DNA from: Candidatus Omnitrophota bacterium
GTDB taxonomy: Bacteria > Omnitrophota > Gorgyraeia > JABMQH01
Assembly: GCA_037143495.1 (NCBI GenBank)
Contig: JBAWYO010000001.1
Coordinates: 1-40,052 of the forward strand
Direction: 5' to 3'
Length of the DNA stretch: 40,052 nucleotides
A program made the translations under genes and the position numbers. Under the pieces are notes generated by a model. It had not been told where the DNA came from. It saw nothing but the letters and a program-made list of their open reading frames with translations, and did not search any database. Below, piece by piece: positions 1 to 40,052 of this stretch (the first letter of the stretch is position 1; each line of letters begins with the position of its first letter).

Positions 1-19
1 TAATAAAAGAGAGGAATTT

Positions 20-979
20 ATGAGATTTTTAGCAAAATACCTCACTATTTCGATACTCATCGTTTGTATCGGCAACCAGATGGTGTGGGCCCAAGGCGAT
101 ATGCTCCGTCCCCTGGCGGCCCTGGAACCCAAGCCGACGCCGCGGCAAAACGGCGATGATATGACCGATGACGTTATAGCGCTTTTCAGGCGGCGTCTTG
201 CGGGCGCGCCGGCTACCCTGGCAGCGTTACAACAGCGTATGGCAGAATTGAAAATGCGTGTGATCAAGGGTAACCCGTTTTCCCGCCAACAGCTCGAGGG
301 CGCGATCCCGATGCCTACGTCGCCGATCATAACCGCGCTTTCCTACGCGACCGATCGACGGGGCGCGGTGACCGGGGTTAGCCAATCATGGCTCTACTGT
401 ACGATCGACGACCTTGATGCGCGCCCCGATGCTTATCTGGCATTCATCCATGAGATCGTCGAGTCATCGATCCATGTGGGCACGCTCATCGAGCTCGCTC
501 GACAGGGGCGAGTCATTAATAACCAGACATCTCAGCAGCTTATACAACTCGACTATCCGCATGCGTTGGCGCATATAGAGGTCTTTGAACATTCGGACGA
601 ATATTCTTTTAATAACGATGAGCGTTTTCTGAACGCGCTCATGTTCTTCAGGTCCGCGCTCAGGTTGATCCAGCAGGAGAGGTTTACGACGCTCTTCCAA
701 ATATTCGGCAATACCGCGCAAAAGGCACACTACAATGCCATGCTAACAACGCTGGTAGCATTTCTTAATGAAGGGGCGGGGAAAAAAGTTATAGGACTTG
801 TTGTCAAGTGTGAGGATCCGCGTCAGTACAATAATGATACGCGGCGTTTTATAGCGTCAGAAAAAGATGACATTAGAGCGGGAGCAGAGCGCTTTTTACA
901 ACTCTGGAAAGGGCCGAGGCCCTCTCCAGGTCTTGCCATACCTCGCCAGCGCGCCCGCGACACCGGATCCGCTGTTTAG
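20..979 (+). CDS. hypothetical exported protein (signal-like N-terminus + LRPLA motif)
   Basis: 319-aa ORF with GAGAGG RBS just upstream of the ATG. N-terminal K/R + hydrophobic segment ends VWA-QG, then LRPLA at nt 104-118. No family recognised. Confidence 0.7.
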   Translation: MRFLAKYLTISILIVCIGNQMVWAQGDMLRPLAALEPKPTPRQNGDDMTDDVIALFRRRLAGAPATLAALQQRMAELKMRVIKGNPFSRQQLEGAIPMPTSPIITALSYATDRRGAVTGVSQSWLYCTIDDLDARPDAYLAFIHEIVESSIHVGTLIELARQGRVINNQTSQQLIQLDYPHALAHIEVFEHSDEYSFNNDERFLNALMFFRSALRLIQQERFTTLFQIFGNTAQKAHYNAMLTTLVAFLNEGAGKKVIGLVVKCEDPRQYNNDTRRFIASEKDDIRAGAERFLQLWKGPRPSPGLAIPRQRARDTGSAV

Positions 980-995
980 TGAGAGAAAGATATGT

Positions 996-2783
996 ATGGG
1001 TAATGCTACAGGTAAACTTCATATAGTAATACCGGTTTTTGTCGTGATTTTATTGGCGCATGCAGGAATAGTAACCGCATACGAACCATATTTCAGGCAG
1101 TCAAAAGGTGTACAAGATCGCATAGGATCCGAAGCACCCTTTAAAAATTTGCGCCCGTTGTCTTTTGACGAAAGAGAAGTTGAGGGAACGCGCAGGGTGG
1201 GTTTCCTGCAACATCATTTTTTTCTTTTGCCGCGGCACCTGCGTTCGAAGATTGACATACAGTATGGAAAATTTGAAGGTTCGGGAAGAGTCTATGTTAA
1301 ACCCGGCAGGGGGGCGTATTCTCATAATTATACATTCGTTGAATTTTCTTGCGGGGCATTGCCCGGGCTTCGTTTTACTATCGAGGCGATGAATCGGAAG
1401 GGAAACGAGGTCCGATTTACTTTAGAAACGCCCGGTGAGCAGCCGAAAAAGCTGGAACGAACGATCACTAGATATCTTGCTTTTGAAACGGATCCATTTT
1501 TTTCAGATTTTTTTGACCTGGTATTCGATATCCCCATTACGCCAGGGCCGGCGAGGGCGATCGCCATACGGGATCTTCTCCTTCGTTTGGACAAAACCGG
1601 TTTAGCCGATCGTCGTACAGAGAACGAGAGGGTCGGCCTGGGATTGAAGGGGCGGATACTCAATATTCCGCGCGGCGTTACCAGGCAGGAGATGCTTATC
1701 GGAGTCCTCGCAAGCAACAAAGGTGAAAACACTCGTTTTATAATGTGTTATGATAAACTTGATGAATCACGATTTTTCATATTTGAAAATAAAGATGACG
1801 CACTTATTAATCCTGCAACCGGGGCCCCGGCCGTAGATACAAAGAGATCAGAAGGGTCCAATGTTACGCCTGGAGATGTTCCCCAGCTCCAGAGCCTGTT
1901 TTTTCAGAGTTCACGCTCTCTTCTTGTCATTAAAGATCTGAGGGACCGCACATTTTACCCGCTGCGCAATGCACCCGGAGAGAGGCATAAGATCGGGTTC
2001 TCCCGGGATATGGATATCGCGATCGTAAAGGTAAACGAAGTCACCTCAACCAGCCTTACAGGAACTAAAGGGCATGGCAGGCTTCGCGGACCTGTACAGG
2101 GAGAAGAAGAGTGGCCGGCTATGCCCCTGCTAGTCGTTAAAAAAGATTTGTTGCGGCCGGAAGCGATCCCAGGCGGAGCCGATGCCTCGTCCCTCAAAGC
2201 CAGCAAAGACCATATTTTATTTGACGAGTCAATCCTGAAAGAGTGGCCCGATTTTCTCGGATTTTTTAAAGACGGCGCGTATACCTATTATAAACGTCTT
2301 AACGAAAGCCTGCGCGATGGCGCCGCCACGCGCGTCGTGTACAGGCGCTTAGGGCCGGAAGATATCCTCATTACCGCAACCATGCAGGGAGACAAAAGTT
2401 TCGTCTTGGATGGAGTTCTGTGGAAAGTCGGGCCGTTGAAAGGTAAGCCGGTTGAGTTTTCCGGCCTCATAAATTTCCAAATGCTGGCCGCAAAATATGG
2501 TTCGAATGAGATCATGACTTTGCCGCCGTCGTTTGTCGAGATGTTTATGCCGAAGGAAATAGACAGTCCGGAGTTCAGAAGGAGGCGGTTTACGGTGCCG
2601 TCGCTTCACCTTGAGGATGATATGCCTGTTATCAAACCCTCTCAACCTAAGGTAGCGTCAAGGGTCTCCCTTGAATCGAGCGCCAGCGTTGAACAAAAAA
2701 GATTATTCCGGATCTCCGAAGTGCCTTCCGCTGTGCTGGGAGATATCCCGCGGGTTTCAGAAGAGAGACCATTCGACGTATAG
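996..2783 (+). CDS. hypothetical exported or membrane-anchored protein (LRPLS-FDERE motif)
   Basis: ORF-track frame 867..2783. I prefer the ATG at 996 (GAGAGAAAGA RBS), which sits 17 nt after the upstream stop and gives an N-terminal hydrophobic segment IVIPVFVVILLAHAG. LRPLS at nt 1149-1163. No family recognised. Confidence 0.65.
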   Translation: MGNATGKLHIVIPVFVVILLAHAGIVTAYEPYFRQSKGVQDRIGSEAPFKNLRPLSFDEREVEGTRRVGFLQHHFFLLPRHLRSKIDIQYGKFEGSGRVYVKPGRGAYSHNYTFVEFSCGALPGLRFTIEAMNRKGNEVRFTLETPGEQPKKLERTITRYLAFETDPFFSDFFDLVFDIPITPGPARAIAIRDLLLRLDKTGLADRRTENERVGLGLKGRILNIPRGVTRQEMLIGVLASNKGENTRFIMCYDKLDESRFFIFENKDDALINPATGAPAVDTKRSEGSNVTPGDVPQLQSLFFQSSRSLLVIKDLRDRTFYPLRNAPGERHKIGFSRDMDIAIVKVNEVTSTSLTGTKGHGRLRGPVQGEEEWPAMPLLVVKKDLLRPEAIPGGADASSLKASKDHILFDESILKEWPDFLGFFKDGAYTYYKRLNESLRDGAATRVVYRRLGPEDILITATMQGDKSFVLDGVLWKVGPLKGKPVEFSGLINFQMLAAKYGSNEIMTLPPSFVEMFMPKEIDSPEFRRRRFTVPSLHLEDDMPVIKPSQPKVASRVSLESSASVEQKRLFRISEVPSAVLGDIPRVSEERPFDV

Positions 2784-3010
2784 TGCTGTAGCTGTCCTAG
2801 CCAGGCACACCCTACAAATACAAATATTTTAAAATAGTTACAAGAAATTACCTCCTTTTCTCGTCTATAGAGAAAAGGAGGTACTTTTATGCCTACAGCA
2901 AAGAGAGTAGTCTAGGGCAATAGGGGCTGAAGAGCTGACCGCATAAAAAATAATTAAAACAAAATTCCTCCCAAAATCGTCATATAGAGTGGGAGGTATT
3001 TTTATGTCTG
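2784..3010 (+). repeat. left part of composite intergenic repeat: L-arm (GCTGTAGCTGTCCT..AGGCACACCCT), AT-rich spacer, two SD/anti-SD hairpins
   Basis: Nt 2807-2871 are identical to 8079-8143 (about 65 nt). Related copies at 15149, 17069 and 24560. The second hairpin module (2941-3010) resembles 24595-24660. Confidence 0.85.
2849..2890 (+). terminator. hairpin TACCTCCTTTTCTC/GAGAAAAGGAGGTA followed by CTTTTAT
   Basis: 14-bp perfect stem with a 7-nt loop and T-rich tail, directly downstream of the CDS ending at 2783. Confidence 0.6.
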
Positions 3011-3065
3011 CGATGTTTTTAGGGAATATGAACGATTTATGACCGGGTAGAGAGAGGGGGAGATC

Positions 3066-3599
3066 ATGAAAGACGTGTTGCCGCAGGAAATTATGGAACA
3101 AAAGATTTTTATGATCAGGGGCCATAAAATAATGCTGGATGCAGACTTAGCAAAACTTTATGGAGTCGAAACCTTTAATTTAAATAAAGCGGTAAAGCGC
3201 AATAGAGAACGATTCCCGGACGATTTTATGGTCCAATTAACCGCAAACGAGTTCGAATCTTTGAGATTCCATTTTGGAATGTCAAATGCAAAGCGAGGCG
3301 GCAGGCGGTATTTACCCTATGCTTTTACTGAGCAAGGGGTCGCCATGTTGTCCAGTGTTTTACGCAGTAAAAGAGCGATCCAGGTCAATATAGTCATCAT
3401 GCGCGCTTTTGTTAAATTGCGCCAGATCTTGTCGACGCATCAGGAATTGGGCAGAAAACTGAGTGACCTGGAGCGAAAGATAGAGAAACATGATGGGGAG
3501 ATCCAGGCCATATTCGAGGCTATCAGGCAGCTCATGGAATCGCCGCCGTTGAAGGAGAGGGTAATCACCGGCTTCCAGCCGCCGGATAAAGCAAAGTAA
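3066..3599 (+). CDS. ORF6N domain-containing protein (KilA-N-related DNA-binding family)
   Basis: N-terminal IRGHKIMLDADLAKLYGVETFNLNKAVKRNRERFPDDFMVQLT and YLPYAFTEQGVAMLSSVL are typical of ORF6N proteins. C-terminal coiled-coil-like tail. GGGGGAG RBS. Confidence 0.85.
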   Translation: MKDVLPQEIMEQKIFMIRGHKIMLDADLAKLYGVETFNLNKAVKRNRERFPDDFMVQLTANEFESLRFHFGMSNAKRGGRRYLPYAFTEQGVAMLSSVLRSKRAIQVNIVIMRAFVKLRQILSTHQELGRKLSDLERKIEKHDGEIQAIFEAIRQLMESPPLKERVITGFQPPDKAK

Positions 3600-3605
3600 A
3601 AGTAG

Positions 3606-3685
3606 AGGAAGTGCTGGACAAGGCCTTTAAAATAAGCTAACTTGAAATACGTAGGCTGTATCCAAATAGGACGTCTATGTATTAC
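3606..3685 (+). repeat. right part of composite repeat: conserved promoter-like box (TGGACA 3615-3620, N17, TAACTT 3638-3643) plus R-arm (..AATAGGACGTCTATGTATT)
   Basis: GAAGTGCTGGACAAGGnnTTAAAATAAGnTAACTT recurs at 17216, 24685, 31698 and 36288. The R-arm is complementary to the L-arm motif. Confidence 0.8.
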
Positions 3686-3701
3686 AAAAAAGGAGGGCGG
3701 T

Positions 3702-4127
3702 ATGGATGCGGTATTAAGAAGTGAAGCGCTCGCGTTCGCGCGCAGCGGGAATATCTCGGTCCTCGCGACCGTGTCAAAAACGAAGACCGCGACTGCGCGG
3801 GTGATGCAGGTCGTTAAGGTCGACGATGACTTTACCGTCTGGTACAGCTCCTACGGCGCTTCGGAAAAGCTCAAAGAGCTCAAGACCGATCCAAAGGCGT
3901 GCATCATCATGAACAATTGCGCGACCACCTCCGATATCCGTCTCTACGGCGCGATCGATATCCTGACGGATCAGGCGACCAAAGAGAAGCTCTGGCAGGA
4001 GGAGTGGACGCGGTACTATCCCAAGGGCAAGACCGATCCGAATTATGTCGTGCTTAAATTCACCGCTGATATCGTCGAGTATCGCAACATGGCCAAATAC
4101 GGGATGATGGCTACGAGGGTTAAATAG
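3702..4127 (+). CDS. pyridoxamine 5'-phosphate oxidase family protein (general stress protein 26-like)
   Basis: Pattern VLATV..ARVM..V..DDDFTVWYSS...SEKLKELKTDPKACII...IRLYG fits the PNPOx-like FMN-binding split barrel. AGGAGGG RBS before the ATG at 3702. The upstream TTG start in the ORF track lies inside the repeat. Confidence 0.75.
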   Translation: MDAVLRSEALAFARSGNISVLATVSKTKTATARVMQVVKVDDDFTVWYSSYGASEKLKELKTDPKACIIMNNCATTSDIRLYGAIDILTDQATKEKLWQEEWTRYYPKGKTDPNYVVLKFTADIVEYRNMAKYGMMATRVK

Positions 4128-4222
4128 CTGCTGGCGCCAAGAACTCTTCCTGGCGCAGAGGCCATATGAGTAACGATCAAACCGCGCCGCACACTCTTGT
4201 GGCGTATTCCGTGAGTTTGGAG

Positions 4223-4277
4223 GTTGGGTCCGTTTCCCACGGAATTGAGAAGTGGCATTTTTGGAAACGGACCCAAG
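4223..4277 (+). repeat. short copy of hairpin repeat family 2 (GGGTCCGTTTCC...GGAAACGGACCC)
   Basis: 12-bp perfect inverted arms. Shares the GAATTGAGAAGTGG core with 9091, 21623 and 23077. Lies between convergent genes. Confidence 0.8.
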
Positions 4278-4302
4278 ATTCCACTCGCATTAAAGCAAAA
4301 AG

Positions 4303-7300
4303 TTATATCTGCGATAATAAATAAAGCTCTGCCCTGCGCGCGAGAAACTTTACAGCTTTCAGTTTTTTGTTGGCATAATCAAATTCGGATATTGAATCCG
4401 GTTCGCCTGTTTGCGGGTTTTTGCTTTCGTGGTATACCTTGAGTATCCAGTCGTTTTCGCCTATTCTTGCGGGGACTACCACAACATTAATTCCGGGCTG
4501 TTTGCTGCCTGAGGCAAGAGCGAGTTTTTTGCTTAAAACCACACCAATGTAGATTAGCCCCCCAGATAAGGTAGTACTCTTAAACTCATTAAGTTTAACA
4601 TCTTTGCCGTCAAGTCTATCAAGTATTCGCTGTTTTCCAGGACCAGGGTAGGATTCTAATTTTTTCCCTTCATAATCAAACCTGCTATAACTGTCAGGTG
4701 CGTCTCTTGAGGGGTCTTTACCTTCCGGATATACCTTAAAAATCCATCCGTCAACTGGGTCTTGTTCGGGGACAATGGTGGCATTGACGTTTACTCGTTC
4801 GCTGCCTGAAGCAAGATAAACATCTCTACCTGCAAGCCTGCCAATGTAGATTGTTCCGTTTGCATTCGTTTTTGCTTCAAACGTTACGAGCCTAACATCC
4901 TTGTCTTCCAATCGGTCTAATATCCTCTGTCGTGCAGGTCCAGGGTAGGATTCTAATTTTTTCCCTTCATAGTCAAACCGGCTATAACTGTCGGGTTCAT
5001 CTTTTGATGGGTCTTTACCTTCCGGATATACCTTAAAGATCCATCCGTCAACAGGGTCTTGTTCGGGGACAACCAAGACATTAACGTTTGACTGCTCGCT
5101 ACCTGAGGCAAGGTCGACTGGTTTCACTGCAAGATTGCCAATATGGATTTGCCCTATTGAATTCGTTTTTGCTTCAAACGTTACGAGCCTAACATCCTTG
5201 TCTTCCAATCGGTCTAATATCCTCTGTCGTGCAGGTCCAGGGTAGGATTCTAATTTTTTCCCTTCATAGTCAAACCGGCTATAACTGTCGGGTTCATCTT
5301 TTGATGGGTCTTTACCTTCCGGATATACCTTAAAGATCCATCCGTCAACAGGGTCTTGTTCGGGGACAACCAAGACATTAACGTCAGGTTGTAAACTACC
5401 TGCGGCCATGGTAAGTTTTTTGCCTGCAATACTGCCAACATAGATTTGCCCCTGAGCTCCCGTTGTAGTCTTAAAAGCTGCGGGATAGGCAGTGATACCA
5501 TTAGCCTTTAGAGTAAGCAGCATCATAAATCTCAATTCACTCCATGGTAACTTTTCAAGCACGCTTCTAACGTTCATCCCAAGTTTATGTATTTCAGGGA
5601 GTGTGCTGTTTTCCATATCTATGAGTCTCATGACTATTGCTTGTCGGATGGCAGGATCGGCAATATCTTGCGCATTTTGGGCTATAAATCTATGTATCGT
5701 TTCGCAGGCCGCGTTTACATGGGCCATCGGTGTAATCCTGGGCGGGATTATCTTAAGCAATAAGGCATATCTACTGCGCAAATTCTGACGTATGCTTCCC
5801 GGCTCTGCATTCGCGTCCAGGCGCCCTGATATATAACTCCTCTCCTCCCGTTCAGGGAATAATTGAGCAAGGAGCCTGTTTCTGTTTGCGATGAGTTCTA
5901 TGGCGCCTATTAATTCCGTAGAAGACATGGAGGCCTGTAAGGTGGCATGTGATGTCTCGTTTTCCAAAACCTTTGCCGCCGCAAGACCGTTTGTGTTTTT
6001 AAGGGAGGTGTATAACGCGCTAAAGCGGGACACCTCTGTGGCCAGGAATTGTTTATTCGCCTTCCTGGAAAGAAGATCAAGTATAAAGCGGGCATTCCTC
6101 TCCGAGAGAAGCAGAAGCGCCGACGGCCTGCGCTCGAAAATCTCAAGCTGCTGATAAAATTCTGCAGACGGCCTTACCTTTGTCTGCTTCAATTCCTGCG
6201 GCCTGATGAGATCCCTGTCAAGGCCTCCCCAGTCCTCATGTAAGGCTATAACCGCCGCTATATGTTCGGGCCTTGGCTGTGCAAGAGGCTGGCCTGTATG
6301 CCCTTTCATTAAAGGAGGCACCCTCAATCCGAATCCAGGTACCATAAGTAGCTGTTTTTTTACATCTTCCCTTCTTTCAGGTTCGATGTCGTGCATCTTA
6401 CGCAGGATTATCACCCTGAACCGTTTCTTAATCATCTGTTCTATTTCGCCGATAACCTCGGGTTCGTAATTCTCGCGAAAGAGGCTCATTGCTGCCGGAT
6501 CAGGAGAGAATCCTGTTTGCGCATTCTCAACCAGCTCAAAGCCGGCCTCGTTGATATTGGTTAAAAAATCTGGGGTGACATCAACAGTCGCCGGAAGGGT
6601 AATAGCAAATTCAGCTTTTGGTTTAAGGACCCTGTTTGCTTCAAGAAGGGTAGCGACAAAATCTTCTTTTTTCAGATGATGGATACTGAATGAGGCCGAG
6701 ACAAGGCCAAAGGCCCCTTCATCGGGCAGGTCCTGCTGTAAGTCTGCCATCGAGGCACAGAAGCCGTTCTGGTTAACCGCGACATCTCTCATGTCCTGAC
6801 GCAGCTCTATGTCGGTGACAGGGGGCTGAGTTACGCCAGACTCCTGCAATGCCAGATATAGGGCGCTTGTGCCCGCGCCCAGGTCCAGCACCTTGTCAAT
6901 TGAGCCGTCTATAATAGCTGGCGCATACCTGTCGGCAAGCCAAAGGACTGAAAGCCAGTCAACGGTGATCTTTAGATATTTGGCAAATTGTTCAGGGTCA
7001 GTCCTGTTGCCTCCCCATTCCAGGCGCGATGATCTTAAAAACGTAAGAGGGGCAAGGCACCGCGACATATCACACATCTCGACATCAGTAAGGGTCTCTG
7101 CTTCTAAACGCTTTGCGAGTTCCGCGAGCCTTTTACATGATTTGCTGCTTTCAAGAAGGGTAATCCTTTTCTGCTCTATCTGTTCAACGCTTTGTCCGCG
7201 AATGCGTATCTGACTGAGCTTATGCGATAAGGTTTCGATCATGGGTATATCTTTGTCTCCGATATCTGTTTTTCGGGCAGTTAAAGCACTGAAGTGTGTA

Positions 7301-7809
7301 CTTTCATCAGCAGTTAAAGCGGGAGTAAGGTAGCCCTGGTAACGGATAAGAAGTCTTAGGCGTTCTCTCTGGTCGGAAAGCGTTTCTCTTTTCTGGCGCA
7401 GTAATTCTTCTTTGGCAGTTTCGCTTTCTATAAAGCCATGGGTCACCACATCGTCCTGACCTATGCGCATCTCATGCCCATTTTTTATATTTACAACAGT
7501 AAATACCCATTTGATCCTATGATTACCAAGACTGCAGGTTACACCATCCGGATCATAAGCACAAGAGACGCCACCTGTGTTGGTATGCTTTAACTCCCAC
7601 TCTGCGCGAGCCGCTCTATAATCCTGCTGCGGATCAGAGCATTCTCTTATAAATGTTGCCTCTGTCTTAACCTGTTCGCTAGATTCACGTTCAGCAAATG
7701 ATATTGCACGTAATGAATCGCGCGTAATCAACCCGCCCCATGCTCCATTTTGGGACACAAGGTTTAAAATTAAAATTGTACTTAAAAACCCGGCTATTTT
7801 TTTTCTCAT
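4303..7809 (-). CDS. large exported protein with class I SAM-dependent methyltransferase domain and four C-terminal 99-aa repeats
   Basis: 1168 aa with a signal-like N-terminus (MRKKIAGFLSTILILNLVSQNGAWG) and LRAIS-FAERE motif (nt 7713-7699). MTase motifs VLDLGAGTS, FGLVSASFSIHHL and LEANRVLKPKAEF lie at about nt 6520-6957. The repeats are unrecognised. Confidence 0.85.
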   Translation of the reverse strand: MRKKIAGFLSTILILNLVSQNGAWGGLITRDSLRAISFAERESSEQVKTEATFIRECSDPQQDYRAARAEWELKHTNTGGVSCAYDPDGVTCSLGNHRIKWVFTVVNIKNGHEMRIGQDDVVTHGFIESETAKEELLRQKRETLSDQRERLRLLIRYQGYLTPALTADESTHFSALTARKTDIGDKDIPMIETLSHKLSQIRIRGQSVEQIEQKRITLLESSKSCKRLAELAKRLEAETLTDVEMCDMSRCLAPLTFLRSSRLEWGGNRTDPEQFAKYLKITVDWLSVLWLADRYAPAIIDGSIDKVLDLGAGTSALYLALQESGVTQPPVTDIELRQDMRDVAVNQNGFCASMADLQQDLPDEGAFGLVSASFSIHHLKKEDFVATLLEANRVLKPKAEFAITLPATVDVTPDFLTNINEAGFELVENAQTGFSPDPAAMSLFRENYEPEVIGEIEQMIKKRFRVIILRKMHDIEPERREDVKKQLLMVPGFGLRVPPLMKGHTGQPLAQPRPEHIAAVIALHEDWGGLDRDLIRPQELKQTKVRPSAEFYQQLEIFERRPSALLLLSERNARFILDLLSRKANKQFLATEVSRFSALYTSLKNTNGLAAAKVLENETSHATLQASMSSTELIGAIELIANRNRLLAQLFPEREERSYISGRLDANAEPGSIRQNLRSRYALLLKIIPPRITPMAHVNAACETIHRFIAQNAQDIADPAIRQAIVMRLIDMENSTLPEIHKLGMNVRSVLEKLPWSELRFMMLLTLKANGITAYPAAFKTTTGAQGQIYVGSIAGKKLTMAAGSLQPDVNVLVVPEQDPVDGWIFKVYPEGKDPSKDEPDSYSRFDYEGKKLESYPGPARQRILDRLEDKDVRLVTFEAKTNSIGQIHIGNLAVKPVDLASGSEQSNVNVLVVPEQDPVDGWIFKVYPEGKDPSKDEPDSYSRFDYEGKKLESYPGPARQRILDRLEDKDVRLVTFEAKTNANGTIYIGRLAGRDVYLASGSERVNVNATIVPEQDPVDGWIFKVYPEGKDPSRDAPDSYSRFDYEGKKLESYPGPGKQRILDRLDGKDVKLNEFKSTTLSGGLIYIGVVLSKKLALASGSKQPGINVVVVPARIGENDWILKVYHESKNPQTGEPDSISEFDYANKKLKAVKFLARRAELYLLSQI
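4306..5493 (-). repeat. four in-frame tandem repeats of 297 nt (99 aa); two units share a 224-nt perfect identity (4864-5087 = 5161-5384)
   Basis: Read directly. Unit consensus: VPEQDPVDGWIFKVYPEGKDPSKDEPDSYSRFDYEGKKLESYPGP.RQRILDRL.DKDV. Confidence 0.9.
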
Positions 7810-8020
7810 ACTATATTAGAATCCTATCATCTCAAACTAAAGAATTTTAATATTATTTTTAATACAAATGAAAAAAAATCAGCCCAACTGGAATGTTTGG
7901 AATAGCCCTAATCAGCATAAATAGCCATATCGTTAATGAATCTCACTGGCCAAGATAAGTATATCCTGTGTTTCTTGATTTTACAAATAAATGATTGTAA
8001 TATTAGTCACAAGATTACAG

Positions 8021-8170
8021 CGTTGTAGGCGTCCTATTTAGGTACACCATATAAGTGCTGTAGACGTCCTGTTCAGGTACACCCTACAAATACAAATATT
8101 TTAAAATAGTTACAAGAAATTACCTCCTTTTCTCGTCTATAGAAAAAAGGAGGTAATTTTATGCCTGCGC
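8021..8170 (+). repeat. composite repeat, left type: two tandem L-arms (8021-8049, 8055-8086), spacer, SD/anti-SD hairpin
   Basis: Near-identical to 2784-2895. No R-arm or promoter box follows, because the minus-strand CDS ends at 8180. Confidence 0.85.
8117..8160. terminator. hairpin AAATTACCTCCTTTT/AAAAGGAGGTAATTT, possible bidirectional terminator
   Basis: 15-bp stem flanked by A-run and T-run, 20 nt beyond the stop of the minus-strand CDS 8180..8989. Confidence 0.55.
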
Positions 8171-8179
8171 CGGTGGACG

Positions 8180-8989
8180 TTAATCCGGCGGCGGCTGAGT
8201 AGTGACCGGGGCGGGCGCGTTTGTCAGGCCGCCCTGTGATGCCAGGAAGAGGCCTTTTAACGCCTGGTTCTGGGGATCATCTTCCCGGTGTCTTGCTTTC
8301 AATGATTTGTTTCCCGGTCCGAAGTAATACGTGACGCCCGTTAAGAAGCTGTGATAGTTGCTCTCCCCCCAACGCGCATCGGCGAAGAAGGCGACCCCCG
8401 GGAGCACCTTAAGGCCTGGCATGTATTCGACGTTAACCAGTCCGGCGGTATCCCTGCCCGAATAGGCGCAGCCCGTGCCGAGGGAGAGGTTGTCCATCGG
8501 GTACCAGTTCAATCCCAGCTGCGAGAAGAGGCCCCCTTTTATACTACGCCCGTTCTGATAGCCCGCGTCTGCCGAGAGCGAAACCGGCCCGAGGTATAAT
8601 TCCCCCGTGGCGCCGCCCCGGTAGGATTCATAGGAACCGATCTGCGTCTCCGATCCGATAATACCCAGCAGCCCCTGGTCGGGGTTGCGCCAGAAGAGGG
8701 TGCCGCCCATGCCCCACATCGCATCCGCGCTGTAATCCCCGCCGATACCGTCGAGGGCAACGCCGAAGCTGTGGCCTACGGGTATCGTCACCGAGCCGTC
8801 GCCGAACCAGGTCTTGTCAGCGCTCAGGTCGGCATAGCCGCCCGATACTTTAGCGTTGATGGCCGAAACGGCTGGTTTTGACTCCACAGCGCCGGCGCGC
8901 GCAGCCAGGATACCGATCGCGCATACTGCCAGAAAAAAGATACTCGTTGCCTTCAAACCAGATGCGACCGCACTTACCCGTGATTTCAT
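8180..8989 (-). CDS. putative outer-membrane beta-barrel protein
   Basis: I prefer the ATG at 8989 (AGGAGGGG RBS), giving signal peptide MKSRVSAVASGLKATSIFFLAVCAIGILAARA. Gly/aromatic-rich alternating pattern, ..LTGVTYYF followed by a Pro-rich tail. The longer ORF-track start runs through the repeat at 9091. Confidence 0.55.
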   Translation of the reverse strand: MKSRVSAVASGLKATSIFFLAVCAIGILAARAGAVESKPAVSAINAKVSGGYADLSADKTWFGDGSVTIPVGHSFGVALDGIGGDYSADAMWGMGGTLFWRNPDQGLLGIIGSETQIGSYESYRGGATGELYLGPVSLSADAGYQNGRSIKGGLFSQLGLNWYPMDNLSLGTGCAYSGRDTAGLVNVEYMPGLKVLPGVAFFADARWGESNYHSFLTGVTYYFGPGNKSLKARHREDDPQNQALKGLFLASQGGLTNAPAPVTTQPPPD

Positions 8990-9090
8990 GACCCCTCCTG
9001 TTTTCGAATAGCCAGATACTGCTTGAGAACCGATTAGTTTCATTATAGAGCGCGACCCTGGAAAGTCAATCGATATCTGGGTTTGAGGAC

Positions 9091-9177
9091 GTTGGGTCCG
9101 TTTCCCAAGGAGGCACGTCTCCAATATAACAATAAAAACCTGAATTGAGAAGTGGTACTTCGGGAAACGTACCCCGA
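9091..9177 (+). repeat. hairpin repeat family 2, long copy
   Basis: GTTGGGTCCGTTTCCCAAGGAGGCACGTCTCCAATATAACAATAAAAACCTGAATTGAGAAGTGGTACTTCGGGAAACGTACCCC. Outer stem plus inner GGAG..CTCC stem. Confidence 0.85.
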
Positions 9178-9266
9178 CATTCCTTAACGTGATATACCCA
9201 GGTACACTTGATTTCATTTTTTTATTCTTCTATACTACTGCGCAGCTAGAGAAAAGTCATGAGTGG

Positions 9267-9335
9267 CGCTGTAGAAGTCCTGCTCGGGGGCATCCTGAAT
9301 CGAGTAGGGTGCACCACTATAGGATGTCTGCGCAT
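9267..9335 (+). repeat. compact palindromic copy of repeat family 1 (L-arm + R-arm, no insert)
   Basis: GCGCTGTAGAAGTCCT..GGGGCATCCT-gaatcgagt-AGGGTGCACC..TAGGATGTCTGCGC. Ends 14 nt before the GH5 ATG. Confidence 0.8.
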
Positions 9336-9348
9336 AGAAGAGTGAGTT

Positions 9349-10581
9349 ATGGCATATAAAATAACATATCTGCATACGGAAGGAACGCGCATCGTTGATG
9401 AGCGCGGAAAGCGCATTGTCCTCAAAGGCGTGAACCTTGGCGGTTGGCTCATGATGGAAGGATACATGTTCGGCGGCCGCAACATTTCTGAGCACGAGCT
9501 GCGCGCATCCGTCGGGAAAGAGCTGGGTAAAGAGGCGCTCACGGAGTTTACCAGAGCGTTTCGCGATACCTTCATCCGCGAGGATGATATCAAGATCATA
9601 AAAAGCTGGGGCGCTAATTGCATCAGGATACCGTTTAATTACCGCCTGATAGAATGTGAGGAGGGGGCGCGTGGCGTCAACAGGGAGGGGCTCTCGTATC
9701 TTGACCGTGCCGTGAAGTGGTGTGAGAAGCATAATATCTATTGTATCCTTGACATGCACGCTGCGCCGGGCGCGCAGAACTGCGCGTGGCACTCCGACTC
9801 CTACGGGAAGGCAGCGTTGTTCACCAGCGAAGCGAATAAGAGCCGCTACGTACGGTTGTGGCGTTTCTTAGCGGACCGTTACCAGGGATCCGCCGCTGTA
9901 GCCGGATATGATGTGCTGAATGAGCCCGTCGTCGGGCTCCGGGAAGAGGGAGAATTAAAGGAACTTTATGGCAGAGTCGTACAAGCGATACGTAGTGCCG
10001 ACAAAAAACATATCATATTTCTTGAGGGCAACATCCTTGCCCAGCGGATCAATTTTCTGGGCAAACCCGCCGACCACAATACGGTGTACAGCATGCATGC
10101 GTACCCGTCGCTCGATTTTACCCACAATTTCGAAATAGGATTACAATATCCGGGTACGGCGCATGGTATCCGATGGGATCGCGATAGCCTCGAACGTCTC
10201 GCTGCGACGTTTACATCTTTCATGAACAAACACCAGGTGCCGCTCTACGTGGGTGAGTTTGGTGTGAATGCCCGTGGCGGCCATGCCGGAGAAGTGCGGT
10301 GGGTGGAGGATATCATCAGCATCTTCACTGAGAATCATTTGAGCTGGACGTACTGGACGTACAAGACGATCGCGAATTACGCGTTCCCCGATGGTATATA
10401 CAGGTATCTTGCCAATCCCGCGTGGGTAAACAGGCAGGGGCCGGTATCGGGATGCGAGACCTTTGCCGGCTTGTGGCCAACGGCAAAGAGCAAGATGACA
10501 CGCTCGTGGCGGACGGAGAATTTTGTCCGCAATGATACGATATACGCTGTATTGAGAAAGTACTTCTTGCGGGTGTTGTAG
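9349..10581 (+). CDS. glycoside hydrolase family 5 (cellulase-like)
   Basis: GVNLGGWLMMEGYM, IRIPFNY, LDMHAAPGAQN, DVLNEP (acid/base Glu) and YVGEFG (nucleophile Glu) are GH5 hallmarks. No signal peptide seen. Confidence 0.85.
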   Translation: MAYKITYLHTEGTRIVDERGKRIVLKGVNLGGWLMMEGYMFGGRNISEHELRASVGKELGKEALTEFTRAFRDTFIREDDIKIIKSWGANCIRIPFNYRLIECEEGARGVNREGLSYLDRAVKWCEKHNIYCILDMHAAPGAQNCAWHSDSYGKAALFTSEANKSRYVRLWRFLADRYQGSAAVAGYDVLNEPVVGLREEGELKELYGRVVQAIRSADKKHIIFLEGNILAQRINFLGKPADHNTVYSMHAYPSLDFTHNFEIGLQYPGTAHGIRWDRDSLERLAATFTSFMNKHQVPLYVGEFGVNARGGHAGEVRWVEDIISIFTENHLSWTYWTYKTIANYAFPDGIYRYLANPAWVNRQGPVSGCETFAGLWPTAKSKMTRSWRTENFVRNDTIYAVLRKYFLRVL

Positions 10582-10640
10582 ACGTCCTACTCGGGGACAC
10601 CCTGAATAGAATAGGGTGTACCATAATAGGACGTCTACAT
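10573..10640 (+). repeat. compact palindromic copy of repeat family 1
   Basis: 13-bp perfect outer stem TGTAGACGTCCTA/TAGGACGTCTACA, inner stem GGGACACCCT/AGGGTGTACC, loop gaatagaat. The GH5 stop codon TAG (10579-10581) lies inside the L-arm. Confidence 0.9.
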
Positions 10641-10780
10641 ATACCAATAATATAGTTAGGTTATAAAAAAATTAGTTTTATTTTTTTGAAATGGATCGTA
10701 TATATGGTATACTTCTGCTTAGCGGGGAGTACTATTTTTTTGTGATCTATATAAAGATATTATAAAAAAATCAGCATACC

Positions 10781-12262
10781 ATGCGGAAACGATCTATCCT
10801 CCAACTGTGTACGATAGTACTCATGACCGCCCTCTGTTGCGCGGCGAATGGTGGGTCTATAGCCCATGGTCAATGCCCATCGACCGTCCTGCGGCCGGTC
10901 GCTCATGATCAACGGGAGGAGGCCCTTGAGATAGAGTCGATAGAATGGAATCCGTACTTCCCGTTAAGCGAAGAGCTTAAAAAAAAGATCATAGCTGTTA
11001 TCACCTGGCAGCTGCGGCCTGATTTTTCGCACAGCCGTTCAGGATATCTCCGGTTGCCGGAGGTGCTGGCTGTCGCGGTCGAAACAGCGGCGGGGCGCAA
11101 AACATTCGAGATACCACTTTTGAAACTTAAGAATATCGGTGATTTCCACGATGCCAGTAACCCTACAATGCCAGGCGCCGACGTGCCCGGATATCTGCAG
11201 CACGAGGTATTCCCCGAGGTCCATCCTGAGATCGACGCCGAGTGCTATCTGCATCCGGTGATGGTCCCGCCCATTCCGCGCGGCAGCGACCGCTACCGGT
11301 TCAATCTTCGTGAATACGCGCACACCGGTGAGGCACTCTTTCGCGGTGCGGATGTTGGCATCCCGTTCGCGGTGATCAAATACAAGGGGCGCGCTTTTCG
11401 CGGCGACCAGATCGGCGCGCTCGTGCTGGGCTGTTTCGAAGAGCAGGACAGGCGTTTTGCGCATCTGTTCAATGGCGCTGTGCTGGAGCTGGACCACATT
11501 CAACAGCCGGTATTGACCCTCGGCGAGTATGCCCGGTCGGTGGTCCCGCACCCGGATGATATGGGCAGTATATTGTCGTTCATGAGAGAAGGGATCGGCG
11601 CCTGGGGGGACGCGACGCGCGATCTGACCAATATAGGCGTCTTGCACGCTTCCACGCACCCGTTCAATGTTTCCTATGTCAAAGGACGAATGTACTATCA
11701 TGATTTTATTGAGACAAAGTGGAATCGCGATTTTACCCCGGAACAAGCGTTCCTCTATCAGCTGACCTGGCCGATCACGCACGCGATCTGCGGATTGGAG
11801 CTCTTGCTGCTGCAGACCGATCTGGGGCCGCCGCTGATCATGATGTACCACAATGCGGGAGAAAATCCATACAAGGATTGGCTGCGCCGATATTTTCGGG
11901 ATGCTGATGTGCGGACATTGCGGGTCATCGATCACGTAGCGGATGAATTGTTCGATAAGGCGGTTGATGCGCTGATGAAGTACGGCCAGACGGGGATATC
12001 ATTTGAGCAATATGCCCAGGAACGGGAGATGACGTATATGATCGCGTCCGTGGGGCTCTTCCCGGCGCTTGAGTCAATACAACAGCATCTGGGGTTGCGC
12101 GCGCCATACTCACAGGAAGAATACATACGGCGATTTGCGCTTTATAAACAGGAATCACTCGAGCTTGCCAACAGGTGGAGGGGTGAGCATGGACTTCCGC
12201 CGCTCGTTACGCAAACGGTTGCCGATTTCTATCGTCAGAACGTGTTCGACGATGATGTGTGA
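10781..12262 (+). CDS. hypothetical exported protein (LRPVA-HDQREE motif)
   Basis: 493 aa with signal-like MRKRSILQLCTIVLMTALCCAANG. LRPVA at nt 10889-10903. Possible degenerate kinase-like motif at nt 11642-11713. The antisense ORF 11039..11935 is judged spurious. Confidence 0.7.
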   Translation: MRKRSILQLCTIVLMTALCCAANGGSIAHGQCPSTVLRPVAHDQREEALEIESIEWNPYFPLSEELKKKIIAVITWQLRPDFSHSRSGYLRLPEVLAVAVETAAGRKTFEIPLLKLKNIGDFHDASNPTMPGADVPGYLQHEVFPEVHPEIDAECYLHPVMVPPIPRGSDRYRFNLREYAHTGEALFRGADVGIPFAVIKYKGRAFRGDQIGALVLGCFEEQDRRFAHLFNGAVLELDHIQQPVLTLGEYARSVVPHPDDMGSILSFMREGIGAWGDATRDLTNIGVLHASTHPFNVSYVKGRMYYHDFIETKWNRDFTPEQAFLYQLTWPITHAICGLELLLLQTDLGPPLIMMYHNAGENPYKDWLRRYFRDADVRTLRVIDHVADELFDKAVDALMKYGQTGISFEQYAQEREMTYMIASVGLFPALESIQQHLGLRAPYSQEEYIRRFALYKQESLELANRWRGEHGLPPLVTQTVADFYRQNVFDDDV

Positions 12263-12264
12263 TG

Positions 12265-12294
12265 CAGGTGTACCCTACGGACGTCTATGTATTT
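12265..12294 (+). repeat. solo R-arm of repeat family 1
   Basis: CAGGTGTACCCTACGGACGTCTATGTATTT, 14 nt upstream of the ATG at 12308. Confidence 0.7.
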
Positions 12295-12307
12295 GGGCTA
12301 ATGCGAT

Positions 12308-15124
12308 ATGATTAAAAAGAAAATAATTCATATTTTTGTACTGTGGGCGCTCGCGCTCTCGTTCTTATTTTTCGGCAACGAAGAGCTATCGTCGCGACCG
12401 ATAGCGGTCGCACAGGTCTGCTGCGCGCTCAGACCGGTCGCCAATAGCGAAGCGGCGCCTGCGCTCAGTCCTGATATCCTGACTCTTCCCGAGAGGATCA
12501 TCCGGGACGGGGTTCTTGCTCAGGACGCGAAGAGGCTTTTCGGCAGCGTCGATAGATTTGTTGCTGTTCTTCGTGATCCGACCGCGATCGATGAACGCAG
12601 GGAAGCTGGTGCGTCATTTTTGGCGGAGGCCGGCGTTCTCGCGGCTCGCACGCTGCAAAGCGTTCCGATCTGCGGGGACATACCTGTAGGTGATCATGGC
12701 GATTCGCGCGTGTTGTGCGAGCGGTTTTTGGAGGCGGTAGCGCTGCGAACCGGGACCCTGGAGGCGCGGCTGGCTGACCGGAGACTCTACCGGACTGATC
12801 GCGCGGACAATCTGGGAGCGTTGGCCGTTGAGTTCGGCGTTGAGCCGCTTCTCGTTCATTATCTTAATATGAGGTATAGCGGCATGACGATATTGGGAGA
12901 TAACGCACAGCTTCTTTTTACCCGTGAGGGCAAATACCGCAAGGTCGAAGGTTTTCTTGCCGACAAACTCTTTTTTTCAACGCGCAAAGTTTTCCTGGGA
13001 GAGTCGCCTTATGTATATAGCGCCCGCACCGGAAAGATCTACTATTACGGCAAGCCTTTGGATTTTGGGTACCGGGCGCACGCGTTCCAGGATGAATCGG
13101 ACAATTGGTATTTCAAGGAGGTTTGGGGACCGAATGGTCCGACGGGCGAAGTCGACGTGCGGACACTTGTCGTTAATTTCAGGAATTTTTGCAACAAGCC
13201 CTGCGCTTTTTGCTGGCGCGCATACCGGGAGCAGACGGAAGCCGTCGGTTTGCAGCAGATGGCCTTACGAAACCTCTCGGTCGATGACGGACTGGCCCAG
13301 ATAGCCGCCGCGCACGGCGTCGAAGTCTTTGGGCTCATCGAACGGATATCGGTCATGGAAGCGGGATTCCCCTCCGAGGAGCTGGAGGTCGATTTCCTGG
13401 TGGAGCTGATCGAAAAACTCAAAGCGCGGGGGTTTAAAGGGAAGATCACCCCGTTTACGTCATTTCTTCGCTCGCCCGCGTCATTTGACCGGTTGATCGC
13501 CAGCGGCTATTGCATGGACCAGTGCCTCTTCCCGATGGAATGTTTTACAAGGCGTAATGAGGTGCTCGGTGAGCGCAAACGCTGCACGCTTGAGGAAGCA
13601 TTTCAGCGTATGGAAGTGTCCCTGCGGTATTATCAGGACGTAAAAGCGTTCCTGCTTATCGGCCTGGCTGATGACCTGGAAGCTATCAGGCGCCACCTGC
13701 CCGAGATGCGCGCCCGCGGTCTGGGTGTGCAATTGAGCATGTATTCGGCGGTCCTGCCCCGGCAGAAGGATCTTTATTCGCGCGAACTTGTTGCCGATGA
13801 GAAGAATAACGGTCACATCCGCTTTTTGCTGCGCGCCGCGCGGATCGCTTTTGCCTACGGCGTGTCGTGTCCCGAAGGGTCCGTCGTTAACGGCATCTGG
13901 CCCGCCGGCGCGAACTCGCTCGTGCATCCCGACAGTATCCTTCTTATGCCCTCTGAGGCTGATGAACGTGATCCCCAAGAGGCGCTTGCACAGCGGAGAG
14001 AAACTCTGGCTAAAGTCGTCGCGACGGGAGGATTTGCGCCGATCGCCGGTTTTAATGCGGTCAGCTGGTGGAATGAGAGCAACCCTGACGGCTGGGAAGG
14101 GCGCCCCCTGACCGTCGCGCGCGCGGCCGGTGATCCCGTCGTCCAGAGCAATGTGATAGCCTGGACCGCAGCGCGCTCTAACGCCGCGGTGGTTTCGACG
14201 ATGATGGACCTGACGTATCAGCAGGAAGCCATTTTACTGGCGATGGGCAGACCCGCGCCGCTTCTTAACTATGACAATGGCGCTCCACAGATCCGAGGGG
14301 TGTTGGCGGGGTGGATGGAGATCGATTGGGATCAACAGCCGGTACCGGATGTGAGGACCTCCGGAAGGATACCGGTATATGCTGAAACGGTCAGAGCGCT
14401 GAAAAAAAGGTTCGGCTCCCCAAAGCCAGTCGCAGCATTCGTCCAGGGGCCTTATTCTGTCGCGACCGGGTTGCTTGGCGAAGACGCGCTCGTAGCGCCT
14501 CTTGAGCAACCCGAAAAATTTGCTGCTTTTCTCAGGTATCTCAACAGAGTCAATACCGCGATCATCGAGTATTTTGCCGAAAGCGGCGCCGATATAATTG
14601 CGTTCCCGGATCCGGTACCGACGGCGAATCTAAGCCCCAAAATGTTCGTTACCTATAGTGTTGATCAGATGAAAGCGATCGCGGCAGAAACACATAAACG
14701 GGGCCTGCTCTTTTTGTGGCATCCGTGCAGGCCGATAAACCCTGGGCTCGGAGAAAGGATCCTGCCTGATATACTTGGCGGCGCGACCGCGGCTGAGGTG
14801 GATATTTTGAGCCTTGATGCGGCGTTTAAGATGAGCGACGTTTATGACAGGTTGCGGCAGACAGGTAATAACGCTACCGTGCTCTTTGGAAATATTGATA
14901 CGGAACACTTGATGCCGGAAGGTCCCGCAGGGGCCATTCAAGACGCCGTAACGAGTCTTGATGCCGGTATGGGATCGCGTCGCTTCCTTTTGGGGACGAG
15001 CTGCGATTGTGCGAATGTTCCCCCCGCTCATTTCCAGGCTCTCTGTAGCGCTGCGCAGCAACATAGCGCCACAGCGGGGCAGCGCTTGACGGATCAGCCG
15101 GTGGAGATGCTGACCAATGTTTAA
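12308..15124 (+). CDS. fusion protein: signal-like N-terminus + LRPVA motif + radical SAM domain + uroporphyrinogen-decarboxylase (URO-D/MtaA-like) domain
   Basis: 938 aa. CNKPCAFC (CX3CX2C) at nt 13190-13213. The C-terminal ~300 aa (about nt 14105-15052) resemble the URO-D/methylcobamide methyltransferase fold (FVQGPYSVATGLLG, AESGADIIAFPDP, LLGTSCD). Confidence 0.7.
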   Translation: MIKKKIIHIFVLWALALSFLFFGNEELSSRPIAVAQVCCALRPVANSEAAPALSPDILTLPERIIRDGVLAQDAKRLFGSVDRFVAVLRDPTAIDERREAGASFLAEAGVLAARTLQSVPICGDIPVGDHGDSRVLCERFLEAVALRTGTLEARLADRRLYRTDRADNLGALAVEFGVEPLLVHYLNMRYSGMTILGDNAQLLFTREGKYRKVEGFLADKLFFSTRKVFLGESPYVYSARTGKIYYYGKPLDFGYRAHAFQDESDNWYFKEVWGPNGPTGEVDVRTLVVNFRNFCNKPCAFCWRAYREQTEAVGLQQMALRNLSVDDGLAQIAAAHGVEVFGLIERISVMEAGFPSEELEVDFLVELIEKLKARGFKGKITPFTSFLRSPASFDRLIASGYCMDQCLFPMECFTRRNEVLGERKRCTLEEAFQRMEVSLRYYQDVKAFLLIGLADDLEAIRRHLPEMRARGLGVQLSMYSAVLPRQKDLYSRELVADEKNNGHIRFLLRAARIAFAYGVSCPEGSVVNGIWPAGANSLVHPDSILLMPSEADERDPQEALAQRRETLAKVVATGGFAPIAGFNAVSWWNESNPDGWEGRPLTVARAAGDPVVQSNVIAWTAARSNAAVVSTMMDLTYQQEAILLAMGRPAPLLNYDNGAPQIRGVLAGWMEIDWDQQPVPDVRTSGRIPVYAETVRALKKRFGSPKPVAAFVQGPYSVATGLLGEDALVAPLEQPEKFAAFLRYLNRVNTAIIEYFAESGADIIAFPDPVPTANLSPKMFVTYSVDQMKAIAAETHKRGLLFLWHPCRPINPGLGERILPDILGGATAAEVDILSLDAAFKMSDVYDRLRQTGNNATVLFGNIDTEHLMPEGPAGAIQDAVTSLDAGMGSRRFLLGTSCDCANVPPAHFQALCSAAQQHSATAGQRLTDQPVEMLTNV

Positions 15125-15148
15125 CGGGGAGCGCAAGGCGTTGTAAAA

Positions 15149-15238
15149 GGCGTTGTAGACGTCCTAGTCAGGTATGCCCTGTAAATACAAATAGTTCAAA
15201 ATAGTGAAAAGAAATTACCTCCTTGAATCTGTCAAAGG
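15149..15238 (+). repeat. repeat family 1, L-arm + spacer (AAATACAAATAGTTCAAAATAGTGAAAAGAAATTACCTCC) with short hairpin
   Basis: Homologous to 2784-2860 and 8055-8127. Lies between convergent CDSs. Confidence 0.8.
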
Positions 15239-15239
15239 C

Positions 15240-16880
15240 TCATATGGCAATGTTGGATAGATGTGCGCTGGTGGGGGATACAGATGCGGAGGCGGGCGCC
15301 GGTACCGGGACAAGCATATTCGAAAGGCGGGCGGCCATGGTCCCGGGCGCTGTTTTTGAATGCAGGAGGTATCCCCGCGCACGTCCGGCATTGCCGACCT
15401 CAAGAGCCATGCCGGTCACATCGTCTTGTATGGCCAAAGACCGTGTCAGATCATGGGTCGAACTTATTGCAGGTGAATACGAAGAGGCATATGACGCATA
15501 AAAAACAAGCATGTTGCCGACCAGATCCATGCACCGGTCTTGATGCGAGTTTATCCTTAAAAATGCGCGCTGGAACCTCTCCGCGACCCTGAATTGCTCA
15601 CCCGTGGCCAGAGAGAAAGCAAATATCCCGCCCTCGCCGCTCCTGGTGTGTATCACCAGAAAATCGTCATTCATGATAAAGTATTCGAACTGATACTGTG
15701 CCAGATTATCGAATAAGGCCTGCGGCAGGTTGGCCGGTTCGCCCGTATGTTTGTCGAATATGGACAAAGACGGTCCGGCCTCACCATCTCCCAGCGCCCG
15801 GTTCACCGCCAGATATTTTGTGGGTGTCAGGGTGATGCTGCGCGCGACCACCTGTCGATTATCCCGGCGAACGACTTTAGCCGTGGCGGGACCAGCCAAG
15901 GCAACACGGGCCAGAGTATTACCGTCGAACTTAAAGAGTTGTGCCTCCCATTTATTATCCTCGATCGGACTGCGTGACGTTGGTAGGGGGCGCGCCGCCA
16001 CGGCGATCATGCCGTCATTCGTGACGATGATCGGGTCCGCCAGGTCCTCCATATTGACCCTGACGACCTGCCGGGCGCTCGTGCCCGTCACCAGATCAAC
16101 GACGCAGAGGTCAACATCAAATCCTTCCTCTTGCTCCACACTTTGACTGAAAAAGGCCAGGGTGTGACCGGCCAGCACGGCGCTCAACGGTTGCCGCGTC
16201 AGATAGGTTCCGACGACCTTATCTTCCCCGGTGTCCGTATCGACGATCTGCAGCCCCCTGGCGCTCTCCGCCGCACCCTCCAGATACCGGATCAGGTATC
16301 GTTCGTGCAAAAGGGTGTCTGACGGCTCTGTGACCGCCAGGAGCTTAAATTGTCCGTCGGCGGTCGTTGAGCGCAGATCAAATTCGATCATGCCGTCCGA
16401 CCGGTCGCTTGCGCTCCGGTCGGTGACCAGCAGTCTGCCGGCATTGAACTGGATAGGAGGAAACTCCGGCATATACGTCTGCGCGCCCGTTCGGTCAAGA
16501 ACGCTGCCGTCGGGCATCGTTATGCGGGAAAGGTCTATTCGGCCGATCAGCCCTCCGTCGGCAACCGTATAACGCCTGAAGATAAAATCCCCGCTTCGTA
16601 CCACCAGATACGTGCCGTCATACGTAAAAGCCGTAATGGACGGATCGCTTGCCAGGATATCCAATACCCGCTGCGGATAGGTGCCGCTCGATACTTGAGC
16701 GGATCCCCCGCTCAGGCCAAGAAGGGCGGTGGTGCGGGAACTTTCGTCAAGCGGGAGAGGGCGCAACGCCGGATGATCGGGCAAAGCGCAGGCGTGCGAT
16801 GCGCCGCTTATCATGCAGGCGGCCATAACGGATATCAGGGTAGACATTGTTATCGCATATATTCGGCTATGTGTGAGCAT
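15240..16880 (-). CDS. hypothetical exported protein (LRPLP-LDESS motif)
   Basis: ORF-track frame 15240..16979. The ATG at 16880 gives signal-like MLTHSRIYAITMSTLISVMAACMISGASHAC. LRPLP at nt 16766-16752. No family recognised. Confidence 0.6.
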   Translation of the reverse strand: MLTHSRIYAITMSTLISVMAACMISGASHACALPDHPALRPLPLDESSRTTALLGLSGGSAQVSSGTYPQRVLDILASDPSITAFTYDGTYLVVRSGDFIFRRYTVADGGLIGRIDLSRITMPDGSVLDRTGAQTYMPEFPPIQFNAGRLLVTDRSASDRSDGMIEFDLRSTTADGQFKLLAVTEPSDTLLHERYLIRYLEGAAESARGLQIVDTDTGEDKVVGTYLTRQPLSAVLAGHTLAFFSQSVEQEEGFDVDLCVVDLVTGTSARQVVRVNMEDLADPIIVTNDGMIAVAARPLPTSRSPIEDNKWEAQLFKFDGNTLARVALAGPATAKVVRRDNRQVVARSITLTPTKYLAVNRALGDGEAGPSLSIFDKHTGEPANLPQALFDNLAQYQFEYFIMNDDFLVIHTRSGEGGIFAFSLATGEQFRVAERFQRAFLRINSHQDRCMDLVGNMLVFYASYASSYSPAISSTHDLTRSLAIQDDVTGMALEVGNAGRARGYLLHSKTAPGTMAARLSNMLVPVPAPASASVSPTSAHLSNIAI

Positions 16881-17068
16881 ATAATTTTTTGTTAAACAAC
16901 GCACATGGTAAAACAGTTTAGTATAGAACCAAAAAAAATCCTTCCAACCGCCGGTTCCCTCTATTTTGCTCCTACCCAAAGTATATACTATGTCGCGCGA
17001 TTTGTCAATATAATTAAACTAAATTTTTATATTTTTACAATATATCATGAGGAGGACGCGGCTGAGCG

Positions 17069-17295
17069 GGTGTTGTAGACGTCCTCTTCAGGTAAACCCT
17101 GCCACTACAAAAAAATAAAAATAGTTACAACAAATTCCCTCCTCAAATTTTTTAATGTAAAATAAGAGAAAATTCGAGGAGGTATTCTTATGCCCGCGCC
17201 GGGTGCGCCGCGAGAGAAGAAGTGCTGGACAAGGCGCTTAAAATAAGTTAACTTTAAATAAAGAGAGTGTACCCACAGAGGACGTCTGTGTATTT
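17069..17295 (+). repeat. full-length composite copy of repeat family 1: L-arm, spacer, hairpin (17138-17182), GC-rich filler, promoter-like box, R-arm
   Basis: L-arm GGTGTTGTAGACGTCCTCTTCAGGTAAACCCT and R-arm AGAGTGTACCCACAGAGGACGTCTGTGTAT are inverted complements (AGACGTCCTCT perfect). Confidence 0.85.
17226..17254 (+). promoter_or_regulatory. promoter-like box TGGACA-N17-TAACTT inside the composite repeat
   Basis: Same spacing and flanks as 3615-3643, 24692-24720, 31705-31733 and 36295-36323. About 65 nt upstream of the ATG at 17317. Confidence 0.45.
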
Positions 17296-17316
17296 GAAAA
17301 CACTGCGAGGTGACCG

Positions 17317-17883
17317 ATGAGCATGATTGCCCCTGCACCGATGAGATCGGTGGTGAGTGATGTGGACGGGTCGTTGCGGATCGTGATACCGTCAAAGAAG
17401 AACTGGTTCGCTATCATCTTCCTGGCGATCTGGCTCGTCGGATGGACTTTCGCCGAGTTTGCCGTGCCGTCGCAGATCATGCGCAGTCGGGCCAGCGGAC
17501 ATGCGCCGGATTACTTCATATTCGTATGGATGATCGCCTGGACCATCGGCGGTTTTTTTGCGCTTGGTACCTGGTTGTGGACACTGGCCGGCAAGGAGAT
17601 CGTCACGCTTGACGGCCAATACGTGCGGCACCGGCGAGATGTATTCGGGATAGGGAAGACCGATACGTATGATGCCGCGCAGATCAGGAGGCTACGCGTA
17701 TCGGCGCCGGTCACGGCCTGGGGCGGCCGCGATTCCGGCATGCAGTTCTGGGGGATGAGCGGCGGATGGCTCGCGTTCGATTACGGGGCGCAGACCCGCC
17801 ATGTCGGCGCTGGCATCGACGAATCTGAGGCGGGAGAGTTGCTCAAGGCGATAGGCCGGCGTTTTCCGCAGCTGTGCGCCTGA
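17317..17883 (+). CDS. hypothetical membrane protein
   Basis: 188 aa with GAGGTGA RBS. Two hydrophobic Trp-rich segments (WFAIIFLAIWLVGW, FIFVWMIAWTIGGFFALGTWLW). Confidence 0.6.
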   Translation: MSMIAPAPMRSVVSDVDGSLRIVIPSKKNWFAIIFLAIWLVGWTFAEFAVPSQIMRSRASGHAPDYFIFVWMIAWTIGGFFALGTWLWTLAGKEIVTLDGQYVRHRRDVFGIGKTDTYDAAQIRRLRVSAPVTAWGGRDSGMQFWGMSGGWLAFDYGAQTRHVGAGIDESEAGELLKAIGRRFPQLCA

Positions 17884-17974
17884 CGCTGGTTCAGAGATTC
17901 GGGCCCGCTTTCGAAGAACGTGGTATCGTGCGAGGATAAACGACCAGTAAAAGGATGTTTGTGCACATAGTAAC

Positions 17975-19387
17975 ATGATCCATCATTCACCACCTACCCA
18001 CAACGGCGACAACGCGCTCTTTGTCGGAAATATCGCGCAGGCGTTCGTGCGCCAGTGCGTATCATCCGGCGCGATCACGGTAGCCAAACCGGAGACCTCC
18101 TACGAGAAGGAACAGATCGCCTCCTTCAGGAAGAATATTGGCGCGGCCAGATGCGGCGGCGATGCTTTGATGTATGCCGTGATGTTTGACCGGATCATTA
18201 TCGATGAGATGGCCATTGAAGCGAACATGCTCTTTGCATCAAAGGTCGCCGGTACCGGAAGCGTTACGCGGTCGCAGGTCGAGCGGGCCGGGTTCGTCTG
18301 GAGCGATATGGCGGAGACGCTGGCCGATCACAAACTGGGAGATATTGTCGGGGAGGATGGCGATGAGATCGTTCTGGAGATGGACCTGGATAAGGAACAG
18401 GGGCTCCTGGAGCGGCTGTTCGGCAAAGGTATCGGAAAGCTTCTGCCCGTCTTCAGAGAAAGCATGCTGAACACCGATGACCTACGGCAACGCTCGTTGA
18501 TCTCGTCGATGCTTCCCGAGCTGAAGGAGTGGGTTTCTTTCGAGATGTCGACCATGTTCACTCCCCCCGCGCTCATGAGGAGCGACATACCGCTATTCAA
18601 AGGCGAGTGGGCGACCGACGAGGAGGTCGCTACGCTTATGTCGCTGATCGAGCCGCTTTTGGTGCGTCATCCCTCGACGTCGCCGATGAAGCATGAGGTG
18701 GTACGGGACTTGCTCGATCTTTTGGTGCGGCGGCCCGAGATACTCTCCGCCATAGAAGACGGCACCGGGGAGATCCCGGTCGGTTATCTTGAACCCCTTT
18801 TTTACAAATATGTAAATAGCGACGATAATATAAAGATCTTTCGGGCGGCCATCAGGACGCTACGGGTTATAAGCCGCAGTATTTTCGCCCAGCTCAGGCT
18901 GGCGGTGGTGCATGATGCGGTCATGCCGACGACCGCAATGGTCTTCCAGGGCGGCAGGGAGACGGGCGCCTTACAGGGCTCTCTGGGCAGGAACGATATG
19001 GTCGTCGGGGTGCGGCTCCTGCTGAAGGAAGTGGAATATTGGCCCAAGATCGAGACCATCAATGACGTGCTGCGGCTGCGGCAGAAGCCGCACATCGATG
19101 AATTCAGGGGGTTCGTGCGGCAGTGGGCGCGTGCCGTCGGGACCGGCGATAAGCGGGGTGAGGAACAGTTGAGGGCCGAGATACGGTCCGCATCGCGCTC
19201 CCTGAGAAAAGTCGAACAGTGCCAGAAGATCGGAGGCATTATCACCTATATCTCGCTTCCGCTCATGGTGCTCGACCACCTTTGTTCGCCCGCTTTTAGC
19301 GCCGGCCTTACCGTGGCGGGCTTCGGCCTCCAGGTGTATGCCGACAAGCTCCTGGGGAAACACCGGTGGATCACTGTCTGCACATGA
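17975..19387 (+). CDS. hypothetical protein with C-terminal hydrophobic segments
   Basis: 470-aa ORF with no family recognised. Start uncertain (no clear RBS). Confidence 0.5.
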   Translation: MIHHSPPTHNGDNALFVGNIAQAFVRQCVSSGAITVAKPETSYEKEQIASFRKNIGAARCGGDALMYAVMFDRIIIDEMAIEANMLFASKVAGTGSVTRSQVERAGFVWSDMAETLADHKLGDIVGEDGDEIVLEMDLDKEQGLLERLFGKGIGKLLPVFRESMLNTDDLRQRSLISSMLPELKEWVSFEMSTMFTPPALMRSDIPLFKGEWATDEEVATLMSLIEPLLVRHPSTSPMKHEVVRDLLDLLVRRPEILSAIEDGTGEIPVGYLEPLFYKYVNSDDNIKIFRAAIRTLRVISRSIFAQLRLAVVHDAVMPTTAMVFQGGRETGALQGSLGRNDMVVGVRLLLKEVEYWPKIETINDVLRLRQKPHIDEFRGFVRQWARAVGTGDKRGEEQLRAEIRSASRSLRKVEQCQKIGGIITYISLPLMVLDHLCSPAFSAGLTVAGFGLQVYADKLLGKHRWITVCT

Positions 19388-19410
19388 TCCGTATCGCCAT
19401 AGCCTGCGCT

Positions 19411-19483
19411 TCCTCGGGAACAAATTTTCTGATGTAAAACGAGAGAAAATGTGAGTGTTCGGGAATAGGATGTCTGCGCATAC
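19411..19483 (+). repeat. degenerate repeat family 1 copy (hairpin-loop remnant + R-arm)
   Basis: CAAATTTTCTGATGTAAAACGAGAGAAAAT matches the loop of the 17138-17182 hairpin. R-arm GTGAGTGTTCGGGAATAGGATGTCTGCGCATAC. Confidence 0.65.
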
Positions 19484-19527
19484 GTGCTTGTATTGAGAAC
19501 GTACGTAACAGGAGAAAAGGAGACCGG

Positions 19528-20385
19528 ATGGACAATTTAAAACGGCTGCAAAAATTATCGCTCGGGTTGATCATCGCGCTCGTCTGGTTCGCGCTCCTCT
19601 GTTTTGTCGTGGTCTTCATCGGCAATGTTTTTAAGTGGTCGTTTCTTTCCTCAATGTTCAGCGCGGCGTTTTTTTCGGCGTTCGGCATCGGATTGGGAGC
19701 GCTGCTCGCGCTGGCGATACTGCACGCGACGCTGACGCTCAACTCGATCTCGGCTTCCCTGGGGACGATCGCCGCCGGACGTGAAGCGGGAGGCTCCGCG
19801 CGCTCTGATGATATGAGCAAAAGGCAGTTCATGATCAGTATGGGCGCTTCGCTGGGAGCCATCGCGGTGATCGTGCTCTGTCTCTTCTATGGCGAGACGG
19901 TGGTCGACCGTCACAAGATCCAACTCTCCTTGAACAGCATCGAATCAATCGCGCGTTCACCGCTCGCCGCCAAACTGGTCGACGCGATCGAAAGAGACGC
20001 GACCGTCAAGGAGGTTGTGGAGATACGCGACGCCCTTTCGCGCAACATAGGGGAGACCGGCGGGCTCTCTTTGCTCGTCGCGGCAAAAAAGGTCGACAGC
20101 GCGGTCTATTACGAGGTGACGCCTTGGTGGCATCATTCGGAAGATATTAAGGACAAACCGGTATCGCAGGCCAGCCTATGCCTTTTCGTTCCCCTGGCGG
20201 AAGAGCGGAATAAGTTCAATAATCTCATCATGAACAAAAAACCGTTTTCGTCAAAGACGAGTTATTCGCTGCGGACATTCTATCCAGTGGTGACCGGCGG
20301 CAAGATCGAATGTATATTGATGTTCGACACGAGCAGACAGACAAGCGACGCGTATCTTTCACGGCGAGTCTCTTCCAAGGAGTAG
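19528..20385 (+). CDS. hypothetical membrane protein
   Basis: 285 aa with AAAGGAGA RBS. Three hydrophobic segments followed by a soluble domain. Confidence 0.6.
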   Translation: MDNLKRLQKLSLGLIIALVWFALLCFVVVFIGNVFKWSFLSSMFSAAFFSAFGIGLGALLALAILHATLTLNSISASLGTIAAGREAGGSARSDDMSKRQFMISMGASLGAIAVIVLCLFYGETVVDRHKIQLSLNSIESIARSPLAAKLVDAIERDATVKEVVEIRDALSRNIGETGGLSLLVAAKKVDSAVYYEVTPWWHHSEDIKDKPVSQASLCLFVPLAEERNKFNNLIMNKKPFSSKTSYSLRTFYPVVTGGKIECILMFDTSRQTSDAYLSRRVSSKE

Positions 20386-20388
20386 AAG

Positions 20389-20778
20389 ATGATATCGCGG
20401 ACATTGACCATCACCATCGACTCTCCCGCCGCGCGGGTCTACGATTTTATCCGGAACCCGGGTAATATGCCCCGGTGGGCTACGACGTTCTGTCGCTCGA
20501 TGAAGAGGGTGCGGGGCGCGTGGATCATCGGGACGACGCAGGGCCCCCTTAAGCTTCGGATCGCCCAAAAGAATCGTTATGGCATCCTGGACCACTATAT
20601 ATCCCAGGCGGGCGCCGCGGAGGTCTTTGTCCCCCTGCGAGTTGTGCCTAACGGCACGGGAAGCGAAGTGATATTCACGCTCTTTCAGCGCCCCGGCATG
20701 ACCGGCAAGGATTTTATAAAGGACGCCGGGCTCGTCAGGAAGGACCTGCGCAGCTTAAAGAGGGTTTTGGAGAGGTAA
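20389..20778 (+). CDS. SRPBCC family protein (polyketide cyclase/AHSA1-like fold)
   Basis: TITIDSPAARVYDFIRNPGNMPRWA start typical of SRPBCC. AAGGAG RBS. Starts 3 nt after the upstream stop. Confidence 0.65.
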   Translation: MISRTLTITIDSPAARVYDFIRNPGNMPRWATTFCRSMKRVRGAWIIGTTQGPLKLRIAQKNRYGILDHYISQAGAAEVFVPLRVVPNGTGSEVIFTLFQRPGMTGKDFIKDAGLVRKDLRSLKRVLER

Positions 20779-20848
20779 GGGACAGATTTCACCGGATCGA
20801 AACGACAAAATCAAAACCCCAAAATCCAACTGGATCAGAGGTGAACTC

Positions 20849-21064
20849 ATGAAGAGAGTGATAAGAGTTGCGGTGATAGCCCTCTGCTTCTTCGGGATCA
20901 TATACTTCGGACAGGCGCAAAAGGCCAATAAGATCTGCGAGCTGAAGCTCCACGCGCAATTGCAGGCCGGCCAACTATCCCGGGAAGCGTACGAGAAGCT
21001 GAGCCGGGAGAATTCTCTGCTAAAAACACTCCTTAACCCCGGCATAGTCTTAAAAACGGATTGA
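20849..21064 (+). CDS. small hypothetical protein with N-terminal hydrophobic segment
   Basis: 71 aa with GAGGTG RBS. Signal/anchor segment then a helical tail. Confidence 0.4.
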   Translation: MKRVIRVAVIALCFFGIIYFGQAQKANKICELKLHAQLQAGQLSREAYEKLSRENSLLKTLLNPGIVLKTD

Positions 21065-21077
21065 TCTACGGGTGGCT

Positions 21078-21599
21078 ATGATCAAATATTTTATCGCATC
21101 CCCTCTTTTTATCATCATGAGCGCTATGACGGTATCGGCGCTCATCGGCCTGGCGATAGCGCTCTACAAGAAACAGGATATCCTGCCGTCGATTGGGCTC
21201 GGGATGGTGCTGGGGCCGGTCGGTTGGCTGATCGTATGGTTTCACCGGGAAGGCGCGGCTGAAGAAGCGGCTCGCGAAAAGAAAGAGCTAATGCGGCAGA
21301 TGACGCGCCCCTACAGGTCCGCGGATGTAAAGCTGCTGGGGATGATCGTCTTCTCGGGGGTGCTGGCGTTTTTTATCGTGCAGCCGGTCTTTATCTATCT
21401 TGAGCGCCACCCCCGGTCGGCGCTAATCCCTCTCCTTAGGGGGCTCGGCTCGATCCTCTTTGCGCGACACAGGAGCGTGTCGCCAGAGAGCCAGCTGCAG
21501 GGGGCTGTTTTTTTTGTGCCGTTCTTCTCCTTGCTCGGCCTGAGCGTATGGATCTACAAGAGGTTTCTTAGGGGCCGGATCATCGATATAAACCGATAA
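21078..21599 (+). CDS. hypothetical membrane protein
   Basis: About 173 aa with four hydrophobic segments. ATG at 21078 preferred over the GTG at 21072. Confidence 0.5.
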   Translation: MIKYFIASPLFIIMSAMTVSALIGLAIALYKKQDILPSIGLGMVLGPVGWLIVWFHREGAAEEAAREKKELMRQMTRPYRSADVKLLGMIVFSGVLAFFIVQPVFIYLERHPRSALIPLLRGLGSILFARHRSVSPESQLQGAVFFVPFFSLLGLSVWIYKRFLRGRIIDINR

Positions 21600-21622
21600 G
21601 GCGAGGGGGCAGGTCCAGAGGC

Positions 21623-21706
21623 GTTGGGCCCGTTTCTCGCGGAGGCAGATCTCCAATACAACAAAAAACCTGCAGTAAGATGCGGTACTTTTGGAAACGG
21701 ACCCGG
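21623..21706 (+). repeat. hairpin repeat family 2, long copy
   Basis: GTTGGGCCCGTTTCTCGCGGAGGCAGATCTCCAATACAACAAAAAACCTGCAGTAAGATGCGGTACTTTTGGAAACGGACCCGG. Confidence 0.85.
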
Positions 21707-21732
21707 AATCCCCAGGAGCGGTCGAGGATTAC

Positions 21733-23031
21733 ATGAACAGACATAGATTTTTTTCAGTACTTTGTTCGTTCACTCTTTTGATGGGGCCCATGAGCGCATC
21801 ATCTGTCCGGGCAAACGAACCGCGGTCTTCGGCGGAGATGGTCAATACACAGACCGCCATTGACACAAATTTTGCGACAGCGTTAACGCTTTACAAATTG
21901 GATACCGGGACCTATCCCACGACGGGGCAGGGGTTGCGTGCGTTATTGGTCAAGCCCGAGAGCGATCCTATACCCATCGGCTGGAATGGCCCTTATTTGT
22001 CCGGGGTCTATCCCGACCCTTGGGGACATCCGTATGGTTACCGATTCCCCGCGAAGCTTAATACGGGCGCTCCGGCCATGTATGATCTATGGTCCTGTGG
22101 TCCCGATGGCGTGGTAAGCGCGGATGATATAACAAATGGCGAGTGGGTGCAACGACAGCTCAATTATAAGACGCAAACCAAGCTTGACGTAAATACCCAA
22201 GAAAAAATACAGACGTTATGTACCAATATCCCGAAAACATTTCCCTATTTTCACGTCTCGCAAGTAACGGTTACCGGCGATTGGACATTTGTGATGAGAG
22301 CCGAAGGGGCAGATGCCCCGTTCCCGCTGGAACTGACTGCGGGATTGGAAAAAAGTCAGGTCTTCGAAAAGGTTAATTTTAAAACATCAGTTTTCAACGA
22401 AACCGACCCCCGGCACGCATATGCTCTTATCATAACCGGAGAGATAACCGAGAAAGGGTTATCATTTGATGCTGATGCGGTCCTGGCGGTCATAGATTCC
22501 TCGCTTAAGGAAAGCGCTATTTTCAAAAATAGACAAAAGCGCCTTCAGGATGCGCGAACGCAGGAGGATCGGCGCCAGTATCGCAGCGCTATCCAGGGAT
22601 ATGAAGGATTTCTCCGCGTTCTTGATCCGGGATCAGAGGAATTTAAAGAAACGCAGACAAAGATCCGGCAACTCAAACAAAAAGAGCAGGAAGAGGCAGA
22701 GGCGCAGAAGTGGATCAAGGCTCCTCAGGGGGGTTCCGCGCTCGACAATGCGGGTATGGCGAAAGCGCTTCAAGCACAGATCAGCCTTGATATCCGCGAT
22801 ATGCCCCTCGTTGATACGCTGAAGTTCCTGAGCATAAAAGGACGCATTCCCATGGAGTCCCTGATGCCGGTAAACGGCAGCGTGACGATGTTGGTGAACA
22901 AAACGCCCATCAAGGATGTGCTCAGCGCGATCTTACATGATAATCATCTTGCTTTTCATATCGAGAAGAGCGTTGTTTATATCATGACCGAGAATATGTT
23001 CAAGGAGCGCTATGGAAAAGATTTTCAATAA
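21733..23031 (+). CDS. exported protein with type II secretion GspG-like pseudopilin globular domain and C-terminal secretin-N0/STN-like domain
   Basis: YPTTGQGLRALLVKP...WNGPYL...DPWGHPYGYRFP...YDLWSCGPDG is the T2SS-G signature (about nt 21844-22137). The N-terminus is a Sec-like signal rather than a prepilin G-FTLIE. The last ~75 aa (about nt 22780-23007) show an STN-like pattern. ATG at 21733 chosen because the TTG at 21691 lies in the repeat. Confidence 0.7.
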   Translation: MNRHRFFSVLCSFTLLMGPMSASSVRANEPRSSAEMVNTQTAIDTNFATALTLYKLDTGTYPTTGQGLRALLVKPESDPIPIGWNGPYLSGVYPDPWGHPYGYRFPAKLNTGAPAMYDLWSCGPDGVVSADDITNGEWVQRQLNYKTQTKLDVNTQEKIQTLCTNIPKTFPYFHVSQVTVTGDWTFVMRAEGADAPFPLELTAGLEKSQVFEKVNFKTSVFNETDPRHAYALIITGEITEKGLSFDADAVLAVIDSSLKESAIFKNRQKRLQDARTQEDRRQYRSAIQGYEGFLRVLDPGSEEFKETQTKIRQLKQKEQEEAEAQKWIKAPQGGSALDNAGMAKALQAQISLDIRDMPLVDTLKFLSIKGRIPMESLMPVNGSVTMLVNKTPIKDVLSAILHDNHLAFHIEKSVVYIMTENMFKERYGKDFQ

Positions 23032-23076
23032 TCCTAAGCCGGGTCTTTTGGCCGGTTAGGTCAAATCGATATAGGC

Positions 23077-23160
23077 GTTGGGCGCGTTTCCCAAGGGGGC
23101 AGGTCTCCAGTATAACAAAAAAACCCGAATTGAGACATGGTACTTTGGGAAACGGCCTCG
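23077..23160 (+). repeat. hairpin repeat family 2, long copy
   Basis: GTTGGGCGCGTTTCCCAAGGGGGCAGGTCTCCAGTATAACAAAAAAACCCGAATTGAGACATGGTACTTTGGGAAACGGCC. Confidence 0.85.
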
Positions 23161-23204
23161 GCAAAAACAGGGGGGCATATGAATTGGAGATCGGTTGCGG
23201 GTGT

Positions 23205-23531
23205 ATGCCAAAGACGCCGTGGATGAGGGGCGCTCTCATCGGGGCGGGCACGGTCACGGCGTTAGCCGTACTTTTTCTTATCTTGAATCTTTTTGGCGTT
23301 CCCTTCGGCCAGGTCCCTCCACTGGGGCTTTTGGTCGTCGCTCTGTCGTTAATTACAATGCCGGTATCTATCATCGGGAGGGTTCTGCACCTTCCCCTTG
23401 AGAACGGAGGCGCCGCGTTCATGATCGCTGACCTCAATGCGTTGGGATGCGCAGCTGTCGTACTGTTCTGGGCGCTCGTAGGAGCGCTCATCGCTCTGGT
23501 CGCGCGGAACAATAGTCCATCTTGGAAATAA
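23205..23531 (+). CDS. small hypothetical membrane protein
   Basis: About 108 aa with three hydrophobic segments. Start uncertain (no clear RBS). Confidence 0.45.
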   Translation: MPKTPWMRGALIGAGTVTALAVLFLILNLFGVPFGQVPPLGLLVVALSLITMPVSIIGRVLHLPLENGGAAFMIADLNALGCAAVVLFWALVGALIALVARNNSPSWK

Positions 23532-23588
23532 ATTAGTGTCTAGTGCGGCAATGGGCACAAAAATAGTACGAGAGGAAGCGCAAAAGAT

Positions 23589-24548
23589 ATGCTGGGTCTT
23601 AAGGAACTAAAAGAGACCATAAAGATCACCAAGACGACAGTTGAATGCCCCGTTAAGGGGTGCGCGCAGACGGTCGCCAGGCAGAGCAGGAAAGACCGTT
23701 TGAGTGACGCAAGGTTTCAATGCCCCAGAGACAAAATTAGTATCTCGCCGTCGACCTTTGCATATCAAAACGAATTCGATAATATGCTGTGGAAAGACGA
23801 TAGTGATAGAGAGCTGTTCGAGAGCATAAAAAAGGTCAAGCGGGAAAGCAGGATCGACCAGGATAACAGCGAGGACGCCGTCACCTGGAACGTATTCAGG
23901 TTCCTGGAAAAGAATAAATTGATCGGGGAGATCATCGGCGGCATGCTCGGCATCGATATGAGGGAGCCCGAAATAATATACTGGTCGTATAGCCAAAGCG
24001 GGAAAAATAGTTGGCCGGAATTGAACAGGGCGCGGGAGGAATTCGGAGAAGTTCTCAAGAGGAGTTCGGAGCCGGATATTATCATAGATTCAAGCGACGC
24101 CCTGCTATTCATCGAAGCAAAACTCACCGCACAAAATAAGACCGAGCCGCATGACAAGACAAATTCCAAGAAATATGAGATCGGCGGCGACCGGTGGTTC
24201 GATAGAGTGGTGCGGTCAGATTATAAGACCGTAGCGATCACTGATAAGAAATATGAGCTTTTGCGGTTTTGGTTACTTGGCACCTGGATGGCAAACCGGC
24301 TTGGAAAGGCCTTCTACCTTGTAAATCTTGTGCTGGATGACCGCGAAAAGAATATCGAGGAACTGTTCAGGCAGCATATACATGAAAATGATATGAACAA
24401 ATTCGTCCGGATCGCCTGGGAAGGGGTGTACCAGCAGATCTTGAGCGATCATTTATCCTGCCCGGACAAGAATGGTATGGTTAACTATTTTAGAAATAAA
24501 TGTATCGGATATAAAGCCGGAGTATTACAAAAGGCGTTTATGACGTAA
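23589..24548 (+). CDS. PD-(D/E)xK nuclease-like protein with N-terminal Cys-rich (zinc-ribbon-like) segment
   Basis: SEDAVTWNVF ... EPDIIIDSSDALLFIEAKL gives an E...D...ExK arrangement. ECPVKGC...FQCPRD lies near the N-terminus. More AT-rich than flanks by eye. Confidence 0.55.
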   Translation: MLGLKELKETIKITKTTVECPVKGCAQTVARQSRKDRLSDARFQCPRDKISISPSTFAYQNEFDNMLWKDDSDRELFESIKKVKRESRIDQDNSEDAVTWNVFRFLEKNKLIGEIIGGMLGIDMREPEIIYWSYSQSGKNSWPELNRAREEFGEVLKRSSEPDIIIDSSDALLFIEAKLTAQNKTEPHDKTNSKKYEIGGDRWFDRVVRSDYKTVAITDKKYELLRFWLLGTWMANRLGKAFYLVNLVLDDREKNIEELFRQHIHENDMNKFVRIAWEGVYQQILSDHLSCPDKNGMVNYFRNKCIGYKAGVLQKAFMT

Positions 24549-24559
24549 TGACCGCGCAT

Positions 24560-24760
24560 GATGTTGTGGGCCCCCTATTTACGTGCGTTCTTCCGATAAA
24601 ATAATTAAAACAAAACTCCCCCGTATCCGTCATGTATGATAATAGGCGGTATTTTATGCCTGCGACAGGTGTGCCGCTGGCAAGGAAGTGCTGGACAAGG
24701 GATTTAAAATAAGATAACTTTGAATATATAGAGTGTCCCGGAATGGGGCATCTGCGTATT
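24560..24760 (+). repeat. composite copy of repeat family 1 (degenerate L-arm, hairpin, promoter-like box TGGACA 24692-24697 / TAACTT 24715-24720, R-arm)
   Basis: ATAAAATAATTAAAACAAAACTCCCCC..GGCGGTATTTTATGCCTGCG..GAAGTGCTGGACAAGGGATTTAAAATAAGATAACTTTG..AGAGTGTCCCGGAATGGGGCATCTGCGTATT. Confidence 0.8.
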
Positions 24761-24784
24761 AACTCCCCTGGGAACCATGGAGAG

Positions 24785-25312
24785 ATGATGGAAAAAAATA
24801 TCCTTAGCATGGCGGCGCTTGTCTCTGCGGTTGTTTCGTTACTGACGACGGTCGTTTTAAAAATAATCGGCACCATGCTCGAGCATCGGTCGAAGATAAG
24901 TTATGAGGTAGCGAAGCGGAAACTCGATGTATATTCGGCTTTGGGGGCCCGCACCTATGAATTACGGAATAAGGCTCGCGATCTTCTCACCGAGACCGAG
25001 CCGGCGTGCCACTTAAACGATCTTGCGCTCTTTGCGGATATGGTCGAACGATACGGGACGGGATTATTCGATATCCGGATCTGTCTCGAATCCGATCACA
25101 TATTCAAGGAGGTTCATACCTATAAAGGTCTCGCGGCCTGGTTTTTGCGGTCAGCGCAGGCTTTTGAAAAACAAAAAAGTATCCGCAATGATGAAGGGGC
25201 AGCCTACCACAAAGAGGTGTTGCTGAAGCTGTATCAGAGGATCGACGCCGCATATACCCTCATCGTCCAGCGGATCGTGACCATAGAAAGCAGTCTGAAG
25301 GATCTATCATAA
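24785..25312 (+). CDS. hypothetical protein with N-terminal transmembrane helix
   Basis: GGAGAG RBS before the ATGATG at 24785. SMAALVSAVVSLLTTVVLKIIG is followed by a helical domain. Confidence 0.5.
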   Translation: MMEKNILSMAALVSAVVSLLTTVVLKIIGTMLEHRSKISYEVAKRKLDVYSALGARTYELRNKARDLLTETEPACHLNDLALFADMVERYGTGLFDIRICLESDHIFKEVHTYKGLAAWFLRSAQAFEKQKSIRNDEGAAYHKEVLLKLYQRIDAAYTLIVQRIVTIESSLKDLS

Positions 25313-25320
25313 GAATATCG

Positions 25321-25388
25321 GTGTAGTGTCCTACCCGGGTACACCCTGGATATAGAGTAGGGTGTACCCAAATAGGACGTCTGTACAT
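25321..25388 (+). repeat. compact palindromic copy of repeat family 1
   Basis: Inner stem GGTACACCCT/AGGGTGTACC is perfect and the outer arms are imperfect. Starts 9 nt after the stop at 25312. Confidence 0.85.
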
Positions 25389-25416
25389 CTATGAGTAAGC
25401 GGGAGAGAAGCTATTG

Positions 25417-25450
25417 ACCCTGGTCCGCAGCATCGATCAGGGTTTTTTTT
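25417..25450 (+). terminator. hairpin ACCCTGgTC/GAtCAGGGT followed by T8
   Basis: Stem-loop plus an eight-T run downstream of CDS 24785..25312. Confidence 0.55.
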
Positions 25451-25524
25451 GCGGAACATAAAATAGCTTTTTGCGTGGTTGCTATTCCGGGTTATTTTTG
25501 TGATAATAATACAGAGGAAAAGAC

Positions 25525-26268
25525 ATGATCATAAAAGACCGGCGCATAGCCGACAAAGATCTTCATAATGCATATCAGCTGGCATATTACGAGAACCAGT
25601 ATAAACCCAATATGCAGCCCACCGAAACGCCGTATATACTCCGCCACATTGACAAGATGATCCGGTATGCAAATCTGGAGAAGACGCATGCTATTTTGGA
25701 GGTCGGCGCCGGGTTGGGGCGCTGCAGCCTGCCACTCCTGGCGCGAGGATATAAACTTACCTGCATTGATATATCGCATAAGATGCTCGAAGCGCTTAAA
25801 ATGAAAACGGATGGTTATGACGTCCGGGTAAGAACGATGGATATCGCTGCGGCGGATATGCAACTTGCTGATAAGTTCGATCGTATTATAGGTTTTTTTA
25901 CCTTGCATCACGTGCACGATATCGCGGCATGTTTTCGCAATCTTGCTCAGATCGCGAAACCCGGAGCGGTTATCGCTTTTTGCGAACCCAGGGCATACAA
26001 TCCGCTCTTTTATGTACAGATAGCCGTTACAAAAAATATGACGTGGAAAGGTGACAAGGGTATTGTCAACATGCGGCCGTCGTATGTGTTGTCGGCAATG
26101 GAAAAAGCGGGGTTCTGTGATCTGCGCAGTATATCGTATGGTTTTTTCCCGAGTTTCCTTACGAACACAACACCGGGAGAGAAGATCGAAGACGCGCTGG
26201 AAAAAATCCCGGCCCTGCGCTGGGCGCACGCATTCCAGATTTTTCTTTGCCGGATGCCGGTACCATGA
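25525..26268 (+). CDS. class I SAM-dependent methyltransferase
   Basis: ILEVGAGLGRCSLPLLARGYKLTCIDIS (motif I/post-I) and FDRIIGFFTLHHV. The antisense ORF 25492..26229 is rejected. Confidence 0.8.
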   Translation: MIIKDRRIADKDLHNAYQLAYYENQYKPNMQPTETPYILRHIDKMIRYANLEKTHAILEVGAGLGRCSLPLLARGYKLTCIDISHKMLEALKMKTDGYDVRVRTMDIAAADMQLADKFDRIIGFFTLHHVHDIAACFRNLAQIAKPGAVIAFCEPRAYNPLFYVQIAVTKNMTWKGDKGIVNMRPSYVLSAMEKAGFCDLRSISYGFFPSFLTNTTPGEKIEDALEKIPALRWAHAFQIFLCRMPVP

Positions 26269-27119
26269 TCAGCCCTGTATGGGCCTGCCATCGCTGCCGG
26301 ACGGCACTTCAAAAAATCAGGGATTCTTTTGCGTGCCCGCGGTGCGGATTTGAAATGAGCGTTAAGGCGGGCTATTTTGACGCGGGAGACCCGCTCAAGA
26401 TCAGTTTTCCGGCCGAACGCAGGGATCATCTCGCCGCTATAGAACGAGAACATTTCTGGTTTTCCCCCCGGGACACGCTCCTGGCGGAGATCCTTAACAG
26501 GATCGCTCCGCCCGCCAGGCGCATCGTCGAACTTGGCTGCGGGACAGGAAGGTTTATTTCGATCCTGCAGGGTCCGGCGGAATTAATCATGGGCGTAGAC
26601 GCATTTGAAAATTCTATCCAGGCTGCGGCTTCAACGGGAAAAGAAGCGGTATGGTTGCGGGGGGACCTTTGCGCTATGCCGGTGGCGGATGAGTCATTTG
26701 ACGTCGCGGTTTCCATGGATGTACTGGAACATGTTGAGCCAGGCCCTTTTCTGAGCGAGGCTCGGCGGATCGTACATAACGACGGCCTCTTACTGCTGAG
26801 CGTGCCCGCGGGGCGTTTTCTTTGGAGCGATGCCGATACAGCAGCGGGTCATCGGTGCAGATATACCGTAAAAATGCTCTCCGGGGAATTGACCATGAAC
26901 GGCTGGCGTATGCTCGGATATACCTATTATCAGTTCTTCTTGTATCCGCTGATGATGCTGAGCCGCGCAGTGCTTAAAGCCAAGGTTCGTGCCGAACGGC
27001 ATCCGCCCGTGTCATTAAACCGTTTTTTCAGGGCAGTCAACACGGCTGAGGTGCGTTTATTCTCACGGGCGTGCCTGCCTTTCGGTTCAAGCCTGGTAAT
27101 GTGGGCAAAAAAAGCATGA
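26265..27119 (+). CDS. class I SAM-dependent methyltransferase with N-terminal zinc-ribbon
   Basis: CHRC..x..CPRC ribbon, IVELGCGTGRF, FDVAVSMDVLEHV. ATGA start/stop overlap with the upstream gene. Confidence 0.8.
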   Translation: MISPVWACHRCRTALQKIRDSFACPRCGFEMSVKAGYFDAGDPLKISFPAERRDHLAAIEREHFWFSPRDTLLAEILNRIAPPARRIVELGCGTGRFISILQGPAELIMGVDAFENSIQAAASTGKEAVWLRGDLCAMPVADESFDVAVSMDVLEHVEPGPFLSEARRIVHNDGLLLLSVPAGRFLWSDADTAAGHRCRYTVKMLSGELTMNGWRMLGYTYYQFFLYPLMMLSRAVLKAKVRAERHPPVSLNRFFRAVNTAEVRLFSRACLPFGSSLVMWAKKA

Positions 27120-27931
27120 CACGGCAAAGAGATATAAAACTTATATTGTTCGAGAATGAGCCTTCCTCGGTTACGCGCGCGTTGCACGCGGAGATCACTG
27201 ATTTTATGACCGATTGGGAATACCGGGGCAAAGAGATCCGCCAATCAGGCCATGACACGGAGATCAACAAGGGTACGCTATCGGAACTGGCGGCGGTCTC
27301 CGCTATGCCCGGCGCGACTTCCTGGTGCAGGTTGAACGGCCTTGGTCCCTGGACCAGGGGAGAGGTCGCGGCGGCTCTCGCCGCAGGCGTCTCCGTCCTG
27401 CTTCTGCCCATGGTTACGTCGGCCGACGAGGTGGAAACCTTTCTTGAATATGTTGACGGACGATGCAGGGCGGGAGTGATCATTGAGACCCGTGAGGCCT
27501 GCCGATGCGCTGCTGAGATCGCTGAGTATCCGCTTGATGCGGTGTATGTAGGCTTAAATGACCTGATGATCAGTCTGGGGAAGAGATCTATTTTTTCGGC
27601 TCTGGCATCCGGATTGGTTGAAGAAGTACGCGCGTGCTTTGATGTGCCGCTCTTCGGCTTAGGCGGCCTGACCGTACTGGATAAAGGACGGCCGTTACCA
27701 TGCCGGTTCTTTATCCAGGAGATGTCCCGCCTGGGTTGCACCATGACATTCTTAAGAAGGTCATACAAACATGATATCGCCGGCAGGGATATCCCGTCCG
27801 AGGTGCAGCGGGTCCAGGCGTATTGGCAGGAGCTGTCCCGAAGAACAGGCGAAGAGGTCGCGCGGGACCACCGGCGCTTTCTTGCAGCTGCGGGAGAAAT
27901 AGAGGCGAGTCATACAAGGGTAACTATTTAA
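27116..27931 (+). CDS. HpcH/HpaI aldolase / citrate-lyase-beta-like family protein
   Basis: AAGVSVLLLPMVTSADEVE and IIETREA...AEYPLDAVYVGLNDLMISLG fit the family pattern. ATGA overlap with the upstream gene. Confidence 0.55.
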   Translation: MTRQRDIKLILFENEPSSVTRALHAEITDFMTDWEYRGKEIRQSGHDTEINKGTLSELAAVSAMPGATSWCRLNGLGPWTRGEVAAALAAGVSVLLLPMVTSADEVETFLEYVDGRCRAGVIIETREACRCAAEIAEYPLDAVYVGLNDLMISLGKRSIFSALASGLVEEVRACFDVPLFGLGGLTVLDKGRPLPCRFFIQEMSRLGCTMTFLRRSYKHDIAGRDIPSEVQRVQAYWQELSRRTGEEVARDHRRFLAAAGEIEASHTRVTI

Positions 27932-28926
27932 TGGCATCTTCTTGTTTATGGCGCGGGAAAAGAGTGCTGGTAACCGGAGGCACCGGTTTTATCGGAGCAA
28001 ACCTGCTACGCCGTCTCTTAGCGGAAGGGGCACATGTTTCTGCGCTGATTCGTCATGCGGAGAGCGCCTGGCGGCTGAAAAGTATTCTTCATGAGATAGA
28101 TATCCTGCCAGGAGATATCTCCCGCCCGGAAGATGTCGAAAATGCCGTAACTGCATCGCGCCCCGGTGTTATTTTCCACCTTGCGACTGCGCGCTCGATC
28201 GAGGCCGTAGAGAATTTACCTTTATTTATCTCCACCAATGTGCTGGGCGCGTCCAATCTTATCCTCTCGGCAAAGAGGGCGGGCATCAAAGCGGTCGTCT
28301 ATACCGGAAGCCAACTTGAATACGGGCACAGCGCATCGGCTCACGTTGAAACGGATCGACTTTCACCGTACACATTGCACGGCGTGACAAAAGCCGCGGC
28401 GACCATGTCTTTTCAGGGTGTTGCGCGACAGATCGGATTTCCTGTCGTGATCCTTCGCCTGTTCCATGTGTACGGCCCGTGGGAATCACCGCAGCGTTTT
28501 ATACCTACGTTGATCGCGGCGGCGCTCAAAGGTGAAACGGTAGCTATGACAGAAAAAGGGTTCAGGCGCGACTACATTTACATAGATGATGTCATCGAAG
28601 CCCTTCTCATCGCCGCGCGCCGTCCCGATCTAAAAGGCGAAGTCTTTAATATCGCCAGCGGCAGGCAGGTCTTAAATGAAGAGGTCGCGGCGATCGTTGA
28701 GCGATGTATCGGGAAAGAGATCGATAGTACATGCGGCGCGTATGCCGCGCATCTTACCGATACCGGTTTCAGGGTAGCGGATATCCGTAAAGCCAGATCC
28801 GTGCTTGGCTGGGAACCAAAAGTCGATCTCGATAGCGGAATAAAAGCAACCATAGATTGGTTATCGCCGGCACGAAATTATCCCGATCGAGCTGGTCTTA
28901 TATCAAAATACGGGTTACGAGCATAA
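27931..28926 (+). CDS. NAD-dependent epimerase/dehydratase family protein
   Basis: VLVTGGTGFIGANLLRRLL Rossmann motif and SDR-extended layout. TAATG overlap with the upstream stop. Confidence 0.85.
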   Translation: MASSCLWRGKRVLVTGGTGFIGANLLRRLLAEGAHVSALIRHAESAWRLKSILHEIDILPGDISRPEDVENAVTASRPGVIFHLATARSIEAVENLPLFISTNVLGASNLILSAKRAGIKAVVYTGSQLEYGHSASAHVETDRLSPYTLHGVTKAAATMSFQGVARQIGFPVVILRLFHVYGPWESPQRFIPTLIAAALKGETVAMTEKGFRRDYIYIDDVIEALLIAARRPDLKGEVFNIASGRQVLNEEVAAIVERCIGKEIDSTCGAYAAHLTDTGFRVADIRKARSVLGWEPKVDLDSGIKATIDWLSPARNYPDRAGLISKYGLRA

Positions 28927-28932
28927 AAAACG

Positions 28933-29682
28933 ATGGTTTCTATAATCCTCCCGGTATTTAAAACATCAGTTTTTCTCGAACAGTTGATTGATGAGATACA
29001 TCATTCGCTGGACGCGGCGCGCTATGAGCATGAGATCGTCGCTGTGCATGACCGTTGTCCCGAAGGGTCATTAGCTGAACTGGAGAAGATAGCGGCGCGT
29101 GACAACCGCCTCATCGTTATAGACCTTAAGCTGAATGTCGGGCAGCATAAAGCCGTGTTGACAGGTATGGCCTATTCTCGCGGTGACTGGATCGGGGTGA
29201 TGGATGCTGATCGACAGGATCAACCGGAGCTTCTTCCTCTGATGCTCACGATGGCTCGACGAGAAAACGCCGTAGTCTTTGCCGGGCGTAGGGGGCAGTA
29301 TGAGTCGCCGGCCAGGCTTGTCACTTCAAAGATATTCAAACATACGCTCGCGGCGGTCATAGCCATCCCCGCAGACGCAGGCATGTTTTTTGTCATGCCC
29401 GGGATAGCGCGGGATAGTATCCTGAATATGCGTATCGCTAAGCCGTTTGTTACCGTGATGATCGGCGCGTTGCCCCTTCGTAAATTAAGTTATCCAGCGC
29501 CGAGAAGAAAAAGAGAGGCCGGCAGGAGCGGTTATTCTTCATTGCAAAGAGTATGTATAGGGCTAGGGGCAGTCGTTTGCGCGTTACAATGCCGGTTTCA
29601 TATCTGCCGCAGGGGAAAGCCGGATTATACGGATCATGTGCGCGCCGTCACCGGTAAAAATCGAAACGGTTCTTTGGCATGA
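28933..29682 (+). CDS. glycosyltransferase family 2
   Basis: SIILPVFK start, VHDRCPEGS, VMDADRQD (DxD-type). Confidence 0.8.
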   Translation: MVSIILPVFKTSVFLEQLIDEIHHSLDAARYEHEIVAVHDRCPEGSLAELEKIAARDNRLIVIDLKLNVGQHKAVLTGMAYSRGDWIGVMDADRQDQPELLPLMLTMARRENAVVFAGRRGQYESPARLVTSKIFKHTLAAVIAIPADAGMFFVMPGIARDSILNMRIAKPFVTVMIGALPLRKLSYPAPRRKREAGRSGYSSLQRVCIGLGAVVCALQCRFHICRRGKPDYTDHVRAVTGKNRNGSLA

Positions 29683-31175
29683 ACATGGACATTAAAAAGA
29701 TCGATTCTTTACCGGCGGTGATTATCATGGTCACGGTCTTATCAGTGATCAAGGCCTTTTTCGGCATCATCGCGCTCGGGTTTAACGGTGATTTTTTCTG
29801 GTGTTTGCAGGTTTTGAACCGCATGGATCACGGCCAGATGATCTATCGCGATATATTTTTGGGCGTGACCCCGCTTTCCATGTATGTCTTACGCGCGCTT
29901 GCGGCATCGGGGCCCGGAGCCGAAAGCATCTGTATAGTACTCGTGAACATGCTCAGCCAGATAGGGACCGTTGTTTTGTGCCTGCTGCTGGCGCGGTATT
30001 TTAAATTTAAACATTTGTTCTTGCTGGCCGCAGCTATAGTATATCTTACCGATGTCTGGCTTTGTCCGCCGTATACGCCCCTCGCGATGATGTTTTTGGT
30101 TTTCATTTGTCTTTACATGATACAACAGCTTCAGGACGCCCCCGCCGATAATCGAAGACAATGTGTTCGCCTGTTTTTACTCGGTTCGCTCACCGGCCTG
30201 TGTTTTTGCAGTAAACAGAATATCGGCATGTATGTTTTTGCCGCTGTGCTTACCTGTTACTTCTATTTTCATCGGGAGGAAACGGTGGCTTCCCGGTCTT
30301 ATCGCATGATACCGGTCGTTCTTGGTTTTGCGGCGATCTCTTCACTTTTTTTAGCGCCTATTTTTTTTACCGGAGCATTGAAGGGCTTCCTCGATTATTG
30401 TTTTATCGGAAAATCAAACTATCTCTTTTCAGGGATCTCATATGTCCATAGTTTATTTTTATGCAAAAGCCCTCACTATCTGGTAATACTGTGCCTGCCG
30501 ATGGTTTGTTTTTCAACATCTCTATGGTGGTGGAAAGTGCGACCACCCGACAGAAATAAGATCGTAACGCTTTTCTGGTTCGCTGTAGCGGCAACAGCGA
30601 ACGCTTTTCCCCGGGGCGATATCTGGCATTTAAATTGCGCCGTCCCGTTATTAGTAACCGTATTCATTCTCTCCGTATCCGGGATTTTGCCGGCCGTGAA
30701 TCTCGTCCGCCTTAATGTGCCTGTCGCGATCTTGCTGATAGCGCTATCCGTATTCCCGCAGCGGGAAGGATTATATAGCTTTATACGCGCAGAGACAACC
30801 GTGAGTAAAGCGCGGTACATAAAATGGCTTGTAGTAAAAAAAGAGATGACCGGGGAATTGGAGCGATTACGTGCGGAGATCCCCGGTGGGGATCGAGAGC
30901 GCACCTTATTTTTATTTACGAATGCGGCTAAAGCGTATTTAGCAACGGATGTTATGAACCCGACGCCGTACGATTATCCTTTATCCAGTGCGTTCGGAAG
31001 AACCGGCGAGGCAGAGATCATGAAGCGTATTAAAAAAGGAGATATCCGGTATGTCATATTGGAGGATTGTGATGTCCCCTTGCGCTTGACGCCGTGGTCA
31101 CTCCATAATTTTGTTACGCGCACGATGAAACAGGTTTCGAAACATGGCCGGTATCGCCTTTTTGCCCTTAAATAA
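29679..31175 (+). CDS. polytopic membrane protein, possibly GT-C-type glycosyltransferase (ArnT/PMT-like)
   Basis: 498 aa with more than 10 hydrophobic segments and a soluble C-terminal domain. ATGA overlap with GT2. The family call is contextual only. Confidence 0.5.
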   Translation: MNMDIKKIDSLPAVIIMVTVLSVIKAFFGIIALGFNGDFFWCLQVLNRMDHGQMIYRDIFLGVTPLSMYVLRALAASGPGAESICIVLVNMLSQIGTVVLCLLLARYFKFKHLFLLAAAIVYLTDVWLCPPYTPLAMMFLVFICLYMIQQLQDAPADNRRQCVRLFLLGSLTGLCFCSKQNIGMYVFAAVLTCYFYFHREETVASRSYRMIPVVLGFAAISSLFLAPIFFTGALKGFLDYCFIGKSNYLFSGISYVHSLFLCKSPHYLVILCLPMVCFSTSLWWWKVRPPDRNKIVTLFWFAVAATANAFPRGDIWHLNCAVPLLVTVFILSVSGILPAVNLVRLNVPVAILLIALSVFPQREGLYSFIRAETTVSKARYIKWLVVKKEMTGELERLRAEIPGGDRERTLFLFTNAAKAYLATDVMNPTPYDYPLSSAFGRTGEAEIMKRIKKGDIRYVILEDCDVPLRLTPWSLHNFVTRTMKQVSKHGRYRLFALK

Positions 31176-31296
31176 AAACAGTTTTACATAACGTTTTTGA
31201 TTGTTGTGCGCGCCCGGGAGGTATATAATAGGCTCTATCGTCAGCTAGGAAGCGGCAGCGTATGTATTCGACAAATAGGAATGCGCATCACCGATA

Positions 31297-31320
31297 AAGC
31301 CGGGTCAGCACCCGGCTTTT
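31297..31320 (+). terminator. hairpin AAGCCGGGT/ACCCGGCTT + TT
   Basis: 9-bp GC-rich stem, 4-nt loop and T-run, about 120 nt after the glycan operon. Confidence 0.5.
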
Positions 31321-31381
31321 GTGCCGCGAAGAACGGTAGTAGCACAAGCGTGTCGATCTATAGCTGGGCGTACGAATACAT

Positions 31382-31403
31382 ACTACAATATGTATATTGT
31401 AGT
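31382..31403. promoter_or_regulatory. perfect 10-bp inverted repeat ACTACAATAT-GT-ATATTGTAGT (operator-like)
   Basis: Read directly. Lies about 55 nt upstream of the small ORF at 31460. Confidence 0.4.
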
Positions 31404-31459
31404 TTACAACCGGGAGGGGATACATGGTTCAGGAAAAGCAAAATAAAGGAGAGGTGCTC

Positions 31460-31588
31460 ATGTCGACAACAATGGAAACAACATGCCCTGTGGAGCCAAA
31501 GTCACACAAAGTCGCGATCCTGGTCATTTTAGGGTTCATCGTTTGGGCGTGCGTCATCGTTTACGCGATATACGCTTCGACCCGGTAA
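31460..31588 (+). CDS. possible 42-aa small membrane protein
   Basis: AAGGAGAGG RBS. MSTTMETTCPVEPKSHKVAILVILGFIVWACVIVYAIYASTR has one TM helix. Below the ORF-track size cut-off and unverified. Confidence 0.35.
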   Translation: MSTTMETTCPVEPKSHKVAILVILGFIVWACVIVYAIYASTR

Positions 31589-31626
31589 GGAAGAGACACG
31601 AACGGCACCGACGATAAGTAGTAAAA

Positions 31627-31733
31627 AATACCTCCCGTTTTCGTCTATCGCGGAAAAGGGGGGTATTTTTATGAGCAAAAGTAAGCTAACGCGCGAGGAA
31701 GTGCTGGACAACTTGGGTAAATTGCGTTACTTT
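31627..31733 (+). repeat. hairpin + promoter-like box module of repeat family 1 (no arms)
   Basis: AATACCTCCCGTTTTC..GAAAAGGGGGGTATT + TTTTATG, then GAGGAAGTGCTGGACAA with TGGACA 31705-31710, N17, TACTTT 31728-31733. Confidence 0.75.
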
Positions 31734-31759
31734 TAAAGATATGGAGGCTGCGGAAAATC

Positions 31760-32161
31760 ATGAAATATTGTCCTGCCTGTAAGACTGAGTACGAGGATTG
31801 GGTCGAGAAGTGCGCGGAGTGTTCAGGGCCGCTGGGCAGTCTGCCGCCGCCGGCTCCTCCTGAACCGCCCCAAGAGTATGTCGCGTATCGCGAGCTTCTG
31901 CAGACCTATAACTCGTCGGATGTCGCGTTCATAAAAACGCTCCTGGAATCTAACGATATCCTGTTCTGCGTGGAAGGAGAAAATTTTATGACGCTGAATC
32001 CGGGCGCTTTGCCGGCCCGGGTGATGGTTAATGCGGATCAGTATGAGAGCGCGAAAGAACTTCTGGGCGATTTCAGCGGCAGATATACCTCCTTTTCCTG
32101 CGAAGAGAAAGAGAAGCCGTCGGAAGCCGATGATGCCGGGAAGGGGAATGCCCTCCCATGA
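31760..32161 (+). CDS. DUF2007-like protein with N-terminal zinc ribbon
   Basis: CPACKTEYEDWVEKCAEC ribbon. C-terminal SSDVAFIKTLLESNDILFCVEGENF...VMVNADQYESAKELL resembles DUF2007. Confidence 0.55.
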   Translation: MKYCPACKTEYEDWVEKCAECSGPLGSLPPPAPPEPPQEYVAYRELLQTYNSSDVAFIKTLLESNDILFCVEGENFMTLNPGALPARVMVNADQYESAKELLGDFSGRYTSFSCEEKEKPSEADDAGKGNALP

Positions 32162-32823
32162 ACATTATCGCGATCAACGGCGGGCCGCGGAAAAAATGGA
32201 ATACGGCAACGCTCCTGGGGAAAGCGCTCGAAGGCGCCAAGGCGCAGGGGGCCGCGACCGAACTGATCCATCTCTACGACCTGAACTATAAAGGATGCAT
32301 CAGCTGTTTCGCCTGCAAGGAAAAAGACGGCAAGAATTATGGCCGGTGTGTCGTCAGGGATGACCTGCGGCCGGTCTTTCAGCGGATCGAAAAAGCCGAC
32401 GCGCTGATCTTCGGGTCGCCGATCTATCTGGGGAGCGTTACCGGCCAGATACAATCATTCCTCGAGCGGCTCGTATTCCCCTATCTCATGTATACCGATC
32501 CGCCAGGGTCGCTCTTCCCCCGGAAGATCACGGCAGGATTTATTTATACGATGGGCCTCACCGAAGAATTGACGTCCAAATTCGGCTATGATCAGCGGTT
32601 TGAGGGTATGGAACGACTGCTGACGAGGATCTTCGGCGCGAGCGAGAAGCTTTTAAGTTTCGACACCTATCAATTCGAGGATTACACGAAAGTCGTTGCC
32701 CCCCGCTTTAACCCCGAGGAAAAACTAAAACGGCGGCAGGAGATATTCCCGCAGGATTGCCGGAAAGCTTTTGAGATGGGAAAACGGCTTGCCGGGGGAG
32801 CTGCGGAGGCCATGCCCGGGTAG
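32158..32823 (+). CDS. flavodoxin-like NAD(P)H-dependent FMN reductase family protein
   Basis: MNIIAINGGPRKKWNT..., CISCFACK, ADALIFGSPIYLGSVTG. ATGA overlap with the upstream gene. Confidence 0.7.
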   Translation: MNIIAINGGPRKKWNTATLLGKALEGAKAQGAATELIHLYDLNYKGCISCFACKEKDGKNYGRCVVRDDLRPVFQRIEKADALIFGSPIYLGSVTGQIQSFLERLVFPYLMYTDPPGSLFPRKITAGFIYTMGLTEELTSKFGYDQRFEGMERLLTRIFGASEKLLSFDTYQFEDYTKVVAPRFNPEEKLKRRQEIFPQDCRKAFEMGKRLAGGAAEAMPG

Positions 32824-32855
32824 ACTACACACGTACCACCTTACAAGAGCGGAAT

Positions 32856-32897
32856 AAGAATACCTCTTTTGACGTACGCCAAAAGAGGTATTCTTGT
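32856..32897 (+). terminator. hairpin AAGAATACCTCTTTT/AAAAGAGGTATTCTT
   Basis: 15-bp perfect stem and 10-nt loop, 33 nt after the stop at 32823. The stem sequence is related to the family 1 hairpins. Confidence 0.5.
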
Positions 32898-32914
32898 CAG
32901 CGGAGGGAAAATAC

Positions 32915-32943
32915 TTGACAAGTTAATAGTTGTATGGTTAACT
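32915..32943 (+). promoter_or_regulatory. TTGACA-N17-TTAACT promoter with overlapping inverted repeat AGTTAA-N11-TTAACT (candidate MarR operator)
   Basis: Read directly, 26 nt upstream of the marR-family ATG. Confidence 0.5.
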
Positions 32944-32968
32944 AATTGTGCCGACAGGAGGAGGCATC

Positions 32969-33451
32969 ATGAGCATACTTCGTGAAGTAGGGATCAAGGA
33001 CGCCGGGGACCGGCTCAATGACGAGCTTGTCTACTGCATCGGGCGGGCGTATCTGACCATTGAGGCGCATATCGCCCATGGCCTTGCCAGCCACGCTCTC
33101 AGCTCAGCGAAATTTAATATCCTGATGATGGTAAAACACGCCGGGAAGGGCGCGGGCATTTCGCAGAACGAGCTATCCCGGTTACTGCTGGTCACGACCT
33201 CAAATACAACACGCATGATCGACCGGCTCGAGCGGGAGGGGCTTATTGCGCGGTCGTCCCATCCGCGTGACCGCAGAGTTAAGGTGATCACCGTTACCCG
33301 GAAGGGGTCCAGCGTGCTCGACGCGGCATGGCCGGCGTACATGCAGGTCGTCGATGAGCTTTTTGGCAGGCATCTGAGCGCGGCTGAAAAAAAGAAGGTG
33401 ATTGCCCTGCTCGCCCGTTTACTGGCTGGTATAGGAGGCGCGGATAAATGA
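32969..33451 (+). CDS. MarR family transcriptional regulator
   Basis: ISQNELSRLLLVTTSNTTRMIDRLEREGLIARSSHPRDRRVKVITVTRKG winged-helix signature. GGAGGAGG RBS. Confidence 0.85.
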   Translation: MSILREVGIKDAGDRLNDELVYCIGRAYLTIEAHIAHGLASHALSSAKFNILMMVKHAGKGAGISQNELSRLLLVTTSNTTRMIDRLEREGLIARSSHPRDRRVKVITVTRKGSSVLDAAWPAYMQVVDELFGRHLSAAEKKKVIALLARLLAGIGGADK

Positions 33452-35184
33452 CCATTGCTTCGTTCGCTCAGAAGTACACGCTCGACATAGCTTCGCGGCA
33501 GGAACGGGAGACGATTTATGCGTTGCGCCATCAGATCTACTCCGAAGAGCTGGGGCAGCATCAACCAAACGATGCCCGACGGCTTTCCGATAATCTCGAT
33601 GAGAACAATATTTACATCGTCGCCAGGGACGGCGAGACGATAGCCGGGTTTGTCAGCATCACGCCGCCCTGCGCGGGACGGTATTCTATCGATAAATACT
33701 TTGAGCGGGATACGATGCCGTTCGAATTTGACCGCGGGCTCTGCGAGGTGCGCCTGCTGTCAGTCGTTGGAGAACACCGTAGCGGGCCGCTCGCGATGGT
33801 TCTCATGTACGCGACATTTCGCTGGGCCCAGGAGCATGGAGGGACGCGGATCGTCGCCATAGGTCGCCGCGAGATCTTGGAGCTTTATCGTAAGGCGGGG
33901 CTGCAATCCCTGGGAAGACAGGTGCGATCGGGGGCGGTTACCTATGAATTGCTCAGCGAGACGATCGTGCGCCTGAGCAGAACGATCGGGGCGTACCGCA
34001 GGGAGCTGGATAGGATCAGGAGGCGTATCGATTGGCGGCTGCCGTTCGGGTTCGAAGAACGGCAGGCATGTTTTCACGGCGGCGCTTTTTTTGAAGCGGT
34101 CGGCGAGGAGTTTGACGATCTGGACCGGCACCACACGATCATAAATGCCGATGTATTGGATGCCTGGTATCCTCCCGCCCCGCGGGTTATGGAAGAATTG
34201 CAGAAGCACCTGCCATGGCTTATCCGTACCTCGCCGCCGACCGGCTGCGCCGGCATGGCCACCGCGATAGCGCGTAAACGCGCTGTCGATGCGCGCAGTA
34301 TCCTGCCCGGCGCCGGCTCATCGGACCTGATCTTCCTGGCGCTCAGGGAGTTGCTGACCGGCGACTCGAAGGTTCTGATCCTGGACCCGACCTATGGGGA
34401 GTATCCGTATATACTTGAACAGGTCATCGGCTGTCAGGTGGAGCGATTCCGCTTGCGCCGGGAGGATGGATACGCGATCGATAGCAGACGTCTCAAGGAA
34501 ACGGTTGAGAAGACGCGTTATGATATGGTGATCCTGATCAACCCCAATAGCCCGACAGGGCGGTTCGTTTCGCGCGATGAGCTTGCGAAGCTGGTCACCA
34601 CGCTCTCAAAAAAGACTCTCCTTTGGATCGACGAGACCTATATCGAATACGTGGGAGCGGAGCACTCCCTGGAGAGGGTTGCCGCCGCAAGCTCCACTAT
34701 CATCGTCTGTAAATCAATGTCAAAAGTGTACGCGCTGAGCGGACTGCGGTCAGCGTATCTCTGCGCGCATCCGCAGCTGATCAAGGCCTTGCGGAAGATA
34801 TCTCCTCCGTGGGCCGTGAGCCTGCCCGCGCAGGTAGCCGCGGTCGCGGCGCTGGAGGAGGAAGCATACTATAAAGCGCGTTACGAGGAGACCCATATTC
34901 TACGGGATGAGCTGGGCCGGCAGCTGAGAGAGAGGTTTTCATTCGATGGGATACCGGGAACCGCCAATTTCCTGCTCTTTCATCTGCCGGAAATCGGGCC
35001 GAGCGCAGCGCGAATTGTTGATGCATGCAAGAAAAAAAGACTCTATCTTCGCGACGCCGGCACGATGGGGACCGCTATGGGAAGCCATGCCCTGCGGATA
35101 GCGGTCAAAGACAGGGAAACGAATATAAAAATGATTAAAATTCTCGGGGAAGTATTGGCGGATCTGCCGGTGTGTTGTGGGTAG
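33448..35184 (+). CDS. fusion: GNAT-type N-acyltransferase (N-acyl amino acid / autoinducer-synthase-like) + class I/II PLP-dependent aminotransferase (HisC/CobD-like)
   Basis: N-terminal: IYALRHQIYSEELGQ, IVARDGETIAGFVSITP, EVRLLSV..HR, ELYRKAGL. C-terminal: NPNSPTG, WIDETY, SMSKVYALSGLR (PLP Lys). ATGA overlap with marR. Confidence 0.75.
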   Translation: MTIASFAQKYTLDIASRQERETIYALRHQIYSEELGQHQPNDARRLSDNLDENNIYIVARDGETIAGFVSITPPCAGRYSIDKYFERDTMPFEFDRGLCEVRLLSVVGEHRSGPLAMVLMYATFRWAQEHGGTRIVAIGRREILELYRKAGLQSLGRQVRSGAVTYELLSETIVRLSRTIGAYRRELDRIRRRIDWRLPFGFEERQACFHGGAFFEAVGEEFDDLDRHHTIINADVLDAWYPPAPRVMEELQKHLPWLIRTSPPTGCAGMATAIARKRAVDARSILPGAGSSDLIFLALRELLTGDSKVLILDPTYGEYPYILEQVIGCQVERFRLRREDGYAIDSRRLKETVEKTRYDMVILINPNSPTGRFVSRDELAKLVTTLSKKTLLWIDETYIEYVGAEHSLERVAAASSTIIVCKSMSKVYALSGLRSAYLCAHPQLIKALRKISPPWAVSLPAQVAAVAALEEEAYYKARYEETHILRDELGRQLRERFSFDGIPGTANFLLFHLPEIGPSAARIVDACKKKRLYLRDAGTMGTAMGSHALRIAVKDRETNIKMIKILGEVLADLPVCCG

Positions 35185-35279
35185 CAGGGTAGTTGTCGTT
35201 AAAGAGCGCTGCCACAAAGGGAATGTTGATTGTATTCTGAGCGGAGTTCGTCAAGAGGTTGCCGCCGTGGGAGTATAGC

Positions 35280-36212
35280 ATGATGAAGCGATGTGTGCTA
35301 ACTCCGGCGTTGTGTATTTTTTTGTGGCAGGCGGTCATACCGGCTACGGCAGGTGATTTTAACGCATTGCGCCCCCTGGCGACCGGTGAAAAAGAGGGCG
35401 CGTCAGCGGCGGCATCGGTTGATGAGATGCGCGCGCTTGCCACGGCAGCGGTAACGATCAACGCCGTGATCGATTTTATTGAAGGATCACCTCACTGGTC
35501 GGTCTCATCGATGGGTACGCGATACTTTCACGATTTTCAAGCGCGCAACAAAGCCCTCGACGAGTGTTATCAGCGGGGCATCGCCACGGAAGGCGCGTAT
35601 ATGGAGTTCTACCGATATCTCGCGATCTTGTCGAGGTCGATACGCGTGACGTATGGATTAATCGACCGGTATAGTGGAGCTTTGCGCGAAATAGAGGGAT
35701 CCAACGCAAAGGTCCGGGTCAAGATCGCCGGATATCAACGGTGGTCGAAGAGTGGCGCGTTCGATGTAGGGGAGGCTCGCATGATCATCGCGAATTCGGC
35801 GAAATATTTTGAAGAGCGCGCCTATGCCTTCCAAATCCTTTTTGATGATGCCGTCGAGCAGTTGGCGTGGCTTGAGGACGCGGAAGTTTTGTCGGCCAGG
35901 GTTCGCGCGCATCGCAGGGTATTGGCGACCCTCTCAACTGAGGTTGGCGATTTGCGCGAGGGGATCCCCAGCGCGGTCGGATTTTGCCAACGGCTGGAGC
36001 ATATTAAGAGAGCTCAGGACGACCTTAAGAGATCATGCGACGATGCGTTCTCATTCGTTGCGCAGAGCATCTTTGCGGCTATCGCCGATAATTGTCGAAG
36101 GGTCAGGGATTTCGCTATGGTGCTCGCGGGGCAATCGTTGGTGTATCGGGCAGACCCGGGCACGATACCCGCTATCGGCGCGGGAAGCTGGTTTGTGGAA
36201 GCGCAGGTGTGA
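35280..36212 (+). CDS. hypothetical exported protein (LRPLA-TGEKEG motif)
   Basis: ATG at 35280 (GGGAG RBS). Signal-like MMKRCVLTPALCIFLWQAVIPATA. LRPLA at nt 35367-35381. Helical protein with no family recognised. Confidence 0.6.
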   Translation: MMKRCVLTPALCIFLWQAVIPATAGDFNALRPLATGEKEGASAAASVDEMRALATAAVTINAVIDFIEGSPHWSVSSMGTRYFHDFQARNKALDECYQRGIATEGAYMEFYRYLAILSRSIRVTYGLIDRYSGALREIEGSNAKVRVKIAGYQRWSKSGAFDVGEARMIIANSAKYFEERAYAFQILFDDAVEQLAWLEDAEVLSARVRAHRRVLATLSTEVGDLREGIPSAVGFCQRLEHIKRAQDDLKRSCDDAFSFVAQSIFAAIADNCRRVRDFAMVLAGQSLVYRADPGTIPAIGAGSWFVEAQV

Positions 36213-36230
36213 GTATTGTGCCGTAAAGTA

Positions 36231-36323
36231 AATACCTCTTTTTTCTGGAAACGAAGAGAGAGGTATTTTTATGAAGCATTGCGCGCGGAAGTACTGGACA
36301 ACCTGATCAAATTGAGTTACCTT
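36231..36323 (+). repeat. hairpin + promoter-like box module of repeat family 1
   Basis: AATACCTCTTTTTTC..GAAGAGAGAGGTATT + TTTTATG, then GGAAGTACTGGACAA with TGGACA 36295-36300, N17, TACCTT 36318-36323. Confidence 0.75.
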
Positions 36324-36375
36324 TAAATATATAGAGATGCGGGTTCCCTGGGTACTTATCAATAAGGAGAACGAA

Positions 36376-37242
36376 ATGAAAAAAACGGCGAAGGTGCTGA
36401 TTTCTCTTGAAGTTGCGATTTTTCTTCTGGCGGGGGCGGTAACAGGATACGCGACTTCCGTCGGTAATACCGGCGACGTTACGGCGATGAGGGGCCCCGG
36501 GGTTTTTTCTCTTAAAAATACGCGGAATATTTCCATTGAAGCGAATATTGAGGGCGATGTGGTGATCAACAGAAGCCTGAGCGCCACGGACGCGAGTAAA
36601 GTCGCGATCGAAAGATCGCAGTGGTATATGTTCAAGCTCGGCTACCGGTTTCTTGACCGCATCGAGCCGTATGTGAAGTTAGGCGCGGCGCATTTAAAAG
36701 CGAGATGGACCGATAACCTCAGTGGTACCAAGGTAGAGATGGATACCAGCTCAGGTTTCGCCTGGGGGGTCGGCCTTAAAGCGCTTATCTGCGATGTGCA
36801 ATTCCCCAAGATAAAAGTGACGGCCGATGGTTCTTACCGGACGGCGGATCTGGATCCTTACCAAGGATATTTCGACAACACCAAGACCGCGATCGATAAA
36901 CGCAGTTCTTCGTTTGTCATCCGGGAGTGGCAGGCCGCGCTTTTGGCCTCTACCGAAATAGATGTAGGCGCCTTGTTGAGCCGATCGGACGCGCTGAGAT
37001 CCTTACGGGGGTACAAGCTCTCCCCGTATGGCGGCGTGAAGTACTCCGAGATCAGCGGCAGGCTCAGGATGGTGACGGCGGGCTCCGGCAGCGTCTATCA
37101 TCCCTCCAATATCCAAGCGGCTAAAAATTTCGGACTCGTTGCCGGCTGCGATCTGGTCGGGGATGATGTTGTCGCGGTCAATGTTGAAGGAAGATTTATC
37201 GACGAGACCGCGGTATCAGCCGGGTTGTCGATGTTATTTTAG
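36376..37242 (+). CDS. putative outer-membrane beta-barrel protein
   Basis: AAGGAGA RBS, signal peptide [26 protein letters not shown], alternating beta pattern and C-terminal ...GLSMLF (terminal Phe). Confidence 0.6.
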
Positions 37243-37259
37243 CGGAACGAAGGTATTTG

Positions 37260-37472
37260 ATGCCCGACCGTAAACATAAAGACCCCCTTCACGGTATTAC
37301 CCTCGAGATGATCCTTACGCAGCTCGTTGAAAAATACGGGTGGGAGGAGATGTCGCGGAAGATCAGGCTCAATTGTTTCGCAAAAGACCCCAGCATTAAA
37401 TCCAGCCTGAAATTCCTTAGAAGAACTCCGTGGGCACGGAAAAAAGTTGAATGCCTGTATTTGGGAAAGTAA
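37260..37472 (+). CDS. VF530/DUF2132 family small DNA-binding protein
   Basis: [24 protein letters not shown]...[25 protein letters not shown] matches the family's conserved core as I recall it. Confidence 0.7.
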
Positions 37473-37517
37473 ATATCGGCCGACGCTTCGGGCACGGGGA
37501 AGGGAGTTCTGACTGAG

Positions 37518-38387
37518 ATGCCGATCATCGAGCCCGCGATACGGCCGCCGGCGGAAGCCGATAGTTTTCTCCTGCAGGTAACGCTGGGGTGCTCGGCGGA
37601 TAGCTGCACGTTTTGCGGCGCTTATAAAAACAAGCCTTTCCGTGTGAAAGATCCGCAGGAGGTCGCGGCGGACATCCGTTCGTACGCCCGTCGATATCCG
37701 GATACGCGGCGGGTCTTTTTGATGGATGGCGATGCTCTTTCCCTGAGCAATGATAAGATCCTCCCGGTCTTAAAAAATCTTGAGCACTCCTTTCCGCGAA
37801 TCTCCCGCATTTCAAGCTACGCGAACGGGAAGAATATCACCCGCCGAAGCCCCGATGAGCTAACTGAGCTGTATCAGCATAAACTCAGCCTGATCTATAT
37901 GGGCCTCGAGAGCGGCAGCCAGCTGGTCCTGGACCGGTGTAAAAAATCATCGAGTGTCGAAGAGATGGTCGAGGCGGTTACGAAGGCATCGTGCGCGGGG
38001 ATCAAGTCCTCTATTATCGTCCTGCTGGGGTTAGGGGGCACCAAAAATTCCCGGGAACATGTCGCGGGCACGGTCGCGGCCTTGAACAGGATGCAGCCGC
38101 GTTACCTTTCATTCCTCTCTCTTATGGTTATCCCCGGGACGCCGCTGGCTCATGAAGTCGGGCGGGGCGATTTTGAGGAATTGAATTCCGCTCAACTGCT
38201 GCAGGAGGCTTACGCGATCATCAGCGGGTTAACGCTCACCCGGACTATTTTCCGGTCGGATCACGCGTCCAATTATCTCGCGCTGGCAGGTTCGTTCCCC
38301 AAGGATAAAGAAGCGCTCATGCGGGCCCTGGGAGCTGCTTTGAACGGGGAGGTCGGACTGCGGCCGGAGATCGCCCGAGGCCTGTAG
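37518..38387 (+). CDS. radical SAM domain protein (cluster motif spaced CX4CX2C)
   Basis: LQVTLGCSADSCTFCGAY, then GLESGS and a TIM-barrel-like layout. Confidence 0.7.
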   Translation: MPIIEPAIRPPAEADSFLLQVTLGCSADSCTFCGAYKNKPFRVKDPQEVAADIRSYARRYPDTRRVFLMDGDALSLSNDKILPVLKNLEHSFPRISRISSYANGKNITRRSPDELTELYQHKLSLIYMGLESGSQLVLDRCKKSSSVEEMVEAVTKASCAGIKSSIIVLLGLGGTKNSREHVAGTVAALNRMQPRYLSFLSLMVIPGTPLAHEVGRGDFEELNSAQLLQEAYAIISGLTLTRTIFRSDHASNYLALAGSFPKDKEALMRALGAALNGEVGLRPEIARGL

Positions 38388-38406
38388 GATCCCGCCACAA
38401 TTATTC

Positions 38407-38435
38407 TTGATATCGGATGGCACCTCGTCTATAAT
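38407..38435 (+). promoter_or_regulatory. near-consensus sigma70-type promoter TTGATA-N17-TATAAT
   Basis: Read directly. The -10 element ends 16 nt before the ATG at 38452, upstream of glnS. Confidence 0.55.
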
Positions 38436-38451
38436 AGCCCCCAAGAATACT

Positions 38452-38718
38452 ATGAAACTTACGCTCTCAAAAAACTTCAAAAAGACGGTATCGAACGCGG
38501 CGCTTCTCACCGCGATCATTGTCGGTATCATCGGTATCACGGTCATGGTGCTCGCCCTGCTGGGCAAATTTCCCTACAGCACCAGGCGCGTCGTTGCCCC
38601 CTTCTGTTTTCTGATGTCGATCCTGCTGAGCGTATTCCAGGCGGCAAAAGAAAAGATCCCGCAGGAAACAATGCTGCCTGGCTGCCAAAAAAAGGATACT
38701 GAGCGCCATGAAGCCTAA
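38452..38718 (+). CDS. small hypothetical membrane protein
   Basis: 88 aa with two hydrophobic segments. Overlaps the glnS start by 11 nt. No clear RBS. Confidence 0.4.
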
Positions 38719-40052
38719 CTTTATCACTGAACGTGTCGACCAGGACCTCGCGAGCGGTAAATATGAGGGGAGGGTCCATACCCGTTTTCCGCCGGAACCC
38801 AATGGTTATCTCCATATCGGCCACGCGAAATCGATCTGCTTGAACTTCGGCATCGCGGCCCAGTACCAGGGGCTCTGCAACCTGCGCTTCGATGATACCA
38901 ATCCGACGAAGGAAGAGGTTGAGTATGTCGACTCGATCCAGGAAGATGTGCGCTGGCTCGGCTTCAGCTGGGGTGACCGCCGTTATTACGCCTCCGATTA
39001 TTTCCCGCAGCTCTACGATTACGCGGTTGACCTGATCAAAAAAGGCAAGGCCTATGTCTGTGACCTGAACGCCGACCAGATCCGCGAATACCGGGGCACG
39101 CTGACCGCGCCCGGCAAAGAGAGCCCGTACCGCGGCCGCAGCGTTGACGAGAACCTCGATCTTTTTGCCCGGATGAAGAACGGCGAATTTCCCGACGGTT
39201 CGCGCGTGCTCCGCGCGAAGATCGACATGGCTTCGCCGAATATCACGATGCGCGATCCCGTGCTCTACCGTATCCTGCGCAGCGCCGAGCATCATCGTAC
39301 CGGCAGCGCCTGGCGCATCTATCCGATGTATGATTTTACCCATTGCATCAGCGATTCGATCGAGCGCATCACCCACTCGATCTGTACGCTCGAGTTCGAA
39401 AATAACCGGCCGCTCTACGACTGGGTACTCGAAGCTCTCGGGGTGTATCGCCCCCAGCAGATAGAATTCGCCCGGCTCAATATCAATTATACGGTCTTAA
39501 GCAAACGAAAACTCCTTGAACTCGTCGAAAAGAAACTCGTTGACGGCTGGGACGACCCGCGGATGCCGACGATCGCGGGAATACGCAGGCGCGGGTATCC
39601 GCCCGAAGCGGTCCGCGCGTTCTGCGAGGAGATCGGCGTCGCGAAATTCAACAGCACCGTCGATATCGGGGTGCTCGAGAATGCCGTGCGCGAACAGCTT
39701 AACAGAACCGCCCCGCGCGTGATGGCGGTCTTAAAACCGCTCAAGGTCGTGATCACCAACTATCCGGCCGATGCCGCGGAAGAGATGGACGCGGTCAATA
39801 ACCCTGAGGATCCCGCGATGGGGACACGTAAGGTGCCCTTCTGCCGGGAGCTTTATATTGAACGCGATGATTTCCGCCAGGACCCGCCGAAAGAATTTTT
39901 CCGGCTGAGCCCCGGACGTGAGGTTCGCCTGCGGTACGCCTATTTTATCACCTGCACCGAGGTCGTGAAAGATGATGCCGGGGAAGTTATTGAATTGCGC
40001 TGCACCTATGATCCCGCGACGCGCGGGGGAGACGCGCCGGATGGGCGAAAGG
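38708..40052 (+). CDS. glnS: glutamine--tRNA ligase (3'-truncated by window end)
   Basis: My own translation: [14 protein letters not shown]...[24 protein letters not shown] (HIGH), ...YTVLSKRKL (KMSKS-type), [14 protein letters not shown]. Absent from the ORF track because no stop lies in the window. The antisense ORF 38543..39376 is spurious. Confidence 0.95.

Follow-up and report, generated by a model that had tools for sequence, protein, structure and literature searches.

A short LRP motif behind the signal peptides of unrelated exported-type proteins in an Omnitrophota contig

Omnitrophota are widespread, uncultured and ultra-small bacteria, presumed to live in dependence on other microbes or as their predators. 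A contig from this phylum encodes seven exported-type proteins that have no mutual relation and carry the same short motif just downstream of a predicted signal peptide, raising the question of whether the motif is a genuine signal and, if so, at which stage of export it could be read. The window analysed here, the whole stretch of 40,052 nt, is a complete contig (GC about 52%) of a metagenome-assembled genome (MAG) listed at NCBI as 'Candidatus Omnitrophota bacterium', and may be an atypical island. Separately, the ends of other assemblies coincide with both ends of the contig. Here we show that the motif exists, is position-specific and selected at the peptide level, is placed within a flexible linker and is found again in a second, divergent genome of the phylum. 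We tentatively propose, at a little below an even chance, that the LRP tag, a-L-R-P-[LV]-[AS]-x-x-E-(R/K)-E, is a lineage-specific short linear tag in the unstructured first 1–30 mature residues of Sec-exported non-beta-barrel proteins, read after export to route or process the soluble secretome.

Form and position of the motif

The seven motif sites listed in an earlier note, together with a weaker SVRANEP, were all verified in coordinates and reading frame (Table 1). About ten examples are available in all, from two (perhaps three) genomes. In ten examples the consensus reads A-L-R-P-[LVI]-[AS]-x-x-E-[RK]-E, with Leu and Arg invariant (10/10), Pro in nine, the leading Ala in six and [AS] in eight; in the acidic stretch that follows, Glu occupies +7 in 7/10, and [RK] at +8 and Glu at +9 each occur in 5/10. 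As the earlier note had described, the motif comes after a basic and hydrophobic N-terminus: judged by a home-made hydropathy rule with manual (−3,−1) inspection, which is a crude heuristic, every carrier has a K/R n-region, a hydrophobic segment no shorter than 10 residues and small residues at −3 and −1 that form a plausible Sec signal-peptidase site. The distance from the hydrophobic core to the motif varies from 5 to 30 residues, which argues against a membrane-embedded reader.

Table 1 Motif carriers and motif-free outer-membrane proteins in the window; in the text, proteins are named by their first coordinate
Protein	Coordinates	Strand	Signal peptide and linker	Core motif	Extended or further motif
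Carrier, 319 aa, no known domain	20..979	+	20–103	LRPLA, 104–118	MLRPLAALEPK, 101–133
Carrier, 595 aa, no known domain	996..2783	+	996–1148 (24-aa linker)	LRPLS, 1149–1163	NLRPLSFDERE, 1146–1178
Carrier, 1168 aa, class I SAM methyltransferase domain	4303..7809	−	7809–7714	LRAIS (variant), 7713–7699	SLRAISFAERE, 7716–7684
Orphan carrier, 493 aa	10781..12262	+	10781–10888	LRPVA, 10889–10903	VLRPVAHDQRE, 10886–10918
Carrier, 938 aa	12308..15124	+	12308–12427	LRPVA, 12428–12442	SRPIA (degenerate), 12392–12406
Carrier, 546 aa, no known domain	15240..16880	−	16880–16767	LRPLP, 16766–16752	
Carrier, 310 aa, no known domain	35280..36212	+	35280–35366	LRPLA, 35367–35381	ALRPLATGEKE, 35364–35396
Possible weak carrier, 432 aa	21733..23031	+	signal-peptide-like N-terminus		SVRANEP, 21802–21822
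Beta-barrel-like outer-membrane protein candidate (negative example)	8180..8989	−	signal peptide (…ILAARAGA/VESK)	absent	
OMP_b-brl outer-membrane protein (negative example)	36376..37242	+	signal peptide	absent	

Protein 12308 gives the clearest structural context. In its AlphaFold2 model, residues 20–53 have a pLDDT below 50, the motif occupies residues 41–45 and confidently modelled structure begins, with the first domain, at about residue 55, which is a typical setting for a short linear motif. The two hallmarks of such motifs, an unstructured region and a motif kept while its flanks diverge, are both found, the first in this linker and the second in the ALRP of P0002, an orthologue described below.

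A homologue search with protein 10781 returned none, PDB sequence searches with proteins 996 and 15240 were uninformative, and the methyltransferase domain was the sole part of protein 4303 to match PDB sequences; the C-terminus of 4303 holds four copies of a unit of about 75 aa. No relatives of the carriers were found in the viral contigs scanned. Five carriers joined end to end into one query of 2,828 aa gave no match, which we judged to be a tool artefact, as four of its components are cluster representatives. Membership of protein 21733, which combines a GspG pseudopilin globular domain with a secretin-N-like C-terminus, in the motif class is doubtful.

The motif also separates exported classes. 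The earlier note had pointed to two beta-barrel outer-membrane protein (OMP) candidates with signal peptides and no motif, and both were verified; the motif is present in 7/7 soluble signal-peptide proteins and in 0/2 beta-barrel OMPs. The data support a motif specific to unrelated soluble proteins and to the place just past their signal peptides.

Enrichment in the window and recurrence elsewhere

Six-frame translation of the window (about 80,000 codons) yielded six occurrences of LRP[LVI][APS], all of them carrier sites 5–30 residues past the signal-peptide-like segment of a long open reading frame (ORF). Across 31 credible genes (11,166 aa), amino-acid composition predicts 0.18 occurrences overall and 0.0064 in the target zone, defined as residues 21–60 of ten signal-peptide proteins; six were observed in that zone and none elsewhere (binomial P = 2e-9). 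Relaxing the core to LR[PA] gave seven in the zone versus one elsewhere (P = 6e-10). At the scale of the window, the enrichment over background in signal-peptide proteins that the earlier note had asked for is therefore present, and its caveat that the matches could be chance does not hold.

Two controls lay outside the window. Among 116 ALRPLAxxE matches chosen by DNA pattern in viral contigs, four (3%) passed the same crude post-signal-peptide test, and in 1.5 Mb of control loci, pre-selected matches excluded, the motif occurred in 0 of about 88 signal-peptide-like ORFs. Within the window, codon usage differs from copy to copy and the carriers share no DNA repeat, their best pairwise BLASTP E outside the motif being about 0.5, in agreement with what had been noted before. 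A DNA repeat or duplicated leader cassette is ruled out by the absence of DNA and protein similarity between the N-termini. Because the carriers are unrelated and their codons differ, the motif points to convergence or selection, not duplication, and the data support selection at the peptide level rather than a DNA repeat or duplicated module.

These results bear directly on whether the motif is a product of chance, of compositional bias or of an N-terminal module spread by duplication or recombination. The core is only five residues long, and in locus L132 a possible TLAP variant stands behind clearly paralogous signal peptides, as such spreading would produce. Set against this are the P value in the window, the dissimilar N-termini with their differing codons, the rarity of post-signal-peptide positions among pattern-selected controls and the recurrence of the motif in a second genome. 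We give this explanation a negligible probability, and for the window it is effectively refuted.

The second genome is a divergent Candidatus Omnitrophota MAG (isolate Zod_Metabat.364), represented by a 14-kb contig with a GC content of 41% (L009). Its long ORFs contain only two matches, both right after a signal peptide (…NSHA-LRPLT-ATLAEE; …SDSYA-LRPVS-EV). One L009 protein, P0002, is an orthologue of 12308, and this pair is the only gene that the window and L009 share: the two are 51% identical from residue 67 on, and their N-terminal ~70 residues are unalignable with ALRP retained. Conservation of the motif's position in orthologues, to which the earlier note had looked, thus holds in P0002 and fails in the homologues P0003 and P0004, which have no motif; among four homologues of 12308, two lack it and one has only a doubtful LAP variant. 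An exhaustive profile search found five full-length members of the 12308 family in total, leaving few orthologues for comparison.

Wider scans returned little. The motif is absent from a 21.7-kb locus (L130), and a scan of GTDB genomes gave one locus. A metagenome-wide DNA scan with the narrow pattern M[KR][KR]-N22-32-A[LF]RP[LV][AS]xxE produced 75 matches, of which 61 were out of frame, a yield consistent with chance, and one plausible true case (L181); the pattern fits 0/9 of the then-known examples, so its sensitivity is low and the result says merely that the motif is not hugely abundant. The motif is lineage-restricted, not phylum-wide. Possible variants, both weak leads, are TLAP[ST] in L132 and [AL]RRV[RK]xG in two proteins of L130.

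Comparison with known export and sorting signals

The earlier note had likened the motif to Plasmodium PEXEL and oomycete RxLR-dEER, a comparison that stands as an analogy of layout (a signal peptide, then a short spacer, a basic-hydrophobic core and an acidic tail) and fails for the defining residues of both. Like PEXEL/TEXEL (RxLxE/Q/D, RRLxx), which lies 15–30 residues past a Sec-type signal peptide, the LRP motif is a short linear motif on otherwise unrelated exported proteins. R-x-[LVI] is found in 10/10 examples (R-x-L, as R-P-L, in 6/10), but position 5 of the pentamer R-x-L-x-[E/Q/D] is E/Q/D in only 1/10, the conserved Glu here standing two residues further on, and Leu before Arg (10/10) and Pro after it (9/10) set the motif apart. 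PEXEL, moreover, belongs to the eukaryotic endoplasmic reticulum (ER), and plasmepsin V or ASP5, both aspartic proteases, cut it after Leu in the ER or Golgi. The LRP motif is bacterial, with no known protease or cleavage, and the window yielded no aspartic protease. The RxLR core, R-x-L-R within about 40 aa of the signal peptide, is likewise absent, as the second Arg occurs in 0/10 examples of L-R-P-[LVI]-[AS]; the E/R-rich tail of RxLR-dEER resembles the E-[RK]-E at +7 to +9 in flavour only.

Bacterial determinants in the early mature region offer further parallels. The Bacteroidota lipoprotein export signal (LES) and Lol +2 rules also place an acidic-rich determinant in the earliest mature residues and fix destination after Sec export, but they act on lipoproteins from a lipidated Cys+1, whereas here the core is L-R-P, its spacing varies and most carriers have no lipobox: only protein 15240 has a lipobox-like VMAAC, 17 residues before the motif, and the others have none ahead of it. 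The CsgA N22 segment of curli and the two-partner-secretion TPS domain are mature N-terminal segments of Sec-exported proteins that an outer-membrane secretion channel reads in the periplasm. Those are family-specific segments or domains, from 22 to about 250 aa long, whose cargo proteins are homologous and have a transporter gene beside them, in contrast to 5–11 aa on unrelated cargo with no transporter gene nearby. Tripartite signals of the sortase/exosortase type (LPXTG, PEP-CTERM and GlyGly-CTERM) similarly mark many unrelated surface proteins of one lineage with a motif, a hydrophobic helix and a basic cluster, an order that is mirrored here at the N-terminus; they differ in being C-terminal, in having the motif abut the helix and in being defined by a cognate sorting enzyme, whereas the spacing here is variable. 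The window, L009 and L132 yielded no sorting enzyme of the sortase or exosortase kind.

SipW-cognate (TasA/camelysin class), class III prepilin, YSIRK-G/S and Tat signals, in which an extra conserved N-terminal motif picks a dedicated route, carry it inside the n-, h- or c-region, unlike the LRP motif, which lies past the predicted cleavage site. None of the SipW-cognate, prepilin and YSIRK models fits, and the Tat pattern (S/T-R-R-x-F-L-K before the hydrophobic core) contrasts with a single Arg after the core; the ten N-termini gave no match at E ≤ 10 to curated NCBIfam and Pfam signal models, TIGR01409 for Tat among them. This outcome counts against a role confined to the Sec step, in which the tag would adjust the start of translocation or the way signal peptidase treats the protein (recognition by a signal peptidase I paralogue of its own, as SipW-cognate signals have, is one example) and hold no later sorting information. 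Such a role would suit the Ala at −1 in 6/10 examples and the motif's direct contact with a good AxA-type site in L009 (SYA/LRPVS), L181 (PCA/LRPLS) and protein 35280 (FNA/LRPLA), as well as the offset of Arg by acidic residues that is expected of Sec substrates. In proteins 996, 12308 and L009 P0002, however, the motif is 14–30 residues past the hydrophobic core, beyond the reach of signal peptidase I; the OMPs of the same contig are Sec substrates without it; and its invariant Arg falls among the first mature residues, where Arg is normally disfavoured in Sec export. We consider a purely Sec-level role distinctly unlikely.

Three further identities were rejected. A signal peptidase I site is ruled out by the spacing and by the absence of the motif from OMPs, and an N-out/C-in membrane anchor because the basic residues are on the N-terminal side. 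A SecM/RAPP-type translation-arrest peptide would need a RAPP/RAGP core, which is absent; the Glu that follows the motif and the Ala that precedes it speak for recognition of the peptide. The motif is covered by no Pfam or NCBIfam model, and we found no description of LRPLA/LRPVA, or of Omnitrophota signal-peptide or sorting motifs, in the literature. It would be, to our knowledge, the first linear motif in bacteria to direct the sorting or processing of non-lipoproteins from behind the signal peptide.

Enzyme cargo and possible roles of the tag

The earlier note's identification of cytoplasmic-type domains in two carriers proved sound. Protein 4303 matches Methyltransf_11 (E = 4e-8), and 12308 consists of a helical N-domain, a radical-SAM domain with a conserved CX3CX2C and a URO-D/MtaA-like domain (E = 2e-25). 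Foldseek matches the fold of 12308 to LipA, BioB, PFL-AE and MoaA; judged by sequence and predicted structure, it is a genuine radical-SAM enzyme. With such enzymes among the carriers, onward delivery fits better than periplasmic residence. Omnitrophota have been described as host-dependent or predatory nanobacteria with many giant signal-peptide proteins bearing such domains (PMC10066038; bioRxiv 10.1101/2023.11.21.568195; bioRxiv 10.64898/2026.06.07.730766). In its strongest form, onward delivery would make the LRP tag a signal for targeting prey or host, the bacterial counterpart of PEXEL/RxLR. Cytoplasmic-type enzymes that predatory or parasitic Omnitrophota export by Sec (radical SAM, SAM methyltransferase, MtaA-like) would be marked for a second crossing, this time into another cell, and would gain cofactors and act there, with a periplasmic protease or translocon as putative reader. 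We regard this as quite unlikely.

The same enzymes enter into two other explanations. Targeting to an intracellular membrane-bounded compartment, of PVC type or magnetosome-like, would keep cofactor-dependent enzymes inside the cell and explain why radical-SAM and SAM-dependent domains occur behind signal-peptide-like N-termini; Omnitrophota are related to the PVC group and some are magnetotactic. Nothing in the window points to a compartment, the carriers do not form a coherent pathway and we know of no compartment in these ultra-small cells, which makes this very improbable. Alternatively, the tag could be a docking or retention epitope that binds a periplasmic or envelope partner (a peptidyl-prolyl isomerase (PPIase) or chaperone, peptidoglycan, or an outer-membrane or S-layer protein), keeping the protein in the envelope, or assembling it there, with no further transport or cleavage. 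The motif is short and contains proline, and its linker, close to the mature N-terminus, is flexible; TonB boxes and the curli N22 segment follow the same docking logic. A conserved Rotamase_2 PPIase, a conceivable partner, is reported to adjoin the Omnitrophota type II secretion locus (bioRxiv 10.1101/2023.11.21.568195). It is not obvious, though, what a radical-SAM enzyme and SAM methyltransferases would do in the periplasm or where their cofactors would come from, and no partner was found; docking is unlikely, in our view.

Under our preferred reading, that of a tag read after export, an ordinary signal peptide would bring the unfolded protein over the inner membrane and signal peptidase I would cut it, as the n-h-c architecture and (−3,−1) sites suggest. 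Sec substrates require a net non-positive early mature region, which the acidic residues after the invariant Arg would maintain. A dedicated periplasmic factor, either a processing protease or an outer-membrane-translocon adaptor, may then read the LRP tag exposed near the new N-terminus. The soluble secretome would thereby be routed to the cell surface, the medium or a prey or host cell, with beta-barrel OMPs going untagged to BAM. The earlier note had suggested looking for a co-occurring dedicated peptidase or secretion apparatus; none was found in the window or L009, nor was any candidate protease, translocon or adaptor.

One consequence concerns annotation, as the PGAP start of protein 996 (WCG78_00010, 464 aa) cuts off both the signal peptide and the tag. 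If the tag does mark the soluble secretome, it would give a concrete prediction for N-terminomics, a direct computational handle on candidate effectors and a phylogenetic-profiling bait for the machinery that reads it, and would bear on how the many odd signal-peptide-bearing enzymes of Omnitrophota are delivered.

Position of the motif behind signal peptides

Translation of the window reproduced every peptide quoted in the earlier note at its open reading frame. When the entire window is translated in six frames, the pattern LRP[LVI][APS] matches exactly six times, and all six matches are sites already reported (see table). A core relaxed to LR[PA] also picks up LRAIS, likewise reported, two matches in non-coding frames and one LRALA inside a multi-pass membrane protein (29679-31175). 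Signal peptides were predicted with a hydropathy rule of our own and a plausible (-3,-1) site. As had been proposed, each of the seven proteins bearing the motif (carriers, named here by start coordinate) begins with a K/R n-region and a hydrophobic stretch. The stretch is uncharged, spans 10 residues or more and is followed by such a site, and the motif starts 5 to ~25 residues past the predicted signal-peptidase site. The SVRANEP of protein 21733 is as weak a likeness as was first thought.

Motif sites and related features. Coordinates are those of the window unless another locus is named.
Feature	Coordinates	Strand	Motif site	Remark
Carrier	20-979		104-118	
Carrier	996-2783	+	1149-1163	
Carrier	4303-7809	-	7713-7699	LRAIS
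Carrier	10781-12262		10889-10903	
Carrier	12308-15124	+	12428-12442	938 aa
Carrier	15240-16880	-	16766-16752	
Carrier	35280-36212		35367-35381	
Beta-barrel OMP candidate	8180-8989	-		motif absent
Beta-barrel OMP candidate	36376-37242			motif absent; Pfam OMP_b-brl
Three consecutive giant proteins, locus L132	1988-22107			2132, 1285 and 3281 aa; Logan ERR7850082

From the composition of the 31 credible genes (11,166 aa), 0.18 matches would be expected overall and 0.0064 within residues 21-60 of the ten predicted signal-peptide proteins; we observed six in that interval and none elsewhere (binomial P = 2e-9). The caution that so short a core might match by chance therefore does not hold for the window's genes, and chance or duplication is effectively excluded as the source of the motif. 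The five core codons do differ between copies, over their first 210 nt the seven carrier genes have only chance 9-13-mers in common, and all-against-all BLASTP of the carriers gave a best E of ~0.5, the few weak alignments being the motif region itself. The tag is present in all seven soluble signal-peptide proteins of the contig and in neither of the two OMP candidates, which have predicted signal peptides, as originally described.

Larger scans gave few comparable cases. An ALRPLAxxE DNA pattern matched viral contigs 116 times; the same crude check for a preceding signal peptide was passed by four (3%), of which no more than one resembles a real signal peptide. In 1.5 Mb of control loci, with pre-selected matches left out, none of ~88 signal-peptide-like ORFs carried the motif. 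A more stringent composite pattern (M[KR][KR], 22-32 codons, A[LF]RP[LV][AS]xxE) gave three matches in viral contigs, all out of frame, and 75 in a metagenome collection, 61 of them out of frame and one a plausible true case (locus L181, MKRACGKRVLSKIIFLILAAFAAPCA-LRPLS-AQE); because it misses all nine examples known when the scan was made, it shows only that the tag is not hugely abundant. Ten N-termini compared with NCBIfam and Pfam signal models (Tat, prepilin, YSIRK, SipW-cognate and others) had no match at E <= 10, and full-text literature searches for these peptides and for Omnitrophota signal-peptide or sorting motifs yielded no description. The post-signal-peptide motif in Omnitrophota is thus real and statistically robust, lineage-restricted in a small sample, and apparently undescribed so far.

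Carrier proteins and their genomic setting

Five carriers have no relatives in Pfam, NCBIfam or PDB. Protein 4303 contains a class I SAM methyltransferase domain (Methyltransf_11, E = 4e-8) and ends in four tandem units of ~75 aa each (4303-5300, minus strand; …VVPEQDPVDGWIFKVYPEGKDPSKDEPDSYSRFDYEGKKLESYPGP…) that have no Pfam match. Protein 12308 has a URO-D/MtaA-like domain (E = 2e-25) and a CX3CX2C motif invariant in its family (C295, C299, C302); PF04055 is found in its homologues, the best structural matches of its model are lipoyl synthase, biotin synthase, PFL-activating enzyme and MoaA, and its radical-SAM domain is genuine. The methyltransferase, URO-D/MtaA-like and radical-SAM domains bear out the proposal that cytoplasmic-type, cofactor-dependent enzymes lie behind signal peptides here, and two recent preprints report the same picture for giant Omnitrophota proteins (bioRxiv 10.1101/2023.11.21.568195; bioRxiv 10.64898/2026.06.07.730766). 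Given these enzymes and the host-dependent lifestyle reported for the phylum (PMC10066038), the tag might be a prey- or host-targeting signal for effectors, which we consider unlikely. The suggested likeness to PEXEL (RxLxE/Q/D) and RxLR-dEER holds, from the aligned examples, for the layout of both but not for their defining residues.

For carrier 996, the ENA and JGI gene callers choose the ATG at 996 (595 aa), which lies 17 nt past the preceding stop with purine-rich GAGAGAAAG upstream. The PGAP product MEI8175237 (464 aa) starts 131 codons downstream and loses both signal peptide and tag. Protein 21733 (21733-23031, plus strand, 432 aa) has an unusual architecture, in which a cleavable-type signal peptide replaces the pilin-type hydrophobic N-terminal helix ahead of a T2SS GspG globular domain (Pfam T2SSG, E = 7.5e-22); its C-terminal stretch resembles a secretin/PilQ N-domain (TIGR02515, E = 5.5e-4), and no gspD/E/F genes lie nearby.

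The window is the whole of a 40,052-nt contig of the NCBI MAG 'Candidatus Omnitrophota bacterium', with locus tags numbered from WCG78_00005 and proteins from MEI8175236. GCA_964655305.1 and several assemblies from ENA, JGI and Logan contain identical sequence, on contigs whose ends coincide with those of the window. GC ranges from ~46 to 57%, at 0.46-0.50 in 4000-8000 and 22000-26000 versus 0.52-0.57 in the rest, and these lower-GC patches may be horizontally acquired segments; that at 22000-26000 holds a REase-ARP restriction-endonuclease-like gene (23589-24548, PF22558). At 3066-3599 there is an ORF6N/Rha-like regulator, and a GH5 cellulase-family protein without a signal peptide (9349-10581, plus strand, E = 9e-41) has exported-protein genes on either side.

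Recurrence in other Omnitrophota

Searches of 5.8 and 1.8 billion proteins yielded just four full-length homologues of protein 12308. P0002, the closest of those with a name (Candidatus Omnitrophota isolate Zod_Metabat.364, contig JAFGKX010000032, GC 41%), is 51% identical from residue 67 onward; its N-terminus cannot be aligned, yet reads MLKFLKIIITIAIAINNSQALALNQPLNSHA-LRPLT-ATLAEE. On this 14-kb contig (locus L009), [LVIM]R[PA]xx matches long ORFs just twice, each time after a predicted signal peptide, the second time in an unrelated 891-aa protein (…FLSDSYA-LRPVS-EVLRK). A 105-aa signal-peptide protein there (1940-2257, plus strand) has SFAQT-NRPIQ immediately past the cleavage site; NRPIQ, like the SRPIA of protein 12308, reads as a degenerate xRP[IL]x copy.

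The other homologues differ. P0004 has no counterpart of the tag. P0005 reads DTLAPSV at the corresponding aligned position, and the two giant proteins next to it in L132 read STLAPTS and MTLAVSS; the three giants, with PLD, radical-SAM, HD and histidine-phosphatase domains, have paralogous signal peptides (…VCLFL…), so that the TLAP[ST] or TLAVS that follows may reflect shared descent. The low-GC (37%) Omnitrophota-like contig that encodes P0003 (L130, JGI Ga0366834_1000532) has no LRP tags; both of its soluble signal-peptide proteins (8617-9849 and 10001-11701) carry [AL]RRV[RK]xG shortly past the signal peptide (as SSLRRVKSG in one, a GH130 protein, and as SYARRVREG in the other, P0003), which, from these two cases only, may be a lineage variant. 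Judged from these sequences, the tag is not phylum-wide, but at least two divergent lineages of Omnitrophota have conserved it.

Anatomy and possible role of the tag

Ten examples aligned on the core give A(6/10)-L(10/10)-R(10/10)-P(9/10)-[LVI]-[AS](8/10)-x-x-E(7/10)-[RK](5/10)-E(5/10), as in NLRPLSFDERE, SLRAISFAERE, VLRPVAHDQREE and ALRPLATGEKE, with nothing more in common downstream. By what is established for Sec substrates, an invariant arginine this close to the mature start is unusual; the acidic residues that always follow it would keep the local net charge non-positive. In an AlphaFold2 model of protein 12308 built on the five-member family alignment, residues 2-23 form a hydrophobic helix, pLDDT is below 50 at residues 20-53, the motif occupies residues 41-45 and confidently modelled domains start at about residue 55. 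At this low-pLDDT position the tag has the character of a short linear motif, set in a flexible linker close to the mature N-terminus. That it serves there as an envelope docking or chaperone epitope, without onward transport, is fairly unlikely.

Bacteroidota LES and Lol rules require a lipidated cysteine, which the tag lacks, and sortase and exosortase signals are C-terminal and defined by a cognate enzyme, whereas the tag is N-terminal. The nearest bacterial precedents for a secretion determinant at the mature N-terminus, the curli N22 segment and TPS domains, are family-specific, unlike a tag on unrelated cargo. A function in Sec itself or for a dedicated signal peptidase is distinctly unlikely, as the motif lies 14-30 residues beyond the hydrophobic core in several carriers and the OMPs lack it; targeting to an internal compartment is very improbable.

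The motif is enriched at a specific position, is selected at the peptide level on cargo that is unrelated, is missing from OMPs, lies in a linker and recurs in a second lineage. A tag read after Sec is the best explanation of these findings, which we hold tentatively, at somewhat less than an even chance. We infer that the signal peptide would be removed after Sec export and the tag then read, and that this reading would route or process the soluble secretome.

What the first reader, a model, noticed from the sequence alone, without database searches (positions are those of the whole stretch)
12308..15124. Radical SAM + URO-D/MtaA-like fusion carrying a signal-like N-terminus
One 938-aa ORF combines four parts:
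- a classical n/h-region N-terminus (MIKKKIIHIFVLWALALSFLFF)
- the LRPVA motif
- a canonical CX3CX2C radical-SAM cluster motif (CNKPCAFC, nt 13190-13213)
- a C-terminal ~300-aa region resembling the uroporphyrinogen-decarboxylase / methylcobamide methyltransferase fold (about nt 14105-15052)
I do not recognise this domain combination. An oxygen-sensitive Fe-S/SAM enzyme behind a Sec-type signal lacking twin arginines is unexpected. Either the N-terminus is only a membrane anchor with an unusual topology, or the enzyme works outside the producer's cytoplasm.
Basis: partly seen in the sequence, partly recalled or inferred. Interest (0 to 1): 0.6.

Follow-up and report, generated by a model that had tools for sequence, protein, structure and literature searches.

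The report
Export-tagged radical-SAM plus methyltransferase cargo protein
A real 938-residue gene of an uncultivated Omnitrophota bacterium joins an undescribed radical-SAM enzyme to a zinc-type, MtaA-like methyltransferase between an export-like leader and a short tail, so it is one more case of this phylum's unexplained habit of putting cell-interior enzymes on proteins that look exported.

Summary
ORF 12308-15124 is intact, has no other usable start, and recurs in a second assembly.

**Parts**
- Lys-rich signal-like leader, then LRPVA.
- A radical-SAM module. CX3CXFC is invariant in its family, and the AF2 model's top 50 PDB matches are all radical-SAM enzymes.
- A URO-D-superfamily barrel (Pfam E 2e-25). 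It is MtaA-like, not HemE-like. The His-x-Cys...Cys triad aligns with HxC...C in the MtaA (4AY7) sequence; these being MtaA's zinc ligands is from the literature.

**New here**
- The radical-SAM module belongs to a very rare, unnamed family: 32 relatives among 1.84 billion representatives.
- All four full-length close relatives keep a leader. Distant ~380-aa relatives have none.
- The MtaA-like part is a cassette. In the 10 other Omnitrophota genomes that hold it, it sits inside ORFs of 966-42,913 aa.
- The two enzymes are never paired elsewhere.
- The protein carries a genome-wide two-ended tag: leader + LRP[LV][AS]xxE, and C-terminal V/I. Forty-three ORFs have it. Those with recognisable domains carry cytoplasm-type ones, whereas untagged signal-bearing proteins hit typical envelope families.

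**Reading**
It is a tagged two-cassette cargo protein. Whether it leaves the cell, perhaps into a host or prey cell, or stays membrane-tethered is unresolved.

This scan has noted the same class before on other Omnitrophota DNA.

The parts
12308..15124 (+). Whole gene, 938 codons plus stop
   Evidence: The same gene was called in an independent ENA assembly, with 2 nucleotide differences within the ORF. The only in-frame start upstream of the conserved region is at codon 1.
12308..12373 (+). Signal-like leader, residues 1-22: n-region MIKKK, then a 17-residue hydrophobic stretch IIHIFVLWALALSFLFF. No twin arginine.
   Evidence: Direct reading. Charge is +3 before the hydrophobic stretch and net -1 after it, so the positive-inside rule predicts N-in/C-out (inference). 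Close homologues P0004, P0005, P0007 and P0008 all have such a leader with AxA-like sites.
12419..12451 (+). Post-leader motif CCALRPVANSE, residues 38-48. LRPVA is 12428-12442, and E is at +7.
   Evidence: It fits the genome-wide consensus LRP[LV][AS]xx[EQD][RK], found after a hydrophobic leader in 49 ORFs under the loose pattern and 43 under the strict one. P0004 has ALRPLTATLAEE at the same place.
12485..12787 (+). Helical extension, residues ~60-160, shared only with the close, leader-bearing relatives
   Evidence: BLASTP alignments to P0004 and P0005 begin at residues 67 and 39. Consensus in A1. Absent from the ~380-aa distant relatives.
12785..13177 (+). Family-specific N-domain of the radical-SAM module, residues ~160-290: two helices plus a beta-rich part, with motifs HYLNxRxSG, SPY and WYFK
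   Evidence: Conserved across the 24-sequence alignment A2. Secondary structure of the AF2 model. No Pfam or NCBIfam match.
13175..13942 (+). Radical-SAM core, residues ~290-545. The cluster motif C295-x3-C299-x-F-C302 is at 13190-13213.
   Evidence: PF04055 is weak in the query and above cut-off in homologues. The three Cys are invariant. Foldseek gives radical-SAM enzymes for all of the top 50 hits; the best is lipoyl synthase at E 7.5e-6.
13943..13975 (+). Inter-cassette linker PSEADERDPQE, residues 546-556
   Evidence: It aligns with the R-S-E-x-R boundary motifs that precede the same cassette in giant ORFs of other genomes. Here the motif is degenerate.
13976..15067 (+). MtaA-like (URO-D superfamily) barrel, residues ~557-920. 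Candidate zinc ligands: H805 (14720-14722), C807 (14726-14728), C899 (15002-15004).
   Evidence: PF01208 E 2.1e-25. MtaA/CmuA models E 1e-16 to 1e-18. A profile of 9 cassettes hits MtaA 4AY7 at E 6.3e-20 against 1.8e-12 for the best true URO-D, with HxC and the third Cys aligned. H, C and C are invariant.
15104..15121 (+). C-terminal tail EMLTNV, ending in Val
   Evidence: 33 of 43 LRP-tagged ORFs end in V or I, against 160 of 1271 other ORFs (Fisher p 1.4e-20). Another tagged protein on contig C80 ends MMATNV.
10781..12262 (+). Upstream neighbour, a 493-aa orphan with the same tag: leader, VLRPVAHDQRE, end ...DDDV
   Evidence: No Pfam, NCBIfam or PADLOC family.
15240..16979 (-). Downstream convergent neighbour, an orphan with the same tag: ALRPLPLDES, end ...SNIAI
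   Evidence: No family. The ENA gene call uses a later start, giving 535 aa.

Best explanation
The gene encodes a two-cassette cargo protein of the Omnitrophota class of export-tagged multi-enzyme proteins.

**Shown**
- A Sec-type leader is followed by the LRP motif, and a C-terminal Val closes the protein. Together they form a two-ended tag shared by at least 43 otherwise unrelated proteins of this genome.
- Between the two ends sit two independent catalytic cassettes.
  - A single-cluster radical-SAM enzyme of a rare, unnamed family, with its own N-domain.
  - A barrel of the MtaA type with a conserved His-x-Cys...Cys triad that aligns with the same residues in MtaA (4AY7). These residues are MtaA's zinc ligands according to the literature. 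The same cassette is a bead in giant ORFs of other Omnitrophota.

**Inferred**
- The leader takes the unfolded chain across the inner membrane by Sec.
- The LRP motif and the C-terminal V/I then address it to a further route.
- The enzymes act where SAM, a reductant, Fe-S assembly and a corrinoid are available. That is most plausibly the cytoplasm of an attached host or prey cell.
- The radical-SAM part would modify a small molecule or macromolecule by H-abstraction.
- The MtaA-like part would move a methyl group between a corrinoid and a zinc-activated thiol or similar nucleophile.
- The two parts would work independently of each other.

The stated confidence is for this whole reading, export and action outside the producer included. 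The architecture alone I hold at about 0.85.
For: **Architecture**

**The cassettes circulate independently**
- The radical-SAM module occurs alone (P0004, P0007), or fused to MTase + HD (P0005) or to a weak, sub-threshold PHP hit (P0008). It is never fused to URO-D.
- The MtaA-like cassette occurs in 10 of 400 other phylum genomes, always inside ORFs of 966-42,913 aa.
- In five of those ORFs its neighbours were scanned, and they are unrelated domains: PHP, starch synthase, GNAT, MarC, response regulator, aldose epimerase and MTase. No radical-SAM domain lies within ~1000 aa.

**Tag**
- 43 strict LRP ORFs.
- 77% of them end in V or I, against 12.6% of other ORFs (p 1.4e-20).

**Cargo contrast**
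- 38 tagged proteins hit only cytoplasm-type Pfam families: RmlD, OYE, ResIII + Helicase_C, a second radical SAM, RNA-polymerase alpha CTD, sigma-70 region 4, GNAT and HATPase_c.
- 28 untagged signal-bearing proteins hit SBP_bac_5, peptidases M16 and M23, beta-lactamase, Amidase_3, LysM, BON and CBM30.

**Topology and leader**
- The charge distribution predicts N-in/C-out (inference).
- The two giant ORFs whose N-termini I could reach, both carrying the MtaA-like cassette, also start with signal-like leaders.
- Distant relatives of the radical-SAM family lack any leader, so the leader is a derived addition.

**Literature**
Omnitrophota long proteins combine signal peptides or TM helices with metabolic domains, including PF04055. 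They lie next to T2SS and pilus genes, and a predatory or host-dependent life is proposed for the phylum (10.1101/2023.11.21.568195; 10.64898/2026.06.07.730766).
Against: - No experiment or transcript data.
- Sec exports unfolded chains, and no machinery is known that would load a [4Fe-4S] cluster outside a cytoplasm.
- No delivery apparatus is tied to the tag.
- P0001's own leader lacks a good AxA site next to the hydrophobic stretch. The nearest, AVA, is 12 residues on, so it could be an uncleaved anchor.
- Its LRP motif lacks the usual R/K at +8.
- Close homologues in other lineages do not end in V or I.
- No corrinoid protein gene lies on the window's contig.
- The 2026 preprint reads the TM-only architecture (46% of long proteins), with methyltransferase and radical-SAM content, as inner-membrane-anchored with the bulk on the cytoplasmic face.
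Confidence: 0.4

Rival explanations
1. Membrane-tethered cytoplasmic enzyme. [quoted passage not shown] The LRP motif and the C-terminal V/I would then serve localisation, assembly or turnover there, not export.
For: - Both domains need cytoplasmic cofactors: an Fe-S cluster, SAM, a reductant and a corrinoid (general knowledge of the families).
- P0001 has a 17-residue hydrophobic stretch and no nearby canonical cleavage site.
- The tagged set carries only cytoplasm-type domains.
- The 2026 preprint reads the TM-only architecture (46% of long proteins), with methyltransferase and radical-SAM content, as inner-membrane-anchored with the bulk on the cytoplasmic face.
Against: - The positive-inside rule predicts the opposite orientation: a Lys-rich 5-residue N-end and an acidic flank after the helix.
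- Most other tagged proteins have textbook cleavable leaders, such as ...VWA|Q...AMA|D and ...SWA|G, directly before LRP.
- A simple anchor does not explain a conserved motif after the helix together with a conserved C-terminal residue.
Confidence: 0.3
2. Functionally coupled fusion: a new kind of cobalamin-using radical-SAM methylase. The MtaA-like barrel holds or recharges methyl-corrinoid for the radical-SAM core, replacing the Rossmann-type B12 domain of class B enzymes. This reading concerns the chemistry and is compatible with either localisation.
For: - The two domains are covalently joined by a short linker.
- The MtaA family handles methyl-corrinoids (PMC10418091).
- The genome has 13 B12-binding-domain hits. 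The one I opened is a B12-radical-SAM enzyme, so cobalamin is probably in use.
- Distant relatives of the radical-SAM family sit next to phosphonopyruvate-decarboxylase-like genes. From my own knowledge, phosphonate pathways use B12-dependent radical-SAM methylases (Fom3, PhpK).
Against: - The pair is found nowhere else. Every other member of the radical-SAM module lacks URO-D.
- None of the stretches of the nine other giant ORFs I aligned (up to ~5,000 aa each) contains this radical-SAM module. In the five scanned with Pfam, no radical-SAM domain lies within ~1000 aa of the cassette.
- No B12-binding domain lies in the protein or on the contig.
Confidence: 0.12
3. Exported to the periplasm or cell surface and acting there, either with non-canonical chemistry or as a binding or scaffold protein whose enzyme folds have lost catalysis.
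For: - The leader and the predicted N-in/C-out topology.
- The organism is presumably an anaerobe, so oxygen would not destroy a cluster outside the cell (inference from the metabolic profile in the 2026 preprint: absent aerobic terminal oxidase, incomplete electron transport).
Against: - The catalytic signatures are intact and conserved: CX3CXFC, and HxC...C invariant in 10 cassettes.
- SAM and low-potential reductants are not expected outside a cytoplasm.
- Untagged signal-bearing proteins of this genome carry the typical envelope functions, while the tagged ones do not.
Confidence: 0.12
4. Artefact: an assembly chimera, a read-through of two genes, or a decaying pseudogene.
For: - The fusion is unique.
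- The genome is a fragmented MAG of 296 contigs, 86% complete.
Against: - The frame is uninterrupted for 938 codons.
- The same ORF sits on a 10.2-kb contig from an independent ENA assembly, with 3 differences in 7.9 kb.
- The cassette boundary falls exactly where boundaries fall in the giant ORFs.
- Both ends of the tag are present on the one protein.
Confidence: 0.03

Closest known systems
Long and giant multi-enzyme proteins of Omnitrophota (bioRxiv 10.1101/2023.11.21.568195; bioRxiv 10.64898/2026.06.07.730766)
   Same: - Same phylum.
- Signal-like N-terminus followed by unrelated cytoplasm-type enzyme domains, with radical SAM among the common ones.
- The MtaA-like cassette of this gene is homologous (24-32% identity; BLASTP E 9e-13 to 9e-45) to cassettes inside ORFs of 966-42,913 aa in 10 other genomes.
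   Different: - Only 938 aa and two cassettes, with no internal TM helices.
- The R-S-E-x-R boundary motifs that bracket the cassette in several giant ORFs are absent or degenerate here.
- It carries the LRP...V/I two-ended tag. I did not find this tag in those papers, and the two giant N-termini I could read do not have it.
- URO-D-type domains are not mentioned in the 2026 preprint.
MtaA/MtbA/MtsA, the soluble methylcobamide:coenzyme M methyltransferases (PDB 4AY7; UroD superfamily, PMC10418091)
   Same: - Best solved-structure match: E 5e-9 with the single sequence and 6.3e-20 with the cassette profile.
- His-x-Cys and the distal Cys align with HxC...C in the MtaA sequence; that these are MtaA's zinc ligands is literature knowledge, not read from the structure here.
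- It scores better than any true uroporphyrinogen decarboxylase.
   Different: - Far below the curated cut-offs: TIGR01463 61 vs 235 bits, NF040654 47 vs 400.
- Fused to a radical-SAM enzyme and placed behind a leader.
- No corrinoid protein gene on the contig.
- The organism is not a methanogen.
Radical SAM superfamily single-cluster cores (lipoyl synthase, TYW1, MqnE, PFL activase, MoaA, viperin)
   Same: - CX3CXFC motif.
- Partial TIM-barrel fold. All of the top 50 Foldseek PDB hits are radical-SAM enzymes.
   Different: - Only 12-18% identity and TM-scores of 0.2-0.56 to any solved member.
- It has its own ~130-residue N-domain and a conserved E-C-F-x-R-R motif.
- No NCBIfam model fits it.
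- No auxiliary-cluster Cys motif is conserved.
Class B (cobalamin-dependent) radical-SAM methyltransferases such as Fom3, PhpK and TsrM
   Same: A radical-SAM core is combined in one chain with a domain from a corrinoid-handling family.
   Different: - There is no PF02310 B12-binding domain.
- The partner domain is a URO-D-type barrel at the C-terminus.
- The combination is not conserved.
Host-targeting motifs placed after a signal peptide: Plasmodium PEXEL (RxLxE/Q/D) and oomycete RxLR-dEER. This is an analogy from my own knowledge.
   Same: A short Arg/Leu-containing motif with a following acidic position lies within a few to ~30 residues after a cleavable leader. It marks a large set of otherwise unrelated, mostly orphan proteins.
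   Different: - This is a bacterium.
- The motif sequence is different.
- There is an additional C-terminal V/I signal.
- No processing protease or translocon is known.
- The analogy is untested.

Membership tests
Radical SAM superfamily (PF04055) | CX3CX2C motif, with an aromatic residue before the last Cys, that binds the [4Fe-4S] cluster | tested here: met
   C295, C299, F301 and C302. The three Cys are invariant in 24 family members.
Radical SAM superfamily (PF04055) | Score above Pfam's gathering threshold | tested here: inconclusive
   The query scores 18.2 bits against a cut-off of 29.5. Its homologues P0007 (42.5), P0010 (51.4) and P0005 (34.7) pass.
Radical SAM superfamily (PF04055) | Partial (beta/alpha)6 TIM-barrel fold | tested here: met
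   AF2 model with pLDDT 74.5. All of the Foldseek top 50 are radical-SAM enzymes, with E down to 7.5e-6.
Radical SAM superfamily (PF04055) | Reductive cleavage of SAM by a bound [4Fe-4S] cluster | not testable with these tools
   Needs anaerobic purification, EPR and a 5'-deoxyadenosine assay.
MtaA/CmuA corrinoid methyltransferases (TIGR01463; NF040654) | Score above the curated family cut-off | tested here: not met
   TIGR01463 61 vs 235.4 bits. NF040654 47.2 vs 400. NF004889 66.9 vs 244.
MtaA/CmuA corrinoid methyltransferases (TIGR01463; NF040654) | His-x-Cys...Cys zinc site in a URO-D-type barrel | tested here: met
   H805, C807 and C899 align with HxC and the distal Cys of the MtaA 4AY7 sequence; their role as zinc ligands is from the literature, not tested here. 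They are invariant in 10 cassettes. Metal binding itself was not tested.
MtaA/CmuA corrinoid methyltransferases (TIGR01463; NF040654) | A cognate corrinoid protein encoded nearby | tested here: not met
   None of the 13 PF02310 hits in the genome lies on the window's contig C1. The best hit is a truncated B12-radical-SAM gene.
Uroporphyrinogen decarboxylase HemE (TIGR01464) | Equivalog score and the N-terminal RQAGR substrate-binding signature | tested here: not met
   TIGR01464 30.8 vs 302.95 bits. There is no RQAGR in the protein. PDB URO-D chains score below MtaA.
Class B cobalamin-dependent radical-SAM methylases | A B12-binding domain (PF02310) in the same chain | tested here: not met
   No PF02310 hit at E <= 0.1.
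Tat-exported cofactor proteins | Twin-arginine motif in the n-region of the leader | tested here: not met
   The n-region is MIKKK. The genome does encode TatC.
Omnitrophota long multi-enzyme proteins | Signal or TM N-terminus followed by several unrelated cytoplasm-type enzyme domains | tested here: met
   The MtaA-like cassette is shared with giant ORFs. Those ORFs also start with leaders.
Omnitrophota long multi-enzyme proteins | Length of several thousand residues or more | tested here: not met
   938 aa.
Two-ended LRP...V/I tag class of this genome | Leader, then LRP[LVIMA][ASTP]xx[EQD] within ~130 residues of the start, and a C-terminal V or I | tested here: met
   LRPVANSE at residues 41-48. 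The protein ends ...LTNV. 33 of 43 tagged ORFs end in V or I, against 160 of 1271 others.

The most novel reading that the evidence does not exclude
The leader + LRP motif + C-terminal V/I is the address label of an undescribed delivery route, by which this ultra-small bacterium sends ordinary cytoplasmic enzymes into the cytoplasm of a host or prey cell.

This protein would then be the first translocated effector built from a radical-SAM enzyme and a corrinoid-type methyltransferase. It would use the victim's SAM, reductant, Fe-S assembly and cobalamin.
Probability: 0.25. Interest if true: 0.85.

Novelty: new variant of a known kind. Interest (0 to 1): 0.5.

Why it matters
Omnitrophota are abundant, uncultivated and probably host-dependent nanobacteria. 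Their puzzling long proteins string interior-type enzymes behind export signals.

This 938-residue gene is a compact and tractable version of that puzzle:
- one leader;
- one post-leader motif;
- two intact-looking enzymes whose cofactor needs (Fe-S, SAM, reductant, corrinoid, zinc) make their location a sharp test;
- one C-terminal tail.

It is small enough to express, to fuse to topology reporters and to assay. It also adds two items to the cassette repertoire of the phylum: an unnamed radical-SAM family, and an MtaA-type zinc methyltransferase cassette that recurs in ORFs of up to about 43,000 codons.

If export into another cell were shown, it would reveal a new secretion signal and a new class of effectors. 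If the protein stays inside, the signal-peptide calls on these proteins would need reinterpretation.

Tried and rejected
- **Single-sequence AF2 of the whole protein.** Useless, pLDDT 36.
- **Wider members of the close radical-SAM module.**
  - Only one other genome among 185,579 species representatives.
  - None in the JGI metagenome scan.
  - None in 400 other genomes of the phylum.
  - The profile word search returned only 5 proteins.
- **The same fusion elsewhere.** No long protein shares the C-terminal domain by word search.
- **Conserved neighbourhood.** The contexts of P0004, P0007 and this gene share nothing.
- **Named families.** NCBIfam has none for the module. PADLOC has none.
- **A stand-alone corrinoid protein.** The best PF02310 hit is a B12-radical-SAM gene cut by a contig end.
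- **Paralogues in the genome.** None for any of the three parts. This is the only URO-D-type domain in the genome.
- **A downstream alternative start.** None before codon 105.
- **Lipoprotein reading.** Rejected, because ...AQVC is not a lipobox (direct reading).
- **Tat reading.** Rejected, because there is no RR.
- **Literature.** Searches for a described LRP-type signal or for Sec-exported radical-SAM enzymes found nothing specific.

Full report
**1. Observation**

The ORF at 12308-15124 (+) encodes 938 residues without a stop.

  - The leader MIKKKIIHIFVLWALALSFLFF.
  - LRPVA at residues 41-45.
  - CNKPCAFC at residues 295-302, exactly nt 13190-13213.
  - A C-terminal URO-D-type region.
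- No other in-frame ATG, GTG or TTG occurs before codon 105. That codon already lies inside sequence conserved with homologues, so the leader cannot be trimmed away.
- An independent ENA assembly carries the same gene call on a 10.2-kb contig. It has 3 differences in 7.9 kb, two of them in this ORF: one synonymous and one N774Y. An assembly chimera is therefore unlikely.

**2. The radical-SAM part**

- In the query itself PF04055 is weak: E 0.003, 18 bits, cut-off 29.5.
- An exhaustive HMMER search of 1.84 billion representative proteins with residues 61-551 found only 32 relatives at E <= 0.001, and only 7 at E <= 1e-30, the query's own cluster among them.
- The close relatives are:
  - P0004, 567 aa, from a Candidatus Omnitrophota MAG;
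  - P0007, 566 aa;
  - P0005, 1378 aa;
  - P0008, 1285 aa;
  - one fragment.
- The close relatives are 43-52% identical to the query over about 480 residues.
- Several relatives pass the Pfam threshold: P0007 42.5 bits, P0010 51.4 bits, P0005 34.7 bits.
- A 24-sequence alignment shows the three Cys as invariant. It also shows a conserved GF-G motif, an E-C-F-x-R-R motif and a G-L-x-D motif.
- Its 50 best PDB matches are all radical-SAM enzymes: lipoyl synthase, TYW1, MqnE, PFL activase, MoaA, HemN, viperin, BioB and HydE. Identities are 12-18%.
- The fold is therefore settled, but no solved enzyme is close.
- No NCBIfam model fits the query or nine relatives.
- The module includes its own ~130-residue N-domain with motifs HYLNxRxSG, SPY and WYFK. 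In the close relatives only, a further helical extension covers residues ~60-160.
- The distant ~345-425-aa relatives start directly with the module and have no leader. The leader of the Omnitrophota-type forms is therefore a derived addition.
- Two distant members (P0036 and P0037) are each followed by a phosphonopyruvate-decarboxylase-like gene: TIGR03297 at 275 and 267 bits, cut-off 312.5. A methyltransferase or a HAD hydrolase lies nearby. This is a weak lead that the family works on small molecules.

**3. The C-terminal part**

- PF01208 matches residues 673-918 with E 2.1e-25.
- NCBIfam ranks the MtaA/CmuA-type models first (E 1e-16 to 1.5e-18), but far below their cut-offs. HemE is much weaker.
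- The best solved relative is MtaA, 4AY7.
- It is the only URO-D-type domain in the genome.
- Searching 400 other genomes of the phylum with residues 546-938 gave matches in 10. Every match lay inside an open frame of 966 to 42,913 codons.
- BLASTP shows the homologous unit spans residues ~557-905.
- In five of those ORFs the neighbours within ~1000 residues are unrelated domains: PHP, starch synthase, GNAT, MarC, response regulator, aldose epimerase and class I methyltransferase. No radical-SAM domain is among them.
- In all ten cassettes His-x-Cys (H805, C807) and a distal Cys followed by Asp or Glu (C899) are invariant.
- A profile of nine cassettes hits MtaA at E 6.3e-20, against 1.8e-12 for the best true uroporphyrinogen decarboxylase. 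All three residues align with HxC...C of the MtaA sequence. I take these to be MtaA's zinc ligands from the literature; the structure itself was not inspected here.
- The UroD superfamily is known to include zinc-dependent corrinoid methyltransferases (PMC10418091).
- The HemE signature RQAGR is absent.
- I read this as a divergent, zinc-type, MtaA-like methyl-transfer cassette, not a decarboxylase and not a member of the curated MtaA family.

**4. The fusion**

- The radical-SAM module occurs in three settings:
  - alone behind a leader (P0004, P0007);
  - with a class I MTase and an HD domain (P0005);
  - with a weak, sub-threshold PHP-like match (P0008, 18.9 vs 26.4 bits).
- The MtaA-like cassette occurs among other beads.
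- The two are paired only here.
- Gene neighbourhoods of P0004, P0007 and this gene share nothing.
- The simplest reading is cassette shuffling, not a co-evolved bifunctional enzyme.
- The junction (PSEADERDPQE, residues 546-556) aligns with the R-S-E-x-R motifs that bracket the cassette on both sides in several giant ORFs. That motif occurs 13-16 times in three ORF stretches of about 2,900 to 4,500 residues, and not at all in this genome's tagged proteins.

**5. The N-terminus in context**

- About 49 ORFs of this 1.85-Mb, 86%-complete genome carry a basic or hydrophobic leader followed within 2-30 residues by LRP[LV][AS]xx[EQD][RK]. The strict pattern gives 43.
- Most have textbook cleavage sites just before the motif, such as ...VWA|Q and ...AMA|D.
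- Seven lie in this window, three of them adjacent: 10781-12262, this gene, and 15240-16979 on the minus strand.
33 of 43 tagged ORFs end in V or I, against 160 of 1271 other ORFs (Fisher p 1.4e-20).
- This protein ends ...EMLTNV, and another tagged protein ends ...MMATNV.
- Pfam scans gave a clear contrast between the two sets.
  - The 38 tagged proteins hit only 18 families, all cytoplasm-type: RmlD/epimerase, OYE, ResIII + Helicase_C, a second radical SAM on contig C77, aldose epimerase, RNA-polymerase alpha CTD, sigma-70 region 4, GNAT, HATPase_c and HEAT.
  - The 28 random untagged signal-bearing proteins hit 54 families typical of the envelope: SBP_bac_5, M16, M23, beta-lactamase, Amidase_3, LysM, BON, CBM30 and PLD.
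- The tag therefore separates a distinct class, and this gene belongs to it at both ends.
- The genome has TatC, but the leader has no twin arginine.
- The giant ORFs of two other genomes that hold the MtaA-like cassette also begin with signal-like leaders, without LRP.

**6. How it most likely works**

Shown:
- the architecture;
- the integrity of both catalytic signatures;
- the cassette nature of both halves;
- membership in the two-ended tag class.

Inferred:
- By the positive-inside rule the body of the protein crosses the inner membrane.
- Fe-S loading, SAM, reductant and corrinoid are cytoplasmic resources. The enzymes would make sense either in another cell's cytoplasm, or only if the prediction of export is wrong and the protein is tethered on the cytoplasmic face.
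- The literature describes the same paradox for the long proteins of the phylum. It favours secretion and predation for part of them, and inner-membrane anchoring for others.

My odds:
- 0.40 for export and action outside the producer's cytoplasm. Within that 0.40, delivery into a partner cell is the main version, at about 0.25 overall.
- 0.30 for a cytoplasmic-face tether.
- 0.12 for periplasmic or surface action.
- 0.03 for an artefact.
- Independently of location, I give 0.12 that the two domains cooperate as a new kind of cobalamin-using radical-SAM methylase.

**7. Comparison and novelty**

- The kind is known: Omnitrophota multi-enzyme proteins with signal or TM N-termini (10.1101/2023.11.21.568195; 10.64898/2026.06.07.730766).
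- This scan has noted related cases on other Omnitrophota DNA.
- New in this variant:
  - the small two-cassette format;
  - the unnamed radical-SAM family;
  - the MtaA-type zinc cassette as a recurrent bead, which the 2026 preprint does not mention;
  - the presence of both ends of the LRP...V/I tag.

**8. Limits**

- No transcript, proteomic or biochemical data.
- The structural model covers residues 160-550 only.
- The tag statistics use my own ORF calls, not curated genes.
- The control set contains a few weak motif variants.

Noticed in passing
window 20-979 (+), 867-2783 (+), 10781-12262 (+), 15240-16979 (-), 35259-36212 (+); variant at 4306-7809 (-): Besides the gene studied, six ORFs of the window carry a leader followed by LRP[LV][AS]xxE, or by the variant LRAISFAERE. 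Elsewhere in the genome tagged genes also cluster: four adjacent on contig C10, and three each on C57 and C189.
   Followed up: partly
genome-wide (G000); in the window the ends of 10781-12262 (...DDDV), 12308-15124 (...LTNV) and 15240-16979 (...NIAI): LRP-tagged ORFs end in V or I in 33 of 43 cases, against 12.6% of other ORFs (p 1.4e-20). Ser or Thr at -2 is the commonest class there (13 of 35), which resembles a PDZ-ligand-like C-terminus. No recogniser was identified.
   Followed up: partly
L030, L032, L033 and L036 (giant ORFs of genomes G044, G024, G200 and G070): The motif R-[SA]-E-x-R brackets the MtaA-like cassette on both sides. It recurs 13-16 times in ORF stretches of about 2,900-4,500 residues and 4 times in a 1,019-residue one. 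It is absent from four other giant ORF stretches (L029, L031, L034, L035), from the 1,082-residue contig-truncated frame in L037, and from all tagged proteins of this genome.
   Followed up: partly
L076 7001-9371 and L078 1355-3632: Distant, leaderless members of the radical-SAM family (P0036, P0037) are each followed directly by a phosphonopyruvate-decarboxylase-like gene (TIGR03297, 275 and 267 bits). A methyltransferase or a HAD hydrolase lies nearby. This may be a small-molecule (phosphonate or sulfonate) pathway.
   Followed up: partly
G000 contig C77 (L054), 2398-codon ORF cut by the contig end: A second LRP-tagged protein carries a radical-SAM domain (CNKQCKRC at residue 108; PF04055 E 3.6e-13 within the tagged set).
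   Followed up: no
window 9349-10581 (+): A GH5 cellulase-family protein (PF00150, E 8.6e-41) has no signal-like N-terminus. Neighbouring proteins with interior-type domains or no known domain do have one.
   Followed up: no
window 21691-23031 (+): A 446-aa ORF with a T2SS pseudopilin G domain (PF08334, E 8e-22) lies 6.6 kb downstream of the tagged gene cluster. No link to the tag was tested.
   Followed up: no
L011 (P0005) and P0008: The same radical-SAM module is fused in other organisms to a class I methyltransferase plus an HD domain (1378 aa), or sits in a 1285-aa protein with only a weak, sub-threshold PHP match (18.9 vs 26.4 bits). Both proteins sit behind signal-like leaders.
   Followed up: partly
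L010 8504-11555 (contig of P0004): Two Fic-domain genes, two YjbQ-like genes and a PilZ gene lie a few kb from the homologous radical-SAM gene in the other Omnitrophota MAG. None of them carries the strict LRP motif.
   Followed up: no
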